Origin: an uncultured Clostridia bacterium
Lineage (GTDB): Bacteria > Bacillota > Clostridia > Oscillospirales > Ruminococcaceae
Direction of reading: 5' to 3'
NCBI GenBank assembly: GCA_937899435.1
Contig: CALBQG010000027.1
Span: 4,139 to 68,138 of the forward strand
Length of the DNA stretch: 64,000 bases
A program made the translations under genes and the position numbers. This document shows, piece after piece, positions 1 through 64,000 of the stretch. How positions within the stretch are numbered: the first letter of the stretch is position 1; the number at the start of each line of letters is the position of its first letter. Under the pieces are notes generated by a model. The model worked only from the letters and a program-made list of their open reading frames with translations. It had not been told where the DNA came from and ran no database searches.

Positions 1-1
1 A

Positions 2-712
2 GTCAATGTGGCAAAAGGCTTGGAACCGCACACACTCAAACGGCTGTCGGTGGTGCTGAAAGAGGAATTGCCCGATTGTGAGATTGTGGTGCTTTCGGGA
101 CCGTCGCATGCGGAAGAGGTCGGACGGGAAATGCCCACCACCGTGGTGGCGGCGGGACATGACCGTGCGGCGACGGAGACGGTGCAGCATCTGATGATGA
201 ACCGCAGCCTGCGCATTTACTGCAACGACGACGTGGTCGGCGTGGAGTTGGGCGGCGCGTTGAAGAATATCATTGCACTGGCAGCGGGAATCATCGACGG
301 ACTCGGCTACGGCGACAATACCAAAGCGGCACTGATGACCCGCGGCATGGCGGAAATTTCGCGATTGGGCGTGGCGATGGGTGCGCGTTCGTCCACGTTT
401 TCCGGACTGACGGGCATCGGCGACCTGATCGTCACCTGCACCAGTATGCACTCGCGCAATCGTCGGGCAGGAATTCTGATCGGAGAAGGCGTTCCCGCAA
501 AAGAGGCAATCGCCCGCATCGGAATGACGGTGGAAGGGTATATTGCTTCCGAGAGCGCTTATCGGCTGGCGCAGCAGACGGGCGTGGAAATGCCGATCAT
601 CAGCGGCGTGTATCAGATTCTTTACGAAAACCGTTCGCCGCGGGAAGTGATCGAGCAGCTTATGGGACGCCCCAAAGCCTGCGAGAGCGAAGAAGTGTGG
701 GGAGTCCGCTGA
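2..712 (+). CDS. gpsA: NAD(P)H-dependent glycerol-3-phosphate dehydrogenase, C-terminal part (5' end outside window)
   Basis: The frame is open from the window edge. Motifs [22 protein letters not shown] and [13 protein letters not shown] are typical of GpsA. Confidence 0.9.
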
Positions 713-777
713 CGGCATACGCAGAGGCGGTAAGTTTGTTCCGCTTTTCCGGGTGACCGCGGCTTTTCGGTACAAGA

Positions 778-817
778 AAACCTCCTATGGTAGTTTTACC
801 ATGGGAGGTTCTTTTTT
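778..817. terminator. Bidirectional rho-independent terminator between gpsA and spo0A
   Basis: A 14-bp stem, aacctcctatggta / taccatgggaggtt (one G-U), is flanked by an A-run and a T-run. Confidence 0.7.
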
Positions 818-847
818 GTGACGAATTTGTGCAAAAACAGAGGAGTT

Positions 848-1618
848 TCAGTGCATAGCCTTCATTTGCAGACGCATTTTGTCGGTGATCATCGCGATAA
901 ACTCGGAATTTGTGGGCTTTCCGCGGGAGTTTTGAATGGTGTATCCGAAATAAGAATTGAGCACATCCACATCGCCGCGATCCCATGCCACTTCGATGGA
1001 ATGGCGGATGGCGCGTTCAACACGCGACGGCGTGGTGTTGAAGCGTTTGGCGACACTGGGGTACAACAGCTTGGTGACGGCGTGCAGATATTCCGTGTTT
1101 CCGATTGAGAGAAGAATTGCTTCGCGCAGATAATGATAACCTTTAATGTGGGCGGGAACGCCGATTTGATGAATGATTTCGGTTACCGCCGTTTCCACAT
1201 CGAATTTTTCCGTCTTGGAAGCCGACATTGCTTCTTCGCCGCAGATGGCGCAAAAATCAAGAATCCGTTCGCAGAGAATGGCAGGCTCCACGGGCTTGAT
1301 GAAGAAGTAGAAGGCACCGGCGGCTTTCAGCTCCTGACGGAGAACCGGCGTGTCGAAGCCGGAAAGAACGATGAAGTTCGGCTTTTTCGCAAGACTTCCG
1401 GAGTTGATGCTCTTCATGATGCCGATTGCATCAAATCCCGGAAGAAAGACATCCAATACTACATAAGTGGGCGCTTCATTGTAAATGGCGTTGACCACGG
1501 AAACGGAATTGTTTTCGCAGAAGACCGACGCTACGTTTTTAGCCTGAAGGAGCTTACGGCAAGATGTTACGAATTGGGCGTCATCTTCGACAAATAGGAT
1601 TTTTTCTTTGCAAGACAT
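848..1618 (-). CDS. spo0A: Sporulation master regulator Spo0A
   Basis: The receiver domain has EDD, the acceptor context [11 protein letters not shown] (Asp56 by my count) and KP. The C-terminal signature is [18 protein letters not shown] ... [18 protein letters not shown] ... [10 protein letters not shown]. spoIVB lies immediately upstream, the conserved synteny. Confidence 0.95.
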
Positions 1619-1651
1619 GTGATTTTCCTCCTCATTTTTTAGTGCCTATTC

Positions 1652-1680
1652 ATGGTAGCACAGAAACCCGTCAGTTTCAA
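1652..1680 (-). promoter_or_regulatory. Candidate sigma-A type promoter for spo0A
   Basis: On the minus strand: TTGAAA, a 17-nt spacer, then TACCAT, about 35 nt upstream of the spo0A ATG. The -10 is imperfect. Confidence 0.3.
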
Positions 1681-1733
1681 GGGGAAAAAAGCCGTTTACT
1701 TCCCGGGTGCATCAAATAATAATTCACGTCTCG

Positions 1734-1740
1734 TGTCGAA
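1734..1740 (+). promoter_or_regulatory. 0A box (TGTCGAA) in the spo0A upstream region
   Basis: Exact match to the Spo0A-binding consensus TGTCGAA, inverted relative to the spo0A gene. Confidence 0.5.
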
Positions 1741-1858
1741 AAAAGGCGAAAAAGAGCAAAACGGTGAAAATTCTTTTGTAAGTTGTACAACAGTCGTATA
1801 AAATGTTGGAAAAACCTTGTGAAAAATTAATTAGTCCGTTGAGTAGAATTTTGCTTCA

Positions 1859-1865
1859 TTCGACA
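1859..1865 (-). promoter_or_regulatory. 0A box (TGTCGAA on the minus strand) in the spo0A upstream region
   Basis: Plus strand ttcgaca is the reverse complement of TGTCGAA. It is the second exact 0A box, about 120 bp from the first. Confidence 0.5.
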
Positions 1866-1993
1866 TAGAGTACTATAATATGTTATTTTTTGAGGTATCA
1901 CAAGGAAGGAAAATGCAAAATTTTCAAATTATTTCCCTGAAAACTCTGACGAAATTCGCAGGAGGATGACAGAATATCCATGCAAAAGGTTTT

Positions 1994-3220
1994 TTAGGAG
2001 GGATCGCCGAGGAAGGATAGCATGGCAGTATACATATTTTCTGCGAAAATTGCAAATCCTTTGGTGGGATCGTTGACAAAAACGTGGGTGACCGCGCCGA
2101 CCAACTGTCCGTCCTGGAGAATGGGCGAGCCGCTCATGCCCTGCACGATGCCGCCCGTGCGTTCCAGCAAATCCGGATCGGTGACTTTGATGACCATGTT
2201 TTTGGTCGGGTTGTTGGCAGAGAGACTGATCTTTTCGATTTCAATTTCAAAGGCTTCCACGGTGTTTTTGTCCAACGTGGTCAATACCGTGGCTTTTCCT
2301 TCGTGGATTTCCTGCTTCAGCGCCAGCTTGACCGGGGAACTTCCGACCACGGGACAGCGATCCGCGTGACCGAAAACGCCGGAAGCGGAGTTGGCATACA
2401 GTGTGCCGAATCCCTTGCGGCTGGCGAAGGTACCGATCAGCTCGCCGGGTGTGCCGCATTTTCCTTTGGTAATGCCCAGAATGCTGACATCCACAATTTC
2501 ACCGGAGGAAAGGGGAAGCAGTTCCCCAGTGTCCACGTCGCAAATGGCGTGTCCGAGTCCCGCAAAAAGTCCGGTGGAGGAGTCGTAGAAGGTGGCAGTG
2601 CCGATGCCTGCGGAGCTGTCGCGCACCCATATGCCTGCTTTGTAGGTGTGGTCAAGATCGGACAACAGCGGTTTCAGACAAAGGGTAAACTCCGTTTCAC
2701 TGCGCAGGACACGAAGGGTAATTTCTTTTCCTTGAGAAGATGCAATGATTTTGGAAATGTGTTCGTTGGATTGAATTTCCTGCCCGTTTGCACTGAGGAG
2801 AATGTCGCCGACACGCAGACCGGCGGCCGTAGCAGGAGCGATGGATTTTCCGCCGGATTCCACGTCGCTGACGGCAACCACCATCACGCCTTTGGTAAAC
2901 ATTTTAATGCCGAACGGCGTACCGCAGACGGTGAGCGTGGGACGGTCCACGACCTGCACGGATACATCCTTGATCGGCATGAAGCCGAAGAGCTTGAGCG
3001 AAACGTTATACGAAAGCGCGCTGTCGCGGGAATCTCCGACACTGATGTGTTCGCCGCGCTGACGGGTGCAGGTGACGGCGGATTGATTCAGGGTAAATTC
3101 CTGACCGCGGGTGACTAAAAAGGTTTCGGGAAGGGAAAAACGGTAACCTGCCACCGCTGTGAAACAAACCGTGAGCACAGCGGCGGCGGCGGCTGTGAAT
3201 TTTTTAATGAAATGTTTCAT
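1994..3220 (-). CDS. spoIVB: SpoIVB serine peptidase (S55), sporulation signalling protease
   Basis: It has an N-terminal membrane anchor, a PDZ-like segment (GLRVGDILLSANGQ) and a peptidase S55 core with GIVQGMSGSPI. It sits directly upstream of spo0A. Confidence 0.92.
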   Translation of the reverse strand: MKHFIKKFTAAAAAVLTVCFTAVAGYRFSLPETFLVTRGQEFTLNQSAVTCTRQRGEHISVGDSRDSALSYNVSLKLFGFMPIKDVSVQVVDRPTLTVCGTPFGIKMFTKGVMVVAVSDVESGGKSIAPATAAGLRVGDILLSANGQEIQSNEHISKIIASSQGKEITLRVLRSETEFTLCLKPLLSDLDHTYKAGIWVRDSSAGIGTATFYDSSTGLFAGLGHAICDVDTGELLPLSSGEIVDVSILGITKGKCGTPGELIGTFASRKGFGTLYANSASGVFGHADRCPVVGSSPVKLALKQEIHEGKATVLTTLDKNTVEAFEIEIEKISLSANNPTKNMVIKVTDPDLLERTGGIVQGMSGSPILQDGQLVGAVTHVFVNDPTKGFAIFAENMYTAMLSFLGDPS

Positions 3221-3355
3221 AATGAACTCCTTGCAAAAGTGATGACACTGTTATTGTGTTCTCAACGGGAAAGAATATGAAAGGCAAAAACGTGTGCCGC
3301 AATTGCCAGACAAACGCCTGCGATGTAAAAAGTGTGCGAATAAGGAAAAAAGCCC

Positions 3356-3384
3356 TTGACAAAACAAAAAAATAAAGCTAAAAT
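3356..3384 (+). promoter_or_regulatory. Sigma-A promoter of the marR-ABC exporter operon
   Basis: TTGACA, a 17-nt spacer, then TAAAAT. Confidence 0.6.
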
Positions 3385-3388
3385 TTAT

Positions 3389-3404
3389 TTAGTTTGCTAA
3401 CTAA
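3389..3404 (+). promoter_or_regulatory. Inverted repeat, candidate MarR operator
   Basis: Perfect 6-4-6 palindrome TTAGTT tgct AACTAA immediately downstream of the -10, overlapping the expected transcription start. Confidence 0.45.
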
Positions 3405-3425
3405 TTTAACAAAAGGAGCGATTTT

Positions 3426-3869
3426 ATGGAGCAGGAAAAGCCGCTTTGCGTGCTGTTTATGGATATTCATAAAATGATGCACGACCGTATGCGGCGGCAG
3501 TCGGAAGCCTTGGGATTGCAGTTTGGCTATCATCGGATTATTTTCGAGCTGGCACATAAGGGTCTGAAAACGCAGAATGAAATTGCAGCGGCAACCAACC
3601 GCAGCTCCCCGACCGTCAGCGTTGCTCTTCAGAACATGGAGAAGGACGGCATCGTGACCAGACATCAGAGTGCGGACGATCAGCGCAAGATTCTGGTGGA
3701 GCTGACGGAAAAGGGAAAAAGGATTGACGAGGAGATCGGAAAAACGGTGCGGGAAAACGACGAGCTTTTTGTGAAAAATCTCACCGAAGAGGAAATTGCC
3801 GTGCTGACACCGATCATGCGGAAAATCTATGACACCTTTGCAAAGGAGAATCCGGACTTATGCGAGTGA
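3426..3869 (+). CDS. MarR family transcriptional regulator
   Basis: The 147-aa protein has a winged-helix core (QNEIAAATNRSSPTVSVALQNMEKDGIV.R..S..DQRK). It is followed by exporter genes. Confidence 0.85.
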   Translation: MEQEKPLCVLFMDIHKMMHDRMRRQSEALGLQFGYHRIIFELAHKGLKTQNEIAAATNRSSPTVSVALQNMEKDGIVTRHQSADDQRKILVELTEKGKRIDEEIGKTVRENDELFVKNLTEEEIAVLTPIMRKIYDTFAKENPDLCE

Positions 3870-5599
3870 AACTGTCAAGCTATCTCAAACCCTACTGGCT
3901 CTGTGCGCTGCTGTCTCCGTTGGTAATGGCGGGAGAGGTGCTGTGCGACCTGGCACTTCCCGATCTGATGTCCACCATCGTGGATGAGGGCGTGCTCGGG
4001 CAGAACATGAGCGTGATTCTCCGCACCGGACTTCTGATGCTGGCGACCGCGCTGGTGGGCGCACTGGCGGGAATGCTGTCGTCGGTTTTTGCGGGAATTG
4101 CCTCGCAGAACTTCGGAACGGATCTGCGAAACGACGTGTTCCGCCGCGTGATGAGCCTTTCGCTGGAACAAACGGACAAGTTTACCACGGGATCGTTGGT
4201 CACGCGTCTGACCAATGATATTTCCATGGTGCAGAACGCCGTGCAGATGATTTTGCGGATGGTCATTCGCGCTCCTGTGTTTTTTGTCGGCGGCTTTATC
4301 ATGGCACTGACCCTGAATGTCAATTTCGGCACCGTGCTGCTCTGCGGACTTCCGGTGCAGCTGATTCTGATCACCGTGGTGCTGAAAAAAGCATCGCCGC
4401 TGTTTTTGCAGGTGCAGGAAAAGCTGGATCGCGTCAACTCGGTGGTGCAGGAAAACGTCACCGGCGCACGGACGGTGAAAGCCTACGTGCGTGAGGATTA
4501 CGAGGAGAAGCGCTTTCAGGATGCCAATGACGAGCTGATCCGCGTGAACTATCAGGTACAGCGGCTGATGGCAATCGCCATGCCGCTGATGATGATTGTG
4601 ATGAACGTCGTCGTGGTCGTGATTATTTTTGTCGGCGGATTGCAGGCAGAGGCACAGGCAATGAAGCCCGGCGATATTATGGCGGCAATCACGTATGTGA
4701 CGCAGATTCTGATGTCGATTATGATGGTATCGGGCATTTTCCAGATGCTGTCGCGCGCTTCGGCGTCGGCAGACCGTATCCGTGAAATTCTGGAAACCGA
4801 ACCGACCGTGGTCGGCGGGAGCTTTGAAGGCGCCCGTCGTCCGGGAGACGTGAAATTTGAAAATGTCAGCTTCCGCTACCCGAACGCTTCGGAGGATTTG
4901 GTGCTGAAAAATGTGAATTTTGAAGTGAAACCCGGAGAGACCGTCGCTATTATCGGCGCGACCGGTTCGGGAAAAACTTCTTTGGTCAATCTGATTGACC
5001 GCTTTTATGATGTCACCGACGGACACGTTCTGTTGGACGGCAAAGACGTGCGGGAATATGATCTGGAAGCATTGCGCGGGAGAATCGGTTTTGTGCTTCA
5101 GAAAAGCGAGCTGTTCTCGGGCACGATCGAGGACAATATCCGCTGGGGAAATCCGCAGGCGACGGAGGAAGAGGTGGTGAAAGCCGCAAAAATCGCCCAG
5201 GCGGACGAGTACATACAAGGCTTCAAGGACGGCTATCAGACCGTGATCGGCGAGAAGGGCGCATCCCTTTCGGGCGGACAGAAACAGCGCTTGTCCATTG
5301 CCCGTGCCATTGCGAAAAAACCGGATGTGCTGATTTTTGACGACAGCACTTCCGCACTGGATTTCAGCACGGAAGCGCGCCTGCATCGGGCATTGCGCGA
5401 AAATCTTTCGGAAACGACGGTGATCGTCATTGCCCAGCGTGTGGCAAGCATCATGCACGCCGACCGGATTCTGGTGCTGGACAACAACACCGTGGCGGCA
5501 AGCGGCACGCATGAGGAGCTGCTGAAAACCAGTCCGGTGTACCGCGATATTTATCAGTCTCAAATGAAAGCGGGGGATCACGATGGTACAGCAGAATAA
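3860..5599 (+). CDS. ABC exporter, fused permease/ATPase (subunit 1 of a probable heterodimer)
   Basis: Six-TM N-terminal half, Walker A GATGSGKTS, signature LSGGQKQR, Walker B LIFDDSTSALD. Confidence 0.9.
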   Translation: MRVKLSSYLKPYWLCALLSPLVMAGEVLCDLALPDLMSTIVDEGVLGQNMSVILRTGLLMLATALVGALAGMLSSVFAGIASQNFGTDLRNDVFRRVMSLSLEQTDKFTTGSLVTRLTNDISMVQNAVQMILRMVIRAPVFFVGGFIMALTLNVNFGTVLLCGLPVQLILITVVLKKASPLFLQVQEKLDRVNSVVQENVTGARTVKAYVREDYEEKRFQDANDELIRVNYQVQRLMAIAMPLMMIVMNVVVVVIIFVGGLQAEAQAMKPGDIMAAITYVTQILMSIMMVSGIFQMLSRASASADRIREILETEPTVVGGSFEGARRPGDVKFENVSFRYPNASEDLVLKNVNFEVKPGETVAIIGATGSGKTSLVNLIDRFYDVTDGHVLLDGKDVREYDLEALRGRIGFVLQKSELFSGTIEDNIRWGNPQATEEEVVKAAKIAQADEYIQGFKDGYQTVIGEKGASLSGGQKQRLSIARAIAKKPDVLIFDDSTSALDFSTEARLHRALRENLSETTVIVIAQRVASIMHADRILVLDNNTVAASGTHEELLKTSPVYRDIYQSQMKAGDHDGTAE

Positions 5600-7448
5600 T
5601 CAGAATCGCCCGCAGGTGAACCTTCGTCCGGGACGCGGACCCGGCGGACCGCACGGTCCGATTATGCGGGAAAAGCCGAAAAATTTCAAAAAAACCTTCG
5701 GACGGCTGCTTCGGTATATTGCGTCGGGAAAATACATCTTTTTCGCGTTGGTCATTATTCTGGTGATTATCACGGGACTGTCGCTGGCAGCGCCGTTGCT
5801 TCAGGCGGACGCGATCGATATGATCCGTTACGACAATGCCACCGGTCAGATCAGCGTGGATCATCAAGGACTTTTGCGGATGCTGGCGCTGCTTCTCGGA
5901 GTGTATCTGCTGTCGGCAGTGATGACCTATCTGCAAAACATTTTTTCGGCAAAGTTGTCGCTTTCCACCGTCAAAAAGCTGCGCAACGACCTGTTTCACA
6001 GCATTGAACATCTGCCGATCCGCTATATTGACACGCATCAGCACGGCGACCTGATGAGCCGCATGACCAACGATGTGGAAAATATTTCCAATACGATTTC
6101 TCAGTCGGTTGCCTCTCTGTTTTCGGGAATCATCACACTGGTGGGAACCTTGGTCATCATGCTGGTCAAAAGTCCGCTTCTGACCTTGGTCAGCCTGCTG
6201 ACCGTACCGCTCACACTGTTTGTGTCCATGAAAATGGCGGGCTTTATGCGCAAATTCTTTCTGAAACAGCAGTCCACATTGGGCGCGCTTAACGGAAATA
6301 TTGAAGAAAAAATCACAGGTTATAAAACTGTGGTGGCGTTCGGAAAAGAAAAGGATGCCGTGCGGGAGTTCGGCGAGCTGAACGGCGAACTGAAAACCAT
6401 CGGCATCAAGGCGCAGGTGTTCGGCGGTCTGATGGGACCGATCATGAACGTCATCGGCAACCTCGGCTATCTGATCGTCGCGGCGACGGGCGGCTGGCTG
6501 GCACTCAATGGAGACACCATCGGCGCGGCAATTTCCGTGGGAACGATTCAGGCGTTTTTGCTGTATATTAAGCAATTCAACCGCCCGATCAATGAAATCG
6601 CCAACCAGTACGCTAATATCATGACCGCTATTGCCGGTGCGGAACGTGTGTTTGATGTCATGGACACCAAACCGGAAGACGAGGGCGGAAAGGTGCCGCT
6701 CGGCGATGTACGCGGAGATATCTGTTTTGAGGATGTGTATTTTGCCTATAATCCCGAAGAACCCGTGCTTCAGGGACTGAATCTGAAAGTAAAGGCAGGA
6801 CAGAAAATCGCCGTCGTAGGAGCGACGGGTTCGGGCAAAACCACCATCGTCAACCTGCTGACCCGATTCTATGATACCGATCGCGGTCGGATTACGGTGG
6901 ACGGCAAGGATATCCGCGAAGTGCCGAAAGAGGAACTGCGGCACAACATCGCGATTGTGCTGCAGGATACGGTACTGCTGTCGGACACCATTGCTACCAA
7001 TATCCGTTACGGCAAACTGGACGCCACGGATGAACAGGTGAGAAAAGCGGCTCAGACGGCAGAAGCGGACAGCTTCATCGACAAGCTGCGGGATGGCTAT
7101 GACACCGTGCTGACCGGTTCGGGTTCGGCGCTGTCGGGCGGACAGCGGCAGCTGTTGGCAATTGCCCGTGCCGTGCTTGCCGACCCGAAGATTCTGATTT
7201 TGGATGAGGCGACCTCTTCGGTGGACACCCGAACGGAAATGAACATCCAGACCGCGATGGCAAAGCTGATGGAAAACCGCACCAGTCTCATCATCGCACA
7301 CCGCCTGTCCACTATCCGCGACGCGGATATGATCGCGGTTATTGCCGACGGAAAAGTGGCGGAAGCGGGCAATCACGAAGAACTTCTGGCAAAAAAAGGA
7401 CATTATTATACACTGTATCAGAACCAATTTGCAGGACTCAGAACGTAA
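5583..7448 (+). CDS. ABC exporter, fused permease/ATPase (subunit 2)
   Basis: Overlaps the upstream gene by 17 nt. Walker A GATGSGKTT, signature LSGGQRQ, Walker B ILILDEATSSVD. Confidence 0.9.
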   Translation: MVQQNNQNRPQVNLRPGRGPGGPHGPIMREKPKNFKKTFGRLLRYIASGKYIFFALVIILVIITGLSLAAPLLQADAIDMIRYDNATGQISVDHQGLLRMLALLLGVYLLSAVMTYLQNIFSAKLSLSTVKKLRNDLFHSIEHLPIRYIDTHQHGDLMSRMTNDVENISNTISQSVASLFSGIITLVGTLVIMLVKSPLLTLVSLLTVPLTLFVSMKMAGFMRKFFLKQQSTLGALNGNIEEKITGYKTVVAFGKEKDAVREFGELNGELKTIGIKAQVFGGLMGPIMNVIGNLGYLIVAATGGWLALNGDTIGAAISVGTIQAFLLYIKQFNRPINEIANQYANIMTAIAGAERVFDVMDTKPEDEGGKVPLGDVRGDICFEDVYFAYNPEEPVLQGLNLKVKAGQKIAVVGATGSGKTTIVNLLTRFYDTDRGRITVDGKDIREVPKEELRHNIAIVLQDTVLLSDTIATNIRYGKLDATDEQVRKAAQTAEADSFIDKLRDGYDTVLTGSGSALSGGQRQLLAIARAVLADPKILILDEATSSVDTRTEMNIQTAMAKLMENRTSLIIAHRLSTIRDADMIAVIADGKVAEAGNHEELLAKKGHYYTLYQNQFAGLRT

Positions 7449-7459
7449 AGGAGAGTTTT

Positions 7460-8227
7460 ATGAAAATTGCAGTTATCACCGGCGCCAGCTCCGGCATGGG
7501 ACGGGATTTTGCCCGACAGCTGGATCAAACGGGAAACTACGAACAGCTTTGGGTGATCGCACGCCGCGAAGAACGGCTGCTGACGCTGAAGGAAGAACTG
7601 AAAACACCGGTGAAGGTGTTTCCGATGGATCTGACAAAGCAGGAGGATCTGGAGCGCTATGCCGCCGAACTGGAAAAAGAAAAACCGCAGGTGTTGACCT
7701 TGGTCAACGCCGGCGGCTTCGGAAAATTCGGCAGAGTGGAGCAGATTCCGCTGTCCGATTGCATGGGAATGATCGATGTGAACTGTAAAGCATTGGTCAG
7801 TATGACACAGCTGACCTTGCCGTATATGGAGCGGGGCAGTGCGGTGATCGAGCTGGGGTCGCTGTCGGCGTTCCAGCCGGTGCCGTATCTGAATGTCTAC
7901 GCGGCAAGCAAGGCATTTGTTCTCAGCTATTCCCGCGCGCTGAACGTGGAGCTGAAACCGCGGGGAATCCGTGTGATGGCGGTGTGTCCGGGTTGGGTGA
8001 AAACGGAGTTTTTCGACCGTGCGACAAAAACCAGCAACGATGCCGTTACGTACTACAACGTGTTCTCCGAATCGGCGGATGTGGTGCGCACGGCACTGCG
8101 CGACCTCAAACGCGGAAAAGATGTGTCGGTGCATAACTTCCGTGTGCGTGCGCAGGTACGGCTGGTCAAACTGCTGCCGCACAAATGGGTCATGAACATC
8201 TGGATGAAACAGCAAAAGCACGGTTAA
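7460..8227 (+). CDS. SDR family short-chain oxidoreductase
   Basis: TGASSGMG dinucleotide motif, NAGG, and YAASK catalytic motif. Confidence 0.85.
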   Translation: MKIAVITGASSGMGRDFARQLDQTGNYEQLWVIARREERLLTLKEELKTPVKVFPMDLTKQEDLERYAAELEKEKPQVLTLVNAGGFGKFGRVEQIPLSDCMGMIDVNCKALVSMTQLTLPYMERGSAVIELGSLSAFQPVPYLNVYAASKAFVLSYSRALNVELKPRGIRVMAVCPGWVKTEFFDRATKTSNDAVTYYNVFSESADVVRTALRDLKRGKDVSVHNFRVRAQVRLVKLLPHKWVMNIWMKQQKHG

Positions 8228-9057
8228 TCGCCGCTTCTTTCACGCCGCGCGACTTTTCGGAAGTCGCGCGGCGTGACGCCGTATTTGCGGCGGAAAAGAC
8301 GGGAAAAATAGTTCGGGTCGTCAAAGGAACACGCTGCGGCAATTTTTCGGATTCCGTCCCCCGTGCTGCGCAGCAGCTGCGCGGCGTGCGAAAGGCGCAG
8401 GTCGCGAAGGTGCTCGGTGACCGTCATGCCGACGTCGGCACGGAATTTGCGGCAGAAAGCCGCTTCGGTGTAGCCGAACGTCTGCGCAAGTCCGCGGCAG
8501 GTCAGCGGCTGCGAAAGGTTTTCTTCCATATACAGGAGGATCCGCTGCGAAAATTCGTCGTCGGTCAGCACGGGAAAACGGTTTTCGGGCGCGTCGGCAT
8601 ACCGCGACATCAGCGTGCCGATCAGCAGATAGAGAAACCCCGTCACGGTCTGCACGTTGGAATCAGGACTTCTGAACGCTTCGGAAAGATGATCCAACAG
8701 GGAAGCAAGCCCGGGATCACGAATGCAGTGACGCAATTGAGACAATTGCTGAAAGGAGAAACCGAACAGATCGGTGTCGAACATGAATACGCGGTAGGAA
8801 ACGCCTTCGTCGCCCGCAGTGCCTTCGTGACAACAACGCGGAGGAAAAACCACGGTGTCGCCGTTTTCGGCGGCATAGGAAATGCCGTCCACAACAAAAT
8901 TCATGCTTCCGCGGTCGATCCGCAGAATCTCCATGCGTTCGTGCCAGTGATTGTGAAAACAGGGGCGGTTTGCCTCGGGCGAAAAGGACAAAATCCGCAG
9001 TCCTTTTTTTCCGTAAATCACGGGAGTGAGCTCTTTTAAATAGTACGCCTGTGCCAT
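8224..9057 (-). CDS. AraC family transcriptional regulator (cupin sensor plus HTH)
   Basis: N-terminal cupin-like half and C-terminal AraC double HTH (FGYTEAAFCRKFRADVGMTVTEHL ... DPNYFSRLFRRKYGVTPRDF). I chose the ATG at 9057 because GAGGG lies 5 nt upstream. The tracked ORF extends to 9075. Confidence 0.85.
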   Translation of the reverse strand: MAQAYYLKELTPVIYGKKGLRILSFSPEANRPCFHNHWHERMEILRIDRGSMNFVVDGISYAAENGDTVVFPPRCCHEGTAGDEGVSYRVFMFDTDLFGFSFQQLSQLRHCIRDPGLASLLDHLSEAFRSPDSNVQTVTGFLYLLIGTLMSRYADAPENRFPVLTDDEFSQRILLYMEENLSQPLTCRGLAQTFGYTEAAFCRKFRADVGMTVTEHLRDLRLSHAAQLLRSTGDGIRKIAAACSFDDPNYFSRLFRRKYGVTPRDFRKVARRERSGD

Positions 9058-9152
9058 AGTACCCTCACAAGACAAAAATGTGCGAAAATATGTTAAAATC
9101 GTGCTATTTCATTATACAGCATCTGTTATAATAAAGTCAAGAGGTGAGGCAA

Positions 9153-9995
9153 ATGAAGATTGGCACTTGTGTCCATTTGAAGGAAATTTCCGAAATGGAA
9201 AAAGTCTTTGCCACCATGCAGAAACAGGGCTTTGACAACTGTCAGCTGATCTGCTGGGAACTTTCCCGCTATACCCGGGAAACGGCACAGGCAATTCTGA
9301 AACTGACAAAAACCTACGGTGTGGAAATCTCGGCGGTCTGGTGCGGCTGGAGCGGTCCGGCAAAGTGGAACTTTTACGAAGGTCCGCTGACACTGGGGCT
9401 GGTTCCGTCGGCGTACCGCGAACAGCGTGTGCGCGACCTTTGCAGAGGAAGCGATTTTGCGCGGATGCTCGGTGTGGATCGCGTGGTATCGCATATGGGC
9501 TTCATTCCCGAAGATCCCAATGATGCCCAATTCAAACCGTTCTGCGAAGCGGTGAAAAAGGTTGCCGACCACGCGAAAGAAAACGGACAGTATCTGATGT
9601 TTGAAACGGGACAGGAAACCCCCGTGACGATGCTGCGCTGTTTTGAAACGGCAGGCTGCGATAACCTGCGGGTGAACCTCGATACGGCAAACGTGATTCT
9701 GTACGGCAAAGCCAATCCCGCGGATGCGCTGGATGTGTTCGGAAAATGGGTGGCAGGCGTACATATGAAGGACGGCTTGTATCCGACCAACGGACACGAC
9801 CTCGGTCATGAGGTGCGCATCGGGGACGGAAAGTGCGATTTCGGAAAAGTGCTGCGCAAACTCAAGGCTCTCGGTTACAACGAACCGCTGACAATTGAAC
9901 GTGAAATCGGCGGCGAACAGCAAAATGTCGATATCCTGTATGCACGGGATTATCTGCAAAAAATTCTGAATGAAATGGCGGAGGAAGAAAAATGA
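9153..9995 (+). CDS. Sugar phosphate isomerase/epimerase (xylose isomerase-like TIM barrel)
   Basis: TIM-barrel family pattern (MFETGQE, NLDTANV, HMKD, IERE metal ligand contexts). The ATG at 9153 follows AGAGGTGAGG. Confidence 0.75.
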   Translation: MKIGTCVHLKEISEMEKVFATMQKQGFDNCQLICWELSRYTRETAQAILKLTKTYGVEISAVWCGWSGPAKWNFYEGPLTLGLVPSAYREQRVRDLCRGSDFARMLGVDRVVSHMGFIPEDPNDAQFKPFCEAVKKVADHAKENGQYLMFETGQETPVTMLRCFETAGCDNLRVNLDTANVILYGKANPADALDVFGKWVAGVHMKDGLYPTNGHDLGHEVRIGDGKCDFGKVLRKLKALGYNEPLTIEREIGGEQQNVDILYARDYLQKILNEMAEEEK

Positions 9996-10936
9996 AAGTA
10001 GCAATTGTAGGCTGCGGCGGAATTTCGCATGCGCATTTCAACAGCTGGAGACGCATGGAGGATGTCACGATCGTGGGCGTGTGCGATGTGCGTCCGGAAT
10101 GTATGACAGAGTATGTAAACGCTTGTAAAGCTCATCCGTATGAGGATTGCAGAACCATGCTGGAGACGGAGAAACCTGATATTCTGGATATCTGCCTGCC
10201 GACGTATCTTCATGTCGAATACTCGTTGATGGCTCTGGAAATGGGCATCAACGTTGTCTGCGAAAAGCCGATCTCGCTCAAGAGAGAGGACGTTGCCCGT
10301 GTCTACGGCACGGCAAAGAAACACAACTGCAAATTCATGGTGGCACAGGTGCTTCGTTTCTGGCCGGAATTTTCGGAGTTGAAGGAAATTATCGAGACCG
10401 AGCGCTACGGAAAGCTCCTCAGCGGTGAAATGCACCGTTTGGGATACCGCCCGAATTGGAGCTGGAACGGCTGGATGACCAAAAAGGAACTCAGCGGTAT
10501 GGTGCCGTATGACCTGCACATTCATGATCTGGACTGGCTTGTATATGCGCTGGGAGTTCCGAAGAGTGCGGTGCGTTACCGCACGGAACGTCCCGATCAG
10601 GATTTCCTGCACGCCGTGTATGATTACGGAGACTATTTCATCATGTGCGATTCTTCCTGGTTCAAGGGAAAGATTCCGTGGAACAGCGGCTTCCGCTTCC
10701 AGTTTGAAGAAGCGGTTGTGATCAATAACAACGGCAGCCTGGCAGTGTACGACAAGGACGGTACGGCACAGGAGGGAGTGGCAGCCGCCGATTCCGGTGT
10801 GCTGAATCTGCCGACCACCGATGCGTATTATAATGAACTGCGCTATTTCGCGGATTGCGTCAAAGAAAATCGCGATCCCGACCGCGTAAAGCCCGAAGAA
10901 CTGGAAACCGTCATTGATTTGCTGAACGCGTTTTAA
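9992..10936 (+). CDS. Gfo/Idh/MocA family oxidoreductase
   Basis: N-terminal Rossmann motif KVAIVGCGGISHAH and EKP motif (VVCEKPISL). Overlaps the upstream gene by 4 nt. Confidence 0.85.
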   Translation: MKVAIVGCGGISHAHFNSWRRMEDVTIVGVCDVRPECMTEYVNACKAHPYEDCRTMLETEKPDILDICLPTYLHVEYSLMALEMGINVVCEKPISLKREDVARVYGTAKKHNCKFMVAQVLRFWPEFSELKEIIETERYGKLLSGEMHRLGYRPNWSWNGWMTKKELSGMVPYDLHIHDLDWLVYALGVPKSAVRYRTERPDQDFLHAVYDYGDYFIMCDSSWFKGKIPWNSGFRFQFEEAVVINNNGSLAVYDKDGTAQEGVAAADSGVLNLPTTDAYYNELRYFADCVKENRDPDRVKPEELETVIDLLNAF

Positions 10937-10973
10937 TCAAAATCCTCCGCAGAAATTTCTGCGGAGGATTTTT

Positions 10974-11876
10974 CTATGCTTCCAGTGAAATGCCGGTGTA
11001 ATAGTGCTTGAGAATTTCGTCAAAGGTCATTCCTTGGCGGGCGTAAAAATCGGCACCGTACAGACTCAGCCCCACAAAATGTCCCTGCCCGTAACAGCGG
11101 ATTTCCGCCTGCTGTCCGTCGAAAACAATGTCAAAATCGGCGCTCGGCAGTTGAAAGAGCGCGCGGAATTCCTGCCCAGTCATCGTGAGATTGCCGATTT
11201 CGATCCCTTTGACCGTTCCCGCATCGGTGCGGCTGAGAATTTCGGCGGAGAGGTTTTCCAGCTCCGCTTTCGGGAAACGGGAAAGCACGACTTCACGGAA
11301 GCGGTCGGCGGAAAAGCACAGACGGTTTTCGGTAGCAGGAGCCAGTAAATCGCCCGCGCTTTCTGCGGATTGCAGATAGGCGACCTTTTGCCCCCATACG
11401 GCTTCTGCGGCTTCGGTCTGCCCCGCACAGAGGAAGAAAAAGGGCGCGAGGATCGGACGGTTCTGATACACCATGTATTTTGAACCGACCGCATCCACGG
11501 CTTGTTCGATCTTTTTTCGATAGGCTTCATAGCGGTCGCCGAAACGCTCGCGGGCTTGCGATTCGCTCAGATATCGGTCGGTGTCGATGATGAAATCGTA
11601 AGTCTGCAAATCGGGCTTGCGGCTGCGGTCATAGCACGCGTTGGTGTGGGCAATGACCGCCTGCGCTTTCAACGCTTCCGTGTGAAATCCCGGCTCGGTT
11701 TGTGCAAATACGGCGCCGATGAGAAAATCCCGCGTGGAAAGCGACAGGTCTTTCTGCGAGGAAGCGTCGCGCACAATCCATTCATCGTCCGTGCGTCCGG
11801 TGCTGCGGGAAAGAAGCCGCGGAAGAAAGGTGACAGCGAGCAAAAGGGTGAGATAAAGGCAGAGAATCTTTTTCAT
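10974..11876 (-). CDS. spoIID: SpoIID/LytB-domain protein (stage II sporulation protein D-like)
   Basis: N-terminal anchor, ALKAQAVIAHTNA motif, and C-terminal GHFVGLSLYGA and ILKHYYTG typical of SpoIID. Confidence 0.8.
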   Translation of the reverse strand: MKKILCLYLTLLLAVTFLPRLLSRSTGRTDDEWIVRDASSQKDLSLSTRDFLIGAVFAQTEPGFHTEALKAQAVIAHTNACYDRSRKPDLQTYDFIIDTDRYLSESQARERFGDRYEAYRKKIEQAVDAVGSKYMVYQNRPILAPFFFLCAGQTEAAEAVWGQKVAYLQSAESAGDLLAPATENRLCFSADRFREVVLSRFPKAELENLSAEILSRTDAGTVKGIEIGNLTMTGQEFRALFQLPSADFDIVFDGQQAEIRCYGQGHFVGLSLYGADFYARQGMTFDEILKHYYTGISLEA

Positions 11877-11995
11877 TTTTCCTCCGTAATGAATTTTAGA
11901 CGTTTGAAAAATTCATTTTTGAATAAAATTTCGGACATAATGGCAAAATATCCCGTAAATTTTGCTGTTTTTTACAAAAAATCATGCAAATGCCC

Positions 11996-12024
11996 TTGAC
12001 GTGCGCCGCCTACCGATGTATAAT
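11996..12024 (+). promoter_or_regulatory. Sigma-A promoter upstream of citrate synthase
   Basis: TTGACG, a 17-nt spacer, then TATAAT. Confidence 0.6.
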
Positions 12025-12057
12025 AAATAAGTATCATGATTCATGGGGTGGCGACGT

Positions 12058-13440
12058 ATGGAGTATTGTGCTTCAATGGCAAGTATGTCCGATGAAGACA
12101 AAAAAGGTATTAAAATACTATGTGACGAGTTTCACAAGTATAACCATATCGATTCAAAATATTACGAACGGTATGACGTGAAGCGCGGATTGCGTAACGC
12201 GGACGGTACCGGTGTGGTCGCGGGGCTGACACAGATCTGTAACGTACACGGATATATTATGGATGAGGGCGAGAAAAGTGCCGTTGACGGTCAGCTTTTC
12301 TATCGCGGAATCGATGTAAAGGACATCGTGAACGGCTGCCTGAAAGAAAATCGTTACGGTTATGAGGAGGTCGTCTGGCTGTTGCTGTTCGGTCGTCTGC
12401 CGAACAAAGAACAGCTCTCGCTTCTGCGGAATATGATTTCGGAGTGCCGCGAACTGCCTTTCGGCTTTGCGGAAGATATGATGATCAAAGCGCCGACGCC
12501 GAATATCATGAGCATGATTGAACGCTCGATTGTGGCACTGTATGCCTACGATGAGGATGCGGAAAACCTCAGCGTGGAAAATCTGATCCGTCAGTCGATC
12601 GAACTGATTGCGCGCGTCCCCACGATTTTGGTGCATGCTTATCAGATCAAAAAGAGAATTTACAATCACCAGAGCATGGTGTTTCATCCGATTGACCCGA
12701 CCCACAGCACCGCACAGCATATTCTTTCGATGATCCGCGACGATCGCACATTCACCGAAGATGAGGCGCATTTGCTGGATATCTGCCTGATGCTTCACGC
12801 GGAGCACGGCGGCGGAAACAATTCCACCTTTGCCTGCCGTGTGCTGTCGTCGTCGGGAACGGATACCTATTCTGCAATTGCCGCCGGTGTCGGTGCGCTG
12901 AAAGGACCGAAACACGGCGGAGCAAACCTGAAAACCATGGAAATGCTTAACTTCATGATGCGGGATATCGAACATTGGGACCGCGATGCGGAAGTGGAAG
13001 CATATCTGCGGAAACTGCTCAATAAAGAGGCAGGAGACCATTCAGGCTTGATCTACGGTTTGGGTCACGCGGTGTATACCAAGAGCGATCCCCGTGCCGT
13101 CATCATCAAGCAAAACGCAATGAAACTGGCACAAAAACGCGGTTTTGAGCGGGAATTTCTGCTGCTGGACGCCGTGGAGCGGATTGCCCCGCGCCTGATT
13201 GCCGAAAAGACCAGTGCCAAGGAAGAAGATATCTGTGCAAACGTAGATCTGTATTCGGGCATGGTGTATAAGATGATCAATATTCCGCAGGATCTGTTCA
13301 CGCCGCTCTTTGCCATTGCGCGTATGGCAGGTTGGTGCGCACACCGTATCGAAGAAGTGACCAACGCCAACCGTATTATACGCCCGGCGTATAAGGCAAT
13401 CGTCAAAAACACACCGTATGTGCCGATGAACGAGAGATAA
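12058..13440 (+). CDS. Citrate synthase
   Basis: Motifs HAEHGGGNNSTF, GPKHGGAN and GLGHAVYTKSDPRA. The start is uncertain: the tracked ORF begins at 12043, and I chose 12058 because GGGGTGG lies 6 nt upstream. Confidence 0.88.
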   Translation: MEYCASMASMSDEDKKGIKILCDEFHKYNHIDSKYYERYDVKRGLRNADGTGVVAGLTQICNVHGYIMDEGEKSAVDGQLFYRGIDVKDIVNGCLKENRYGYEEVVWLLLFGRLPNKEQLSLLRNMISECRELPFGFAEDMMIKAPTPNIMSMIERSIVALYAYDEDAENLSVENLIRQSIELIARVPTILVHAYQIKKRIYNHQSMVFHPIDPTHSTAQHILSMIRDDRTFTEDEAHLLDICLMLHAEHGGGNNSTFACRVLSSSGTDTYSAIAAGVGALKGPKHGGANLKTMEMLNFMMRDIEHWDRDAEVEAYLRKLLNKEAGDHSGLIYGLGHAVYTKSDPRAVIIKQNAMKLAQKRGFEREFLLLDAVERIAPRLIAEKTSAKEEDICANVDLYSGMVYKMINIPQDLFTPLFAIARMAGWCAHRIEEVTNANRIIRPAYKAIVKNTPYVPMNER

Positions 13441-13512
13441 TCGGAAGAAAGACAGGAAATGCGTCTGAAAAACACGCTTTTTTGTGAAAATTCATGAATT
13501 TGCAAAAAGCGG

Positions 13513-13541
13513 TTGACAAGGCACTTTTCACGTGTTATACT
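13513..13541 (+). promoter_or_regulatory. Sigma-A promoter driving the lysine riboswitch leader
   Basis: TTGACA, a 17-nt spacer, then TATACT with a TGn extension. Confidence 0.6.
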
Positions 13542-13559
13542 CAAGAAAATTCAATATTG

Positions 13560-13790
13560 ATTTGGTAGAGGCGCGAACTTGTATGAGTCGTATGACGGAG
13601 ACAGCCAAAGGTCGAAGAGGTCATATCAAAGGACGGTTCGCCGAAATTGGAATTGAGTTGGAGCAATTCCCGTTGGACGTTCGGAGAAAATCCGCTCGGC
13701 TGTCACATTTGTGGAGTGCTATCATCGTTTGCTTGCTTTGCGTAAGAATGAACGGTCGGGTTTAGTACTTCGACCGTTTTTTTATTTTTA
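13560..13790 (+). promoter_or_regulatory. Lysine riboswitch (L-box) with terminator expression platform
   Basis: The leader carries the L-box core elements GGTAGAGGCGCGAAC, GAGTCGTA, TTCGCCGAA, TGGAGCA, GGCTGTCA and the closing GGAGTGCTATC. These run in the same order as the B. subtilis lysC leader as I recall it. A hairpin aacggtcg..cgaccgtt plus T-run follows at 13751-13789. Confidence 0.75.
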
Positions 13791-13807
13791 AAAAGGAGAG
13801 AAGAAAA

Positions 13808-14668
13808 ATGAAAAGATTGTTTGCTGTTGTATTGGCTCTGTGCGTGGTTTTCGCCGTCGCCGCCTGTGGTGAGGATGCCGGAAAGAAAGACTTGACGAAT
13901 GCAAAATCGCTGGCAGACCTGGCAGGCGCAAAAATTGCCGCTCAGTCGGGAACCTTCCATGCCGACGCCGTCAATCAGATTAAAGATGTTGTTTCCAGCA
14001 CCTATCCGGACTTCACGGATCTGCTGGTTGCCCTTAAGAGCGGCGCAATCGACGGCTATATCGCAGAAGAACCGACCGCACTGTCCGTTTGCGAAAAAGA
14101 ATCCACGCTGACCTACATCCCGCTTGTGAATAACGATACGGGATTCACCGTCACCGATGCCGATGTCGGAATTGCCGTCGGTTATCAGACCGGCTCCGAA
14201 CTTGTCGCAAAAACCAACGATATTCTGGCAACGATTTCGACGGAAACCAGAATGAAATTGATGGAGCAGATGGTGGATCTGACCAATCAGAAGGAAATCG
14301 GCGATCTTGCACTTCAGTACGAAGTCAAGGAAGCAACCAACGGAAAATTCATTGTCGGCATGGAATGCGGTTACGAGCCGTTCAACTGGACGCAGACCGA
14401 CGACAAAAACGGTGCGGTTCCGATTTCCGGAAAGAACGGAATGTATGCCAACGGCTACGATGTGCAGATTGCTAAATACATTGCCAATGAGCTCGGCATG
14501 GAGCTGGAAATTGCTCAGTATGAGTTTGACTCTCTGGTTCCCGGTGTGCAGTCCGGTGCGCTGACGGCGATCATCGCTGGTATGAGTCCGACCGCAGAGC
14601 GTGAGGAGCAGGTGGATTTCACAAATACGTATTATAACTCCAACCTTGTGGTTATCATCCGCAAATAA
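13808..14668 (+). CDS. Amino-acid ABC transporter substrate-binding lipoprotein (domain order appears circularly permuted)
   Basis: Lipobox VAACG. Both halves of the SBP_bac_3-type fold are present but in swapped order (see finding). Confidence 0.85.
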   Translation: MKRLFAVVLALCVVFAVAACGEDAGKKDLTNAKSLADLAGAKIAAQSGTFHADAVNQIKDVVSSTYPDFTDLLVALKSGAIDGYIAEEPTALSVCEKESTLTYIPLVNNDTGFTVTDADVGIAVGYQTGSELVAKTNDILATISTETRMKLMEQMVDLTNQKEIGDLALQYEVKEATNGKFIVGMECGYEPFNWTQTDDKNGAVPISGKNGMYANGYDVQIAKYIANELGMELEIAQYEFDSLVPGVQSGALTAIIAGMSPTAEREEQVDFTNTYYNSNLVVIIRK

Positions 14669-14682
14669 GGGAAACGGGAAAA

Positions 14683-15459
14683 ATGATGAAGTTTTTTCAG
14701 GATGTCTACGAAATCGTCCTGCAATACTGGCCGTTTTTGCTGGAGGGCATCGGCAATACCATGCTGATTGCCCTGACCGGCACGCTGGCAGGACTTGTGA
14801 TCGGACTGTTGACCGGTATCGTCAGAACCGCGCCGTACTCGGCAAATCCCGTAGTATGTGTGCTGCATAAAATTCTCAACGGAATCATTGCCGTGTATGT
14901 GGAAATTTTCCGCGGCACGCCGATGATGGTGCAGGCAATGGTCATTTATTGGGGCTACGCCTTTGCTACAGGAGGAAAAACGCTACCGCTGATTACCTCG
15001 GGAATCGTGATCGTGTCGATCAATACCGGTGCGTATATGGCGGAAATTGTGCGCGGCGGCATTATTTCCATAGATAAAGGGCAGTTCGAGGGCGCCAATT
15101 CCATCGGAATGACGCATTGGCAGACCATGGTGCATATCATCCTTCCGCAGGTTATGCGCAATATTCTGCCGTCTATCAGCAATGAGTTTGTGATTAACAT
15201 CAAGGATACTTCGGTACTGAATGTGATCGGTGTTTCGGAATTGTACTATTATGCGGGCATCATCAAAAAAGCCAATTTCCAGACCTTCCAGACCTATTTG
15301 GTTGTCTGTGTGATTTATTTCATTCTGACCTTCACGATCACCCGTCTGCTTCGGTATCTGGAAAAAAAGCTCGACGGCAAAGAAAACTATACGATTTTCG
15401 GCTCGCAAACGGACCCCAAGGCGGAAATCAAGGTTCGGGAGGTGCCCTATGAGCAGTGA
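14683..15459 (+). CDS. Amino-acid ABC transporter permease
   Basis: His/Glu/Gln/Arg-type permease with multiple TM segments and an EAA-like loop ([20 protein letters not shown]). Confidence 0.9.
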
Positions 15460-16186
15460 GACCATTCTTCAGGTGAACCACCTGCGCAAGACGTTCGGCG
15501 ACCACGAAGTGCTGCGGGATATCAACCTTAGTGTGCACCACGGAGATATCGTGACGATCATCGGTTCGTCCGGCTCCGGAAAAAGTACGCTTCTGCGTTG
15601 TATCAATCTGTTGGAAACGCCGACGGACGGCGAGATTCTGTTTTGCGGAAAGAATATCAAAGACCGTGATATGAATCTTTCGCAGTACCGCGCCAAGGTA
15701 GGGATGGTGTTTCAGCAGTTTAATCTGTTCAATAACCTGACGGTGCTGGAAAACTGTGTGATCGGGCAGATGAAGGTGCTGCACCGCTCACGCAAGGAAG
15801 CCGAGGAAAAGGCAAAGGACTTTTTGAATAAGGTCGGAATGTATCAATACATTCAGGCAAAACCGAAACAGATTTCCGGAGGACAGAAACAGCGCGTGGC
15901 AATCGCCCGTTCGCTTGCCATGGATCCGGAAGCAATCCTGTTTGACGAGCCGACATCGGCACTGGATCCGGAAATGGTCGGCGAAGTGCTGACGGTCATG
16001 AAAAAACTGGCGGAATCGGGATTGACGATGCTGGTCGTCACGCATGAAATGGGCTTTGCCAAGGACGTTTCCAACCGCGTGATCTTCATGGATCAGGGCT
16101 TGATTGCCGAGGAAGGCACGCCGAAGGAGATTTTTGAAAATCCGCAGGTGCCGCGAACCCGTGAATTTTTGTCCCGAGTGTTATAA
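15449..16186 (+). CDS. Amino-acid ABC transporter ATP-binding protein
   Basis: Walker [10 protein letters not shown], signature ISGGQKQR, Walker [12 protein letters not shown], and TRE/FL tail. Confidence 0.93.
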
Positions 16187-16223
16187 AAAGAGGAGCACAT
16201 CTCACCGATGTGCTCCTCTTTTT
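16185..16223. terminator. Bidirectional terminator after the ABC importer operon
   Basis: A 12-bp perfect stem, agaggagcacat / atgtgctcctct, is flanked by an A-run and a T-run. Confidence 0.8.
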
Positions 16224-16232
16224 CTGTTGAAA

Positions 16233-17006
16233 TCAGTCTTTTACAAAAATTGTATTTCTGTGATTGGATTGCAGCTTGATGCGATCCACCACCGTGGCAA
16301 TAAATTCATGATTGCTCGGACATTTGTTCAGTCTTGCCGGGCGGCAGACAAAATATTCGTTCAGCGCCGCTTCGTTGCCGTTTTCCCACAGGTATCCGAT
16401 CAGGTGACGCAGGGCACGTTCCACGCGGCTCGGCGTGGTGGCAAAGCTCTTGGCAACGGTCGGATAGAGCAGCTTGGTCACATGGTGCAGATAAGACATA
16501 TCCTGTAAGGAAAGCAGAATGGCTTTCCGAAGGTAAAAGTATCCTTTCATGTGTGCCGGTACGCCCAATTTCAGGATCAGAAGTGCCACCATGTTGTCGG
16601 CTTCGGATTCCGACATTTCAACCGGTTTTTCGGGACGGGTAAAATGATGACTGCAAATTTCGCGGCAGATGTCGGTGGGTTCGATCGGTTTTGAAAAACA
16701 ACTGTCCGCGCCGAGTTGACGGATGTATCGGGAAGTGTTGGCATCGCTCGTGTCGGTGATCACGGCAATGTGGGTGTCTTTTTCTGTGTTCAGTCGAAGC
16801 AATTCGATTACTTCTTCGAGGTCCGCACTGACGGCGGAGGCGTTGAGCAGGATAAGAGACGGCACATGTTGCCGGAGCGAGTCAATGACGCCTACCAGGG
16901 TGCCCGTGCAGAGATGGACGCGATATCCGTTTCGCTGAAATTCGCCCGCACAGGTTTGCGCGAAGACGGTGTCCCGTTCGATGATGACGATAGTTCTTTG
17001 AGTCAA
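16233..17006 (-). CDS. Spo0A-like paralogue with a degenerate (pseudo-)receiver domain
   Basis: The C-terminal half carries the Spo0A effector signature (GVPAHMKGYFYLRKAILLS ... [12 protein letters not shown] ... SNHEFIA). The receiver has Asn where the phospho-acceptor Asp is expected (LILLNAS). I chose the TTG start at 17006 because GAGGGGA lies 6 nt upstream. The tracked ORF runs to 17072. Confidence 0.75.
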   Translation of the reverse strand: MTQRTIVIIERDTVFAQTCAGEFQRNGYRVHLCTGTLVGVIDSLRQHVPSLILLNASAVSADLEEVIELLRLNTEKDTHIAVITDTSDANTSRYIRQLGADSCFSKPIEPTDICREICSHHFTRPEKPVEMSESEADNMVALLILKLGVPAHMKGYFYLRKAILLSLQDMSYLHHVTKLLYPTVAKSFATTPSRVERALRHLIGYLWENGNEAALNEYFVCRPARLNKCPSNHEFIATVVDRIKLQSNHRNTIFVKD

Positions 17007-17117
17007 TTTGATTCCCCTCGCTTTTACGATGTTACATGATATAAGGATAGCACATAAAAGCGATAAAAACAATATCGATTCATAAAAGCATTCATAATTT
17101 GGTAATAATTTGTGAAA

Positions 17118-17756
17118 TTAACACATAAAAAAGTGATTTTTGTTGAAAGAAATCAGTTGTTCTTTTTGCATTTTCGACAACTCTTTGCACATGGCACTGC
17201 GATCCACTCCGAGAAAATCCGCCAATTGCTGGCGGTTGTAGGGAATGTCAAAGGCACGCGAGCCGTTTTTGCGCATACATTCGGAAAAGAAAGACATCAG
17301 CCTTTCGCGAATGGTTTTCGGAGAGGTGTGCAGGATTCTTCGGGACAGCTGCAAACTTTTTCCGGCACCGACAGTCAGCAGGTTTTTCATCAATTGCCAT
17401 GCCGCTTTCGACGGCGCTTCTGCGTTCAGCAGGGGTGTCAGGCACAGGAAAAGCACGGTGGTTTTTTCGGCGGCGACCACACAGGTCATCAGCTTTTCCT
17501 CCCGCAGACAGGCGTAGGCTTCGGCGAATACCTCCCCTTGACGGACATACCCGAACAACCGGCGGTTTCCCCAGGCGTCGTGATATTCCACTAATGCGGA
17601 ACCGGAAAGAATCACGCCGAGACGGTCAGTGACCTCATCTTCAAAAAGAATGGTTTCGCCTTTGAGAAATTTTTTTTCGACAGCTTGCAAGGTCTTGAGC
17701 AAAGGAACAAGCTCATTTTCCGGAATTTGGTTGAAAACGGAAGCGGAAACGGACAT
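17118..17756 (-). CDS. Crp/Fnr family transcriptional regulator
   Basis: cNMP-binding-like beta-roll followed by a C-terminal HTH (NRQQLADFLGVDRSAMCKELSKM). It is divergent from the ferredoxin-hcp unit. I chose the internal ATG (MSVSASVF). Confidence 0.8.
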   Translation of the reverse strand: MSVSASVFNQIPENELVPLLKTLQAVEKKFLKGETILFEDEVTDRLGVILSGSALVEYHDAWGNRRLFGYVRQGEVFAEAYACLREEKLMTCVVAAEKTTVLFLCLTPLLNAEAPSKAAWQLMKNLLTVGAGKSLQLSRRILHTSPKTIRERLMSFFSECMRKNGSRAFDIPYNRQQLADFLGVDRSAMCKELSKMQKEQLISFNKNHFFMC

Positions 17757-17847
17757 AAAAAACACTCCATTTGTGGTTAGAACCACAGACTTTTTGATTT
17801 TATGATAGTATACTTTTGTTGTAAAGTCAAGCAAGGAGGAAAAACAA

Positions 17848-18537
17848 ATGATTCGAAAAATTATTCATATCGACGAAGAAAAATGCAACGGCTGCAGAGC
17901 CTGCGCGAATGCGTGCCATGAGGGAGCAATCGGAATGGTGAACGGAAAGGCAAAGCTGCTCCGTGACGATTATTGTGACGGATTGGGTGACTGCCTGCCT
18001 TCCTGCCCCGTAAATGCCATTTCGTTTGTGGAGCGCGAAGCGGCGGCGTACGACGAAGAAGCCGTCCGACAGCATCAGCTTCGGAAATCCGCACCCGCTC
18101 ACGGTTGTCCGGGACACCGTCTGGAACGCTTCGCACGTTCGGAAACGGTGGCGGAAGGTGGAGAAAAGGCGGTTTCGCAGTTGGCTCAGTGGCCCTGTCA
18201 GATTCGGCTGGTGCCGGTCAATGCACCGTATTTTTCGGGCGCGAAGCTGTTGATTGCCGCCGATTGCACGGCATATGCCTATGCGAATCTTCACCGCGAG
18301 TTCATGCGCGGGAAAATCACACTGATCGGCTGCCCGAAGCTGGACGATGTGGATTACAGCGAAAAACTGACGGAAATTCTTTTGCATAACGATATTCAAA
18401 GCGTCACGGTGGTGCGCATGGAGGTTCCTTGCTGCGGCGGGCTGGAACAGGCGGCAAAAAAATCCCTGCAAGCAAGCGGGAAGTTCATCCCGTGGCAGGT
18501 GGTGACAATTTCGACCGACGGAAGAATTCTGGATTAG
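17848..18537 (+). CDS. 4Fe-4S dicluster domain protein
   Basis: CNGCRACANAC and CDGLGDCLPSCP ferredoxin motifs, with additional Cys motifs in the C-terminal half. Immediately upstream of hcp. Confidence 0.8.
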   Translation: MIRKIIHIDEEKCNGCRACANACHEGAIGMVNGKAKLLRDDYCDGLGDCLPSCPVNAISFVEREAAAYDEEAVRQHQLRKSAPAHGCPGHRLERFARSETVAEGGEKAVSQLAQWPCQIRLVPVNAPYFSGAKLLIAADCTAYAYANLHREFMRGKITLIGCPKLDDVDYSEKLTEILLHNDIQSVTVVRMEVPCCGGLEQAAKKSLQASGKFIPWQVVTISTDGRILD

Positions 18538-18549
18538 GAGAGAAAAACG

Positions 18550-20178
18550 ATGTTTTGTTATCAATGTGAACAAACCGCCGGATGCGGCGGTTGTACGGGG
18601 GCCGCAGGGGTCTGCGGGAAAACGGCGAAAAAGGGGGGGGCGCGGGGGGGCTGCGGAAAATCGGCGAAAGTGGCGGCGCTGCAGGACGAATTGACGGGTG
18701 CGCTGATCGGGCTTGCCCGCGCGACGGACGGAAACGAGACGGAAGTGACGGCGCAGACGTGGCGGCTGATGATCGAGGGGCTTTTCACCACGGTCACCAA
18801 TGTCAACTTCAATGAACAGACGATCTCGGAGCAGATTCGCCGTGTGCGCGAAGAAAAGAACCGCCTGATTCCGCACTGCGCGTGCTGTGCTTCCCCTTGC
18901 GAGAGAAACGGGGATTATGAGATGCAGAATCTGTGGAACGCACAGGAGGATGTGAGAAGTCTCAAATCGCTGATCCTGTTCGGTGTGCGCGGAATGGCGG
19001 CGTATGCACATCATGCGATGGTGTTGGGATATTCGGATGAGGAAGTGAACCGCTTTTTTGCAAAAGCGCTGTTCACGGTCGGCGAGGAACTGTCTATGGA
19101 GGAACTGCTGCCGACGGTGATGGAAGTCGGCGAAAAGAATCTCCGCTGTATGGAGCTTCTGGATCGGGCAAACACGCAGTCGTACGGCAATCCTGAACCG
19201 ACCGCGGTGCCGTTGAAGGTAGAAAAAGGTCCGTTTATTGTGATCACCGGTCACGATCTGCATGATCTGAAGCTGCTGCTGGAGCAAACGCAGGGCAAGG
19301 GAATTTCCGTGTACACTCACGGGGAAATGCTCCCGGCACACGGATATCCCGAACTGAAAAAATATCCTCATCTGAAAGGAAATTACGGCACGGCGTGGCA
19401 GAACCAGCAGAAGGAATTTGCTGATCTTCCGGCTCCGATCCTGTTTACCACCAACTGCCTGATGCCGCCGAAGGAAAGTTATGCCGACCGTGTGTTCACC
19501 ACGGCGTTGGTGTCCTATCCCGAAATGGTGCATATCGGGGAGGACAAGGATTTTTCGCCGGTGATTGAAAAGGCGTTGGCGCTGGGCGGATACGCCGAGG
19601 ATCGGGAGTTCTGCGGAATCAACGGCGGAAAGACGCTCACTACGGGATTTGCCCGCAATGCGGTTCTGCGGGAAGCGGGAACAATCGTGGATGCGGTCAA
19701 ACGCGGAGAGATCCGCCACTTCTTCCTTGTGGGCGGCTGTGACGGTGCCCGTGCGGGAAGAAACTATTATACCGAGTTCGTCAGACAAACGCCGTCGGAC
19801 AGTGTGGTGCTGACATTGGCGTGCGGAAAATACCGATTCAATGACCTTGATCTGAAAACCGTGGCGGGACTGCCGCGGCTGATGGATATCGGACAGTGCA
19901 ACGACGCGTACAGTGCCATTCGGATTGCCGTGGCACTTGCCGAGGCGTTCGGGTGCGGCGTGAATGATCTGCCGCTTTCGATGGTGCTGTCGTGGTACGA
20001 GCAGAAGGCGGTCTGCATTCTGTTGACGCTGCTGCATCTCGGAATCAAAAACATCCGTCTCGGACCGACGCTTCCGGCGTTTTTGTCGCCGAATGTACTT
20101 CGGTATCTGACGGAGAATTTCGGGATCGCTCCGATCACGACGCCGCAGGAAGACCTGAAAACGCTTCTGAATCGATAA
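18550..20178 (+). CDS. hcp: Hybrid cluster protein / hydroxylamine reductase
   Basis: N-terminal MFCYQCEQT Cys cluster and family-typical GHDL, TNC and GGCDG segments. It contains an apparent 13-codon N-terminal insertion (see finding). Confidence 0.9.
   Translation: MFCYQCEQTAGCGGCTGAAGVCGKTAKKGGARGGCGKSAKVAALQDELTGALIGLARATDGNETEVTAQTWRLMIEGLFTTVTNVNFNEQTISEQIRRVREEKNRLIPHCACCASPCERNGDYEMQNLWNAQEDVRSLKSLILFGVRGMAAYAHHAMVLGYSDEEVNRFFAKALFTVGEELSMEELLPTVMEVGEKNLRCMELLDRANTQSYGNPEPTAVPLKVEKGPFIVITGHDLHDLKLLLEQTQGKGISVYTHGEMLPAHGYPELKKYPHLKGNYGTAWQNQQKEFADLPAPILFTTNCLMPPKESYADRVFTTALVSYPEMVHIGEDKDFSPVIEKALALGGYAEDREFCGINGGKTLTTGFARNAVLREAGTIVDAVKRGEIRHFFLVGGCDGARAGRNYYTEFVRQTPSDSVVLTLACGKYRFNDLDLKTVAGLPRLMDIGQCNDAYSAIRIAVALAEAFGCGVNDLPLSMVLSWYEQKAVCILLTLLHLGIKNIRLGPTLPAFLSPNVLRYLTENFGIAPITTPQEDLKTLLNR
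18612..18669 (+). repeat. Imperfect 39-nt in-frame tandem duplication with G8 and G7 homopolymers inside hcp
   Basis: ctgcgggaaaacggcgaaa (18612-18630) recurs as ctgcggaaaatcggcgaaa (18651-18669). G8 lies at 18633-18640 and G7 at 18644-18650. Confidence 0.7.
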
Positions 20179-20183
20179 ACCCG

Positions 20184-20211
20184 AACGGGCAGGAGAAATC
20201 CTGCCCGTTTT
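20184..20211. terminator. Terminator between convergent hcp and ytvI
   Basis: A 10-bp stem, aacgggcagg / cctgcccgtt, followed by a T-run. Confidence 0.7.
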
Positions 20212-21289
20212 ACGATTTCCAAAGATGAATCATTCCGTGTTCGTGGAGGTTTTTGAGCAGGATCACCGCCAAAGGCAGGAGGAAAATTCCCCAAAATCCG
20301 AAAGCCTTCAGCCCGACGTAAAAACAAATGAGCGAGGTCAGCGGGGTCAACCCGATCTGCTTGCCGACGATTTTCGGTTCAAGAAAATTTCGTGCCAGCG
20401 TCATGACCAGATACAGCACGGAAAGCCCGACCGCCAGCAGAAAATCGTGCCGGAGCAGGCAAATGCCGATCCACGGAAGCAGAATGAGGCTCAGCCCGAT
20501 GAGCGGCAGAAAGTCGAGAAAGGCAATCAGCAGCGCCTTGAACGCGGGATTTTCTATGTGCAGAATCCAGAACCCGAGCAGCAGCTCCCCGAAGGTGATC
20601 AGCATGAGAATCAGATAGCCTTTGAGCATCTTGAAAAGCGAACCGAAAAGAAACGCCTTGGAGGCGGAGAGAATTTCGCGCAGCTTCGGCGAAAGCTGTT
20701 TGTAGATCATGCCCGTGATGCGGCGGTAGTTGGTGCCGATGAACAACGAAGAAAGCACCGAAAAGAAAAGTCCGAGCAGGACATCCGGCGTGCCGGTAAT
20801 CAGCTTTCCCGCAAATTCCACCGCGCTTCCCGACCAGTCGCTGATGACGGCGGAAAGATTCTGTATCAGCGAGGCGGTGATTTCTTCGGTGCCGGTCTGA
20901 AATTGAGGAGCAATGACGGAAATTTTGTTTTCCACCCAGTCGCGTATTTGCCCGATGAGCGGGAGAATCCGTTCGCTGTAAAGCTCCGGCAGCGTCTCCA
21001 CAAACCCTCGCGAGGCTTCGATCCCTTTCAGAACGCCGAAAATCAGCAAGCCGAGCAAGGCGGCATAGAGAAGCAGCGCCAGTGCGGCAAAGCAGATTTT
21101 TTGATTCATTTTGCTTAAAGCCGCCATTTTTTCGCTGACGGGAAACAGCAGCGCGGCAATGGCAAAGCCGATCAGAAACGGCAGAAACCACGGCAGAGCG
21201 TAGCGGATCGCCAAAAAAGCGGCGGCAGCCAGAATCAAAAAATACAGGAGATTGATCAGTAACTCTTTTCTTTGTGAACTTGTCATAGT
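20210..21289 (-). CDS. ytvI: AI-2E family transporter / sporulation integral membrane protein YtvI-like
   Basis: Polytopic membrane protein with AI-2E (PerM) family topology. I chose the start at MTSSQRKE. The tracked ORF extends to 21400. Confidence 0.7.
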   Translation of the reverse strand, partial: TMTSSQRKELLINLLYFLILAAAAFLAIRYALPWFLPFLIGFAIAALLFPVSEKMAALSKMNQKICFAALALLLYAALLGLLIFGVLKGIEASRGFVETLPELYSERILPLIGQIRDWVENKISVIAPQFQTGTEEITASLIQNLSAVISDWSGSAVEFAGKLITGTPDVLLGLFFSVLSSLFIGTNYRRITGMIYKQLSPKLREILSASKAFLFGSLFKMLKGYLILMLITFGELLLGFWILHIENPAFKALLIAFLDFLPLIGLSLILLPWIGICLLRHDFLLAVGLSVLYLVMTLARNFLEPKIVGKQIGLTPLTSLICFYVGLKAFGFWGIFLLPLAVILLKNLHEHGMIHLWKS

Positions 21290-21371
21290 CACTCCGTCGG
21301 TTGTTTTTTGATAGTATGAGGCAAAAATTTTGTAAAAATACGGTTTTGACTCTTGCAAAAACAGAAAAAGT

Positions 21372-21863
21372 ATGATAAAATGTTTTCCGTTAGAAAACAT
21401 CTGTCTTTGTGAGGTGGAATTTACGGACGAGAAAAATTACATTCTGGTGCGGGCGGATATGCTGCCGCCGATTTTTCAAAAAGTGTGCGAGGCAAAAGAG
21501 ATGCTGGCGCGCCATGAAGCAAAAAACGCCTCCGATGCCGCCAAAATGCTGGGAATTTCCCGCAGCGCTTTTTATAAGTACAAGGACGGGGTTTTCCGTT
21601 ACGATGAGATGAAGTCGGACGGAATCACCACGATTTCGCTGAACCTGATTGACCGTGCCGGTGTGCTGGCGGCGGTGATCGCCAAGCTGTACGAAATCGG
21701 CGCGAATATTCTGACCATCAATCAGAACATTCCGATGAATATGGTGGCACCGGTGACAATCACCGTGAAAACCGACGAAACCAATCCGGAATACATTACG
21801 CGTCAGCTGTCGCAGATCGACGGTGTGGTGAATGCCGAAACGTATTCCCGCAGTATACTGTAA
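21372..21863 (+). CDS. ACT domain protein, UPF0735 (PheB-like) family
   Basis: N-terminal YILVRADMLPPIFQKVCEAKEML ... ISRSAFYKYKD (HTH-like) followed by an ACT domain. The exact start is uncertain. Confidence 0.7.
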   Translation: MIKCFPLENICLCEVEFTDEKNYILVRADMLPPIFQKVCEAKEMLARHEAKNASDAAKMLGISRSAFYKYKDGVFRYDEMKSDGITTISLNLIDRAGVLAAVIAKLYEIGANILTINQNIPMNMVAPVTITVKTDETNPEYITRQLSQIDGVVNAETYSRSIL

Positions 21864-21873
21864 GGAGGATCAC

Positions 21874-23064
21874 ATGAAGAAAATAGCCGTCATGGGACAT
21901 GGCGTCGTGGGAAGCGGCGTTTGCGAACTGATGATGAAAAATGCCGCCGTTATCGAAAAACGGTGCCGCGAAAAACTGGAGATCAAGTATATTCTGGACT
22001 TGCGCAGCTTTGACGGGCTGTCGTATGCGCAGAAGTTTATTCACGATTTCGACCTGCTGGTCAATGACCCGGAAGTGTCGATTGTAGTGGAAGTGATGGG
22101 CGGTGTGGAACCCGCGTATTCCTACGCGAAGGCTTGTCTGGAACGCGGAAAAAGCGTGGTGACGTCCAATAAAGCGCTGGTGGCGGCAAAGGGAACGGAG
22201 CTGCTGAAGATCGCGCAGGAACATCATGTTGCGTTTTTGTTTGAAGCCGCCGTCGGCGGCGGAATTCCGATTATTCAGCCGCTGTGTACCGCACTCAATG
22301 CCAATCGGGTTACACAGGTGGCGGGAATTCTCAACGGTACGACGAATTTCATTCTGACGAAAATGATCCGTGAGCGGGAGTCTTTTGAAAAAGCACTTAA
22401 AACCGCACAGGAACTCGGCTATGCCGAGCGTGATCCCTCCGCTGATGTGGAAGGGATGGATGCCTGCCGCAAAATCTGCATTCTGGCGTCGCTGGTATTC
22501 GGACACGAATTTTCTCCGGAAACGGTGAAAACCGAAGGAATCACCGCAATCACCGATGAGGATGTCCGTGCGGCGGAAGCTCTCGGATACGTGATCAAAC
22601 TGATCGGACAGGCAAAGAAGGTCGGCGAAAAAGTGTCGCTGATTGTGGCGCCGATGCTGGTTGCGAAAAATCATCCGCTCGCTTCGGTCGAGGACGTATT
22701 CAACAGTATTCTGGTGCACGGAGATGCGGTGGGAGATGCGATGTTCTACGGCGCGGGCGCGGGAAAATTCCCGACGGCTTCGGCTGTCGTGTCCGACGTC
22801 ATGAATGCGGCGGTCGGAAATTTCTATACGGAGTCCATGGCATGGAAAGAAACGGATCCGAAATTGCAGCTTTCGCATGAGGAGCGGGTAAGCGCGTTCA
22901 TGCTGCGTACCGAGGATTCCCTGCCGGAAGATGTGGCGGCAAGAAAGGTTTCCGGTGCGGTGCTGACGAATCCGATCAGCGAAGCGCGGGTACAGCAGCT
23001 GAAAAAAGAAGCCCGTATTGCTTCTGCCGTGTGCGTGTTTTCCGCGGAGGACGACCATGATTAA
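21874..23064 (+). CDS. hom: Homoserine dehydrogenase
   Basis: KIAVMGHGVVGSG Rossmann motif, SNKALVA, and a C-terminal ACT-like region. AGGAGG lies upstream of the ATG at 21874. Confidence 0.92.
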   Translation: MKKIAVMGHGVVGSGVCELMMKNAAVIEKRCREKLEIKYILDLRSFDGLSYAQKFIHDFDLLVNDPEVSIVVEVMGGVEPAYSYAKACLERGKSVVTSNKALVAAKGTELLKIAQEHHVAFLFEAAVGGGIPIIQPLCTALNANRVTQVAGILNGTTNFILTKMIRERESFEKALKTAQELGYAERDPSADVEGMDACRKICILASLVFGHEFSPETVKTEGITAITDEDVRAAEALGYVIKLIGQAKKVGEKVSLIVAPMLVAKNHPLASVEDVFNSILVHGDAVGDAMFYGAGAGKFPTASAVVSDVMNAAVGNFYTESMAWKETDPKLQLSHEERVSAFMLRTEDSLPEDVAARKVSGAVLTNPISEARVQQLKKEARIASAVCVFSAEDDHD

Positions 23065-23944
23065 AATACGTGTACCGGCGACCAGCGCCAACCTCGGATC
23101 GGGATTCGATTGTCTGGGAGTTGCCCTGGATTTATACAACAATATGTATATGGAAGAATATGATGGTATAGACATTTCCTCGTTGGATGATACGCCGATT
23201 CCGACCAATGAACATAATCTGGTCTATCAGACAGTGAAACGTCTGTATGAAGAATGTGGGAAACCGTTTCCCGGACTGCGTCTGCAACAGGAAAACAAGA
23301 TTCCGATGGCGCGCGGATTGGGAAGCAGCTCGGCGTGCATCGCCGGAGCCCTGGTCGGTGCGAATTATCTGCTTCACGAACCGCTGTCCAAACAGGAGCT
23401 GCTGAACCTGGCGGCAACACTGGAGGGACATCCCGACAATTCCACTCCGGCGATTCTCGGAGGATTCACAGCTTCGGTGTTTGACGGAAAAACCGTACAC
23501 TGGGTGCAGAAGCCGATGGATGACACGCTGTCCTTTGTCGCCTTCATTCCGAATTTTCCGCTGAAAACTTCCGTGGCACGGGCGGCACTTCCGAAAACCG
23601 TTGACCATAAGGACGCGGTGTATAACCTGTCCCGTGCAGCGCTGACCGCTGCGTCGCTGTTTTCGGGAAAATATGAAAATCTGGCAGTGTCTATGAGTGA
23701 TAAATTGCATCAGCCGTACCGTTTGCCATTGATTCGCGGCGCGCGGGAGGTATTTGAACTGTCCGCTTCGCTTGGGGCTTTGACTACTTATCTCAGCGGT
23801 GCGGGATCCACGATCATGTCCGTGGTTGAAAAGGACGGCGAGGCTTTTGTCGGAAACGCCCGCCGGAAAATGGGAGAATACGGACTGAAAGAGTGGAACC
23901 CGGTGCTTTTGAAAGCGGATAATACAGGAACAACCGTTTATTGA
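23057..23944 (+). CDS. thrB: Homoserine kinase
   Basis: VPATSANLGSGFD and the GHMP kinase motif PMARGLGSSSA. Overlaps the hom stop by 8 nt. Confidence 0.93.
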   Translation: MIKIRVPATSANLGSGFDCLGVALDLYNNMYMEEYDGIDISSLDDTPIPTNEHNLVYQTVKRLYEECGKPFPGLRLQQENKIPMARGLGSSSACIAGALVGANYLLHEPLSKQELLNLAATLEGHPDNSTPAILGGFTASVFDGKTVHWVQKPMDDTLSFVAFIPNFPLKTSVARAALPKTVDHKDAVYNLSRAALTAASLFSGKYENLAVSMSDKLHQPYRLPLIRGAREVFELSASLGALTTYLSGAGSTIMSVVEKDGEAFVGNARRKMGEYGLKEWNPVLLKADNTGTTVY

Positions 23945-23960
23945 TCTTGGAGGTAACCCT

Positions 23961-25157
23961 ATGAGCCTGATTGTACAAAAATTCGGCGGAAGTTCGGTGG
24001 CAAACGCCGAACGCTTGTTTAATGTCGCCCGCATTATCTCGGATACTTATAACCAAAAGAACAGCGTGGTCGTGGTCGTTTCCGCGCAGGGAGATACTAC
24101 CGACGAGCTGATTGAAAAAGCGATGGAAATCAATCCGCATCCTTCCAAACGGGAAATGGATGCCCTGCTGTCCACGGGAGAGCAGATTTCCGCGTCACTG
24201 TTGGCAATGGCACTGGAAAAACTCGGCTATCCGGTGATTTCTCTGACCGGTTGGCAGGCGGGATTCCATACCGACACCAATCACGGCGCGTCCCGCATTA
24301 AGGACGTGCAGGCGGAGAGAATCGAAAACGAGCTTGCCAAAAACAATATCGTCATCGTCACAGGATTCCAGGGAATCAACCGCTACGATGACATTACCAC
24401 GCTCGGACGCGGCGGGTCGGACACCAGCGCCGTGGCGATTGCCGCCGTGCTGAAGGCGGATCTTTGCCAGATCTATACCGATGTGGACGGTGTATATACC
24501 GCCGATCCCCGCAAGGTGAAGAATGCGAAAAAGCTCGATGAAATCACCTTTGACGAAATGCTGGAATTGGCAACGCTCGGCGCGCAGGTGCTGCATAACC
24601 GATCGGTCGAAATGGCGAAAAAGTATAATGTGAATCTCGAAGTGGTTTCCAGTCTCGAACGAGTACCCGGAACGAAAGTCAAGGAGGTAATCAAAGTGGA
24701 AAAAATGTTGATCAGAGGCGTGACCAGCGACAAAAATGTCGCCCGTATTTCGATTATGGAACTTCCGGACAGCCCCGGTATTGCGTTTAAAATCTTCTCG
24801 GCGCTGGCGTCCAGACGGATCGATGTCGATATCATTCTTCAGTCGATCGGACGCAATAATACGAAGGATATCAGCTTCACGGTCTCCAAGGATAATAAGG
24901 ATCTTGCAATCGAAGTGCTCCATTCGGTCATTCCCAACGCTTCGGTCACCTGCAACGATCAGATTTCCAAGGTGTCGATCGTCGGTGCGGGAATGCAGTC
25001 GAATCCCGGCGTGGCAGCAAAGATGTTTGAGGCACTGGCAGATGCCAATATCAATATCCAGATGATCTCGACCAGTGAGATCAAACTGTCGGTGCTGATT
25101 GATCAAAAAGACACCGACCGTGCCGTCCAGGTAATCCATGAGGCGTTCATCGGATAA
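23961..25157 (+). CDS. Aspartate kinase
   Basis: VQKFGGSSV N-terminus, GRGGSDTSA, and two C-terminal ACT domains. Confidence 0.93.
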   Translation: MSLIVQKFGGSSVANAERLFNVARIISDTYNQKNSVVVVVSAQGDTTDELIEKAMEINPHPSKREMDALLSTGEQISASLLAMALEKLGYPVISLTGWQAGFHTDTNHGASRIKDVQAERIENELAKNNIVIVTGFQGINRYDDITTLGRGGSDTSAVAIAAVLKADLCQIYTDVDGVYTADPRKVKNAKKLDEITFDEMLELATLGAQVLHNRSVEMAKKYNVNLEVVSSLERVPGTKVKEVIKVEKMLIRGVTSDKNVARISIMELPDSPGIAFKIFSALASRRIDVDIILQSIGRNNTKDISFTVSKDNKDLAIEVLHSVIPNASVTCNDQISKVSIVGAGMQSNPGVAAKMFEALADANINIQMISTSEIKLSVLIDQKDTDRAVQVIHEAFIG

Positions 25158-25184
25158 ATTTTTTCAAAATCCGAAAAATAATGC

Positions 25185-25213
25185 TTGCATATTGGAAAAC
25201 CCTGTGTTATAAT
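25185..25213 (+). promoter_or_regulatory. Sigma-A promoter upstream of rplS
   Basis: TTGCAT, a 17-nt spacer, then TATAAT, followed by a leader of about 130 nt. Confidence 0.6.
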
Positions 25214-25345
25214 ATATAAGCATTTGTATGCCGCTCGCCGAAAGACGGGTGGGGGTTAATGACAATCCCCGTGATTGCACATTAAAGCGGACAGTCCTCT
25301 GCCACGAGATGGGAATGAATGTCTGAAAATTAAGGAGGAACAAAC

Positions 25346-25690
25346 ATGGACGCACTGAAACTGATTGCTCAGGAAAGCGTAAAGAAAGAAATCCCGGCTT
25401 TTGAAGTCGGCGACACTGTCAGAGTACAGGTCAGAATCAAAGAAGGAGATAAGGAAAGACTTCAGGCTTTTGAAGGAACCGTGATTGCGAAAAAGCACGG
25501 CGGCGTTGCCGAAACCTTCACCGTTCGCCGCGTGTCTTACGGCGTCGGCGTGGAGAGAGTTTTCCCGGTACATTCTCCGAATGTTGACAGCGTGACTGTG
25601 GTGAGAAAGGGTAAAGTTCGCAGAAGCAAGCTCTATTACCTCAGAAACAGAGTCGGTAAGGCAGCCAAAGTTAAAGGCCTTATTAAATAA
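25346..25690 (+). CDS. rplS: 50S ribosomal protein L19
   Basis: The 114-aa protein has [23 protein letters not shown] and [10 protein letters not shown]. Confidence 0.97.
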
Positions 25691-25776
25691 TCGAACAGAT
25701 TACATTCAGGTTGTCTTGAAAACATGGCGTGCTGTGTTTTTATGACAACCTTTTCTTTTCATAACGGAGGGATTGT

Positions 25777-26328
25777 ATGGAAAACGAGGCAAAAATCGCA
25801 AAGAGAAAAAAACTTCGGGACGATGCGTTTGACTGGGTGTTTGAAATTGTGTTGGCACTGGTGGTGCTGCTGCTGGTGTTCACGTTTTCCGTCCGTACGG
25901 TGGACGTGTTCGGAAAATCCATGAATCCCACGCTGTATCAGGGAGAAAAGCTGCTGATCAACCGCCTGTTTTATCAGCCGAAATGCGGCGATATCGTGGT
26001 GGTGACCAAGCCCTGCGGCGATGAACCGCTGATTAAACGGGTGATTGCCACGGAAGGACAGGAAATCAATATCGATTTCAATCTGGGCGAAGTGTACGTG
26101 GACGGCGTGAAGCTGGAGGAACCGTATATTATGGAACCGACCCGCCGTCAGGCAGATATGACGTTTCCGCAGACCGTTCCCGAGGGGTGTGTATTTGTCA
26201 TGGGCGATAACCGTATGAACTCCAAGGACAGCCGCTGGGAGATCATCGGAATGGTGGACGAACGGTACATTATGGGCAAGGTGATTCTCCGCCTGACGCC
26301 TTTCACTAAATTCGGAAAGGTCGAGTGA
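25777..26328 (+). CDS. lepB: Signal peptidase I
   Basis: TM anchor, GKSMNPTL (catalytic Ser), IKRVIA (catalytic Lys) and VMGDNRMNSKDSR boxes. Confidence 0.93.
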   Translation: MENEAKIAKRKKLRDDAFDWVFEIVLALVVLLLVFTFSVRTVDVFGKSMNPTLYQGEKLLINRLFYQPKCGDIVVVTKPCGDEPLIKRVIATEGQEINIDFNLGEVYVDGVKLEEPYIMEPTRRQADMTFPQTVPEGCVFVMGDNRMNSKDSRWEIIGMVDERYIMGKVILRLTPFTKFGKVE

Positions 26329-26332
26329 GATT

Positions 26333-27211
26333 GTGAGCCAGAATAAACCGGTGCAGTGGTTTCCCGGGCATATGGCGAAAACACGCCGTATCATGCGGGA
26401 AAATATGAAATATGTGGATGTGGTTGCCGAGGTGCGGGACGCAAGAATCCCGAGAAGCAGCAGCAATCCGGAAATCGAGTCGCTGGTGGGAAAGAAACCG
26501 CGGATTATTCTGCTGAATAAAGCGGATCTTGCCGACCGTAACGTGACGGCACAGTGGATTTCTTATTATCAGAAGAAAAATATCGCGGCGATCGAAACCG
26601 ACAGCCGCAGCGGCAGAGGACTTCAGGCACTGATGCCGACGGTAAAAACGCTGCTGAAGGAAGAACTGGAGCGGCGCAGTGCCCGCGGCATGGAGGGAAA
26701 GGCGATCCGCATGATGATCGTGGGAATCCCGAATGTCGGAAAATCGTCGCTGATCAACCGCCTGGCAAAGACCAAGTGTGCCAAGGTGGAGGATCGTCCG
26801 GGCGTGACGCGCGGAAAGCAGTGGGTGTCGATCGACGGCGGCGTGGAGCTTTTGGATATGCCCGGCGTGCTGTGGCCGAAATTCGAGGACGAGCAGGTGG
26901 GAGAATATCTGGCGTTCACGGGTGCGGTCAAGGACGATATTCTGGATACGGAGTTTCTGGCAATGAAATTGGTCGGCGTGCTTTGTGAACGGTATTTCGA
27001 CCGTGTGGAAAATCGCTTCGGGATTACGCGCGAGGAAATCGAGGGACTGGATCTGTACGATACCATGTGCCTCATCGGAAAAAAACGGGGAATGCTCCTT
27101 TCGGGCGGCGTGGTGAATACCGAACGAACCGCCGCCATGCTGTTGAACGAGTTTCGCGGCGGAGCATTCGGAGCCATTTCGCTGGAAACACCGGAGGACG
27201 CCGATGCTTGA
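26333..27211 (+). CDS. rbgA: Ribosome biogenesis GTPase A (YlqF/RbgA)
   Basis: Circularly permuted GTPase motifs in the order LLNKADL ... [12 protein letters not shown] ... DMPG. Confidence 0.92.
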
Positions 27212-27812
27212 GTTTTCATTGGAGAAAGAATGCCTTGCAGAAGGATATACCGTCGTTTGCGGTGTGGACGAAGCGGGAAGAGGTCCTTTGGCGGGACCGG
27301 TGGTAGCGGCGGCGGTGATTTTGCCGATTGATGCGAAGATCGAAGGACTCAACGATTCCAAAAAGCTCACCGCGAAACAGCGTGAAAGATTGTATGACGA
27401 GATTTGTAAAACGGCGGCTGCGTGGTCGGTGGCGTATGCCACGGAAAAGGAGATCGACGAGATCAATATCCTGCAAGCCACGTTTCTTGCCATGAAACGG
27501 GCGGTGGCGGGACTGAAGGTGACCCCCGATTTCGTGCTGGTGGACGGAAACCGTCTGCCGACGTGGGACTTTGCGGCAAAAGCAATTGTCAAGGGAGACG
27601 GAAAAAGTCCGTCGATTGCCGCCGCATCCGTGTTGGCAAAGGTCACGCGTGACCGCATCATGGAAGCGCTGGCACAGGAATTCCCGCAATATGAATTTGA
27701 AAAACACAAAGGATATCCGACAAAACTGCATTATCAGAAAATCAAGGAGTACGGAATTTCGCAGGTTCACCGCCTGAGTTTTCTGAAGAATTTGGATCAG
27801 CATGACGATTAA
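27204..27812 (+). CDS. rnhB: Ribonuclease HII
   Basis: [15 protein letters not shown] and DSKKL motifs. Overlaps rbgA. Confidence 0.93.
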
Positions 27813-28167
27813 ACGGGAAATCGGCGATTTCGGAGAGGATTTCGCCTGTAAAAAGCTCAAACGGCTGGGAATGACCGTGCTGGAACGAAATTTCTCGGCA
27901 GCGTGCGGGGAAATCGACATCATAGCGAAAAAAGACGACATTCTCGCATTTATTGAAGTGAAAACTCGGACGGAGGGCTTTCTGTATGAACCGATTTATG
28001 CGGTCACCCGTCAAAAACAGCAGAAAATCATCCGTACCGCGCAATGCTATCTGATGAAAAATCCCCTGGAACTTCAACCGCGTTTCGATGTGTTCGAGGT
28101 GATCCTCAAAGCGGGAACCAAACACCGCGTGCAGGAATACCATTATATTGAAAACGCTTTTTGGTAA
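27802..28167 (+). CDS. YraN family endonuclease (UPF0102)
   Basis: GEDFACKKL ... GEIDIIA ... FIEVKTR pattern. Conserved position after rnhB. Confidence 0.85.
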
Positions 28168-28179
28168 GGAGAATGCCGT

Positions 28180-29073
28180 ATGCGCCTGTTCGATCTGCAC
28201 TGTGATACATTGACGTATCTGTGTTACCGCAGCTTGCCTCTCCTGGACGGGGAAGCACAGCTGAATCTTTCCAAAGGACGCTTTCTCGACGCCTGGACGC
28301 AGATGTTGGCGGTGTTTGTGCCGGACGGACTGCGCGGCGCGGAAGCGGTCGCGTATTATGAAAAAAATGTAGCTTACAGGAAGGCACAGCTTTCGTTGAA
28401 TCTCGATTTTCGCCTGCACAACGGGGCGACCCCGCAGCTTCTGCTTTCCGTGGAAAGCGGCGCAGCATTGGGCGGACGGATTGAAAATGTCCGACGGCTG
28501 GCGGAGGACGGCGTGCGGATGATGACGCTCACATGGAACGGCGAAAACGAGTTGGGCTTCGGCAGAAATACCGATCGCGGGCTGAAACCCTTCGGCTTTG
28601 ACGTGTTGCGGGAAATGGAAACCTGCGGGATCGTCGCCGACGTGTCGCATTTGTCCGATAAAGGGTTTGACGATGTGGCGTCGGCTTCCGAAAAACCTTT
28701 CGTGGCAACGCATTCCAACAGCCGCGCGGTGTGCAATCACCCGCGCAATCTCACCGATGAACAATTCGGCACCATCCGTGACCGCGGCGGGCTGGTGGGA
28801 ATCAATTTTTTCGACGAGTTCGTGCTGTCGGACGGCGGCGACTATATGACGGCTTTGCTGAAGCATATCGAACATTTCCTGTCTTTGGGCGGGGAACGGT
28901 GCGTGTGCATCGGCTCGGACTATGACGGCGCACAAATCAACGAATGTCTGGATTCGTTGGATAAACTGCCTCGGCTGTGGGAGGCTCTGCAAAAAATCGG
29001 GTACAGCGACGCGCTGATTGACCGTATTTTTTATCAAAACGCCGCAGACTTTTTTGAAAGAGAAGGGAAGTAA
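28180..29073 (+). CDS. Membrane dipeptidase (peptidase M19 family)
   Basis: DLHCDTL N-terminal metal motif, TLTWNGENE, DVSHLSD and ATHSNSRA. Confidence 0.85.
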   Translation: MRLFDLHCDTLTYLCYRSLPLLDGEAQLNLSKGRFLDAWTQMLAVFVPDGLRGAEAVAYYEKNVAYRKAQLSLNLDFRLHNGATPQLLLSVESGAALGGRIENVRRLAEDGVRMMTLTWNGENELGFGRNTDRGLKPFGFDVLREMETCGIVADVSHLSDKGFDDVASASEKPFVATHSNSRAVCNHPRNLTDEQFGTIRDRGGLVGINFFDEFVLSDGGDYMTALLKHIEHFLSLGGERCVCIGSDYDGAQINECLDSLDKLPRLWEALQKIGYSDALIDRIFYQNAADFFEREGK

Positions 29074-29076
29074 ACG

Positions 29077-30567
29077 ATGGTTTATTCAAGCACACGAAGC
29101 AATGACGAAAAGGTGACGGCGGCGGAAGCCATTGCCCGCGGTATCGCCGAGGACGGCGGATTGTTTGTCCCCGATGAATTTCCGGAAATCCCCCTTTCCG
29201 AAATCGAGAAAATGTGCGGCATGGATTATGCGCATAAAGTAGCGTTCGTGCTGTCGCGCTTTTTGACGGATTATACCGAAGAGGAATTGCTTGCGGCGGC
29301 GCAAAAGGCATACGGCGGCGGAAAATTTGACGATGAAGAAAAAGTGCCGGTTGTGTCTCTGAACGATCGTACCCATATGCTGGAACTTTGGCATGGTCCG
29401 ACCTCGGCATTTAAGGATATGGCATTGCAGCTGCTGCCGCATTTGCTGACGGCGGCGGTGAAAAAGACCGGGTACCGCGGAAAAACCGTGATCCTGGTGG
29501 CTACCTCCGGCGATACCGGCAAAGCAGCACTGGAAGGGTTCAAAGACGTGGAGGACACGCAGATTCTCGTGTTCTACCCTGTACACGGTGTCAGCCCCAT
29601 GCAAAAACTGCAAATGGCGACACAGGAAGGAAAAAACGTGGCGGTGTGCGCGATCCGCGGCAACTTTGACGACGCGCAAAGCGCTGTCAAGACGTTTTTC
29701 ACCGACGTTTCCTTTGCCCGTCGCCTTGCCGACGGCGGAATGAGGTTTTCCAGCGCCAATTCGATCAACTGGGGACGGCTGGTTCCTCAGATCGTGTACT
29801 ATTTTTCCGCCTATTGCCGCCTGGTTTCCGACGGGAAAATCAAAGCGGGCGACCCGATCAATGTGGTTGTGCCCACCGGAAATTTCGGCAATATTCTGGC
29901 AGCCTACTATGCCAAAAGAATGGGACTTCCCGTACATAAATTTGTTTGTGCGTCCAATCGCAACAATGTGCTGACGGACTTCATCCGCACCGGGGTCTAT
30001 AACCGCAACCGTGCGTTTTACGAGACGACCTCGCCTTCCATGGATATTCTGATTTCCAGTAACCTGGAACGCTTTCTGTATCATGTCTCCGAAGACAAGC
30101 CGCTGGTTTCCCGTTTGATGAAGGAACTGAAAGAAAACGGAACCTATACCGTTCCCGAATCGGTCAAAGCTGCCGTCGAAGCCCTGATGGATGCCGGAGA
30201 CTGCGATGAAAATCAGACAGCGCAGACCATCCGTTCGCTGTTTGAACGGTATCGCTATCTTTGCGATCCGCATACGGCGGTGGCAGTGCACGTGTATGAG
30301 GAGTACGTCCGCCGCACAAAGGACGAAACACCGACCGTGATTGCTTCGACGGCAAGCCCCTATAAATTCCCGCACAGCGTGCTTTCCTGCCTAGAAGCCG
30401 CCGATGCCGCCGACGATTTTGCACAGATTGACGAGCTTTCCGCGCTCACGCACACGGCGGTTCCCGCGAATATCCGCGCGTTGAAAACGAAACCCGTGCG
30501 TTTTGATACGGTGATTGATAAAGAGGAAATGGCAGAATATATTGTCCGTCAACTGAATCTGAGGTGA
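29077..30567 (+). CDS. thrC: Threonine synthase (long form)
   Basis: PTSAFKDMAL PLP-lysine motif, TSGDTG, and SANSINWGRL. Confidence 0.92.
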   Translation: MVYSSTRSNDEKVTAAEAIARGIAEDGGLFVPDEFPEIPLSEIEKMCGMDYAHKVAFVLSRFLTDYTEEELLAAAQKAYGGGKFDDEEKVPVVSLNDRTHMLELWHGPTSAFKDMALQLLPHLLTAAVKKTGYRGKTVILVATSGDTGKAALEGFKDVEDTQILVFYPVHGVSPMQKLQMATQEGKNVAVCAIRGNFDDAQSAVKTFFTDVSFARRLADGGMRFSSANSINWGRLVPQIVYYFSAYCRLVSDGKIKAGDPINVVVPTGNFGNILAAYYAKRMGLPVHKFVCASNRNNVLTDFIRTGVYNRNRAFYETTSPSMDILISSNLERFLYHVSEDKPLVSRLMKELKENGTYTVPESVKAAVEALMDAGDCDENQTAQTIRSLFERYRYLCDPHTAVAVHVYEEYVRRTKDETPTVIASTASPYKFPHSVLSCLEAADAADDFAQIDELSALTHTAVPANIRALKTKPVRFDTVIDKEEMAEYIVRQLNLR

Positions 30568-30569
30568 TT

Positions 30570-31253
30570 ATGAAAATCTTTGCAATCGGAGACCTTCACC
30601 TGTCGCTTTCCACTGATAAACCGATGGACATTTTCGGCGGTTGGGACAATTATGTGGAACGCCTGACGGAGCATTGGAACCGTCTGATCGGCAAGGAAGA
30701 CCTGGTAATTCTTGCAGGGGACACTTCCTGGGGAATGAGCCTTGAGGAGGCGGCGGAAGATTTTCGCTATATTCAGAATCTTCCGGGTGAAAAATATCTG
30801 CTTAAGGGCAACCACGACTATTGGTGGAACACCAAAAAGAAGACCGACGCTTTTTTTGAGGAAAACGGCTTCACTTCGCTGCATATCCTGCAAAATAATG
30901 CGGTGGAAACGGAAAACTATGTCCTTTGCGGCACCAGAGGCTGGCTGTTTGAAACGGGAGAGGCGCATGACACGAAAATCTTGCAGCGCGAGGCAATGCG
31001 GCTGGAGCTGTCGCTGAACAGCATCAGGTCGGAAAAGGAAAAAATCGTGTTTTTGCACTACCCGCCGATTTACGGCGATCAGTGTTCGGCGGAAATCATC
31101 GACGTCATGCAGAAATACGGCGTGAAGCGGTGTTACTACGGGCATATCCATGGAGCGGGCAGAAAATATGCTCTGAACGGAAATTTCGCGGGAATTGAAT
31201 TTCGGTTGATTTCCGCAGACGATTTGGAATTTTGCCCAATACAAATTGTCTGA
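30570..31253 (+). CDS. Metallophosphoesterase
   Basis: GDLHL, GDTSWG, GNHDYW and GHIH motifs. ATG after GAGGTG. Confidence 0.8.
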   Translation: MKIFAIGDLHLSLSTDKPMDIFGGWDNYVERLTEHWNRLIGKEDLVILAGDTSWGMSLEEAAEDFRYIQNLPGEKYLLKGNHDYWWNTKKKTDAFFEENGFTSLHILQNNAVETENYVLCGTRGWLFETGEAHDTKILQREAMRLELSLNSIRSEKEKIVFLHYPPIYGDQCSAEIIDVMQKYGVKRCYYGHIHGAGRKYALNGNFAGIEFRLISADDLEFCPIQIV

Positions 31254-31348
31254 ATATGCAATTTATTGGTGCAAATACACAATGACTTTTTAAACTGTTT
31301 GTGGTATAATTGTAAGGATTAAAAGTTGCCTATTCAGGAGGAAACAAA

Positions 31349-32713
31349 ATGAGTTTAGTATCAAGCAAAAAGACAGACAAAAACCTCGTTGAGATGGAAA
31401 TCAAGGTTGAGCCGCAGGATTTTTCCGCTGCCGTAGAGCGCGCTTACAAAAAGAACGTCAAGAAAATCCAGGTTCCCGGATTCCGTAAGGGCAAGGCACC
31501 GAAGTGGTTGATTGAACAGACATACGGAAAAGAATTCTTTTATGAGGATGCCGTGAACGATGTGTATCCGACGGCATATGCGGAAGCAGTCAAAGAAGCA
31601 GGCATTTCTCCCGTGGATCATCCGGAAGTGGAAATGGTTTCTTTGGACGACAACGGTCTGGTTTTCAAGGCAAAGGTCGTTGTGAAGCCCGAAGTTGAAG
31701 TTTCGGATTATAAAGGCATTAAGGTGGAAAAGAAAGTTGTTCCGGTCACCGATGCGGATGTCGATGCCGAAATTGACAAGAGACGCGAGAGAAACGGCAG
31801 ATTGGTCAATATCGAGGACAGAACCGCGCAGAACGGCGACAATGTGCTGATCGATTTTGAAGGCTTTGTCGATGATAAGGCTTTTGAGGGCGGCAAGGGC
31901 GAGAATTATCCGCTGACCCTCGGCTCCAATCAGTTCATTCCCGGATTTGAGGATCAGATCGTCGGTCATGCCATCGGCGAAGAGTTTGACGTAAAGGTGC
32001 CGTTCCCGGCAGATTACCACGTGCCGGAACTGGCAGGCAAGGACAGCGTGTTCAAGGTGAAGCTGCACGAGATCCGCGTGCGCGAGCTGCCGGAAGCTGA
32101 CGATGAATTTGCAAAAGATGTCAGCGAATTTGATACGCTGGATGAATTAAAAGCCGATATTAAGACCAAAATGACAGAGACAAACGCTCAGGCTGCCGAC
32201 ACCGAAGTGGAGAACAAACTGATCGATACCGTGATCGACAACATGAAAGCCGACATTCCGGAGGTCATGTACGAGCATGCAACCGATGATATGGTTCACG
32301 ACTTCGAACACAGATTGGCTTCTCAGGGCATGAACCTGAAGCTGTACCTGCAATACACCGGTATGGATATGGATGCCCTCAGAAAGCAGTTTGCCGAGCA
32401 GGCACAGAAGCAGGTCAAGATCCGTCTGGCACTGGAAAAGATCGTAGAGCTGGAGAAGATCGAGCCGACCGAAGAGGACTATGACAAAGAGTTCGACAGA
32501 ATGGCAAAGGCTTATCAGATGGAAAAGGACAAGATCAAGGAACTGGTTCCCGTCGAAGAGCTGAAGATGGACATTGCCGTTCAGAAAGCGATCGATCTGA
32601 TCAAAGATTCCGCGGAAATCGTCGAAGAAAAGGCAAAGAAGACGACTGCCAAAAAGACGACCACCGCGAAAAAAGCCCCTGCCAAAAAAGCAAAGACCGA
32701 GGATGCTGAGTAA
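31349..32713 (+). CDS. tig: Trigger factor
   Basis: N-terminal ribosome-binding GFRKGKAP and a central FKBP PPIase domain. It lies upstream of clpP-clpX. The C-terminus carries a Lys/Ala/Thr-rich tail. Confidence 0.95.
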   Translation: MSLVSSKKTDKNLVEMEIKVEPQDFSAAVERAYKKNVKKIQVPGFRKGKAPKWLIEQTYGKEFFYEDAVNDVYPTAYAEAVKEAGISPVDHPEVEMVSLDDNGLVFKAKVVVKPEVEVSDYKGIKVEKKVVPVTDADVDAEIDKRRERNGRLVNIEDRTAQNGDNVLIDFEGFVDDKAFEGGKGENYPLTLGSNQFIPGFEDQIVGHAIGEEFDVKVPFPADYHVPELAGKDSVFKVKLHEIRVRELPEADDEFAKDVSEFDTLDELKADIKTKMTETNAQAADTEVENKLIDTVIDNMKADIPEVMYEHATDDMVHDFEHRLASQGMNLKLYLQYTGMDMDALRKQFAEQAQKQVKIRLALEKIVELEKIEPTEEDYDKEFDRMAKAYQMEKDKIKELVPVEELKMDIAVQKAIDLIKDSAEIVEEKAKKTTAKKTTTAKKAPAKKAKTEDAE

Positions 32714-32780
32714 GTATTAACGACGTAGGCTCAGGTGAAAAAAGCCTGAGCCTGCCTTTCATATACGGAGGTGTTTTTCA

Positions 32781-33362
32781 ATGAGTTTGGTACCAATGGT
32801 AATCGAGCAGACAGGACGCGGCGAAAGATCCTATGACATTTTTTCACGACTTCTGAATGACCGTATCGTCATGCTTTGCGATGAAGTTAACGATGCCACG
32901 GCAAGCCTTGTGGTGGCACAGCTGCTTTATCTGGAAGCGCAGGACAGCGAAAAGGATATCTGCCTGTATATCAACAGCCCCGGCGGATCTGTAACCGCGG
33001 GAATGGCAATTTATGATACCATGCAGTATATCAAACCGGATGTTTCCACGATCTGCATCGGTATGGCGGCATCCATGGGGGCGTTTCTTCTGTCCAGCGG
33101 GGCAAAGGGAAAGCGGCTGGCACTTCCGAACAGCGAAATCATGATTCATCAGCCTCTGGGCGGCGCACAGGGGCAGGCAACCGATATTAAAATTCAGGCA
33201 GAGCATATCCTGAAGATCAAAAAGCGGTTGAACGAACTGCTTGCCGAAAACACCGGCAAACCCATAGAGACAATTGAACAGGACACCGAACGAGACAATT
33301 TCATGTCCGCGCAGGAAGCTATGGAATACGGTCTGGTGGATAAGGTAATTGCCAAGAGATAA
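32781..33362 (+). CDS. clpP: ATP-dependent Clp protease proteolytic subunit
   Basis: [12 protein letters not shown], the GMAASMG catalytic Ser context, and IHQPLGG. Confidence 0.97.
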
Positions 33363-33373
33363 GGTTGGTGCTT

Positions 33374-34672
33374 ATGGCAAATAATAACGACGAAAGCAAG
33401 ATGTATTGTGCGTTTTGCGGACGCCCGTACAATGCGGTTGACAAACTGATCAAGGGCATGGGCGATATTTATATCTGTAATGATTGCGTGGCGCTTTGCT
33501 CTTCGATTATTTCCGGCGAGGACGACACCGAGCATCGGAACGCACCTTCCCGCAAAAACGGGAAAAGGGAAGAGCCACAGATCAATCTGATGACGCCGAA
33601 GGAACTCAAAGAAGTGCTGGACATGTATGTCATCGGACAGGATCAGGCGAAAACGACGCTGTGTGTCGCGGTGTATAACCACTATAAGCGTGTGCTGCTG
33701 GAAAAAGACGAAAAAGACGACGTCGAACTTCAAAAGAGCAACGTGCTGCTGCTGGGACCGACCGGCGTGGGAAAAACCATGTTGGCGCAGACGCTGGCAA
33801 AGGTGCTGAATGTGCCGTTTGCCATTGCGGATGCCACTACGCTGACGGAAGCCGGTTATGTCGGCGAGGATGTGGAAAATATTCTGCTGAGACTGATTCA
33901 GTCGGCGGATATGGACATTGAAAAAGCGGAAAAGGGAATTATCTATATCGACGAAATCGATAAGATTGCCCGTAAATCCGAAAATCCGTCGATTACCCGT
34001 GATGTCAGCGGCGAAGGTGTGCAGCAGGCATTGCTGAAAATCGTGGAGGGTACGCTGTCGAACGTGCCGGCGACCGGCGGAAGAAAACATCCGCATCAGG
34101 AATTTCTGCATATCGACACGACCAATATTCTGTTCATTTGCGGCGGTGCGTTTGACGGGATTGAGAAAATCATTCAAAAGCGCGTCAAAACGTCATCGAT
34201 CGGATTTGAATCGCAGAATACAGCTCAGGAAAAGACAAACCCCGAGGATCTGATTTCCATGGCGACGCCGCATGATTTGGTGAAATTCGGCTTGATTCCC
34301 GAATTGGTGGGACGTCTGCCGATCATCACGACATTGTCGCCGCTTGATGAAGATATGCTGGTGCGTATTCTGAAGGAACCGAAAAATTCGCTGATCAAAC
34401 AGTATACCAAACTGTTGGCGCTTGATGACGTGGAATTGGTTTTCGAGGATGAGGCGGTTCGTGCGATCGCGCATATGGCGATTGAAAGAAAAACCGGCGC
34501 ACGCGGATTGCGTTCCATCATGGAAGGAATTCTCAATCGGGTGATGTTCGATGTGCCGTCCGATCCCACCATTCTTCGCGTGGTCATCACCAAGAATTGT
34601 GTGGAAAACGGTGCGCAGCCGGAGATTTTCCGAGATGCTTCCGCAAATGCAAAAAAACTGAAAAAACTCTGA
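33374..34672 (+). CDS. clpX: ATP-dependent Clp protease ATP-binding subunit ClpX
   Basis: N-terminal zinc finger CAFCG ... CNDC, Walker A GPTGVGKT, Walker [10 protein letters not shown], and GARGLRS. Confidence 0.97.
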
Positions 34673-34694
34673 CACAAAGAGTTGTAAGACTTCA

Positions 34695-34729
34695 CAGTCC
34701 GGTAAATGCGGTTTGCCGGACTGCTTTTT
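34695..34729 (+). terminator. Terminator after clpX
   Basis: Stem cagtccgg / ccggactg followed by cttttt. Confidence 0.6.
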
Positions 34730-34752
34730 ACATAGAGATAGGAGGATGCTTG

Positions 34753-37122
34753 ATGAATGTCCGGGTGTTGCCGGTAGTAGCATTGCGGGGACTTGTGATG
34801 TTCCCCGGCACCGTGATGAATTTTGAAGTGGGCAGAGACAAGACAGTGGTAGCGGTGAAAAGTGCCGCGGAAACCGATGGCTTGGTCTTTATGGTGTCCC
34901 AGATTGACGAATACGCCGAAGATTTTCGGTTGGAAAACCTGCACAAGATCGGCGTGATCGCCAAAATCAAACAAACCGTCAAAGGACGCGACGGAATCGT
35001 AAAAGTAGTGGCAGAGGGTATTTGCCGTGCCAATGCCGTGGGATATCAGGATACCGGACGGTATATGCTGGCAGATGTGGAAAAGGCACCGGTGACGAAA
35101 GAAGAACTGACCGAGGTGCAGTCGCAGGCGTACCTGCGCAATATTCAGGCGCTTTTTGACGAAATTCTCGCGCTGGTTCCCCGAATTCCGAAAGAGATTG
35201 TCAAACGGGTACGTGAGGCACAAGATCCGTTTGATCTGGCGGATTATATTGCCGCCAATGTGCTGATGTCGTCCGCCGAAAAGCAGCAATATCTGGACGA
35301 AGATTCTGCGCTGAAACGGCTGGAACTGATCCTGCAATTGCTGGATAAAGAATGTGAGATTGTTGCGCTGGAAATCGATATCAATGAACGCGTGCAGTCG
35401 CAGGTGGATCATAATCGACGCGAATTTTTCCTTCGTGAGCAGCTGAAAACCATTCAGAATGAATTGCAGATGGAAGAAGCGTACGAGGAAGAAGACGGGT
35501 ATGTCGAGAAAATCAAGGCATTGAAGCTGTCTCCGGAGAGCGAGGAAAAACTGCTCAAAGAGGTTAAAAGGCTGGAAAGAATGCCGGAAAGCTCGCAGGA
35601 AGCGGCGTTGATTCAGAATTATCTGGATTGCTGCCTGGATCTTCCGTGGAATACGGAAACCAAGGAGAAAACCGACCTTAAGGCGGCGGAGAAAATTTTG
35701 GATCACGATCACTACGGGCTGGAAAAAGTCAAAAAAAGAATTCTGGAATATCTGGCGGTTCGTCAACTCGGCGGCACGGCATCGGCGCAGATTCTGTGCC
35801 TGGCGGGACCTCCCGGCGTGGGAAAAACGTCGGTGGCGTCGTCAGTGGCGCGGGCAATGGGCAGAACCTATGTGCGTGTGGCTTTGGGCGGCGTGAAGGA
35901 CGAATCGGACATCCGCGGTCATCGGAAAACCTATATCGGTTCCATGCCCGGAAGAATCATGCAGGCGATTGCCCAGGCAAAATGCAAAAACCCGCTGATT
36001 TTGCTGGACGAAGTGGACAAAATGGGCAACGACTATAAGGGCGACCCTTCCTCAGCACTGCTGGAGGTGCTGGATCCCGAACAGAACAAGGAATTTGTGG
36101 ATCATTTCATCGATCTGCCGTTTGATTTGTCCAAGGTGATGTTTATTACGACGGCAAACGATGTAAACGGGATTCCTGCACCGTTGTATGACCGTATGGA
36201 TATTCTGGAACTTCCGAGCTATACGCGGGAGGAAAAATTCCATATTGCCAAACAGCACCTGGTGAAAAAACAGATGACCGCCAATGGCTTGACGGCAAAG
36301 GAAATCCGTTTTACCGATAAAGCGCTGTATATGCTGATCGACAGCTATACGCGGGAAGCGGGCGTGCGTTCTCTGGAAAGACGAATCGCCGATGTCTGCC
36401 GCAAAGTGGCGGTGGAGATGGTCAACGGAAAGACCGAAAAACACGTGATCAACGAAAAAGAACTTCCCGTGCTTCTCGGTCCCGAAAAATACGAACCGGA
36501 GACTGTCGGAAAACGGGATTTGGTCGGCGTGGTTACGGGACTTGCGTGGACGTCCGTGGGCGGAGAGACGCTGGAGGTAGAGGTTGCGGCATTGAAGGGC
36601 ACCGGCAAGCTGGAATTGACGGGATCGCTCGGCGATGTGATGAAAGAGTCGGCGAAAGCGGCAATTACCTGTGTGCGTTCGATCGGTGACCGCTATGGCG
36701 TGCCGGAGGATTTTTATAAGGAAAAGGATATACATATTCATTTCCCCGAAGGCGCCGTGCCGAAGGACGGTCCGTCGGCAGGCATTGCGATTACCACGGC
36801 AATTGTGTCGGCGCTGTCCGGCCGTCCCGTGCGCCACGAGGTGGCAATGACGGGAGAAATTACCCTGACGGGCAGAGTGCTTCCGATCGGAGGTCTGAAG
36901 GAGAAAACCATGGCGGCGTACCGCTACGGAATTCAGACGGTCATTCTTCCCGAAAAGAACAAAAAGGATTTGCAGGAGATTGACGCGACGGTCAAGGAGC
37001 ATCTGAACTTCGTGTTTGCGGATCGCATCGAAACGGTGTTGCAGCACGCGCTGGCAGAACCGCCGAAGTCGAAAAAATTCGAGATGAAGCTGTCGGATAA
37101 AACGCTGACCGCCTGCATATAA
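34753..37122 (+). CDS. lon: ATP-dependent protease Lon (LonA type)
   Basis: N-terminal LON domain (LPVVALRGLVMFPG), Walker A GPPGVGKTS, and the protease Ser context DGPSAGIA. The ATG at 34753 follows GGAGGA. Confidence 0.96.
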   Translation: MNVRVLPVVALRGLVMFPGTVMNFEVGRDKTVVAVKSAAETDGLVFMVSQIDEYAEDFRLENLHKIGVIAKIKQTVKGRDGIVKVVAEGICRANAVGYQDTGRYMLADVEKAPVTKEELTEVQSQAYLRNIQALFDEILALVPRIPKEIVKRVREAQDPFDLADYIAANVLMSSAEKQQYLDEDSALKRLELILQLLDKECEIVALEIDINERVQSQVDHNRREFFLREQLKTIQNELQMEEAYEEEDGYVEKIKALKLSPESEEKLLKEVKRLERMPESSQEAALIQNYLDCCLDLPWNTETKEKTDLKAAEKILDHDHYGLEKVKKRILEYLAVRQLGGTASAQILCLAGPPGVGKTSVASSVARAMGRTYVRVALGGVKDESDIRGHRKTYIGSMPGRIMQAIAQAKCKNPLILLDEVDKMGNDYKGDPSSALLEVLDPEQNKEFVDHFIDLPFDLSKVMFITTANDVNGIPAPLYDRMDILELPSYTREEKFHIAKQHLVKKQMTANGLTAKEIRFTDKALYMLIDSYTREAGVRSLERRIADVCRKVAVEMVNGKTEKHVINEKELPVLLGPEKYEPETVGKRDLVGVVTGLAWTSVGGETLEVEVAALKGTGKLELTGSLGDVMKESAKAAITCVRSIGDRYGVPEDFYKEKDIHIHFPEGAVPKDGPSAGIAITTAIVSALSGRPVRHEVAMTGEITLTGRVLPIGGLKEKTMAAYRYGIQTVILPEKNKKDLQEIDATVKEHLNFVFADRIETVLQHALAEPPKSKKFEMKLSDKTLTACI

Positions 37123-37132
37123 GGAGCGGGAC

Positions 37133-37717
37133 ATGAACTTTCATCAGGTGGAATTTGAAACATCCTATGCGACGGCGGAGACACTTCCGCCGTCCGAATT
37201 TCCGGAAATTGCGTTTGCGGGACGGTCGAACGTCGGAAAATCGTCCATGATCAATCGGGTGTTCGGACGCAAAAACCTTGCGCGCGTCAGCTCAGTACCG
37301 GGAAAAACCGCGATGATCAATTTCTTTAAAGCCGAGAATCTTCGGTTTGTGGATTTGCCCGGCTACGGGTATGCCAAAGTGGCAAAAAGCGAGAAGCTCC
37401 GCTGGGCATCCCTGATCGAAGGGTATTTTGCGGGTGAGCGCGATATTGCGCTGGTCATGCAATTGGTGGATTTTCGTCATCCGCCGACCGCGGACGATCG
37501 GATGATGATTGATTTTCTGATCGAGCACGAATTTCCGTTTGTGATTATTCTGACAAAAGCGGACAAACTTTCCAAACGGGAGCGCGAGGAACGGCTGAAA
37601 GCACTGGCAGAGGAAATTCTGTATGCCGATCAGATCACCATGATTCCGTTTTCTTCGGAAAACGGAGAGGGAGTCGAAGCGGTGCGGGAAATTGTGGAAC
37701 AGTTGGCAGAAGAATAA
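37133..37717 (+). CDS. engB: Ribosome biogenesis GTP-binding protein YsxC/EngB
   Basis: GRSNVGKSS, DLPGYG and TKADK GTPase motifs. Conserved position after lon. Confidence 0.93.
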   Translation: MNFHQVEFETSYATAETLPPSEFPEIAFAGRSNVGKSSMINRVFGRKNLARVSSVPGKTAMINFFKAENLRFVDLPGYGYAKVAKSEKLRWASLIEGYFAGERDIALVMQLVDFRHPPTADDRMMIDFLIEHEFPFVIILTKADKLSKREREERLKALAEEILYADQITMIPFSSENGEGVEAVREIVEQLAEE

Positions 37718-37803
37718 AAAATACAAATAACTGTTTACTTTTAAAAAATAAAGTGCTACAATGATAAAGGAATTGTCGAATGTGAACAATAGGATGGGTT
37801 TTT

Positions 37804-38100
37804 ATGAACAGTAAATTGAAAGATGACAGTAATATCAGTTTTTTGTATCAGGCAATTTTGCTTTTGAAAAACGAGGAAGAGTGCAGCAAATTTTTTGAAG
37901 ACCTCTGCACCGTGCCGGAACTGAAAGCCATGGCACAGCGTCTGACCGTGGCAAAAATGCTCGACGAGCATTATGTGTACAGCGATATTGTGACGCAGAC
38001 CGGCGCCAGCACGGCAACGATCAGCCGTGTCAACCGTTCTTTGAATTACGGAACGGACGGATACGAGGTTATTTTCCAAAGACTTAAGGACGAAAAATGA
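37804..38100 (+). CDS. YerC/YecD family TrpR-related protein
   Basis: The 98-aa protein has a TrpR-like HTH (ELKAMAQRLTVAKML ... GASTATISRVNRSL). Confidence 0.8.
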   Translation: MNSKLKDDSNISFLYQAILLLKNEEECSKFFEDLCTVPELKAMAQRLTVAKMLDEHYVYSDIVTQTGASTATISRVNRSLNYGTDGYEVIFQRLKDEK

Positions 38101-38834
38101 GCCGTTATGCTACGTTTGCCCGTTATTATGATCGGTTGACCCGGAATGTGGATTATCCGAAAATGGCGCGCAAGATAAAAGAATATCTGCAAAAATACCG
38201 CCCGAATTCCGAATTGCTGCTTGATCTGGCGTGCGGAACGGGCAGTCTTTCTGCGGAACTTTCAAAAATCGGGTTTGATGTGATCGGTACGGATGAATCG
38301 TGTGAGATGCTTTCGGAAGCGATCGGCAAAAACGCGGGGCTTGAGAGACCGGTGCTGTTTCTGAATCAGGGAATGCAGGATCTGGATCTGTACGGCACGG
38401 TGGACGCCGCGGTCTGCACGCTGGACAGTATCAATCATGTGACCGATGAGAAAATTCTGAATGATGCGTTCGGAAAGGTTTCCTTGTTTCTCGAACCGGA
38501 CGGTGTGTTCATTTTTGATGTCAATACCCCTTATAAACATGAAAAAATCCTTGCGAACGAGACCTATGTCTACGATTGCGAGGAGGTCTACTGCGTCTGG
38601 CAGAACAGCACAAAAAACGGAGTTACGCAGATCAGCCTCGACTTTTTTGAGTACGAGGACGGCGTGTACTATCGCAGCAGTGAAACATTCTGCGAGGTTG
38701 CCTATTCAGACGAGACAATTGTCCGCCTGCTGGAAAACAACAAAATGACGGTGTGTGCGCGCTTTGACGATTATACCGAAAAGAAGGTCGGCACCACCAC
38801 GCAGCGGGTAGTGTATGTGGCAAGAAAGGGCTGA
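38097..38834 (+). CDS. Class I SAM-dependent methyltransferase
   Basis: LLDLACGTG motif I. Substrate not inferable. Confidence 0.75.
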   Translation: MSRYATFARYYDRLTRNVDYPKMARKIKEYLQKYRPNSELLLDLACGTGSLSAELSKIGFDVIGTDESCEMLSEAIGKNAGLERPVLFLNQGMQDLDLYGTVDAAVCTLDSINHVTDEKILNDAFGKVSLFLEPDGVFIFDVNTPYKHEKILANETYVYDCEEVYCVWQNSTKNGVTQISLDFFEYEDGVYYRSSETFCEVAYSDETIVRLLENNKMTVCARFDDYTEKKVGTTTQRVVYVARKG

Positions 38835-38837
38835 CTT

Positions 38838-39707
38838 ATGGGAAAAACAGTGCGTTATATTTCGGAAGACGGGGCGATTGTGATGGTGGCAGTCGATTCC
38901 ACCGACATCGTGTACCGTGCCGAACAGATTCATAAAACCTCCGCTGTGGTGACGGCGGCGCTGGGACGTCTCTTGACAGCGGCATCACTCATGGGAAGTA
39001 TGCTGAAAGGAAAGGATGATTCGGTGACGCTGAAGCTTGCGGGAGACGGTCCTGCGGGGTCGGTGATTGCGGTGTCGGATTCTTCGGGAAATCCGCGCGG
39101 ATATGTGCAGAATCCCGTGGTGGAGATTCCGTTGAATGCATACGGAAAACTGGACGTTTCGGGTGCTGTCGGCAAAAACGGGTATCTGTATGTCATCCGC
39201 GATCTGGGCTTCGGCGAGCCGTATATCGGGCAGACGCCGATTGTGTCCGGAGAGATTGCCGAGGATATCGCTTCGTATTATGCCAACAGTGAGCAGATTC
39301 CGACCGTATGTGCGCTGGGTGTGTTGGTGGATCGGGATCTGACGGTCAAAAAAGCGGGAGGATATCTGATTCAACTCCTTCCCGGAGCGCCGGAGGAAGA
39401 TATTTCGGCACTGGAGGAGAACATCCGTTCCATTGCGCCGGTGACCGTCATGCTGGATGAAGGAAAGAGCATTGACGACATCTGCCATATTGCCCTGAAG
39501 GGGTTTGAACCGCAGCTTTTGGATGAGTCCATGTCGGAATATCGCTGCAACTGCTCGCGCGACCGTGTGAAACAGGCACTGGTCAGCATCGGCAGAGAAG
39601 AGCTGGAAAAACTCGCACAGGAGCAGGAAGAAACGCAGATCGAATGCCATTTCTGCGACAAAAAGTATGTGTTTTCCAAAGAAGAAATTTTAGATTTGCT
39701 GAAATGA
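38838..39707 (+). CDS. hslO: Redox-regulated chaperone Hsp33
   Basis: C-terminal zinc centre CNCS ... CHFC and family-typical core. Confidence 0.92.
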   Translation: MGKTVRYISEDGAIVMVAVDSTDIVYRAEQIHKTSAVVTAALGRLLTAASLMGSMLKGKDDSVTLKLAGDGPAGSVIAVSDSSGNPRGYVQNPVVEIPLNAYGKLDVSGAVGKNGYLYVIRDLGFGEPYIGQTPIVSGEIAEDIASYYANSEQIPTVCALGVLVDRDLTVKKAGGYLIQLLPGAPEEDISALEENIRSIAPVTVMLDEGKSIDDICHIALKGFEPQLLDESMSEYRCNCSRDRVKQALVSIGREELEKLAQEQEETQIECHFCDKKYVFSKEEILDLLK

Positions 39708-39740
39708 AAAAATCCGGTGAGACATCTCACCGGATTTTTT
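39707..39740. terminator. Bidirectional terminator shared by hslO and the convergent small ORF
   Basis: An 11-bp stem, aatccggtgag / ctcaccggatt, is flanked by an A-run and a T-run. Confidence 0.8.
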
Positions 39741-39753
39741 CGCAAAAGCAACT

Positions 39754-39897
39754 TTAGAAATTGTTGTTGTTCTCTTTTTGGTTCTGGGAATTCTGGTGCT
39801 GCTTGTTCTGGCTGTTGTTCTGTTTCTGGTTGTTGCTCTGATTGTTCTGATTGTTGTTCTGGCAATTGTTCTGGTTCTGATTTTTTTCGTTGTTCAT
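39754..39897 (-). CDS. Small Asn/Gln-rich protein (47 aa), candidate spore-associated protein; not in the ORF track
   Basis: My translation is MNNEKNQNQNNCQNNNQNNQSNNQKQNNSQNKQHQNSQNQKENNNNF. GAGGTG lies 6 nt upstream of the ATG. The stop is followed by the bidirectional terminator, and a sigma-G-like promoter lies upstream. Confidence 0.5.
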   Translation of the reverse strand: MNNEKNQNQNNCQNNNQNNQSNNQKQNNSQNKQHQNSQNQKENNNNF

Positions 39898-39925
39898 GGT
39901 TTTCACCTCTTTCCTTTGACATTAG

Positions 39926-39955
39926 TATTATGACCCGCCGAAAGCGGCAGTATAC
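39926..39955 (-). promoter_or_regulatory. Candidate forespore sigma-G-type promoter
   Basis: On the minus strand: GTATA, an 18-nt spacer, then CATAATA. This matches the B. subtilis sigma-G consensus GHATR-18-CATXHTA. Confidence 0.4.
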
Positions 39956-40048
39956 AGCGGAAAACAGGAAAATTTGACAAAAGAAAGCGTTTGTGTTAAA
40001 ATAATACAGCAATTATGCCAATCATACGAAAAACCAAAGGGGATCATA

Positions 40049-41728
40049 ATGAAAAAGATAATACAAAACATAGGGATTGCTGTGTTGTGCCTGTCCCTTC
40101 TGGCATCATGTCAGACTTCTTTGCAGGAGACAAGCAGTGTACAGGAATCTTCGGAAGAGATTACGGTCAGCGAATCCGTCAGCAGTGATCCGATCACGGA
40201 TATAAGCTCCCAGGAGACGCAATCAACATACAGTGAGGCAGATATGATTCATTACGAGAGAAAAGAAGTTCCGAGCGGATACCGTCACCGCACAGTGAAA
40301 ATTCTGACCTTCGGCGATTCCTTCACCGTAGGCGCGGGAACGATGGGCGGCTATCGGTATTATCTTTTCGAGAAGCTGTATAAAGCGGGTGCGGATTTTG
40401 AATTTGTCGGACCGTACCGTCAGCGTTTCTACAACCTTCCCGACGAGTATTCTTCCCATCTGAGCACGGGCGGCAAAAAGACTGATGAAGCGGTCGCCAT
40501 GTATAAGTCCTATGTGGAAAACAATGGCAACGATTACGACATTATTCTGTCTATGTTCGGCTGCAACGATTGCTATGTGGGACGGAGCAACGAAGAAATT
40601 TTAGGATATTATCGTACACTGCTGGACACGATTTTTGCCGATAAGGAAAATGCGATTGTGTATGTGGCGTCTTTGCCGGAAGTGGAAACTCAGTTTGCGT
40701 CCTTTAATGCGGCGCTCCCGGACTTCTGCACGCAGTATGCGCAGGAAACGGACAAAGAAGTGTATTTTGTGGAGATGAACGGAATTCATAAGCTGATCCG
40801 TGAGAAAGACTGCATCAGCGCAAGCGATGCCCATCCGGGCAACAGCGGCAATGAGAAAATGGCGGCAAGCTGGTATGATGCCATTGTCAACCGCGTGCTG
40901 GAACTCAACGATGATTTTGTTAAGGGAACGAAGGAAACCGTGGCGGTGGAGAGCGTTTCGATCGAGCCGTCGGAAGTGACCATGGCGGTCAATGAGCAGA
41001 AATCGTTGAATTTCACCGTGCTTCCCGAAAATGCGACAATTAAGACCGTAAACTGGAAAAGCAGCAATCCCGAGATTGCCGCCGTGGATGATTACGGTAT
41101 TGTGATGCCGAAAGCCGTGGGCGAAACCACCATCATACTGACTTCTCTGGAAGGCGGAAAGACTGCCGAGTGCAAGGTGACCGTGACCGAAAAGAAGGAA
41201 CTTCCGACGGAGGCTTTTAAAAAGCTTGTTTTTGATTCGGATTTCGGCACGACTGCTAACTGGACGGGCGACACCGATATGATCAAGACCGCGTCGCTTC
41301 AGGCGATGACTGCGTGGATCGGCGATCAGAAAACGATCACAAGCGCGAAGGATATCAATATGGGCGACCGCTTCTGCGTGACGATGCGTTATTGCGTCAG
41401 CGGCGGTGAAGAAGCTACCAATGACGATGCGTATGCCGCGCTGGTGTTCGGCGATTTCCGACTGGTGATCTCCCGCTGCGGCGGAAAAATCGAACTGTTC
41501 AAGGGCGAGACCTCTTTGGGAAGTTATAAATTCCATTCTCTCCCGAACCGTTTTTATGACTATTCGGTGGTTTACGACGCCGGAAAAATCACGGTGCTCC
41601 GCAACGAAGAAACGCTGTTCACCGCAGAGACGGAGAGCCAGACAGTCAAGTCCGCGGTGTCCTATGTCTGGAATGTGGTGTGGAATAAATCGATGTGCAA
41701 TTTCATAAAAGTGTATACAGCGGCATAA
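40049..41728 (+). CDS. Secreted lipoprotein with SGNH/GDSL hydrolase, Big_2 and C-terminal beta-rich domains
   Basis: Lipobox LLASC, GDSF block (ILTFGDSFTVGAG), DAHP block, and an Ig-like Big_2 segment (VLPENATIKTVNWKSSNPEIAAVDDYGIV.PKAVGETTI). Confidence 0.8.
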   Translation: MKKIIQNIGIAVLCLSLLASCQTSLQETSSVQESSEEITVSESVSSDPITDISSQETQSTYSEADMIHYERKEVPSGYRHRTVKILTFGDSFTVGAGTMGGYRYYLFEKLYKAGADFEFVGPYRQRFYNLPDEYSSHLSTGGKKTDEAVAMYKSYVENNGNDYDIILSMFGCNDCYVGRSNEEILGYYRTLLDTIFADKENAIVYVASLPEVETQFASFNAALPDFCTQYAQETDKEVYFVEMNGIHKLIREKDCISASDAHPGNSGNEKMAASWYDAIVNRVLELNDDFVKGTKETVAVESVSIEPSEVTMAVNEQKSLNFTVLPENATIKTVNWKSSNPEIAAVDDYGIVMPKAVGETTIILTSLEGGKTAECKVTVTEKKELPTEAFKKLVFDSDFGTTANWTGDTDMIKTASLQAMTAWIGDQKTITSAKDINMGDRFCVTMRYCVSGGEEATNDDAYAALVFGDFRLVISRCGGKIELFKGETSLGSYKFHSLPNRFYDYSVVYDAGKITVLRNEETLFTAETESQTVKSAVSYVWNVVWNKSMCNFIKVYTAA

Positions 41729-41836
41729 TCTATCAAATTTTTCAAAAAAAAGATTGATATTCGCGCTGTGATATGATAGACTATGTTATGGCTTTGAAGT
41801 CACTTATCTGTTGTATGCTTTTAGGAGGAACAAGGT

Positions 41837-42064
41837 ATGGTTTTTGAAAAGGTAAAAGAGATCCTTTGTGATCAGTTGGATGTGGATGCGAAAGATGTGA
41901 CGATGGAAGCTTCCATCACAGAAGACCTCGGAGCGGATTCTTTGGATATTGTCGATCTGGTGATGTCGCTGGAAGACGAATTTGATATCGAAGTTCCGGA
42001 TGAGGAAGTGGAGTCGATCAAAACGGTCGGCGATATTGTCCGTTACATCGAACAGTCTGTCTGA
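41837..42064 (+). CDS. acpP: Acyl carrier protein
   Basis: The 75-aa protein has the phosphopantetheine site LGADSLD. Confidence 0.93.
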
Positions 42065-42080
42065 TTATACGGAAAACAAA

Positions 42081-42113
42081 CGGCGCCCGCCTGATTTTAT
42101 CAGGCGGGCGCCG
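42081..42113. terminator. Hairpin terminator between acpP and a convergent small ORF
   Basis: A 14-bp perfect GC-rich stem, cggcgcccgcctga / tcaggcgggcgccg. The U-run is better on the minus-strand side (tttgttttcc). Confidence 0.7.
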
Positions 42114-42117
42114 CGTT

Positions 42118-42282
42118 CTATTCCTCGGTGTCTTTTACCATGTGGTGGCAGATTTGTTCCAGGTGTTGCGGAGAGTCCACGGAGATTCCGGACTGCTTGA
42201 TGTTTTCTTGAACAAACTTCGGGAGCTTTTGAAATTGAAGGTTGTTGTTCAAACGGTAGAAGCGATCTTCCGATGAGTTCAT
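42118..42282 (-). CDS. Small hypothetical protein (54 aa); not in the ORF track
   Basis: My translation is MNSSEDRFYRLNNNLQFQKLPKFVQENIKQSGISVDSPQHLEQICHHMVKDTEE. It ends 4 nt before the terminator hairpin. The RBS is weak (AAGGCGG). Confidence 0.35.
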   Translation of the reverse strand: MNSSEDRFYRLNNNLQFQKLPKFVQENIKQSGISVDSPQHLEQICHHMVKDTEE

Positions 42283-42348
42283 AAAATGCACCGCCTTTGT
42301 CCATATACAGCAAACGCTGTATCTTCAGTGTGTGCAGAAAGACGGATT

Positions 42349-43224
42349 TTAAAACTGTAAATTTTTTTCAACCGCATTTTTGCAGGCTTCGTCCGGTTCG
42401 GTGAGCGGCAGACGGCAGGGACCGACATCAAATCCCAGCAGATTCATGGCGTATTTCACCGGCATCGGGTTGACATCGGAAAACAACGCGCGGATGAGCG
42501 GAAGCGCGTGCAGCTGCAATTGTGCGGCGGCGTGCGTGTTTTGGGCAAAGTATAAAGAACAGATGTTCTTGACAATGTCGGGTCGGAAATTGGACAGCAC
42601 CGAAATGACCCCTTTGCCGCCCAAAGAAAGAATCGGGACGATCTGGTCGTCGTTACCCGAATAGAGATCCAATACATCTCCGCAAAGCTGCGCCGTTTGC
42701 GCAACGGCGGAAATGTTGCCGCTTGCTTCTTTGATGGCACAGATGTTGTCACATTCCGCCAGCTTGCGGTAAGTTTCCGGGAGAATGTTGACTCCGGTTC
42801 TTGACGGCACATTGTAAACAATGATCGGCAGATCCACCGATTCGGCAATGGTGTAGTAGTGCCGCAGCAAGCCGCTTTGCGAGGTTTTGTTGTAATACGG
42901 TGTAACAACCAGCAAAGCGTTGGCACCGTTTTTTTGGCAGGAAAAAGACTGTTCGACGGCGTGTGCGGTGTCGTTGCTTCCGGAACCGGCAATCACCGGC
43001 ACGCGTCCGTTGACATAGGCACAGCAGAAGCTGACAAGCTCCTGATGTTCGGTATAAGAAAGAGTAGATGCCTCTCCCGTGGTTCCGCAAACGACGAGTG
43101 CATCTACTCCTGCATTGATTTGAAAGTCTATCAGTTTTTTAAAATTGTCATAGTGAATGGAACCGTCCTGAGAAAAGGGCGTAACGAGAGCTGTCGCCAC
43201 GCCTTGAAAGACGTGCTTTTTCAA
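42349..43224 (-). CDS. dapA: 4-hydroxy-tetrahydrodipicolinate synthase
   Basis: GVATALVTPF, GTTGE and IKEASG (Schiff-base Lys) motifs. I chose the TTG start at 43224 because AAAGGTG lies upstream. The tracked ORF extends to 43263. Confidence 0.92.
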   Translation of the reverse strand: MKKHVFQGVATALVTPFSQDGSIHYDNFKKLIDFQINAGVDALVVCGTTGEASTLSYTEHQELVSFCCAYVNGRVPVIAGSGSNDTAHAVEQSFSCQKNGANALLVVTPYYNKTSQSGLLRHYYTIAESVDLPIIVYNVPSRTGVNILPETYRKLAECDNICAIKEASGNISAVAQTAQLCGDVLDLYSGNDDQIVPILSLGGKGVISVLSNFRPDIVKNICSLYFAQNTHAAAQLQLHALPLIRALFSDVNPMPVKYAMNLLGFDVGPCRLPLTEPDEACKNAVEKNLQF

Positions 43225-43240
43225 TTGACCGCACCTTTCG

Positions 43241-44320
43241 TCAGTCCATGTACCCCAACGCACACAGCAGTTCCGCCATCAGAACACCGCCGCCGGCAGC
43301 ACCGCGCAGTGTGTTGTGGGAAACACAGACAAATTTGTAGTCGTACTGAGTATCTTCGCGCAGACGCCCCATCGATACCGCCATGCCGTGCTCCAGATTG
43401 CGATCCAATTTGGTCTGCGGGCGGTTTTCCTCCTCAAAATAGTGGAGGAATTGCTTGGGTGCCGAGGGCAGATTGAGCTTTTGCGGCATTCCCGAAAAAG
43501 CTGCCCAACGGGCTTTGATTTCTTCCACGGACGGCTTGTGTTCAAACGAAACAAACACGGCAGCCATGTGACCGTCACTGACCGGCACGCGGAAGCACTG
43601 GGAGGTAATGGACGGGGTGAGCGCATCTACGATTTTTCCGTCCTGAATCGTACCGAAAATTTTGAGCGGTTCGATGTTGCTTTTTTCTTCTTCGCCGCCG
43701 ATGAAGGGAATCACATTGTCGATGATTTCCGGGAAGGTTTCAAAGGTCTTTCCGGCACCGGAGATTGCCTGATAGGTGCAGGCGAGCACCTTGGTCACAC
43801 CGAAGTCCATCAGCGGAAAAACAGCGGGAACATAGCTTTGCAGAGAGCAGTTGGATTTCACGGCAATAAATCCGCGCTTGGTGCCGAGACGGCGGCGCTG
43901 TGCGGGGATGACTTCGGCGTGTTCGGGGTTGATTTCCGGAATGATCATCGGCACATCGGGCGTGTGGCGGTGAGCAGAGTTGTTGGAGATCACCGGGCAT
44001 TCCGCCTTGGCGTACGCTTCCTCCAGCGCCTTGATTTCGTCCTTTTTCATGTCCACGGCGCAGAAAACAAAGTCTACCTGAGCCACGATTTTGTCCATGT
44101 CGGCGACGGCATCGTACACGATTGTGCTTTTCAGTTCTTCGGGAATCGGCGTCGGCATTGCCCATTTCTTTTCCACACATTCGCCGTAAGTTTTTCCGGC
44201 GGAGCGGGCGGAAGCCGCCAGTGCCGTGATATGAAACCACGGGTGATTGTGCAGCAGGGTGACGAAACGCTGTCCGACCATACCGGTGGCGCCGATGATA
44301 CCGACATTGTAAGTTTTCAT
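43241..44320 (-). CDS. asd: Aspartate-semialdehyde dehydrogenase
   Basis: IIGATGMVGQR Rossmann motif, NCS active-site Cys context, and HNTLRGAAG. Confidence 0.92.
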   Translation of the reverse strand: MKTYNVGIIGATGMVGQRFVTLLHNHPWFHITALAASARSAGKTYGECVEKKWAMPTPIPEELKSTIVYDAVADMDKIVAQVDFVFCAVDMKKDEIKALEEAYAKAECPVISNNSAHRHTPDVPMIIPEINPEHAEVIPAQRRRLGTKRGFIAVKSNCSLQSYVPAVFPLMDFGVTKVLACTYQAISGAGKTFETFPEIIDNVIPFIGGEEEKSNIEPLKIFGTIQDGKIVDALTPSITSQCFRVPVSDGHMAAVFVSFEHKPSVEEIKARWAAFSGMPQKLNLPSAPKQFLHYFEEENRPQTKLDRNLEHGMAVSMGRLREDTQYDYKFVCVSHNTLRGAAGGGVLMAELLCALGYMD

Positions 44321-44520
44321 TTTTTGATTCCTCCGTGACATTCTATGCGCATCCGGCGGGTGCCGTTACGCAAAAATTTGTAAAAACACCGCAAATTCTC
44401 CGCAAAAGACTTGACGATTGACGGAAAATGTTATAACATGAGAAGGTGTAAAAATATATTCTATCATACCATTTTTAAGCAATTGTTGTCAATCGCTTTT
44501 TATACAGAGGAAGAAAAAAA

Positions 44521-45546
44521 ATGAAAAAATCTTTGTTTTACTACGATCTGCCGCAGGAATTGATTGCGCAGACGCCGATGGAACCGCGGGATCATTCGCG
44601 GCTGATGGTGCTTGACCGCGAAACGGGGGAAATACAGCATCGTCATTTTTACGATGTGATTGACTATCTCAACGAAGGCGATGTCCTGGTGGTCAACGAT
44701 TCGCGCGTCCTTCCGGCTCGCCTGTACGGAAAAAAAGAAGTTACCGGAGCGCAGATCGAATTTCTGCTTCTCGAACGGAAGGCAGCGGATGTGTGGGAAA
44801 TTCTGGTCAAGCCCGGAAAAAAAGCGCTTCCCGGCGCGCGGTTCGAGTTCGGGGACGGACTGCTTAAAGCGGAGATTCTGGAGGTCAAAGAGGACGGCAA
44901 CCGATTGGTGCGTTTTTTCTATGACGGCGATTTCTATCAGATTCTGGAGAAAATCGGGAAAATGCCGCTCCCGCATTATATTACGGCGGAGCTGAAGGAT
45001 AATGAACGCTACCAGACGGTCTATTCGCACGAAGTCGGTTCGGCGGCGGCGCCGACGGCGGGACTGCATTTCACACAGGAGCTTTTGCATAAAATTGAGG
45101 AAAAAGGCGTGAAAATCGCCAAAGTGACGCTGCACGTGGGACTGGGGACGTTTCGTCCGGTGAAGGCGGAAAATATTGAAGAACATCATATGCACTCGGA
45201 ACATTACGAAATGTCCGAAGAAACGGCAAGAATCATCAATGAGGCAAAAGCAAACGGAAAACGCGTGATTGCCGTGGGAACCACCAGCTGCCGCACGCTG
45301 GAATCGGTAGCACAAAAGGAAGGCTGCATCCGTGCGTCGGAGGGATATACCGATATTTTCATCTATCCGGGCTATACCTTCCGCGCCATGGACGGAATCA
45401 TCACGAATTTTCACCTTCCGGAAAGCACACTTATCATGCTTATCTCGGCGTTTGCCGGCAGAGACAAGGTGATGAATGCCTATAAAACCGCCGTGGAACA
45501 GCGGTATCGTTTTTACAGCTTCGGCGACGCGATGTTCATTCAATAG
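44521..45546 (+). CDS. queA: S-adenosylmethionine:tRNA ribosyltransferase-isomerase
   Basis: [30 protein letters not shown] and a C-terminal [12 protein letters not shown]. It appears full length. Confidence 0.95.
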
Positions 45547-45576
45547 CATCATAGCTCAGGTGAGCAAAAACATAGG

Positions 45577-45611
45577 AAAAGCCCAGAAATCAAGCGGTTT
45601 CTGGGCTTTTT
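45577..45611. terminator. Hairpin terminator between queA and the prophage recombinase gene
   Basis: Stem gcccagaaa / tttctgggc, flanked by an A-run and a T-run. Confidence 0.65.
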
Positions 45612-45616
45612 GCTGT

Positions 45617-47350
45617 TTAGTCGTCTTTGTACACGAACTCGTGGATTATGCCGTTTTTGAAGGTTATAGACCGGATTTTGCCGTTTTCGATACAAAAGTT
45701 GGAGCTTACCGAATTTATAAAATCCTTCAGTATTCGAGGGTCTGTCTCCTCCAAAAGCCGCCTGTAATTGACGAACCTTTTGTCCGTGAGCTTCTGACTC
45801 ATGATGAAGTAGCTTGCCTTCGCCATCAGCTCGTCGTCACTTATCGAGAACTGCGAAGTCAGCCCCTCGGAGAGTTCATCGAGACGAGCGTTGACCTTTT
45901 CGAGCTGCTCGTCGAGCTGCTTCTTCTCGATGATGTAGTCCTTCTCTGCCATGTCCTCCTCCGAGTACAGGTAGAGCGATTTGAGGCGGGATAACGCCCT
46001 TTCTATCCTACGCCGCTCCGATAATAGGATGTCACGTTCCGAGCTGTTATCCGCGTCCTCCTCGCCTGTGGGCTTGGGCGTATACTTTATGCCGGACACC
46101 TGAGACTTGTAGAGGGAGTACAGCTCCATCAGCCCATGCTCCTTGATACACGCGACGTTCTCGAACATCTCACCACGCAGCAGTTTCTTCTGGAGCGTTT
46201 CAGGCGAGGTCGTCTTTCCGAAGCTCTCCTTTGCCTTTATGAGGTTGGCGATGTAGTTGAGGACAAACGGACCGAGTGTGGTGTCGGTGATATACTTGTT
46301 CGGGCAGCCGCTGTTTTTGCGGTGGCTCATACAAGCATAGATTGACGGTCGATAGCCGCCCTTCAGCTCTCTACAGTTGCTGGTCGCGCTCATATTGGCT
46401 CCGCAGCATCCGCAGGTCAGCAATCCGGCGAACACATGAATGTTCTTCCGGCTGTAGGTCTTGCCTGATGCGTTCCAGCCTCGCTGATTGCGTTCGAGAG
46501 TCAAAACGACGTTCCTCCACCTTTCCTTCGGCACGATAGCCGGATGATGTTCCTCCACGATGACCCATTCGCTCTCTGGTTTGATGTCCTGACGACTGCC
46601 GCGCTTTGACATATCGAAGTAGTTGTAGCGGTACGCGCCCGTGTAGAACATATTCTTCAGGATGATGCTGACCGCTGTCGGCGACCACTCTTTGCCGCTG
46701 CGAGGATGTATTCCAGCGGCGTTCAGTGTCTTTGCGACGTAAAGAAGCGAGTGGCGTTCTTCGTACATATCGTACATTCTCAGAACGACCTTCGCTTCCT
46801 CCTCAACGATGGAGAAAGTCTCGGTATCTTTGTCCCAACTGTAGCCATACGGCACTCTGCCGCCGTTCCATTGACCGTTTCCGGCTCTGGCGACCATGAC
46901 CGCCGTTACTCGCTCCGCTGTCATCTTCCGTTCCAGTTCCGCAAACACGAGAATGATTTTGAGCATCGCCTCGCCCATCGCAGAGGACGTGTCGAATTGC
47001 TCGTTCTTGGAGACGAATGTGACTCCCAGCTTCTTCAGCTCGTCGTACATGGCGGCGAAGTCGAGAAGATTTCTGCTGATACGGTCCAGCTTCCACACAA
47101 GAATATGCGTGAACTCACCAGACCTGACCCGCGACATCATTTTCTGATAGTCGGGGCGGTCGGGGTTCTTCGCGGTATAGCCCGCGTCCTCGAACACCTC
47201 GTAGGAGCTTGCGTTCAGCACATACTTCGCGTATGCCGTCAGCTCCTCTTTCTGGACAGGCAAACTGTCCTTGTCGATTTGGTAGTGTGTAGATACTCGC
47301 ACATAGATAGCAACCCTTATGGAGTTCAACTTATCGGTGAGTTTACTCAT
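45617..47350 (-). CDS. Large serine recombinase (phage integrase)
   Basis: N-terminal resolvase domain (VAIYVRVSTHYQ, DRISRN), a recombinase domain, a Cys-rich zinc ribbon (CGCCGANMS ... CMSHRKNSGCPNKY) and a coiled-coil tail. Confidence 0.93.
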   Translation of the reverse strand: MSKLTDKLNSIRVAIYVRVSTHYQIDKDSLPVQKEELTAYAKYVLNASSYEVFEDAGYTAKNPDRPDYQKMMSRVRSGEFTHILVWKLDRISRNLLDFAAMYDELKKLGVTFVSKNEQFDTSSAMGEAMLKIILVFAELERKMTAERVTAVMVARAGNGQWNGGRVPYGYSWDKDTETFSIVEEEAKVVLRMYDMYEERHSLLYVAKTLNAAGIHPRSGKEWSPTAVSIILKNMFYTGAYRYNYFDMSKRGSRQDIKPESEWVIVEEHHPAIVPKERWRNVVLTLERNQRGWNASGKTYSRKNIHVFAGLLTCGCCGANMSATSNCRELKGGYRPSIYACMSHRKNSGCPNKYITDTTLGPFVLNYIANLIKAKESFGKTTSPETLQKKLLRGEMFENVACIKEHGLMELYSLYKSQVSGIKYTPKPTGEEDADNSSERDILLSERRRIERALSRLKSLYLYSEEDMAEKDYIIEKKQLDEQLEKVNARLDELSEGLTSQFSISDDELMAKASYFIMSQKLTDKRFVNYRRLLEETDPRILKDFINSVSSNFCIENGKIRSITFKNGIIHEFVYKDD

Positions 47351-47479
47351 CTTCGTTGTCCTCCTTGATAAGAGTCAAGCCTCTCTCCTTCGCGGGTGAA
47401 GCGTCGGAGGAGGCTCTTGTTGTATTCGATTGTCGTTTCCAGTAGTCGGAGTTAATGAACAGGAGGTTGCCCTTCTGCT

Positions 47480-47857
47480 TTATCCGGCGTTGGAGTTCTC
47501 TTCTTCTTGCTTCCCTTGCGATACGAATGTTTTTTCCTCTGGCGTGAGGTAGGTGTCAAGAACGCTCCAGATGATGTTCTTGTGGTCGTCGTCAGCCCTG
47601 CGGAAAGCATTAGCAAGGATAACGATGTCTTTGTCCGGCTCGACATAAGGTGTCGGGCTGAGTGAAAGGTCCATGATGTAGTCGATGGACACATTCAGAG
47701 CCTTAGCTATACGAGCCACGATTTCGAGATTCGGCTTGTGGACTCCGGCGACGTAGCGCGAAATAGTCGCTTCCGTCGTTCCGGCTTTCTCCGCGAGCCA
47801 TGCCTGCGAGATGCCTTTTGACTCAATAATGTCTCTGAGTCTGGTTGAAAAATCTGC
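47480..47857 (-). CDS. XRE family repressor (CI-like)
   Basis: HTH motif (FSTRLRDIIESKGISQAWLAEKAGTTEATISRYVAG). The ATG at 47857 follows AGGAGG. It is divergent from a cro-like gene. Confidence 0.85.
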   Translation of the reverse strand, partial: ADFSTRLRDIIESKGISQAWLAEKAGTTEATISRYVAGVHKPNLEIVARIAKALNVSIDYIMDLSLSPTPYVEPDKDIVILANAFRRADDDHKNIIWSVLDTYLTPEEKTFVSQGKQEEENSNAG

Positions 47858-47882
47858 CATAGTGATTACCTCCTGTGCAAGT

Positions 47883-47911
47883 ATTATACCACACACTTAC
47901 GATTTTTACAA
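47883..47911 (-). promoter_or_regulatory. Leftward promoter of the repressor gene
   Basis: On the minus strand: TTGTAA, a 17-nt spacer, then TATAAT with a TGn extension. Confidence 0.6.
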
Positions 47912-47940
47912 GATTTCTTACGGAAATTATAAGAAACCTC

Positions 47941-47969
47941 TTGACCTTATGATAAAAGTATGCTATAAT
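47941..47969 (+). promoter_or_regulatory. Rightward early promoter
   Basis: TTGACC, a 17-nt spacer, then TATAAT, about 30 nt upstream of the ATG at 48001. Confidence 0.65.
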
Positions 47970-48000
47970 ATAAGGGACAAGAACGAAAGGAGGGTCTGCG

Positions 48001-48549
48001 ATGAACCCAATCGAACTGAAAGTCGCCCGCATGAGACGGAACATCACTGGCAAGGAAGCGGCGAAAGCCCTCGGTCTTACCATTGACGGTTACTTCAAGA
48101 AAGAACACGGAACGGCGAAGATTACTCTCAGCGAGGCGTACATCCTGACTAAACTGTATCAGCTCACATTGACGGAGTTCGTCAATATATTTTTTAACGG
48201 CGACTTACCGTTTTTACAAGATAGAACTGATAATTGTAATTTCAGTGATGCAGCGTACCCGCTGAAGGAAGCCCGTCTGCGAGCTGGCTACACGGAGGAG
48301 GCGGCAGCCCGTGAACTTAACATTCCGACCTCTGCCTACAAACAGCGGGAGAAAGGCAGAGTGAAAATCTCCCTCGAACAGTGCTTCACTCTTTCGAGGT
48401 TCTACCGCCTGTCGTTGCAAGAGTTCAACGATATATTTTTTAGGTCAGGCTTACCGTTTCGTAACTCCGACCTTGTACCTTACAAGTATATTATACCACA
48501 GAAAGGGGTCGGGATAAATGCCGAAGCAAGTAACAATAGCAGCCTCTAA
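48001..48549 (+). CDS. Tandem double XRE-type HTH protein (Cro/antirepressor position)
   Basis: Two homologous HTH modules in one polypeptide, each ending in (T/Q)EF..IFF..(D/G)LPF. Confidence 0.7.
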   Translation: MNPIELKVARMRRNITGKEAAKALGLTIDGYFKKEHGTAKITLSEAYILTKLYQLTLTEFVNIFFNGDLPFLQDRTDNCNFSDAAYPLKEARLRAGYTEEAAARELNIPTSAYKQREKGRVKISLEQCFTLSRFYRLSLQEFNDIFFRSGLPFRNSDLVPYKYIIPQKGVGINAEASNNSSL

Positions 48550-49012
48550 CAGGTACTGTCAGGCACGTTTGAACGCGGCAAAGTACAACGATGACTTCGC
48601 GACGAGAGTGAAGGCAGTCGAACACTTACCGGGCGTTACGGAGGACAGCCTGAAGAAGTACGAGCTGGACATCAACCGTCCTCCGAATACCGTGGTCGCT
48701 ATGATGGCTGACGCTTACAACGAGCCGGAACTGCGCCAGTGGTACTGCGCGAACGAGTGTCCACTCGGAAAGGATTGCAGGGACATTGAGGCGATGCCCG
48801 CAGAAAGGACGCTCATCCGCTTGCAGAACGTCAAGACCGTTATTGATTCGGTGGCGACCTCGCTCGCGTTGATAATGGACGATGGTGTACTTGATGACGA
48901 TGAGGTCAAAATGCTTCCGGAACTCAGGAAGAACCTGCTGGAAGCCAAGAGGAGAACGGAAGAAACCCTCGCGCTCCTCGAAAAAGCCGGAAAACGAGGG
49001 GATTTTAATTAA
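48518..49012 (+). CDS. Phage protein with HTH-like N-terminal half and a CANECPLGKDC motif
   Basis: The 164-aa ORF is in the early operon. Function not assignable from sequence alone. Confidence 0.5.
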   Translation: MPKQVTIAASNRYCQARLNAAKYNDDFATRVKAVEHLPGVTEDSLKKYELDINRPPNTVVAMMADAYNEPELRQWYCANECPLGKDCRDIEAMPAERTLIRLQNVKTVIDSVATSLALIMDDGVLDDDEVKMLPELRKNLLEAKRRTEETLALLEKAGKRGDFN

Positions 49013-49021
49013 GGGTGGTGA

Positions 49022-49219
49022 ATGACGATGAACAGCTTCAGAAAAGACGCATTGCTCAGAACGCTCAGAGAAGATTACGGAATTACCACTATGGAGCAGC
49101 TTTATGACGCGATGCGGAAAATGAAGAAGCTGGACATCACACAGTTCGTTGCCGCCCCACAAACGAAGGGAGAAAAGATATGTACCAGACAACACCCGCA
49201 GCCGACTACAGGGTTATGA
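49022..49219 (+). CDS. Hypothetical small phage protein
   Basis: The 65-aa ORF follows GGGTGGTGA. Its 3' end overlaps the next gene by 40 nt. Confidence 0.35.
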   Translation: MTMNSFRKDALLRTLREDYGITTMEQLYDAMRKMKKLDITQFVAAPQTKGEKICTRQHPQPTTGL

Positions 49220-49980
49220 GGCTCAGACAGGAACGCCGCCGCAAGGAACGTCGCAGGAAGTTGATGCAGCGCAGAGTCATTGCCCTGCTCCTCCTGTTGA
49301 CGATGGCGACCGCCGTATTCTTTATCGTGCGAGCGGCTGGACGCGCCGTATACGCCGTGTTCAACAGCGAGGAGCCGCAGAGCCACTACAGCGAAACGCT
49401 CTACACGCTCCACAACGGAACTCCGGTGAGAGCGGAAGCACCTGCTACAGAGCCGCTGGCGACCTCAGAACCTATCGCGACAGCGGAACAAGCCGCTGAC
49501 AGTGAGCCGACCATTGAGGAGATGCTGGCGAGCGGCTACCTCACGGACGATATTGCGCTGACTTACGATTTACAGCTCGTCGCGAGGGATGCCGCCGAGA
49601 CTTTCAATGTTCCCTACAAGCTCCTGCTGGCGGTGATGTTCCGAGAGAGCAGCTATAATCCACAAGCCGAAAACGGTATATGCTTCGGGCTGATGCAGAT
49701 ACACAAGATGAACTTCGAGTGGCTGGAGGGCGAGCTGAAGGTTTACGGAGTGACCGACATCAAAAACAATCCGGAGGACAATATCAAAGCCGGAGCTTAC
49801 CTGCTGGGCGGCTTCATTGAGAAGTACGGCGATTACCACAAGGCGTTGATGTGCTACAACTGCGGCGAAGGTAGAGCAAAAGAGCTGTGGAGCGAGGGCT
49901 ACACCACAACGCGGTACACGCAGAACGTTCACGAGACGATGAATGACCTGAACGTGGCGGACGATATTACCGAAAGGTAA
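49180..49980 (+). CDS. Membrane-anchored lytic transglycosylase (SLT domain)
   Basis: Arg/Lys-rich N-terminus followed by a TM segment (VIALLLLLTMATAVFFIV). SLT motifs FRESSYNPQA and GLMQI ... AGAYLLG. RBS AAGGGAGAA. Confidence 0.8.
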   Translation: MYQTTPAADYRVMRLRQERRRKERRRKLMQRRVIALLLLLTMATAVFFIVRAAGRAVYAVFNSEEPQSHYSETLYTLHNGTPVRAEAPATEPLATSEPIATAEQAADSEPTIEEMLASGYLTDDIALTYDLQLVARDAAETFNVPYKLLLAVMFRESSYNPQAENGICFGLMQIHKMNFEWLEGELKVYGVTDIKNNPEDNIKAGAYLLGGFIEKYGDYHKALMCYNCGEGRAKELWSEGYTTTRYTQNVHETMNDLNVADDITER

Positions 49981-50098
49981 ATCTTAGCACAAACTTACAA
50001 CAATGTTCAGAAAACGCCTTGCCCAACTGTACAAAGTATACTATAATTATAATGTAGTAGGAGAAATTATAAAGATAGCAAGACTGGAGGGCAAGCAA

Positions 50099-50473
50099 AT
50101 GAAGTTGAAACGCAGCGTTAAGGTCGGGGATGTTATCCAGTTTCCGCACCACTGCTTCTCGGAGCAGCGCAGAGGATGGAATGGATGGATTTTCCGAGCA
50201 GGTATCGTAGATAAGCTCTACACCGACGAACACGGTAAGAAGTGCGCGGTAGTGAGCTACTGCTCCAAGAGAGCAGGAAGATACCAGTTGCTCCCTTGCG
50301 AGATACGCCAGCGCAGAGTTCCGGTCAGTACACTTTTCGAGTTCGATGTTGACCGTGCCGAACGAGACTACAGAGAGTTCAAGGCATACGAAGATGCGGG
50401 TGAGAAGGTCTGCTGGAGCGAGGACACCGCACTGCTCTTAGACAAAGGAATTATTGGAGGTGATATACAGTGA
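50099..50473 (+). CDS. Hypothetical phage protein
   Basis: I chose the ATG at 50099 because GGAGGG lies upstream. The tracked ORF starts at 50003. No recognisable motif. Confidence 0.45.
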   Translation: MKLKRSVKVGDVIQFPHHCFSEQRRGWNGWIFRAGIVDKLYTDEHGKKCAVVSYCSKRAGRYQLLPCEIRQRRVPVSTLFEFDVDRAERDYREFKAYEDAGEKVCWSEDTALLLDKGIIGGDIQ

Positions 50474-50736
50474 TGACCCAGACCAAACTCGGATGCCTCG
50501 ACCCTGTGAGGGCGATGCAGGTCGTGAATGAGGTCTCCGAAAAAACGCAGTACATATTCGCCCCTGAGGAGGTTGTAGAGACAATCCGCTACACCATTCG
50601 GAAATGCGAGTTGAACGGCAAGGACGAGGAATACTTCTACATCCTGCTGGAAAACGAGCTGAGGGACTATCTTATGAGAGCCTACATCAACCTGATGGGC
50701 GAAGAAAACAGAAGGAGGAAATTACAAAATGTGTGA
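50473..50736 (+). CDS. Hypothetical phage protein
   Basis: The start overlaps the upstream stop. No recognisable motif. Confidence 0.45.
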   Translation: MTQTKLGCLDPVRAMQVVNEVSEKTQYIFAPEEVVETIRYTIRKCELNGKDEEYFYILLENELRDYLMRAYINLMGEENRRRKLQNV

Positions 50737-50977
50737 GCTTTGTCACAGAACACCCTGCGATAGCAGATGCCCGAACGCGCCGGAGCCGCCTGCGGTTTAT
50801 ACCTGCAAGATATGCGGCGAGAGCATTGTAGCCGGAGAGGACTACTACGAGATGGACGGCGAGTTCTACCACGAGGAGTGCTTCGAGGATAACGCCGTAA
50901 AAATCCTGATGGACGAGTGCGGCGCGATGAAGGGAGTCGCTGAAGAACCCGAACGAGAGGATGATTACCGATGGTAA
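50729..50977 (+). CDS. Cys-rich zinc-finger-like small phage protein
   Basis: CELCH..PCDSRC followed by CKICGE ... YHEECF (LIM-like spacing) and an acidic tail. Confidence 0.5.
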   Translation: MCELCHRTPCDSRCPNAPEPPAVYTCKICGESIVAGEDYYEMDGEFYHEECFEDNAVKILMDECGAMKGVAEEPEREDDYRW

Positions 50978-51600
50978 CAGTCGGGACATTTCCGGAGCTG
51001 ACATTTGAGGAGAAGCGGCACATCTATCGGCTGAACGGTCTGCCTATTCCGAGCGTCACGACGATTATGAAGCCTCTGTCGGAGGACGTATACGGCGGGA
51101 TAGACCAGCAGGTGCTGAACAGAGCCGCAGCCAGAGGAACTGCGGTACATAACGCCATTGAGAACTATGTGAAGTTCGGTATAGAGGACATCCCTCCCGA
51201 ACACGCGGGTTACTTCGATGCCTTCCTCAAATGGTTCAGCGAACACAAAGTAGTCCCCTATGGGACGGAGGTCAAGCTCTATCATAAAGGTCTGCTATAC
51301 GCAGGGACAGCCGATATGGTAGCCAGCGTAGACGACCTCGATACGCTGATTGACTTCAAGACATCCGCTTCAGTGAGCGAGATGCTCTGCGGAGTCCAGC
51401 TCGAAGCCTATGACAGAGCGGTGGTGTCCCACTATTCGGACACACACTTCGCTCAGAAGGCTATAGTCCATCTCAGGAAGGACGGAGAGTATCAGATGAT
51501 ACCGTTCCGGTCCACCGAGACGGAGTGTTGGAGAGTTTTTACGGCACTTTTGACCGTCAGAAACTATAAACAAAAATTCAAACGAGGAGGTTCGCAATGA
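50971..51600 (+). CDS. PD-(D/E)XK family nuclease (phage recombination exonuclease)
   Basis: GTAVHNAIENY, then GTADMV ... LIDFKTS (the D ... (D/E)XK arrangement). It lies upstream of the annealase gene. Confidence 0.65.
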   Translation: MVTVGTFPELTFEEKRHIYRLNGLPIPSVTTIMKPLSEDVYGGIDQQVLNRAAARGTAVHNAIENYVKFGIEDIPPEHAGYFDAFLKWFSEHKVVPYGTEVKLYHKGLLYAGTADMVASVDDLDTLIDFKTSASVSEMLCGVQLEAYDRAVVSHYSDTHFAQKAIVHLRKDGEYQMIPFRSTETECWRVFTALLTVRNYKQKFKRGGSQ

Positions 51601-52316
51601 ACGAGAACGAAACCACAGTAGCCGTTATAAGCGCGGCAGAGGTCGAACAGACCGAACAGGAGCAGGTACTCAGTCGGGCGGTGAGCGAGATTGAGTTTCA
51701 AGCCGGAGCGATTATCATTGACAACGAGCAGGACTACCAGAACGCCGCTTCCTTCGGTCGTATGCTGAAGCAGAAGTCCTCCGATGTCAAGGAGTTCTGG
51801 AAGCCGATGAAGGATGCCGCTCACAGGGCGCACACCGAAATCTGCAACAGAGAGAAGGCGATGCTCCAGCCGCTCGTCAATGCTGAGAAAATCCTGAAGG
51901 AGACGATGGGTGCATACGTTGCCGAGCAGGAGCGCAAGCGCAGGGAGGCTGAGGAAGCCGCCAGAAAAGCCGCCAGAGAGGAAGCCGACCGCAAGTTGCA
52001 GGAAGCCATTGAGCTGGAGGACAAGGGCGACAAGGTCACGGCAGCCGCCGTAATCGAGGAAGCCGAGATTATGGACGAAGCCGCAGCGACCGTAGCCGTT
52101 GCCGCAGAAAAGCCGAAAGCCAGCGGAGTCGCTACCAAGAAGGATTGGAAGATTACGTCGGTTGACAGCTCGAAGGTTCCCACGTCGGTAGCCGGAGTTG
52201 AAATCAGACCCGTCGATATGGCAGCTGTGATGCGTCTCATCCGGATGTCTAAGGGCAAAATCCACATTGATGGCATTGAGTACGAGGAAACCGTACAGAT
52301 GAGCTTCCGCAAGTGA
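51597..52316 (+). CDS. Siphovirus Gp157-like coiled-coil protein
   Basis: Central charged coiled coil (EQERKRREAEEAARKAAREEADRK) and a C-terminal segment ending in SFRK. Position immediately upstream of a Bet/RecT gene, as in dairy streptococcal phages. Confidence 0.4.
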   Translation: MNENETTVAVISAAEVEQTEQEQVLSRAVSEIEFQAGAIIIDNEQDYQNAASFGRMLKQKSSDVKEFWKPMKDAAHRAHTEICNREKAMLQPLVNAEKILKETMGAYVAEQERKRREAEEAARKAAREEADRKLQEAIELEDKGDKVTAAAVIEEAEIMDEAAATVAVAAEKPKASGVATKKDWKITSVDSSKVPTSVAGVEIRPVDMAAVMRLIRMSKGKIHIDGIEYEETVQMSFRK

Positions 52317-52367
52317 GTATCAAACTAAGTATCAAGCTAACTGAAGCTAAGCACAGGAGGAATTACA

Positions 52368-53267
52368 GTGAGTACAGCATTGAGTAAGGCAGAACAGAAC
52401 GCGCTCGTAGTGAGCTACGATGTCCTCGGTTCGCACGTCGAACTGGACCTCGCGTTCGTCAAGAAGTACCTCGTCAGAGGGCGGTCGGAGCTGACTACCG
52501 ACCAAGAGCTGGTGTTCTTTATGAACACCTGCAAGATGCAGAACCTCAACCCGCTCGTGAGCGGTGAGGTCTATCTCATCAAGTACAGCAAGGATGAACC
52601 CGCACAGATGGTGGTCGGCAAGGACGCATATCTCCGCAGGGCGTTCAACAATCCCGACTATCTGTTCAAGAACGACGGTATAACGGTACAGCGCGGAAAC
52701 AATATCGTCCAGAAAGAAGGCTGCTGCCTTTATCCGAGCGAAGTCCTTATCGGGGGCTGGTGCAGAGTGACTTTCCTGCGAGGCGGTAAGGAGCGGACGG
52801 CGTTCAAGGAAGTCTCTCTTCAGGAGTACAACAAGAATATGGCGAACTGGAAGTCCAAGCCCGCCACGATGGTGAACAAGGTCGCGGTGAGCCAGTGCGT
52901 CAGAGATGCCTTCCCGAAGGATTACGAGGGAGTATACAGCGAGGAGGAGATGGTAGCCTCTGGCGCAATCCCTGCCGAGTATACGGAAGTGACCGATGCC
53001 CCGCAGGTGAACAGCAATGAGACGATTGTGATGGAGGATGACCCCGATGCCACGAACGAGCAGAAGCAGGAGCTTTTCAGGGCGGCGAGAAAGCACTTCC
53101 CTGAAAACGCAAACGATGTGGTCAAGGGTATCATTCAGGGACTCGGTTTCCAGAGTACGACAGGAATGAAGGTTTCGGATGTCGTCAAGGCGATGGCAGA
53201 CCTTCAGGAGCTGATTGATAACTCTGAGCAGCCTTCCGAAAATGCCGAAGAACCCAGCGCACAGTAA
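52368..53267 (+). CDS. Single-strand annealing protein, Bet/RecT (Red-beta-like) family
   Basis: CKMQNLNPLVSGEVYLIKY ... LIGGWCRV ... WKSKPATMVNKVAVSQCVRDAFP pattern. GTG start after AGGAGG. Confidence 0.7.
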   Translation: MSTALSKAEQNALVVSYDVLGSHVELDLAFVKKYLVRGRSELTTDQELVFFMNTCKMQNLNPLVSGEVYLIKYSKDEPAQMVVGKDAYLRRAFNNPDYLFKNDGITVQRGNNIVQKEGCCLYPSEVLIGGWCRVTFLRGGKERTAFKEVSLQEYNKNMANWKSKPATMVNKVAVSQCVRDAFPKDYEGVYSEEEMVASGAIPAEYTEVTDAPQVNSNETIVMEDDPDATNEQKQELFRAARKHFPENANDVVKGIIQGLGFQSTTGMKVSDVVKAMADLQELIDNSEQPSENAEEPSAQ

Positions 53268-53322
53268 GTACGGTCTGGCGGCGGGAGCGATACCTGCCGC
53301 CAGAAAGAAAGGCAGGTGATAC

Positions 53323-54162
53323 ATGGTGGCACTCAGAGACCAACCGTACATTCCGCTCTATGTTCTGGACTTTCTGTCGGATGAAAAGCTGCGGGAGTGC
53401 AGTGCCGAAAGTGTCGGCGTATACATTATGCTGATGTGCGTCCTGCACAAGCAGAAGGAGTATGGAGCGATTTCACTATCTCGCAAGGATGTCAAGAGCC
53501 AAGACCCCATATCGAACTTCGCAGTGAAGCTGGCGTTGCACATTCCGTTCGACCCTGAGACGATTGAAAGGTCGCTGAGGGAACTGATAGACCGAGACGT
53601 GATACAGCTCGAAGGCGACCGCCTCTGGCAGAAGCGGATGCTGAAGGACGGACAGATAAGTGAGGCGAGAGCTTCCGCAGGAAAGAAGGGAGCCGCCGCG
53701 AGATACGCCCCGAAGGAAGAAAATGACGGTGAAAATGATTTTGCCATAGCAAAACCTATGGCAAATGATATAGCAAACACTATGGCAAACGCCGAAAACA
53801 CGCCTGAGCCGGAGAAAATCGAGGAAGTTCCTGAAAAGAAGCCGCTTATTGAAGAACGCTTCGATGAGTTCTGGAAAGCCTATCCCCGCAAGTCCAGCAA
53901 AGGCAGCGCGAAGAAGGCGTGGAAAAGAATCGCTCCAACGCAGGAGCTGTTCGACAAGATTATGTCGGCACTGTCGGCGGCGAAAAACTGCGAACAGTGG
54001 AAGAAGGAGCGCGGGCAGTTCATTCCATATCCTGCCACATGGCTCAATCAGGAACGGTGGGAGGACGATTACGGCGTTCCTGCGGTAGACAGTGGGAAGA
54101 AGCAGCCGCCAGCCGATTTCAACCCAGACGACCCATACGCGAATTGGGGTGAGGAAAAATGA
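53323..54162 (+). CDS. DUF1376 (YdaU-like) phage replication protein / replisome organiser
   Basis: N-terminal YIPLYVLDFLSDEKL...ESVGVYIMLM pattern and C-terminal FDEFWKAYPRK..KG.A.KAW motif. It is followed by a helicase-loader gene. Confidence 0.6.
   Translation: MVALRDQPYIPLYVLDFLSDEKLRECSAESVGVYIMLMCVLHKQKEYGAISLSRKDVKSQDPISNFAVKLALHIPFDPETIERSLRELIDRDVIQLEGDRLWQKRMLKDGQISEARASAGKKGAAARYAPKEENDGENDFAIAKPMANDIANTMANAENTPEPEKIEEVPEKKPLIEERFDEFWKAYPRKSSKGSAKKAWKRIAPTQELFDKIMSALSAAKNCEQWKKERGQFIPYPATWLNQERWEDDYGVPAVDSGKKQPPADFNPDDPYANWGEEK
53746..53793 (+). repeat. Four tandem 12-bp units (ATrGCAAAnnnn), candidate origin iterons inside the replication gene
   Basis: ATAGCAAAACCT ATGGCAAATGAT ATAGCAAACACT ATGGCAAACGCC, contiguous and read directly from the sequence. 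Confidence 0.6.
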
Positions 54163-55058
54163 GCGAGAAAGAACTTGCGCCATTCGCGGTGGTAGCCGCG
54201 AGGATTATAGCGGACGCGACCGCAAAGCAGGAGAAAAACGTCACGGACTACATAGACCCGAACGACGGACTTCTTCACTGCGGTGTCTGCCATACACCGA
54301 AACAATGCAGGGTCAACCTGCCCTGTCTGAACAAAGATGACGGCACACGGGAGTTTATCGCGCCGTGCATCTGCCAGTGCAAGAAGGACGAGATTGCCGC
54401 CGAGGAGCGCAGGAAGAAGGAATTGGAGGACATGGCTCTCATCGAAAAGCTGAAATCAAGAAGCCTGATGGATGAGAAGTTCAAGTCGCAGACATTCGAT
54501 ACCTTCCGCACTACCAAGGAAAATGGTCGAGTGCTCCGGCTCTGCAAACGATACGCCGATGGCTTTGACGAGATGGTAGAAAAAAATCAGGGGCTACTGT
54601 TCTATGGCGACGTTGGAACGGGCAAAACCTTTTCGGCGGCGTGTATCGCGAACGCCCTTTTGAGCCGGAAGATACCAGTCGTGATGACCTCGTTCGTGAA
54701 GCTGCTGGAAAACGCCCAGAACTTCAAAGAGGACGAGGACAAGCTGATATACAGACTCAATCAGGCGAAGCTGCTTATCATAGACGACCTCGGAGCTGAG
54801 AGAAGCACAGACTTCGCGCTGGAGAAAGTCTACAACATCGTGGACAGCAGATACAGAGCCAGACTTCCGATGATACTTACGACAAACCTCGAACTCAGCG
54901 ATATGCAGAGGGCAAGCGATATACGATACAGCCGGATATACGACCGAATCTTTGAGGTCTGCTATCCGGTGAGGTTCACAGGTTCTTCGTTCCGCAAACT
55001 TGAAGCCAAGAAGCGGTTCGATGAAATGAAATCCTTTTTGGAGGGCGACGATGAGTAA
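54159..55058 (+). CDS. DnaC/IstB-like AAA+ helicase loader with N-terminal Cys-rich region
   Basis: Walker A GDVGTGKTF, Walker B LLIIDDLGAE, and an N-terminal CGVCH...C.C.C cluster. Confidence 0.8.
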   Translation: MSEKELAPFAVVAARIIADATAKQEKNVTDYIDPNDGLLHCGVCHTPKQCRVNLPCLNKDDGTREFIAPCICQCKKDEIAAEERRKKELEDMALIEKLKSRSLMDEKFKSQTFDTFRTTKENGRVLRLCKRYADGFDEMVEKNQGLLFYGDVGTGKTFSAACIANALLSRKIPVVMTSFVKLLENAQNFKEDEDKLIYRLNQAKLLIIDDLGAERSTDFALEKVYNIVDSRYRARLPMILTTNLELSDMQRASDIRYSRIYDRIFEVCYPVRFTGSSFRKLEAKKRFDEMKSFLEGDDE

Positions 55059-55230
55059 AATCGAGATTTTCACGGAGCAGGACCGTTTGACGGTCGCGTC
55101 GATACTCGTGAAGAACGGCTACACGGTTCGACAGCTCAGAGAGCGAGTAGAAGGCAAGCGAAGCTACCTCTACTACCTCGAATACAGCAAGCCGAAGAAA
55201 TCCGCAGGAGAGGAGGACGAAAGAGAATGA
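55051..55230 (+). CDS. Hypothetical small phage protein (59 aa); not in the ORF track
   Basis: The ATG overlaps the dnaC-like stop. My translation is MSKIEIFTEQDRLTVASILVKNGYTVRQLRERVEGKRSYLYYLEYSKPKKSAGEEDERE. Its stop overlaps the next ATG. Confidence 0.4.
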   Translation: MSKIEIFTEQDRLTVASILVKNGYTVRQLRERVEGKRSYLYYLEYSKPKKSAGEEDERE

Positions 55231-55439
55231 ACGCAGTCACACAGAGGCAGCAGGTGCTGGCACACCTTCAGCAGGAAGGCAGCATTACGTCGTGGGAAGC
55301 TATCACGCTGTTCCATGCCACTCGGTTATCCGGCATTATATTCAGCCTGAAAAAGAGCGGCTACCCTATCGTTTCCACGATGGAAACGAACGGCGATAAG
55401 CGGTACGCAAGGTACACGCTCGTGAGGAACGCGCAATGA
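55227..55439 (+). CDS. Small winged-helix/HTH phage protein
   Basis: The 70-aa protein shows the pattern QQVLAHLQQEGSITSWEA...RLSGIIFSLKKSGYPI. Confidence 0.5.
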   Translation: MNAVTQRQQVLAHLQQEGSITSWEAITLFHATRLSGIIFSLKKSGYPIVSTMETNGDKRYARYTLVRNAQ

Positions 55440-55969
55440 AAACTACTCAGCTCAGATGGAACGCCGATATGGACGGCACATGGCTCTGCGCACTCGTTTC
55501 TCAGGAGGACGCGATGTTCGCACTGGAGAACTTTGAGCAAGGCAAGGTCTACAACCTCGAACTGAAAAAGGCGAGAGGGAGAAAGAGAAGCCTTGACTCG
55601 AACGCCTACTGCTGGGTGCTGATGGACAAACTCGCGGCATACTACAGAGTTCCCGTTTCGGAGGTCTATCGGAACTTCGTGAGGGAGATAGGCGGTAATT
55701 CGGAGATAATCTGCATGATGAACCGAGCCGTGGAGGTGTTCTGCCGGAGCTGGGAGAGAAACGGTCTCGGATGGCAGACGGAGGTGCTTCCCTCAAAAAT
55801 CGAAGGATGCCAGAACGTCAAGGTCTACTATGGCTCGTCTACTTACGATACGGCGCAGATGTCACGGCTGATTGATTTAGTCGTGCAGGAGTGCAAGGAC
55901 GCTGGTATAGAAACCCTACCGCCCGAAGAACTGCGAAGCCTGATGGCGCAGTGGGAAGGACGGTGCTGA
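55436..55969 (+). CDS. NinB/Orf-like recombination protein (tentative)
   Basis: RKRSLDSNAYCWVLMDKLA resembles the lambda NinB RSLDQNRKLWA segment. Weak, motif-level only. Confidence 0.35.
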   Translation: MKTTQLRWNADMDGTWLCALVSQEDAMFALENFEQGKVYNLELKKARGRKRSLDSNAYCWVLMDKLAAYYRVPVSEVYRNFVREIGGNSEIICMMNRAVEVFCRSWERNGLGWQTEVLPSKIEGCQNVKVYYGSSTYDTAQMSRLIDLVVQECKDAGIETLPPEELRSLMAQWEGRC

Positions 55970-55971
55970 CA

Positions 55972-56520
55972 GTGGAATGCTGGAAAAATATAAACGGATA
56001 TGAAGGCATTTATGAAGTTAGCAACTTGGGGCGAGTTCGGTCTGTCAAGAGAACCTTTCTTACAAATAACTGCCACGGAGGAAGAACGCCAAGAACCTTC
56101 AGTGAGAAAATAATGAAGCCGGTTGATAACGGAAACGGCTATCAGTATGTCAAACTTAGCTATGACGGCGGCAGGAGAAACCGCTATATACACCGACTGG
56201 TTGCCGAGGCGTTCTGTGATAACCCGCACGGTTACAACGAAGTGAACCACAAGGACTTCGACAAGCATAATAATAACGCCGAAAATTTGGAGTGGTGTGA
56301 AAGAGAATACAACGTCAATTATTCAGCAGGAAAAATGAGAAAGCCCAAAAGTTCCTGCAAAAAGACTAATACTGGAATTAAGTATATCTCTTTGAGAACA
56401 GTCAAAGGGCGTAAGCCAGTGTTTAGAGTTAACGTCAGGCAAAAAAATGTGTGTAAGCAATTCAAGACACTAAGTGAGGCAAGGAGGTTTTTGGAGGAGG
56501 TGATGAAAGATGGCGTATAG
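55972..56520 (+). CDS. HNH homing endonuclease (NUMOD4 + HNH_3 + AP2-like DNA-binding tail)
   Basis: WKNINGYEGIYEVSNLGRVRS (NUMOD4), VNHKDFDKHNNNAENLEW (HNH), and a C-terminal AP2-like GIKYIS...FRVNV...KQFKTLSEA. A GTG start at 55972 is proposed. The tracked ORF starts at 55891 inside the upstream gene. Confidence 0.8.
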   Translation: MECWKNINGYEGIYEVSNLGRVRSVKRTFLTNNCHGGRTPRTFSEKIMKPVDNGNGYQYVKLSYDGGRRNRYIHRLVAEAFCDNPHGYNEVNHKDFDKHNNNAENLEWCEREYNVNYSAGKMRKPKSSCKKTNTGIKYISLRTVKGRKPVFRVNVRQKNVCKQFKTLSEARRFLEEVMKDGV

Positions 56521-56812
56521 ATATTGCTTTTTGTGTGGCAAGAACGGTCAGTCGGACCGATTAGAGCGTCATCATTAGCACATTTTCGGCGGACCTTACA
56601 GGAACCTATCAGAGAAGTACAAGCTGGTGGTGTATCTCTGCGGAGACCGCTGCCACAGGAACGGTCCGAAGGCGGCGCACCGAAACGCCGAGACGATGGC
56701 GTTCTTACACGCATATGGACAAAAGAAGGCTATGAAGGAGCAAGGCTGGACGGTAGACCAGTTCCGTCAGGTCTTTGGGAGAAACTATCTGGAGGATGAC
56801 GATGAGAGCTAA
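56510..56812 (+). pseudogene. Small HNH/zinc-finger-like phage gene interrupted by an in-frame TAG at 56576-56578
   Basis: The continuous frame reads MAYRYCFLCGKNGQSDRLERHH(TAG)HIFGGPYRNLSEKYKLVVYLCGDRCHRNGPKAAHRN... The CxxC..HH half and the C..C.H half lie on either side of the stop. Confidence 0.55.
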
Positions 56813-57233
56813 GTTTATCGTAGCTGGAGAGCCACACGGAAAAGGCAGACCGCAGTTCAGCACATACGGCGGTCACGTTCACGCGAGGACCCCGCAAAAG
56901 ACAGTTGTTTACGAAAACCTTGTGCGGCTGGAGTACCAGCGGCAATGCGGCAAAATACGGTTCGCGGACGACGCGATGCTGCGGGTGGAGATAAACGCCT
57001 ACTACAGCATTCCGGCTTCCAAGAGCAAAAAGCAGAAAGCGGCGATGGCAGAAGGAACTGTCCGACCGAGGAAAAAGCCCGACTGTGATAACGTGGTCAA
57101 GTCGGTGCTTGATTCCCTCAATTCCATCGCATATCACGACGACGTGCAGGTGGTCGATGTGTCGCTCAGCAAGTGGTACAGCGACGCGCCGAGAGTCGAA
57201 GTTGAAATCACGGAAATCTCCGGCAGCCTATAA
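56802..57233 (+). CDS. rusA: RusA family crossover junction endodeoxyribonuclease
   Basis: GEPHGKGRP ... KPDCDNVVKSVLDSLN.IAYHDD pattern. The ATG at 56802 is 6 nt after GGAGG. Confidence 0.85.
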   Translation: MRAKFIVAGEPHGKGRPQFSTYGGHVHARTPQKTVVYENLVRLEYQRQCGKIRFADDAMLRVEINAYYSIPASKSKKQKAAMAEGTVRPRKKPDCDNVVKSVLDSLNSIAYHDDVQVVDVSLSKWYSDAPRVEVEITEISGSL

Positions 57234-57356
57234 CGGCGCAGGAGGGCGTATAACGAGCGTTCACAACCGAGCAGGTCTTTAGTCCTTTGAGCCGTTTGGC
57301 AAGGATATAGGCAGTCTCTCGGATGTAATATCAAACAAATACAAGGAGGCAAGGCA

Positions 57357-57545
57357 ATGGAAATCACAACCACAATGACACTGGAGGTCACGGTAGTCGA
57401 AAAGCAGAAGCCGGAGGCGGTTCTTCCGTTCGGGGCTTCTGACGAGAACGAGCTGGCGAAGCTGATGAAGGAACGTCTGGACTGCGACGACCTTCACATC
57501 GAGAATCTCAAACAGTTCCAGCTCGATAAGGAGGAAGCCAAATGA
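57357..57545 (+). CDS. Hypothetical small acidic phage protein
   Basis: The 62-aa ORF follows AAGGAGG. Its stop overlaps the ssb start. Confidence 0.45.
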   Translation: MEITTTMTLEVTVVEKQKPEAVLPFGASDENELAKLMKERLDCDDLHIENLKQFQLDKEEAK

Positions 57546-57937
57546 ACAAGGCGTGTCTGACAGGGCGTATCACAAGAGACCCTGAACTCAAAGTCACTCC
57601 GAGCGGTATCTCGGTCTGCTCCTTCTCTGTGGCGGTTGACCGCCCCGGCACGAAGGACAAGGTAGACTTTCTGGACTTCATCGCGTGGAGAGCGTCAGCG
57701 GAGTTCGTGAGTAAGTATTTCAAGAAGGGCGACGGCATTGAAATCGAAGGACATATCACCACGCGCAGCTATGAGGACAAGAACGGCAACAAGCGCAAGG
57801 CGGTCGATATTGTTTGTGACTCGATTTCATTCCCGAAATCCAAGAAACATTCGGAAGGCGGCGCGGGTACGACCGCAGAGCCGCAGCAGGGGGCAAACTT
57901 CGAGGAACTCCCTGACGACGAAGAATTGCCGTTCTGA
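57542..57937 (+). CDS. ssb: Single-stranded DNA-binding protein
   Basis: OB-fold N-terminus (NKACLTGRITRDPELK.T.SG) and an acidic C-terminal tail DDEELPF. Confidence 0.92.
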   Translation: MNKACLTGRITRDPELKVTPSGISVCSFSVAVDRPGTKDKVDFLDFIAWRASAEFVSKYFKKGDGIEIEGHITTRSYEDKNGNKRKAVDIVCDSISFPKSKKHSEGGAGTTAEPQQGANFEELPDDEELPF

Positions 57938-57950
57938 GGAGGTAAACGCA

Positions 57951-58388
57951 ATGAGAGAGTTTGTAATCCCTATCAAAGTACATGACGCGGAGCTTCCCGT
58001 CCCTGAACACAAGTCGTGGGGCGACTGGGTTGACCTGCGAGCTGCCGAGACAGTTGAGATGAAGCAGGGCGAGTTCCGTATCATTTCACTCGGCGTAAGC
58101 ATGAGACTCCCGAACGGCTACGAGGCTAACGTCGTTCCGAGAAGCTCGACCTTCAAGAACTTCGGAGTTCTGATGGCAAATAGTTTCGGAGTAATTGACA
58201 ACAACTACTGCGGCAATGACGATGTGTGGGGCTTCCCTGCGATTGCGATGAGAGACACCGTAATCAATAAGGGCGACCGTATCGCACAGTTCCGTATCGT
58301 ACAACGTCAGCCGAAGCTGGTTTTCGCGAAGGTCGATGACCTGAACAGCAAAAACAGAGGCGGTTTCGGTTCTACCGGCATTAAGTGA
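57951..58388 (+). CDS. dut: dUTP diphosphatase
   Basis: GVIDNNYCG, DRIAQ and a C-terminal RGGFGSTG. The ATG at 57951 follows GAGGAGG. The tracked ORF begins upstream at 57738. Confidence 0.88.
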   Translation: MREFVIPIKVHDAELPVPEHKSWGDWVDLRAAETVEMKQGEFRIISLGVSMRLPNGYEANVVPRSSTFKNFGVLMANSFGVIDNNYCGNDDVWGFPAIAMRDTVINKGDRIAQFRIVQRQPKLVFAKVDDLNSKNRGGFGSTGIK

Positions 58389-58399
58389 GGAGGACGAAC

Positions 58400-58687
58400 G
58401 TGAACGAAATCAAACGAGTACCCGAAAAAGTCAGCGGTGTGAAGGACGGCGTACAGCTCGATGCCAAATGCGTCCACACACGGTTCTTCAAGGACAGGAT
58501 GAAGCAAACGACCGCGCCATGCACTTTGATGGCAAGCTGGGAAAACGGTGTTCTGTCAATCAACTTCACAGTCGAAGGAAAGCGTCAGTCGGTCGGTGTA
58601 AGGCTTGATGAAACGATTATGCTCTTGCAGGAGGCAAACGCCGCCAGAATTGAAGCCGAGGAGCGCGGCAAGGTTGCGGAACAGTAA
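58400..58687 (+). CDS. Hypothetical protein in the antitoxin position upstream of mazF
   Basis: The GTG at 58400 follows GAGGAGG. There is no recognisable AbrB/MazE fold. At most, a weak beta-strand/helix (RHH-like) segment KRQSVGVRLDETIMLLQEANAA lies at the C-terminus. Confidence 0.45.
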   Translation: MNEIKRVPEKVSGVKDGVQLDAKCVHTRFFKDRMKQTTAPCTLMASWENGVLSINFTVEGKRQSVGVRLDETIMLLQEANAARIEAEERGKVAEQ

Positions 58688-59036
58688 TCTCCAACCGCGA
58701 CGGGGCGATATTTTCTTCGCTGACCTCAGCGATGCCGGAAACGGCTCCAAGAGAGGGTATCGTCCCGTCATAATCCTCCAGAACAACAAGGGCAACGCGA
58801 ACAGCGGCAGCGTAATCGTTGCGACCATCACAAGCGTCACAAAAAGACCGCTCCCCACACACGTCCGGCTCGGACAACAGCACGGCTTGAAAAAGCCCAG
58901 CACGGCGGTCTTGGAGGACATCCTTACAATCGACAAAAGGTATCTGTCGAACTATCTCGGAACGGTAATCAATACCGATGCCGAGAAGCAGCTCGATAAG
59001 GCGATATGCGTAAGTTTAGGTCTCAGAACACCATAA
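58674..59036 (+). CDS. mazF: MazF/PemK family endoribonuclease toxin
   Basis: RRGDIFFADLS ... GYRPVIILQNN.GN ... VIVATITS ... LPTHV ... VLEDILTIDK is collinear with B. subtilis MazF (NdoA). A TTG start at 58674 is proposed. The tracked ORF begins at 58605. Confidence 0.8.
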   Translation: MRNSNLQPRRGDIFFADLSDAGNGSKRGYRPVIILQNNKGNANSGSVIVATITSVTKRPLPTHVRLGQQHGLKKPSTAVLEDILTIDKRYLSNYLGTVINTDAEKQLDKAICVSLGLRTP

Positions 59037-59134
59037 ACAAAGGACAGCCGTCCTCGCTCTATACGAAGGCGGCTGTCGGCATGAACATAAATCATTCTCT
59101 ATAAGCCAGAGAAGTCAGGACGGAGGGAAAGAAC

Positions 59135-59701
59135 ATGGCTAAAAGCGAAAACTCAGAGAGCGCGACCATAACGGGCGCACAACTCAAAAAAATCACAGAG
59201 ACGGCTTCTCTGGTAGCGATAGAAGCGTATCGGAAAGAAGTCGAGAGGGAGAGAGTGGAGAACCGCGACAAGCGGCTCTACAATACCCGGCTCCTTATGG
59301 AAAAGTATCGCGGCATGGTGAAATACGCCGAAGATGCCGTATATGAGGCGCGTCAGCTCGACGATGATTTTGAACTGCAAGCACTCGTCGAAATGATGAG
59401 TACGGGCAAAGACAGCTATTCACTGTCAGTCGAGTCTATTCAGGAGCGTGTAGGCAAGGTCAGAGTCATCCTCGACCACGTTACGAAAATGTTGGACTTC
59501 TACCATCATCGCTGCGAAATGTCCGGCAAACAGGAAATCATGCGGAAGTGGGACACAATCCGCTATCTGTACCTCGACGAGGATGAAAAGACCGTACAAG
59601 ACCTCGCGGAGATGTACTATGTGGACGAGCGGACTGTCTACAGGTACAATCGCGCCGCGTTGCAGGACCTCAGCGCGTTGTTCTTCGGTTGGGTAGATTA
59701 A
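59135..59701 (+). CDS. Putative phage late-gene transcriptional regulator (sigma-70 region-4-like HTH, ArpU/RinA-like position)
   Basis: C-terminal TVQDLAEMYYVDERTVYRYNRAALQDL resembles a region 4.2 HTH. It sits at the early/late boundary. Confidence 0.4.
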   Translation: MAKSENSESATITGAQLKKITETASLVAIEAYRKEVERERVENRDKRLYNTRLLMEKYRGMVKYAEDAVYEARQLDDDFELQALVEMMSTGKDSYSLSVESIQERVGKVRVILDHVTKMLDFYHHRCEMSGKQEIMRKWDTIRYLYLDEDEKTVQDLAEMYYVDERTVYRYNRAALQDLSALFFGWVD

Positions 59702-59743
59702 AGCCCTGAAAGGCGATGGGAGACCACCGCCTTTCTCTATGCC

Positions 59744-60487
59744 TCAGATGAGCTTCGGGCAGTCTGCCTTGACCGGACACTGTTCGCAGTCCGGCGAGAG
59801 CGGATGACAATATTCTCTGCCTATCCTCCAGCAAGCGGCATCAATAATACCCGGAAACTCAGGATTCAGCTCCCGCGCTTTATAGATGATTTCATCCCGC
59901 GACGCTCCTCCCTCGACCAGCCCCGTCCTCTGGAAGATGCGGAATACATGAACGTCAGGAGATACGTCTATCGAGTAGTAGTCGGAGAACGGTACGCCAA
60001 ACTGACGCGAAAGTATGTTCGCCGCCATATTCGCAATCTTCACTCCAACCCCGTCAAACTCAAGGAAACGAAATACGACGGCTGCGCTGCTCGGACTGTT
60101 AGCCCAAATTCGAGAAGCGTCGCCGTCGTACTTGTTCTTTATGCGAAGAACTGCCTTGTAGAAAATCTCAGCCATCGTGTCGTTGTATCGGTGAAGTGTC
60201 TGCTCGGTGAATATTCGCCTGTATTCCTCTAAAGGAACCGATGCCAGCTCGTCAATCGAGAACTCTCTGTAGAGGTTCCGGATGACGCAGGGGATTCGCC
60301 ATGCCCTGTCGGATGCTATCTGCCTGTCCATACAACACGCGAGGACGAAGGCGTGTGGATAGTTGTCAAGGTCGGTGAGAAGCGCGTTCTCGGCGGTGTT
60401 TTCGAGGAAGCGAACCTCAGATATGGAAAGCTCCTCGTTGACTTTGCGGCTGTATTCGACCAGCCAATGTGCGGTTTTCATTTTCAA
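59744..60487 (-). CDS. Endonuclease III-like HhH-GPD superfamily protein with a 4Fe-4S cluster loop
   Basis: HhH element FDGVGVKIANMAANIL, catalytic-Asp context SPDVHVFRIFQRTGL, and an exact C-X6-C-X2-C-X5-C motif (CHPLSPDCEQCPVKADC). It is on the opposite strand to all neighbouring phage genes. Confidence 0.75.
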   Translation of the reverse strand: MKMKTAHWLVEYSRKVNEELSISEVRFLENTAENALLTDLDNYPHAFVLACCMDRQIASDRAWRIPCVIRNLYREFSIDELASVPLEEYRRIFTEQTLHRYNDTMAEIFYKAVLRIKNKYDGDASRIWANSPSSAAVVFRFLEFDGVGVKIANMAANILSRQFGVPFSDYYSIDVSPDVHVFRIFQRTGLVEGGASRDEIIYKARELNPEFPGIIDAACWRIGREYCHPLSPDCEQCPVKADCPKLI

Positions 60488-60528
60488 AAACTCCTTTTTG
60501 CTATAGATTTGCCTTATAATTATACCAG

Positions 60529-60537
60529 AAATCAGGT
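60529..60537 (-). promoter_or_regulatory. Extended -10 (TGgTATAAT) promoter element for the glycosylase-like gene
   Basis: On the minus strand, TGGTATAAT lies about 40 nt upstream of the ATG, with AAGGAG as RBS. The -35 is weak. Confidence 0.45.
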
Positions 60538-60604
60538 TACGAGTGTGAAATCTTACACTATTGATAAAAAGTCGCGAAAAATTACCGCTGTCAAAAATCT
60601 GTCA

Positions 60605-60634
60605 TTGACTTGTCAATATGGGCTGTGGTATAAT
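60605..60634 (+). promoter_or_regulatory. Promoter upstream of the ParB-like/DpdA-like operon
   Basis: TTGACT, an 18-nt spacer, then TATAAT with a TGn extension. Confidence 0.55.
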
Positions 60635-60660
60635 GTATGCTGAAAATATTATGTAGGCGC

Positions 60661-60695
60661 GGAGACGGATTTTTTGTCCGTCTCTTTTCTTTTTG
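60661..60695 (+). terminator. Intrinsic terminator located within the leader, about 25 nt downstream of the promoter
   Basis: Stem ggagacgga / tccgtctc(t), a 7-nt loop, then ttttctttttg. The U-run is present only in the plus orientation. Confidence 0.65.
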
Positions 60696-60754
60696 CCTCG
60701 ATATTACCGTTTCGCAAGAACGTGGTGAGAATAATCATAACAGAAAGGCGTGAA

Positions 60755-61234
60755 ATGATGGAAATTATCGCAATGCCAATCGGCGACATCGTTGCGTACA
60801 AGAACAATCCTCGTATCAACGACAAGGCGGTCGAGCCTGTAGCCGAGAGCATCAAGGAGTTCGGGTTCAAGGTTCCCATCCTGCTCGACAAAGACAACGT
60901 AATCATCGCCGGACACACGAGGCTGAAAGCCGCAAAGCAGCTTGGTATGAAGGAAGTCCCCTGCATCCGCTGCGAGGACCTGACCCCTGAACAGGTCAAG
61001 GCGTTCCGGCTCGCCGACAATAAGGTCGCGGAGTTCGCGGACTGGGACCTTGCAGCCCTGAACATCGAACTTGGCGACATACAGATGGACATGGAAAAGT
61101 TCGGTTTCTTCGAGCTTCCTGAAATCGACATTGACGACTACCTGAAAGATAAACAGGATAAGCCCGCCGATGAGGAAAAGGAACCGGAACGCATCCAGTG
61201 TCCACATTGCGGCGAATGGTTTGATTTGCCATGA
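60755..61234 (+). CDS. ParB N-terminal (ParB/Srx-like nuclease) domain protein with a C-terminal zinc ribbon
   Basis: DIVAYKNNPR ... VPILLDKDNVIIAGHTRLKAA ... the ParB-box pattern, and a C-terminal CPHCGEW. The ATG at 60755 was chosen, and the stop overlaps the next ATG (ATGA). Confidence 0.75.
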   Translation: MMEIIAMPIGDIVAYKNNPRINDKAVEPVAESIKEFGFKVPILLDKDNVIIAGHTRLKAAKQLGMKEVPCIRCEDLTPEQVKAFRLADNKVAEFADWDLAALNIELGDIQMDMEKFGFFELPEIDIDDYLKDKQDKPADEEKEPERIQCPHCGEWFDLP

Positions 61235-61986
61235 GGCTCTACCTCGCCGGAGTAGAACAGCGGACCGAGCAGTTCAAGGAGGCAAAACCTCCTTACATTC
61301 TGTTTTCCTTCGCAGCCTGTCAGGGAGGCGGCAAGAAGCAGGAAAAGATTATGGACTGCGTGAGAAGTCCGTGGTGTAAAGACTTCCTCTGCGACAGCGG
61401 AGCGTTCACCTTCTTCTCGAAGGGACACTCAAAAACGCTGGAGGAGTGGGACAGATACGTCGATGAGTATATCGACTTCATCAACACCTACGACGTTCAT
61501 CACTTCTTCGAGCTTGACATCGACCGGATAGTCGGGCTGGAGAAGGTCGAGGAGTTTCGCAGGAAAATCGAAAAGCGCACAGGAAAGCAAAGCATCCCAG
61601 TCTGGCACAGCAACCGAGGCTGGGCGTACTTTGAACGGATGTGCGCCGAATACAGCTACGTCTCTATCGGCGGTATCGCGAAGAACCCGAACGGCAAGGC
61701 GATTGAGAAAATCTTCCCGTGGTTCATCGAACACGCCCACAAGACCGGAACACAGATACACGGTCTGGGCTACACCGATACGAAGAAGCTGAAATTATAT
61801 CCGTTCGACTCCGTTGACTCCACCTCGTGGAGCAGCGGTTCTCGATATGGCGTGTCCTTCGAGTACAAGGGTCATGCGATGTGCGGAAAGAAGAACATCT
61901 ACCCCGACAAACGAATCGACGGACAGATGCTCGACATCCACAACCTGAAAGTATGGACTCAGTACGCGAAGTCACTCGACCACTAA
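61231..61986 (+). CDS. dpdA: DpdA-like TGT-superfamily transglycosylase (candidate DNA 7-deazaguanine inserting enzyme)
   Basis: Three TGT-family signature contexts in order: LCDSGAFTF (compare DSGGFQ), YVSIGGIA (compare AIGGL) and PFDSVDSTSW (compare FDCV / archaeal FDSASY). No C-terminal zinc motif. It is clustered with queC, a queF-like gene and yhhQ. Confidence 0.65.
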   Translation: MRLYLAGVEQRTEQFKEAKPPYILFSFAACQGGGKKQEKIMDCVRSPWCKDFLCDSGAFTFFSKGHSKTLEEWDRYVDEYIDFINTYDVHHFFELDIDRIVGLEKVEEFRRKIEKRTGKQSIPVWHSNRGWAYFERMCAEYSYVSIGGIAKNPNGKAIEKIFPWFIEHAHKTGTQIHGLGYTDTKKLKLYPFDSVDSTSWSSGSRYGVSFEYKGHAMCGKKNIYPDKRIDGQMLDIHNLKVWTQYAKSLDH

Positions 61987-62011
61987 AACGCACGAAAGGA
62001 GGAGAAAACCT

Positions 62012-62323
62012 ATGAGAACCTACTCCAATGATAAGGGCATCAGCCGAATGAAGTTCACTGCGCCCGCCACGGTGTTCTGCCCACTCGGACCGAACTACTA
62101 CAGGGCGATGGTGACTTGCGAGCTGGAGCTTGGCGAGAGAATCGTTGACTTCCTCGACCTTGAAGCCTATTTCAAAAGAGACCTCAATGGGAAGGAGCTT
62201 ACTACCGAGAACCTTTGTAACGAAGTGTTCCAAACGCTGAAAAACGTTTACGAGCCGAAACACATCAGGGTCACGGTAATGAGCGACAGCCATTTCCCGA
62301 TTGAGACAATCAAAGAAGCCTGA
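62012..62323 (+). CDS. QueF-like T-fold protein (single domain, divergent motif)
   Basis: Collinear with B. subtilis QueF around the catalytic Cys: VFCPLG vs SLCPKTG; IVDFLDLEAYFKR vs MVESKSLKLYLFSFR; ENLCNEVF vs EDCMNII; EPKHIRV vs DPRYIEV. The QPD and E-S-K-S-L-K residues are not conserved. Confidence 0.55.
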   Translation: MRTYSNDKGISRMKFTAPATVFCPLGPNYYRAMVTCELELGERIVDFLDLEAYFKRDLNGKELTTENLCNEVFQTLKNVYEPKHIRVTVMSDSHFPIETIKEA

Positions 62324-62353
62324 GAAAACCTCTTGAAAGGAGAAAACCTCACT

Positions 62354-63061
62354 ATGGAAAACAAAACCGCAGTCGTACTTCTCAGCGGAGGTATCGACAG
62401 CACGACCTGCCTTGCGTTGGCGGTTGACGAGTATGGCACAAACAATGTCGTCGCCCTCAATATGCTTTATGGGCAGAAACACGATAAGGAAATCGAGAGC
62501 GCAAAGGCGGTAGCCGCGTACTACGGTATTCCTTACTACGAGATGGACATGAGCTGTGTCATGGCATACAGCGACTGCCCGCTTCTAAAACATAGCCACA
62601 AAGAAATCAAGCACATGAGCTACGGCGAACAGCTCAAAGAACTCGGCGGCGAAGGGACTGTTGACACATACGTTCCTTTCCGCAACGGACTTTTCCTCTC
62701 TGCCGCCACCGCGTTTGCAATCAGCATGAACGCCCACTACGTCTATTATGGCGCACACGCCGACGACGCGGCTGGTCACGCCTATCCCGACTGCTCTATG
62801 GCATTCGCGGACTACATGAACAAAGCCATCAAGGAAGGCTCTGGCGGCACGGTGCAGCTCAAAGCACCGCTCATTGACCTGTCCAAGTCTGGCGTAGTGA
62901 GGCTGGGGCTTCAGTTGAAAGCTCCGTATCACCTCACATGGTCCTGCTACGAGGGCGGCGATAAGCCCTGCGGAAAATGCGGAACCTGCATTGACCGTGC
63001 AAAGGCGTTTGCCGCGAACGGAGTAGACGACCCCGCCGAGAGGAGGGACGACAATGAATAA
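62354..63061 (+). CDS. queC: 7-cyano-7-deazaguanine (preQ0) synthase
   Basis: PP-loop VVLLSGGIDSTT and C-terminal zinc motif C..(x)..CGKCGTC. The ATG at 62354 follows AAAGGAGAA. Confidence 0.9.
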   Translation: MENKTAVVLLSGGIDSTTCLALAVDEYGTNNVVALNMLYGQKHDKEIESAKAVAAYYGIPYYEMDMSCVMAYSDCPLLKHSHKEIKHMSYGEQLKELGGEGTVDTYVPFRNGLFLSAATAFAISMNAHYVYYGAHADDAAGHAYPDCSMAFADYMNKAIKEGSGGTVQLKAPLIDLSKSGVVRLGLQLKAPYHLTWSCYEGGDKPCGKCGTCIDRAKAFAANGVDDPAERRDDNE

Positions 63062-63716
63062 AAGAACTCCCTTGAAAAACGAACGCTACAGTTTCGTGCA
63101 GGTGCTTCTGACGGTCATTTCAGTCTCCTGTCTGCTCATCGCGAACGTCATCACATCGAAACAGGTGCAGTTCCCGTTTGGAATTACCATGACGGGGGCT
63201 GTTTTCATTTTCCCTGTGACCTACATTCTCAGCGATGTGTTCTCTGAGGTGTACGGCTACCGCTGGAGTCGCATTACCTGCTACATCGGCTTCGCGATGA
63301 ACGCTGTCATGGCGATTATGTTCGAGCTGGTCATCGCTACCCCTGCCCCGTCCTACTGGGGGAATCAGGAGGCGTTCGCCACCGTACTCGGAAACGCACC
63401 GAGAGTGTTGATTGCGTCCCTCGCGGCGTTCGTCATCGGCGACCTTGCGAACGACCTCGTGTTCCAGAAGATGAAGGAGAAACACAAGGACGAGATTAAA
63501 GGCTTCGGATGGAGAGCAATCATCTCCAGCTTCTTCGGCGAACTTGCCGACAGCCTCATCTTCATCCCCATCGCCTTCTTGGGGCAGCTCCCGTTCGAGA
63601 AGCTGGTTCAGATGCTCGTCGTTCAGGTACTGCTGAAAACCGCATACGAACTCGTCATCCTGCCTGTCACAACGCTCGTCGTAAAAGCGGTTGACCGCTA
63701 CGAGCGAGGTGTGTGA
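63054..63716 (+). CDS. yhhQ: Queuosine precursor transporter (YhhQ/DUF165 family)
   Basis: Polytopic membrane protein with ANVITSKQV ... FIFPVTYILSDVFSEVYGY and the family-typical C-terminal half. Overlaps queC by 8 nt. Confidence 0.8.
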   Translation: MNKRTPLKNERYSFVQVLLTVISVSCLLIANVITSKQVQFPFGITMTGAVFIFPVTYILSDVFSEVYGYRWSRITCYIGFAMNAVMAIMFELVIATPAPSYWGNQEAFATVLGNAPRVLIASLAAFVIGDLANDLVFQKMKEKHKDEIKGFGWRAIISSFFGELADSLIFIPIAFLGQLPFEKLVQMLVVQVLLKTAYELVILPVTTLVVKAVDRYERGV

Positions 63717-63718
63717 GC

Positions 63719-63925
63719 ATGGAGATTTTGGGTATAGCCGGAACGCTGTTCATCATCGTGGCGTTCGCCATGAACGGAGAGAGGAAAATCAGAATATTCG
63801 ACCTGATAGGCGCACTGCTGTTCATAGCATACGGCATAACGATATGCTCATTCAGCACCGTGCTGCTGAACGCTGTGCTTGTTGTGGTTCAGGCGTACAA
63901 ACTTCTAAGGAGGAAGTCTGACTGA
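63719..63925 (+). CDS. Small hydrophobic membrane protein (two to three predicted TM segments)
   Basis: The 68-aa ORF starts immediately after the yhhQ stop (an alternative GTG at 63713 would overlap it). No motif recognised. Confidence 0.45.
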   Translation: MEILGIAGTLFIIVAFAMNGERKIRIFDLIGALLFIAYGITICSFSTVLLNAVLVVVQAYKLLRRKSD

Positions 63926-63971
63926 CATAGTACGGCGAGCCTCCTAATCTTGCATAAAGGAGGGAGGAGGA

Positions 63972-64000
63972 ATGGTAGCGAAAAAGCCCACACAAGACGA
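63972..64000 (+). CDS. Start of a further phage gene (truncated by the window end)
   Basis: ATG after GGAGGGAGGAGG. Only 9 codons are visible (MVAKKPTQD). Confidence 0.3.

Follow-up and report, generated by a model that had tools for sequence, protein, structure and literature searches.

A minus-strand gene (59744..60481) in the window, a 64,000-nucleotide stretch of DNA from an uncultured Clostridia bacterium, is predicted to encode an iron-sulfur DNA glycosylase from a family that is uncharacterised, widespread and mobile. The gene lies in a prophage beside a putative 7-deazaguanine operon, and this arrangement is a peculiarity of a single phage lineage rather than a conserved system of two parts. 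By analogy with the Dag glycosylases and the END nucleases, the protein is best read as a mobile, modification-dependent glycosylase/AP-lyase that is carried as a prophage moron and would act against foreign, chiefly phage, DNA. We give this reading about an even chance. If it is true, a large set of Fe-S, recognisably EndoIII-like enzymes joins the newly recognised antiviral DNA glycosylases, and such enzymes are carried by prophages, including one that is probably hypermodified itself. This would raise the question of how a modified phage dodges its own modification-dependent weapon.

The gene and its expression signals

We confirmed the open reading frame at 59744..60487 on the minus strand. 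Translation probably starts two codons into this frame, at the ATG at 60481 and not at the TTG, since AAGGAG lies 9 nt upstream and the homologues begin with MKT or MKxEHWLV. From this start a coding sequence for 245 aa runs to the stop codon at 59744-59746. An initial reading of the DNA, made from the sequence only, had assigned the gene its own extended -10 element and ribosome-binding site, and both can be read from the sequence on the minus strand: AAGGAG at 60491..60496 (60496-60491 in reading order) and TGgTATAAT at 60519..60527 (60527-60519), the latter a predicted promoter with a weak -35. Because of this weak -35, a two-hexamer promoter scan made no call at the element. A TATAAT at equal distance from the start is kept in the aligned lineage relatives.

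The gene is convergent with the gene for a PHROG 1558 protein (59135..59701, plus strand; 1.8e-42), a presumed late regulator that is syntenic in every lineage member. Between the two genes lies the hairpin noted in the sequence-only reading (59708..59735). RNA folding predicts it to be terminator-like on both strands, with -25.3 kcal/mol (z = -4.1) for the minus-strand RNA and -18 kcal/mol (z = -3.2) for the plus-strand RNA. The glycosylase gene had also been described as the only minus-strand gene in its part of the prophage. This holds over about 16 kb, from the gene for the CI-like repressor (47480-47896, minus strand) to the end of the window, where it is the sole convincing gene on that strand.

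The prophage, the cassette and the neighbouring operon

The surrounding region is confirmed to be a prophage, as had been supposed, and carries genes for a serine recombinase, a CI/Cro HTH pair, RecT, a DnaC-like protein, RusA, SSB and MazF. Terminator, glycosylase gene and promoter make up an accessory cassette of about 886 bp (59702..60587) that is absent from the related phage L104. Homology with L104 ends at the stop codon of the late-regulator gene and picks up again at TGTCAAAAA..TGTCATTGACTTGTC; the junctions are clean, and both the DpdA genes and the same late promoter are present in L104. With its own promoter and terminator, an orientation opposite to the flanking operons and a presence/absence polymorphism, the cassette has the predicted features of a prophage moron, in agreement with the layout first proposed, and would presumably be expressed in the lysogen. 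GC content (0.528) is no different from the prophage's 0.522 and thus gives no hint that the cassette is foreign or was gained recently.

A near-consensus plus-strand promoter (TTGACT-18-TGgTATAAT, 60605-60634) heads the ParB-DpdA/late operon, with a terminator-like hairpin (60661-60685; -18.9 kcal/mol) after it, and this promoter/hairpin unit (60605..60685) is conserved in L104. The neighbouring plus-strand operon (60755..63925) encodes a ParB_N protein (60755-61234), a DpdA-like protein (61231-61986; PHROG 887, 1.3e-50), orf103 (62012-62323), QueC (62333-63061; 1e-58), YhhQ (YhhQ/Vut_1, 63054-63716; 2e-43) and a YgjV-like protein (63713-63925). The DpdA-like protein had no match in Pfam or the PDB, so its assignment rests on PHROG 887 and context; orf103 likewise had no informative PDB match. 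Given the presence of ParB_N, DpdA-like, orf103, QueC and YhhQ genes, the earlier assignment of this operon to the replacement of guanine by a 7-deazaguanine appears reasonable, and the prophage's own DNA is probably 7-deazaguanine-modified. The DpdA-like transglycosylase and its ParB-like partner recall DpdA and DpdB of the bacterial Dpd system, which consists of DpdA/B/C modification and DpdD-K restriction. The prophage differs from that system in having no DpdD-K homologues, a glycosylase without a PADLOC match and no conserved co-occurrence of the two parts.

Fold, catalytic residues and cluster

The AF2 model of the protein (pLDDT 93.2) had its best Foldseek matches in EndoIII (1orn/1p59, E 3e-7) and MutY, the EndoIII/MutY matches ranging from 3e-7 to 1e-4. 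In the HMMER alignment to 1p59/1orn, the HhH sequence GVGVKIAN and the sequence PDVH align onto EndoIII motifs, with K148 at the position of the nucleophilic lysine (EndoIII K120) and D176 at that of the catalytic aspartate. The motifs quoted in the sequence-only reading, namely the HhH element, PDVHVFRIFQRTG and the Cys-X6-Cys-X2-Cys-X5-Cys cluster, are all present, and the spacing of the Fe-S loop (C225-X6-C232-X2-C235-X5-C241) is exact. The HhH motif, K148, D176 and all four cysteines are invariant in 87 of 87 full-length relatives. By its sequence and modelled fold the protein thus belongs to the HhH-GPD/EndoIII superfamily, with a lysine of the bifunctional type and a [4Fe-4S] loop, and it is probably catalytically active, as had been suggested.

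With EndoIII and MutY it shares the fold (Foldseek matches to 1orn, 2abk and MutY), the HhH sequence GVGxK with its lysine nucleophile, the catalytic aspartate, an equivalent of the intercalating glutamine (Q54) and the C-X6-C-X2-C-X5-C loop. It differs from them in its identity of about 20%, far under the equivalog cutoffs, in a 40-aa N-terminal extension, in an invariant insert of about 7 residues before the catalytic aspartate, and in its sporadic and mobile distribution, whereas EndoIII and MutY are universal housekeeping enzymes. The insert, which lies between the HhH motif and the catalytic aspartate in the invariant, family-specific sequence SDYYSIDxSPD, suggests a substrate pocket different from that of Nth.

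Scores against the Nth equivalog (TIGR01083; 21.5 bits, cutoff 211.7) and the MutY equivalog (TIGR01084; 15.7 bits, cutoff 286.5) were below threshold. Together with the sporadic occurrence across phyla, they rule out a housekeeping Nth or MutY orthologue, which the sequence-only reading had named as one of the outcomes that would refute its proposal. The best family-level sequence match was TIGR03252 (HhH-GPD-type base excision repair protein, uncharacterised; 3e-15, residues 38-163). This match is partial (model positions 14-141 of 189), falls below the cutoff (56.3 bits, cutoff 136.5) and stops before the catalytic-aspartate and Fe-S parts of the protein. Pfam PF10576 scored 17.9 bits, slightly under its cutoff of 20.5, and searches of PHROGs and PADLOC gave no match to the glycosylase.

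Distribution of the family

The family has more than 1,100 proteins, with a sporadic, cross-phylum occurrence. Clustered at 50% identity, it forms at least 417 groups at E<=1e-30; at 1e-10 their number exceeds 1,000. In a pattern scan of 185,579 species genomes, relatives with 50-60% identity are encoded by 230 stretches, and their hosts belong to the Bacillota, Bacteroidota, Planctomycetota, Spirochaetota, Fibrobacterota and Proteobacteria and include one archaeon. Relatives at this level of identity in different phyla point to horizontal spread. No family member was found among the 50,697 deposited phages of INPHARED, which include known DpdA phages, or among the plasmids of PLSDB.

Most family members are solitary chromosomal genes without a modification partner, and many sit amid ordinary metabolic genes, which leaves room for a role in repair. 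The neighbours at sampled loci include HsdR, Eco57I/MmeI-type restriction-modification (RM) enzymes, SNF2/ResIII helicases, an MZB helicase and an NB-ARC STAND protein, and at two loci (L017 and L045) a PLD/NgoFVII-like nuclease gene directly adjoins the family member. At eleven loci the gene lies by serine recombinases and has a weak HARE-HTH partner. In a second phage lineage it sits between the terminase and portal genes, co-oriented with the late genes, so expression in the lysogen only is a poor fit in these phages. One protein (P0126) is a fusion of a glycosylase-family domain with MrcB_N and an AAA_5 McrB GTPase, with a gene for McrC downstream; its catalytic lysine is replaced by asparagine. 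Another member (P0146) carries DUF4357, which is listed among the domains fused to McrB homologues.

Proposed function

A defence role is the most likely one for the family, judging by the RM and PLD neighbours, the McrB fusion, the phage and recombinase contexts and the Dag and END precedents. The protein would be a stand-alone EndoIII-type glycosylase/AP-lyase, with Lys148 as the Schiff-base nucleophile, Asp176 and a [4Fe-4S] DNA-binding loop. It would flip out and excise a non-canonical base that is absent from the host chromosome, and the abasic site would then be nicked by the same enzyme. Incoming DNA with a high density of modified bases would be cut to pieces in this way, while the DNA of host and prophage, being unmodified, would stay intact. 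The moron of about 0.9 kb, complete with promoter and terminator, may have entered an ancestor of the temperate phage lineage once, after the late-regulator gene and ahead of the late promoter. The product would be made in the lysogen and would keep out rivals whose DNA is modified, and the adjacency to ParB-DpdA-QueC-YhhQ would be a consequence of the insertion site and not an obligatory partnership.

A glycosylase of this kind in a self-modified phage would need a specificity or timing that spares the phage's own DNA, and we assume that it has one. We tentatively offer a more specific version, itself unlikely, in which the lysogen's glycosylase excises the hypermodified base of rival phages, maybe a 7-deazaguanine derivative unlike the product of its own DpdA. 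The prophage genome would escape either because its own derivative is not a substrate or because convergent early transcription switches the cassette off once the prophage is induced. Recognition of foreign modified bases had been the fallback idea of the sequence-only reading, and it fits the contexts of the family.

Ordinary base-excision repair, with Nth-like removal of oxidised pyrimidines by an enzyme that mobile elements have spread to better the repair of phage or host DNA, would be in keeping with the complete EndoIII catalytic apparatus and Fe-S loop, with the location of several members amid housekeeping genes such as gatCAB and a tRNA methyltransferase, and with the annotation "endonuclease III" in some sources. 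The scores far under the Nth and MutY thresholds and the scattered distribution make it unlikely, as do the recurrence of the family by restriction genes, the McrB fusion and the adjoining PLD nucleases. The invariant SDYYSIDxSPD insert, with the different substrate pocket that it suggests, also speaks against it.

Relationship with DpdA

The sequence-only reading had proposed a single self/non-self system made up of the glycosylase and the DpdA genes, in which the glycosylase would target DNA without a 7-deazaguanine mark or with the wrong one, and the phage's own modification would serve as immunity. The genomic distribution argues against such a dedicated pair. Among the fully flanked viral loci of this DpdA subfamily, the glycosylase is missing from 42 of 46, and the four that have it are all from one lineage; the partners that do travel with DpdA are ParB (45/80), QueC (44/80) and YhhQ (36/80). 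Conversely, about 85 of the 93 glycosylase loci have no DpdA, QueC, YhhQ or any queuosine-pathway gene within 10 kb. All DpdA-linked glycosylases belong to one syntenic phage lineage and a single clade of the protein tree. There is essentially no co-occurrence beyond chance, an outcome that the sequence-only reading had itself named as refuting its proposal. L104 has DpdA and no glycosylase, the deposited DpdA phages of INPHARED have none either, and in the window each of the two units has a promoter of its own, with transcription running in diverging directions. Stand-alone chromosomal copies aimed at unmodified DNA would kill the host. The proposed attack on unmodified incoming DNA is therefore implausible for a family whose members mostly have no modification partner.

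In favour of the pair, the adjacency is kept in lineage members down to 49-60% DpdA identity (L093 and L094), and it persists while the modification genes vary, with or without QueC. At L055 the same position is occupied by a glycosylase that is only 54% identical and that lies adjacent to the lineage clade in a neighbour-joining (NJ) tree, branching slightly apart. We considered that the gene may have entered L055 a second time, independently, at this position; such a case would favour functional coupling with DpdA, and we did not count it as evidence. Recognition of 7-deazaguanine is possible for HhH enzymes, as the Dag proteins show, and Qng1 is among the fold matches. Weighing both sides, we think the dedicated pair unlikely; a functional tie between the glycosylase and the neighbouring operon is without support, and as a new DpdA-coupled self/non-self system the finding fails.

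A role in phage counter-defence or quality control, with removal of host adducts (ADP-ribosyl bases) or of misinserted 7-deazaguanine precursors, is suggested by genes with ADP-ribosylglycohydrolase (4) and Macro (2) domains, which are among the commonest immediate neighbours. These genes occur at few loci only and are absent from this prophage, and the McrBC, PLD and RM contexts favour the side of defence; we regard such a role as very unlikely. A Qng1-like salvage hydrolase that frees 7-deazaguanine bases from nucleotides for DpdA would suit a phage without FolE, QueD and QueE whose operon makes do with QueC and the YhhQ transporter, and Qng1/DUF2419 does occur in the fold matches (7u07, rank 44), but that match is weak (TM ~0.5) against those to EndoIII and MutY, the family occurs elsewhere without queuosine-pathway context, and the HhH DNA-binding motif, lysine nucleophile and Fe-S DNA-binding loop point to a DNA substrate, so this extremely unlikely reading was dropped as the main one.

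Comparison with known systems

The sequence-only reading had considered its proposal new. That view is outdated: work from 2025 described HhH glycosylases aimed at 7-deazaguanine phages (10.1101/2025.10.29.685425), and defence against hypermodified phages is known both for the Dag glycosylases and for END nucleases, which have an EndoIII domain. Dag1-Dag17 are HhH glycosylases that defend against 7-deazaguanine-modified phages (Getz et al., bioRxiv 10.1101/2025.10.29.685425). They are Vibrio integron cassettes that cannot be linked by sequence to known glycosylases, with no mention of an Fe-S cluster, and Dag1 is thought to be bifunctional, with a lysine and an aspartate (10.1101/2025.10.29.685425). 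The window protein resembles them as a single-gene glycosylase of the HhH superfamily in a mobile, sporadic context. Compared by description and not by sequence, its family differs in being recognisably EndoIII-like with an Fe-S loop, and its carrier differs in being a prophage that probably modifies its own guanine. Two NCBI accessions of the family and the genus names that we tried were not among the entries listed in the Dag supplement (locus tags/accessions).

In END nucleases an inactivated EndoIII/Ogg sensor is fused to PLD, PD-DExK or McrB, and the proteins recognise hypermodified phage DNA (PMC12191111). The family shares with them the EndoIII-type domain and has relatives that are McrB-fused or adjoin PLD/NgoFVII-like nucleases; P0126, with its lysine-to-asparagine replacement, McrB fusion and downstream McrC, fits the END pattern. 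The window protein does not, as it is a single-domain protein with K148 and D176 intact. Since it stands alone and keeps both catalytic residues, it should cut DNA itself and not merely sense it. Brig1 and Brig2 are antiviral glycosylases with a UDG fold and known targets on modified cytosine or thymidine; the proposed defence logic, excision of a phage-specific modified base, would be the same, with an HhH fold here. The conserved lysine and aspartate of the family, set against the McrB-fused relative without the lysine, may represent a natural gradation between cutter and sensor.

The glycosylase gene and its product

The minus-strand open reading frame that the sequence-only reading had placed at 59744..60487 exists. 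Translation almost certainly begins at the ATG at 60481, because an AAGGAG ribosome binding site (60496-60491, minus strand) sits 9 nt 5' of this codon and close homologues begin at the same Met-Lys-Thr, giving a coding sequence of 59744..60481 (minus strand) and a product of 245 aa. The motifs that had been quoted for it were all found, namely the HhH element GVGVKIAN, PDVHVFRIFQRTG, and an exact C225-X6-C232-X2-C235-X5-C241 loop. In a HMMER alignment to solved EndoIII structures, K148 aligns with the Schiff-base lysine and D176 with the catalytic aspartate. No variation was seen at K148, D176, G144/G146, or any of the four cysteines in 87 full-length relatives. The family-specific insert SDYYSIDxSPD, before D176, is invariant too. 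An AlphaFold2 model with 28 homologues as input is confident (pLDDT 93.2), the closest solved folds being EndoIII (1orn, 1p59, 2abk), MutY, and the Deinococcus EndoIII paralogues.

Orthology to a housekeeping Nth or MutY, which would have implied generic repair, is rejected by scores far under the equivalog cutoffs: 21.5 bits against 211.7 for nth, and 15.7 bits against 286.5 for mutY. The best family match is the uncharacterised TIGR03252, which is also sub-threshold. A word-indexed search found 1,149 family proteins at E<=1e-3, and an exhaustive search gave at least 417 clusters (50% identity) at E<=1e-30 and 1,055 at 1e-10. A pattern scan of 185,579 species genomes yielded 230 stretches encoding relatives, from the Bacillota, Bacteroidota, Spirochaetota, Planctomycetota, Fibrobacterota, several proteobacterial classes, and one archaeon. 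These relatives remain 50-60% identical to the window protein, and such a wide spread is the signature of an accessory gene moving horizontally under strong constraint. Searches of 50,697 deposited phage genomes and of the PLSDB plasmids yielded no family member.

The cassette in the prophage

The prophage contains genes for a large serine recombinase (45617-47350, minus strand), a CI-like repressor (47480-47896, minus strand), a Cro-like protein, RecT, a DnaC-like loader, an HNH endonuclease, RusA, SSB, MazF, and a PHROG 1558 protein. Beyond the repressor, the rest of the window has no convincing minus-strand gene other than that of the glycosylase, as had been noticed for about 12 kb of the prophage. 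The extended -10, ribosome binding site, and convergent hairpin ascribed to it are all present. The extended -10 (TGgTATAAT, 60527-60519, minus strand) was missed by a generic two-hexamer scan because the -35 is poor; TATAAT at an equal distance from the start codon is conserved in the aligned lineage relatives. For the hairpin (59708-59735), the folding energy is -25.3 kcal/mol in the glycosylase RNA and -18 kcal/mol in the RNA of the other strand, in both cases better than each of 200 shuffles.

L104, a related phage, lacks the glycosylase but shares the late regulator, late promoter, hairpin, and ParB with the window and has two paralogues of DpdA. Its alignment with the window ends at the late-regulator stop codon (59701) and restarts at about 60588. 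The glycosylase gene, together with its promoter and terminator, is therefore a self-contained cassette of about 886 bp, which the DpdA genes do not require.

Beyond the cassette, a near-consensus promoter (60605-60634, plus strand) and a terminator-like hairpin found by RNA folding (60661-60685, plus strand) precede an operon encoding, in order, ParB_N, a DpdA-like transglycosylase, a 103-aa ORF, QueC (1e-58), the preQ0/preQ1 transporter YhhQ, and a YgjV-like fragment. The DpdA-like protein matches PHROG 887 (1.3e-50) and, faintly, the PADLOC DpdA model, and family and structure searches gave nothing for the 103-aa ORF. It had been proposed that this operon installs 7-deazaguanine in DNA, which is reasonable; we infer this role from family names and context, because the window DpdA has no match in Pfam or the PDB.

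The promoter region (60588-60700) lies just 3' of the PHROG 1558 gene and contains a near-consensus sigma-70 promoter, TTGACT-18-TGgTATAAT, followed within about 30 nt by the strong hairpin, a layout kept in L104. The -35 lies inside a conserved palindrome, TTGACAAGTCAA. The resemblance to lambda pR'-tR' suggests by analogy that PHROG 1558 may be an antiterminator rather than an activator. At 58385-59036, in the prophage early region, a MazF/PemK toxin gene (Pfam 3e-21) that is conserved in the lineage is preceded and overlapped by a 100-aa ORF, a candidate antitoxin.

Relationship to DpdA

The central proposal of the sequence-only reading, that glycosylase and DpdA form a self/non-self pair, is unsupported, with no co-occurrence beyond shared descent when searched from either side. 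DpdA, QueC, or YhhQ lies within 10 kb in only 7 of 93 loci of the glycosylase family; a contig look-up added an eighth linked locus, L094. All eight share the order SSB, dUTPase, MazF, PHROG 1558, antisense glycosylase, ParB, DpdA, and therefore represent one phage lineage. In a neighbour-joining tree their glycosylases form one clade, with that of locus L055 loosely attached beside it, and thus the link counts as one evolutionary event.

In the reverse direction, an alignment of this DpdA subfamily was used to scan IMG/VR, which contains relatives on at least 519 contigs. In the best 80 loci, the partners of DpdA were ParB (45), QueC (44), and YhhQ (36), and the glycosylase occurred in only four, all close members of the same lineage; it is likewise found in 4 of the 46 DpdA loci flanked by 3 kb or more in each direction. 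Within the lineage, modification-gene content varies independently of the glycosylase. QueC is absent from L104, where two DpdA paralogues are in tandem (6346-9097), and from L094, which has a DpdA of 319 aa (7269-9403). In L081 (7106-8470), L082, and L084, QueC is followed by a second such ORF, distantly paralogous to the 103-aa one and absent from the window.

Other genomic contexts

The immediate neighbours at 62 dereplicated non-DpdA loci are heterogeneous. Counted as neighbour proteins, the top Pfam families are ResIII (5), ADP-ribosylglycohydrolase (4), SWI2/SNF2, HsdR_N, and Helicase_C (3 each), and cytosine methylase, Macro, Eco57I, PLD, Zeta toxin, terminase, and resolvase (2 each). 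Among these neighbours PADLOC found type I restriction enzymes and several methyltransferases. Individual loci have a type I HsdR, an Eco57I-type enzyme, an MmeI-type enzyme, an MZB-domain helicase, or an NB-ARC STAND protein as neighbour, and a PLD/NgoFVII-like nuclease directly adjoins the glycosylase in two unrelated loci (L017 and L045). Not every context is defence-like, as some copies are surrounded by housekeeping genes such as gatCAB and tRNA methyltransferase.

In eleven Bacillota loci (L003, L007-L015, L023) the glycosylase is beside large serine recombinases, with a conserved 133-aa protein weakly matching HARE-HTH directly 5' of it (about 9490-9890); together they may form a unit of two genes carried by an integrative element. 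In a second, unrelated phage lineage (L088; L004, L085-L087) the glycosylase lies between the large terminase and portal genes with its own terminator 3'. The L088 phage (4130-6495, 9962-10735) also encodes a putative SAM synthetase, judged from its N-terminal sequence alone, and a likely ParB-methyltransferase of 414 aa that contains ParB_N. Family members have ADP-ribosylglycohydrolase genes beside them in L034 (7809-8687), L045 (10761-12326), and L073, which has one on each side (8225-9928 and 10835-12235) plus an Exo_endo_phos gene. Two further neighbours are Macro-domain genes. Some family members may be linked to ADP-ribosylated DNA.

Proposed recognition of modified bases

The evidence best supports the alternative that had been offered, in which the glycosylase recognises foreign modified bases. 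Its fold, residues, cassette structure, and distribution are demonstrated; its activity, target base, timing of expression, and defence phenotype are predictions. The principle of such glycosylases and sensors is already established by two 2025 preprints. In Vibrio, integron-borne glycosylases of the HhH superfamily, named Dags, confer protection that is specific to phages with 7-deazaguanine-modified DNA; Dag1 is apparently bifunctional via Lys and Asp (Getz et al., 10.1101/2025.10.29.685425). In END nucleases, inactivated EndoIII/Ogg domains sense hypermodified bases and are fused to PLD, PD-DExK, or McrB-like modules (PMC12191111). Like Dags, the window glycosylase is compact and stand-alone with intact catalytic residues; as in END nucleases, its relatives can be McrB-fused or adjoin PLD nucleases. 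Unlike both as described, the family is plainly EndoIII-like in sequence and has an Fe-S loop, a feature on which both papers are silent. A literature search found no paper pairing DpdA with an EndoIII-type enzyme, and a survey of phage 7-deazaguanine does not mention glycosylases or ParB. Family size and presence in a probably hypermodifying prophage make this glycosylase worth experiment despite the 2024-2025 literature.

For recognition of foreign modified bases, the HhH and Fe-S loop would bind DNA and a non-canonical base would be flipped into a family-specific pocket, with the SDYYSIDxSPD insert as candidate specificity element. K148 and D176 would then cut the glycosidic bond, and the abasic site would be nicked by beta-elimination. 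Host and integrated prophage DNA, without the target base, would be spared and densely modified incoming DNA fragmented; the cassette's own promoter would permit expression in the lysogen. The carrier phage's DNA probably contains 7-deazaguanine itself, in tension with modification-dependent attack. The enzyme might act on another base, for instance a modified pyrimidine, the class on which EndoIII classically acts; it might discriminate among 7-deazaguanine derivatives; or it might be shut off on induction. Any of these would remove the tension.

Fused relatives

In P0126 (L108, 217-4997) the glycosylase domain is N-terminal to MrcB_N and a McrB-type AAA_5 GTPase, and a McrC gene (DUF2357 plus PDDEXK_7) lies 3', making a McrBC-type system. 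Its Fe-S HhH domain keeps the catalytic Asp and has Asn for Lys, so that P0126 may be a sensor-only derivative. P0146 joins the glycosylase domain to DUF4357, a domain listed among common McrB-homologue fusions. These McrB-related fusions point the same way as the restriction-gene neighbours. Other recurrent fusions (P0140, P0259, P0168, P0267; P0123) involve DUF6884 and Sel1 repeats, and many family representatives of 350-400 aa are longer at the N-terminus by about 110-150 unannotated residues.

Follow-up and report, generated by a model that had tools for sequence, protein, structure and literature searches.

A ParB-like gene overlapping dpdA in a Clostridia prophage points to a probable ParB-dependent subclass of phage DNA transglycosylases

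The phage thymine dioxygenase 5mYOX176 was shown to need a ParB-like activator devoid of a DNA-binding domain, on dsDNA only, and mutations in the NTP site of this system did not abolish activation (PMC13229309). DpdA is not mentioned in that study. Bacterial DpdA requires DpdB, a member of the ParB/DndB superfamily of ATPases (PMC10164549, PMC5699537), as correctly stated in the original prediction made for the locus described here, and the NTPase activity of DpdB is required for the insertion of preQ0 into dsDNA (PMC10164549). With regard to phages, the DpdA of phage 9g alone inserts preQ0 in E. coli, and the DNA of Rosebush carries dPreQ0 on approximately 28% of guanines (PMC6884629). The literature on phage DpdA treats the enzyme as stand-alone, in agreement with the original prediction, and does not discuss the Rosebush gp1 protein; furthermore, no mention of a ParB-like partner of dpdA was found in the phage DpdA and deazaguanine literature searched. 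In addition, binding of various NTPs has been described for ParB-CTPase folds that are fused to phage methyltransferases, and the survey that reported them, in which DpdA is not mentioned, catalogued fusions and not operon partners (PMC12704722).

In this work we analyzed a window of 64,000 nucleotides from an uncultured Clostridia bacterium, in which a gene encoding a 159-aa ParB-like protein (positions 60755-61234, + strand; Pfam ParB_N, phrog_620) immediately precedes, with an ATGA overlap, a gene encoding a 251-aa DpdA-like protein (61231-61986). Both ORFs and their overlap were confirmed as originally described by direct reading of the sequence.

Features of the DpdA and ParB-like proteins

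The 251-aa product of the gene at 61231-61986 (+ strand) corresponds to a minimal phage DpdA of the TGT superfamily, a TIM barrel without the zinc subdomain (phrog_887, 1.3e-50), and is identified from its sequence as a predicted DNA guanine transglycosylase. The proposal that this protein is a DpdA was upheld by two kinds of searches. A family profile built with 36 homologues matched the phage DpdAs of JenP1 (1e-25), a phage of the same genus as 9g, BcepGomr (5e-26), BCD7 (3.5e-36), Sonali (8e-25), Rinkes (4e-20), and Rosebush (4e-9), and comparison of the AlphaFold2 model (mean pLDDT of 91) with viral models (BFVD) retrieved phage DpdAs, including phiST DpdA3 (3.9e-5) and nt-1 DpdA2 (1.3e-4). 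Foldseek comparison of the model with PDB returned generic TIM barrels only, with mouse QTRT1 at a TMq of 0.59 and TGT not singled out, and the search of PDB sequences with the DpdA profile yielded no TGT or DpdA; membership in the family was therefore established from the phage-DpdA profiles and the BFVD search. The protein did not match Pfam TGT (PF01702), nor any other Pfam family at E ≤ 0.01, and scored 14.5 bits against the NCBIfam DpdA model, below the cut-off of 200. DpdA was the only match in PADLOC and NCBIfam, at E of about 0.01, indicating a weak tie to bacterial DpdA, from which this phage enzyme is very distant. The family profile, taking in this DpdA clade and its remote relatives, gathered 7,161 protein clusters at E ≤ 0.001 and 605 at E ≤ 1e-30, and the clade is present in prophages of gut Clostridia, Bacteroidales, Veillonella, Staphylococcus, and other groups.

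The three motifs on which the original prediction had relied, DSGAF (aa 55-59; 61393-61407, + strand), SIGGIA (aa 145-150), and FDSVDS (aa 192-197; 61804-61821, + strand), are all present in the protein, and their key residues (D55, S56, G57, and F59; G147 and G148; F192, D193, D196, and S197, respectively) are invariant in 36 homologues with 41-85% identity. Residue D55 is a candidate general acid/base on the basis of its likeness to Asp95 of bacterial DpdA (PMC10164549), and either D193 or D196 is a candidate nucleophile. Positions 198-258 of the NCBIfam DpdA model, the region within which the nucleophile Asp256 of bacterial DpdA falls (PMC10164549), align weakly to aa 140-204 (E 0.011). This alignment covers only the D193/D196 region of the four aspartates invariant in the family (D55, D96, D193, and D196), and the putative equivalence of D55 and D96 to Asp95 and Asp130 of bacterial DpdA is a matter of motif analogy only. 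The zinc motif CxCxxC, whose absence had also been pointed out, was indeed lacking in all eight phage DpdAs sampled; the accompanying idea that such a loss is to be expected in DNA-directed enzymes does not hold, since bacterial DpdA retains a CXCX2CX22H zinc site (PMC10164549).

The ParB-like ORF starts with ATGATG, with a ribosome-binding site (GAAAGG) located 8 nt upstream. A longer, TTG-initiated ORF from position 60674 was discarded: this start would fall within a hairpin of the leader region (see below) and most homologues begin with MEII, so that 60755 is the better start. The encoded protein is composed of a ParB N-terminal CTPase-fold domain (approximately aa 1-100), followed by a short linker of helical and acidic character and by a CxxC knuckle at the C-terminus. 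It scores above the threshold of Pfam ParB_N (PF02195; 30.5 bits vs a cut-off of 26.3, E 3.8e-7) and matches phrog_620, annotated as ParB-like partition protein (3e-55). In the PDB, the profile of its family matched ParB CTPase domains (7bnk, 3e-8; 6sdk, 2e-6), and Foldseek superimposed the AlphaFold2 model on 6sdk_A with an rmsd of 2.1 Å over 95 columns, the fold resembling that of CDP- or CTP-bound ParB domains. Beyond residue 100 the model contains short helices and a beta-hairpin only, and neither an HTH nor a canonical C-terminal dimerisation domain was detected with Pfam or in the model; the annotated prophage genes include no ParA. By family, the protein is assigned to the canonical ParB-CTPase branch, and its sequence indicates that it is not a partition protein. 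The ParB-style sliding clamp originally envisaged is unlikely as formulated, because both the HTH for DNA binding and the canonical dimerisation domain are missing.

Motifs corresponding to the three boxes of the ParB nucleotide-binding site were recognized in the sequence. The Box I-like motif N18-P19-R20 (60806-60814, + strand) aligns with QPR of M. xanthus ParB, the Box II-like motif G53-H54-T55-R56 (60911-60922, + strand) with canonical GERR, and the Box III-like motif D88-N89-K90 (61016-61024, + strand) with the position occupied by EN in canonical ParB. Conservation among the 133 dpdA-linked ParB-like proteins was high for G53 (132 proteins), N89 (130), N18 (129), and R56 (119), with D88 kept in 92 of them; the Box II arginine is missing from Rosebush-type partners. 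Position 54 is occupied by H or N in these 133 partners, in place of canonical E. The residues for CTP hydrolysis of canonical ParB are substituted in both boxes (Q by N in Box I, and E by H or N in Box II).

The C-terminal tail, 'QCPHCGEWFDLP', contains a single CxxC knuckle (C149-P-H-C152; 61199-61210, + strand) that is invariant in 26 close homologues. A zinc ribbon had been predicted at this place; the CxxC is certainly there (C149 and C152 in 'QCPHCGEWF'), although as a single knuckle and not as a four-cysteine ribbon. The tails of partners from other clades are unrelated to this one, as exemplified by an alternative tail of 70 aa, and many of them are cysteine-free. The CxxC tail was also considered as a substitute for the zinc subdomain that DpdA lacks, an idea found unsupported: the zinc motif is equally missing from ParB-independent phage DpdAs, and many partner tails contain no cysteine.

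The position of this gene raises the question of its relationship to dpdB. Under one explanation, the ParB_N protein would be a true, highly reduced DpdB orthologue, an ATPase inherited along with DpdA from a dpd island; DpdB also has a ParB-fold N-domain, is required by and adjacent to bacterial DpdA, and the phage gene order (ParB-like gene followed by dpdA) echoes the bacterial arrangement. The family searches reject this orthology: no DpdB, DndB, or DGQHR model from PADLOC, NCBIfam, or Pfam matched the protein even at E ≤ 1, and the best matches were ParB/Noc partition-type domains and the N-terminus of a type II methyltransferase. Furthermore, the motif reads A-G-H-T-R instead of DGQQR, the 159-aa protein lacks the C-terminal helical domain of DpdB, its nearest relatives (55-70% identity) are methyltransferase-fused modules, and the phage DpdA itself is far from bacterial DpdA and has no zinc site. 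We consider descent from DpdB highly improbable, and the phage counterpart originally suggested is, on the same grounds (no DGQ(H/Q)R motif, no DpdB/DndB model match, and no C-terminal helical domain), not a homologous one.

Linkage of ParB_N to dpdA and to other DNA-modifying enzymes

The ATGA read at positions 61231-61234 (+ strand) contains the ATG of dpdA and, overlapping it, the stop codon of the ParB-like gene. This overlap is consistent with translational coupling, for which ordinary termination-reinitiation is the simpler reading; a programmed frameshift fusing both ORFs was rejected, as there is no slippery sequence at the overlap. To what extent this arrangement is general was apparent from sets of dpdA loci. 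A ParB_N ORF is located directly upstream of dpdA, on the same strand, in 74 of the 75 loci with enough upstream DNA in the DpdA-anchored viral set (72 from IMG/VR, the window, L001, and L002) and in 71 of 74 bacterial-genome loci, which span Clostridia, Bacilli, Negativicutes, Bacteroidales, Saccharibacteria, Synergistaceae, and Acidobacteria; the three remaining bacterial-genome loci encode this DpdA without ParB_N upstream. Relatives of the prophage occur in the cultured species Faecalibacterium prausnitzii, Veillonella parvula, Alistipes putredinis, and Staphylococcus intermedius. Among related phages and prophages, the frequency of the pairing is about 96%.

Fusobacterium phage phiFN37, Arthrobacter phage Sonali, and Mycobacterium phage Rosebush likewise carry the pair, and the same 4-nt overlap is found in these three phages, in MT835752, and in at least 29 IMG/VR loci; in Rinkes one gene lies between ParB_N and dpdA. 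The DpdAs coupled in this way are highly divergent, with a BLASTP E value of 0.003 between Rosebush gp2 and the protein from the window. In the reverse, ParB-anchored scan, dpdA was found downstream of 27 out of 29 short ParB_N proteins whose match reached the CxxC tail, and the tail class of the partner tracks the DpdA clade. The pairing of ParB_N and dpdA is not due to chance, and linkage to dpdA elsewhere, on which the original prediction depended, is near-universal in the clade and extends to phiFN37, Sonali, and Rosebush.

No ParB-DpdA fusion protein was found among the best 150 DpdA cluster representatives, and the long matches corresponded to N-terminal strand repeats or to read-through into YhhQ. 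Co-divergence of both proteins in a mirror-tree analysis was weak (Pearson 0.44, Spearman 0.11) and was therefore not used as evidence of interaction; this result suggests that modules have been swapped rather than a co-evolved interface maintained.

The closest relatives of the ParB_N protein (55-70% identity) are either fused to, or directly precede, other phage DNA-modifying enzymes. Close relatives without the CxxC tail are fused to N6_N4_Mtase or DUF4417, whereas other relatives directly precede genes for an N6/N4 methylase, a class-I SAM methyltransferase, Mom, or TAGT, and one locus (L110) encodes a ParB_N protein with the CxxC tail and Dam directly downstream. These fusions, along with the adjacent methylase, Mom, TAGT, Dam, and dpdA genes, indicate that the ParB_N module always accompanies a DNA-modifying enzyme. 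The original prediction had contemplated that the gene might belong to a methyltransferase-associated family; this was borne out insofar as the protein matches the N-terminus of PADLOC MTase_II (3.8e-26), but the linkage to dpdA stands, as the module serves many enzymes. The ParB-like protein also shows the layout of a 5mYOX-type activator, with the nucleotide-binding domain kept, the DNA-binding domain absent, and a modifying enzyme adjacent.

These observations bear on the possibility that synteny reflects no shared function, in which case ParB_N would be part of a terminase-adjacent module (dedicated to pac-site handling, a nuclease, or another role) and dpdA would be cargo at an insertion hot spot. 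In relatives, methyltransferases or DUF4417 are covalently joined to this same ParB_N module, which is also coupled gene-to-gene with Mom, TAGT, Dam, and DpdA, so that it travels with the modifying enzyme and not with the terminase; in addition, the 4-nt overlap with dpdA is common to phages of Actinobacteria, Fusobacteria, Firmicutes, and Bacteroidota, and the tracking of DpdA clade by tail class also argues against mere cargo. On the other hand, terS/terL directly follow the module in L002, L003, and Rosebush, phiFN37 has three ParB-like genes in different contexts, and both the few loci with dpdA but without ParB and the weak co-divergence would fit this explanation. On balance, we judge synteny without shared function to be quite unlikely.

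Operon context and proposed role of the ParB_N protein

Analysis of the region upstream of the ParB-like gene revealed a sigma-70-type promoter sequence (TTGACT-18 nt-TATAAT with a TG extension; 60605-60634, + strand) that matches 11 of 12 consensus positions and is probably the late promoter of the operon; its hexamers are kept in relatives L003, L004, L005, and L007. Between this promoter and the start codon of the ParB-like gene, a terminator-like leader hairpin followed by a T-run was identified (60661-60695, + strand), with a stem of 10 pairs and TTTCTTTTTG directly after. The sequence of the stem varies among relatives while pairing is kept (GGAGACGGA/TCCGTCTC, GCGGAAC/GTTCCGC, and GGAGG/CCTCC). 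An Rfam search of the leader matched no family, and a riboswitch, such as one for preQ1, was rejected on this basis. Further upstream, a phrog_1558 protein (59135-59701, + strand; 1.8e-42) with a C-terminal HTH/sigma-like region might be considered a candidate late-gene regulator from its sequence; L002 has a comparable ORF, of 187 aa, ahead of its ParB-like gene.

The late operon of the prophage has the order ParB-like gene, dpdA, 103-aa ORF, queC, and YhhQ-type transporter gene, with the terminase next in relatives. Downstream of dpdA, genes for the preQ0 synthase QueC (62333-63061, + strand; Pfam QueC, 1e-58) and for a YhhQ/Vut_1-type transporter of queuosine precursors (63054-63716, + strand; Pfam Vut_1, 2e-43), whose equivalent in phiFN37 is annotated as queuosine precursor transporter, link dpdA genomically to the synthesis and salvage of 7-deazaguanine precursors. 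Relatives encode QueC, QueD, QueE, and FolE, whereas the phage in the window has QueC and the transporter only, without FolE, QueD, or QueE. The 103-aa ORF (62012-62323, + strand) belongs to a family recurrent in such clusters, with 29 homologues in related loci, some of them fused to the QueC C-terminus. Its similarity to QueF is weak (NCBIfam QueF-II E 0.052; hhalign probability 21%), and the product may be a QueF-like T-fold protein of divergent sequence.

What was observed directly comprises the identities of the genes, their arrangement in the operon, a coupled and near-obligate pairing, conserved ParB motifs, and the sharing of the module with other modifying enzymes. These observations lead us to favor, as a probable explanation, the existence of a ParB-dependent subclass of phage DpdA, in which the 159-aa ParB_N protein is the dedicated accessory of DpdA in a DNA-modification module. 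This phage DpdA would thus probably need a ParB-type helper. ParB-less DpdAs exist (that of 9g, active alone, and those of Queuovirinae-type loci), and two subclasses are therefore proposed, as is the case for the dioxygenases.

According to this proposal, the module would open the late operon of a temperate phage whose integration took place in the genome of a member of Clostridia, probably of Oscillospiraceae. Supply of preQ0 would depend on QueC, host enzymes, and the YhhQ-type transporter, and the inserted base could be preQ1 if the 103-aa ORF encodes a reductase. The 251-aa DpdA would swap guanines of replicated phage dsDNA for the 7-deazaguanine base shortly before packaging. Co-produced with the enzyme through translational coupling, its ParB_N-only accessory would be non-catalytic in the exchange and would render DpdA competent on dsDNA, perhaps by holding the enzyme on DNA or by opening or distorting the duplex. 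The ParB nucleotide-binding domain would serve as a dimerising switch, possibly NTP-gated, and the short C-terminal tail as a DpdA-specific element for docking or dimerisation. Physical interaction of ParB with DpdA, activation of the enzyme, use of an NTP, and the nature of the inserted base are what we infer from these features.

Rather than as an activator, the ParB_N protein might act as a targeting or timing regulator that confines DpdA to certain sequences or loci (for instance, if it spread from a site of the pac or parS type) or to phage instead of host DNA, or that keeps it inactive up to a late stage of infection. Both timing and site selection are raised as possibilities by the authors of the 5mYOX study, whose paper credits to Iyer et al. 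2013 the idea that ParB directs modification to specific loci (PMC13229309). In line with such a role, loading at specific sites is a property of canonical ParB proteins, sequence selectivity and partial modification of guanines are features of the phage DpdAs studied (28% of guanines in Rosebush, defined motifs in CAjan and iggy), and the pair is placed behind a predicted late promoter and leader terminator. However, ParB-less DpdAs are likewise sequence-specific, a near-identical N-domain serves enzymes of unrelated specificities, and neither an HTH nor any other domain for reading sequence is recognisable in the ParB-like protein, so that we regard a regulator of this kind as unlikely. The presence of ParB near phage TGT-like genes was probably already pointed out by Iyer et al. 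2013.

A broader version of the activator proposal can be put forward tentatively, although we find it doubtful as a whole. ParB_N-only proteins and fusion modules might form one portable cofactor class for enzymes reaching bases inside dsDNA (DpdA, N6/N4 and Dam methylases, Mom, TAGT, 5mYOX, and CmoX), with the CxxC tail, in the case of DpdA, as an intermolecular zinc hook or docking peg, an NTP-gated N-domain dimer that closes around DNA along with the enzyme and ties hypermodification to the late stage of packaging, and DpdA split into ParB-dependent and ParB-independent subclasses. If this were true, the split could explain why some phage DpdAs fail alone in heterologous hosts.

The pairing with ParB_N did not appear in the literature searched on phage 7-deazaguanines, where DpdA and the precursor enzymes are described as sufficient; several DpdAs (phiSM DpdA1, DpdA3, DpdA4) could not be reconstituted alone (PMC10516641). 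Should the partner be required, it would be the second, independent ParB-fold protein enabling DNA transglycosylation, after DpdB, and the ParB-activator principle established with thymine dioxygenases would then apply to an enzyme of another chemistry. It would also provide a practical recipe for reconstituting such DpdAs, for example for enzymatic 7-deazaguanine labelling of DNA. Since methylases, Mom, TAGT, and DpdA are all served by one and the same N-domain, the long-open question of the role of the ParB domain in DNA modification becomes testable in a two-gene system.

Comparison with known systems

Among the systems most similar to the one proposed here is 5mYOX176/ParB176 (O'Toole et al., PNAS 2026, PMC13229309), in which a ParB-like gene also adjoins that of a post-replicative base-modifying enzyme, the clusters are often near terminase genes, and the enzyme has ParB-dependent and ParB-independent subclasses. 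The enzyme in our locus is a predicted TIM-barrel, base-swapping transglycosylase and not a dioxygenase; ParB176 has a C-terminal dimerisation domain, whereas the partner described here ends in a CxxC knuckle of about 12 aa, or in a 70-aa tail in other clades; and the dependence on ParB, experimental for 5mYOX, is deduced for DpdA here.

The bacterial DpdA/DpdB system of the Salmonella Montevideo dpd island (PMC10164549) likewise combines a 7-deazaguanine DNA transglycosylase with an adjacent ParB-fold protein, a likeness that we take as a parallel by analogy only. DpdB is a protein of about 400 aa from the DndB/DGQQR family with a helical C-terminal domain, whereas the 159-aa phage partner has a canonical ParB_N domain and a GHTR motif. 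Moreover, bacterial DpdA has a zinc site and insertions, both absent from the 251-aa phage enzyme, and the restriction part of the dpd island (DpdC to DpdK) has no equivalent here.

With the DpdA1 of Queuovirinae (9g, CAjan, JenP1) and the Rosebush-type clusters (PMC6884629, PMC10516641, PMC10484667), the locus shares the enzyme family, its motifs, and the linkage to preQ0-synthesis genes; the dpdA gene of Queuovirinae, in contrast, has no ParB and lies upstream of those for a beta-clamp-like factor and a polymerase. Canonical ParB proteins (Spo0J, Noc, KorB) share with the phage partner the CTP-binding fold of the N-domain and the positions of Boxes I, II, and III, but they possess an HTH and a C-terminal dimerisation domain, absent here, as well as the catalytic Q and E, replaced here by N and H/N. 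Finally, the ParB-CTPase fusions (Kaljevic et al., PNAS 2025, PMC12704722) contain the same N-domain subfamily, with 55-70% identity, fused N-terminally to N6_N4_Mtase or DUF4417, whereas in our locus the module is a separate polypeptide, apparently coupled at the translational level to its enzyme, which is a DpdA.

The overlapping gene pair and its products

Reading of the sequence bore out the original prediction of an overlapping gene pair: the ParB-like gene (ORF A, 60755-61234, + strand) encodes a 159-aa protein, begins with ATGATG preceded by GAAAGG, and closes in an ATGA that contains the ATG of dpdA (ORF B, 61231-61986, + strand, 251 aa). ORF A scored above the Pfam ParB_N cut-off (30.5 vs 26.3 bits) and matched phrog_620 (3e-55); its supposed C-terminal zinc ribbon turned out to be one CxxC knuckle. 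ORF B had no match in Pfam and matched phrog_887, annotated as 'queuine tRNA-ribosyltransferase' (1.3e-50).

The proposed DpdA identity of ORF B was upheld by its family profile, which matched the phage DpdAs of BCD7 (3.5e-36), BcepGomr (5e-26), JenP1 (1e-25), Sonali (8e-25), Rinkes (4e-20), and Rosebush (4e-9). When one representative was searched per protein cluster, the profile matched 7,161 clusters at E <= 0.001, of which 605 reached E <= 1e-30. The AlphaFold2 model of ORF B is a TIM barrel (pLDDT 91); in BFVD it matched phage DpdAs from several subfamilies, among them phiST DpdA3 and nt-1 DpdA2, and compared with solved structures it resembles a generic TIM barrel. In PADLOC and NCBIfam the sole family match was bacterial DpdA, with an E value of about 0.01 in the nucleophile-bearing region. 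The DSGAF, SIGGIA, and FDSVDS motifs were all found, with key residues invariant in 36 homologues. The lack of a zinc motif, previously taken as expected for DNA-directed DpdAs, is indeed typical for phage enzymes but not for bacterial DpdA, which retains a CXCX2CX22H zinc site (PMC10164549). ORF B is thus a minimal phage DpdA with remote kinship to bacterial DpdA and TGT. Some DpdA homologues (P0244, P0247, P0109, P0119, and the protein at 539-1876 of locus L014) carry N-terminal extensions in which the motif of the first beta-strand, 'M.(I/V)YLAG', occurs 2-5 times in tandem.

Prophage setting and operon structure

The left part of the window belongs to the bacterial chromosome, judging from a lysine riboswitch at 13558-13729 (+ strand, Rfam RF00168, 95.7 bits), and the prophage starts at about 45.6 kb; the nearest genomic relative is an Oscillospiraceae MAG (90% identity). 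The prophage encodes a serine integrase, a repressor, an exonuclease, RecT, a replication initiator, a DnaC-like loader, an HNH endonuclease, a dUTPase, a phrog_1558 regulator-like protein, and a MazF/PemK-like toxin (58605-59036, + strand, Pfam 3e-21). A 100-aa ORF located 5' of the toxin gene and overlapping it (58385-58687, + strand) may encode the antitoxin. Directly upstream of the modification operon lies an HhH-GPD/FeS DNA-glycosylase-like gene (59744-60487, - strand, NCBIfam TIGR03252, 3e-15); a phage glycosylase adjoining a base-exchange enzyme could be tied to modified-base biology.

The operon is preceded by a strong promoter (60605-60634, + strand; TTGAC(T/C)-18 nt-TA(T/C)AAT in relatives) and, between it and the ParB-like gene, by a hairpin with a T-run (60661-60695, + strand). 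Both elements are kept upstream in five relatives (L003, L004, L005, L007, and L009), with compensatory, covarying changes in the stem, and a conserved box, ATATTACCG..CG.AAGA, follows the hairpin. No Rfam family matched the leader (60605-60695), whose layout suggests a late promoter followed closely by a terminator that antitermination would control.

Downstream of dpdA come a 103-aa ORF (62012-62323, + strand), queC, and a gene for a YhhQ-type transporter. The 103-aa family recurs in these clusters (29 matches), and in close relatives QueC carries this domain at its C-terminus, as in the 353-aa protein of L003 (5103-6164), whereas the QueC of the window has 242 aa and lacks that domain, a difference that points to an indel of about 330 nt. 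Within the 103-aa ORF, a 'CP' cysteine and a 'D..dLE.YF' stretch show weak alignment to the catalytic Cys and the signature motif of QueF (NCBIfam QueF-II, E 0.052; hhalign probability 21%), a faint hint that it might be a QueF-like reductase. If so, the inserted base would be preQ1, and otherwise preQ0.

In L003, a close relative with an identical DpdA protein, a small membrane protein gene and a terS-like gene come next, and in L002 and the Mycobacterium phage Rosebush the module is located immediately 5' of the terminase genes. This placement indicates that the ParB_N/dpdA pair heads a late operon; a rival explanation is that the pairing is mere synteny near terminase genes.

Linkage of ParB_N and dpdA genes

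Co-occurrence in phage genomes, which the original prediction had proposed as a check, was clear in DpdA-anchored searches. In the viral set (IMG/VR loci, the window, the Fusobacterium phage phiFN37 (L001), and L002, restricted to loci with sufficient upstream DNA), a ParB_N ORF was found immediately upstream on the same strand in 74/75 loci, frequently with the 4-nt overlap. An independent scan with one genome per bacterial species revealed a ParB_N ORF in this immediate upstream position in 71 of 74 loci, in Clostridia, Staphylococcus, Veillonella, Bacteroidales, Saccharibacteria, Synergistaceae, and Acidobacteria; the upstream gene of the three exceptions was QueF, a 76-aa cysteine-rich ORF, and an unrelated small ORF. 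The pair overlaps in phiFN37, the human-gut phage scaffold MT835752, the Arthrobacter phage Sonali, and Rosebush, in whose DNA dPreQ0 replaces about 28% of guanines (PMC6884629). In the Mycobacterium phage Rinkes, the ParB-like gene is separated from dpdA by gene 2 (1299-1691), which is labelled 'GTP cyclohydrolase' but whose QueF signature, CPVTGQPD ... ESKSLKLYL, marks it as a probable preQ0 reductase.

ParB was absent at the dpdA of the Queuovirinae-type phages JenP1, BcepGomr, Me-ZS1, and two Vibrio phages (L249 and L253), and also in BCD7, 7-11, and one other gut scaffold. In the Queuovirinae type, dpdA lies directly 5' of genes for a beta-clamp-like processivity factor and DNA polymerase, an adjacency that may be an alternative coupling of DpdA to DNA. 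JenP1 belongs to the same genus as 9g, whose DpdA by itself inserts preQ0 in E. coli.

Several loci showed further arrangements. An HNH-like 162-aa gene overlaps the start of dpdA in JenP1, and in L014/L174, among the few ParB-less loci, an extended DpdA has a classical QueF upstream. In the ParB-less locus L194, a 76-aa cysteine-rich ORF (2774-3004) that overlaps the dpdA start has the 'IDDFFE' acidic-linker motif of ParB-like partners without the ParB_N domain, and could represent either a remnant or an adaptor in minimal form. Phage phiFN37 has three ParB-like genes (regions 772-2560, 5519-6004, and 8922-9410): one overlaps dpdA, another is directly 3' of a PAPS-reductase-like gene, in a pairing that resembles IbrA/IbrB or DndC, and the third precedes small hypothetical genes.

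The ParB_N partner and its possible role

By profile and by model, the partner corresponds to the CTP-binding domain at the N-terminus of ParB, Noc, KorB, and PadC; the model superposes best on 6sdk_A (rmsd 2.1 A). Its Box I/II/III positions (NPR, GHTR, and DNK) show strong conservation across 133 dpdA-linked partners, and the canonical ParB CTP-hydrolysis Q and E are substituted. Neither Pfam nor the structure model revealed an HTH or a C-terminal dimerisation domain. The idea that this protein is the homologous phage counterpart of DpdB, its true orthologue, is essentially excluded: no DpdB or DndB model of PADLOC or NCBIfam matched, and the PADLOC match was to the N-terminal part of a type II methyltransferase (3.8e-26). 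This match is explained by the ParB-anchored search, in which kin N-domains serve methyltransferases. N-domains 55-70% identical occur in short proteins with a CxxC tail, with dpdA downstream in 27/29, and also fused to N6_N4_Mtase or DUF4417. The envisaged membership in a methyltransferase-associated family holds, and the linkage to dpdA stands nonetheless.

Elsewhere the N-domain is a separate gene directly followed by one for an N6/N4 methylase, a class-I SAM methyltransferase, a Mom-family protein, or TAGT. Close ParB_N homologues in five other gut-phage contigs (L117 3740-4603, L141 3738-4589, L109 3541-4242, L110 3474-4364, and L103 2995-4017) are coupled to TAGT (PF20691), Mom (PF25680), or Dam (PF02086), or fused to DUF4417; in L110, a ParB_N with a CxxC tail precedes Dam. 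Given these partners, DUF4417 may be a further DNA-modifying enzyme. The tails of dpdA-linked partners fall into three classes (CxxC knuckle, cysteine-free tail of ~70 aa, and '...KLLGL' tail) that track the DpdA clade, and co-divergence of the N-domains with DpdA was not seen. We take the N-domain to be an interchangeable module for DNA handling in general, and the tail to be the enzyme-specific part. A targeting or timing role of the ParB_N protein is a rival explanation.

In the model with the best support, the ParB_N protein would be a dedicated accessory rendering DpdA effective on dsDNA; we infer the interaction, the activation, the NTP use, and the inserted base. The model draws on three precedents: bacterial DpdA needs the ParB-fold ATPase DpdB (PMC10164549), a phage thymine dioxygenase needs a ParB-like activator on dsDNA only (PMC13229309), and in phage methyltransferase fusions ParB-CTPase folds bind NTPs of various kinds (PMC12704722). 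The deazaguanine literature searched makes no mention of a ParB partner for phage DpdA, and DpdA is unmentioned in the ParB-fold survey (PMC12704722) and the ParB-dioxygenase paper (PMC13229309). We propose a ParB-dependent subclass of phage DpdA; Iyer et al. (2013), as cited in PMC13229309, had put forward the general idea that ParB 'directs' DNA-modification machinery. The phage pair resembles the bacterial system in that a ParB-fold protein would serve DpdA, and differs from it in that the phage partner matches no DpdB model; with the activator of the thymine dioxygenase system, the phage partner shares the lack of a DNA-binding domain.
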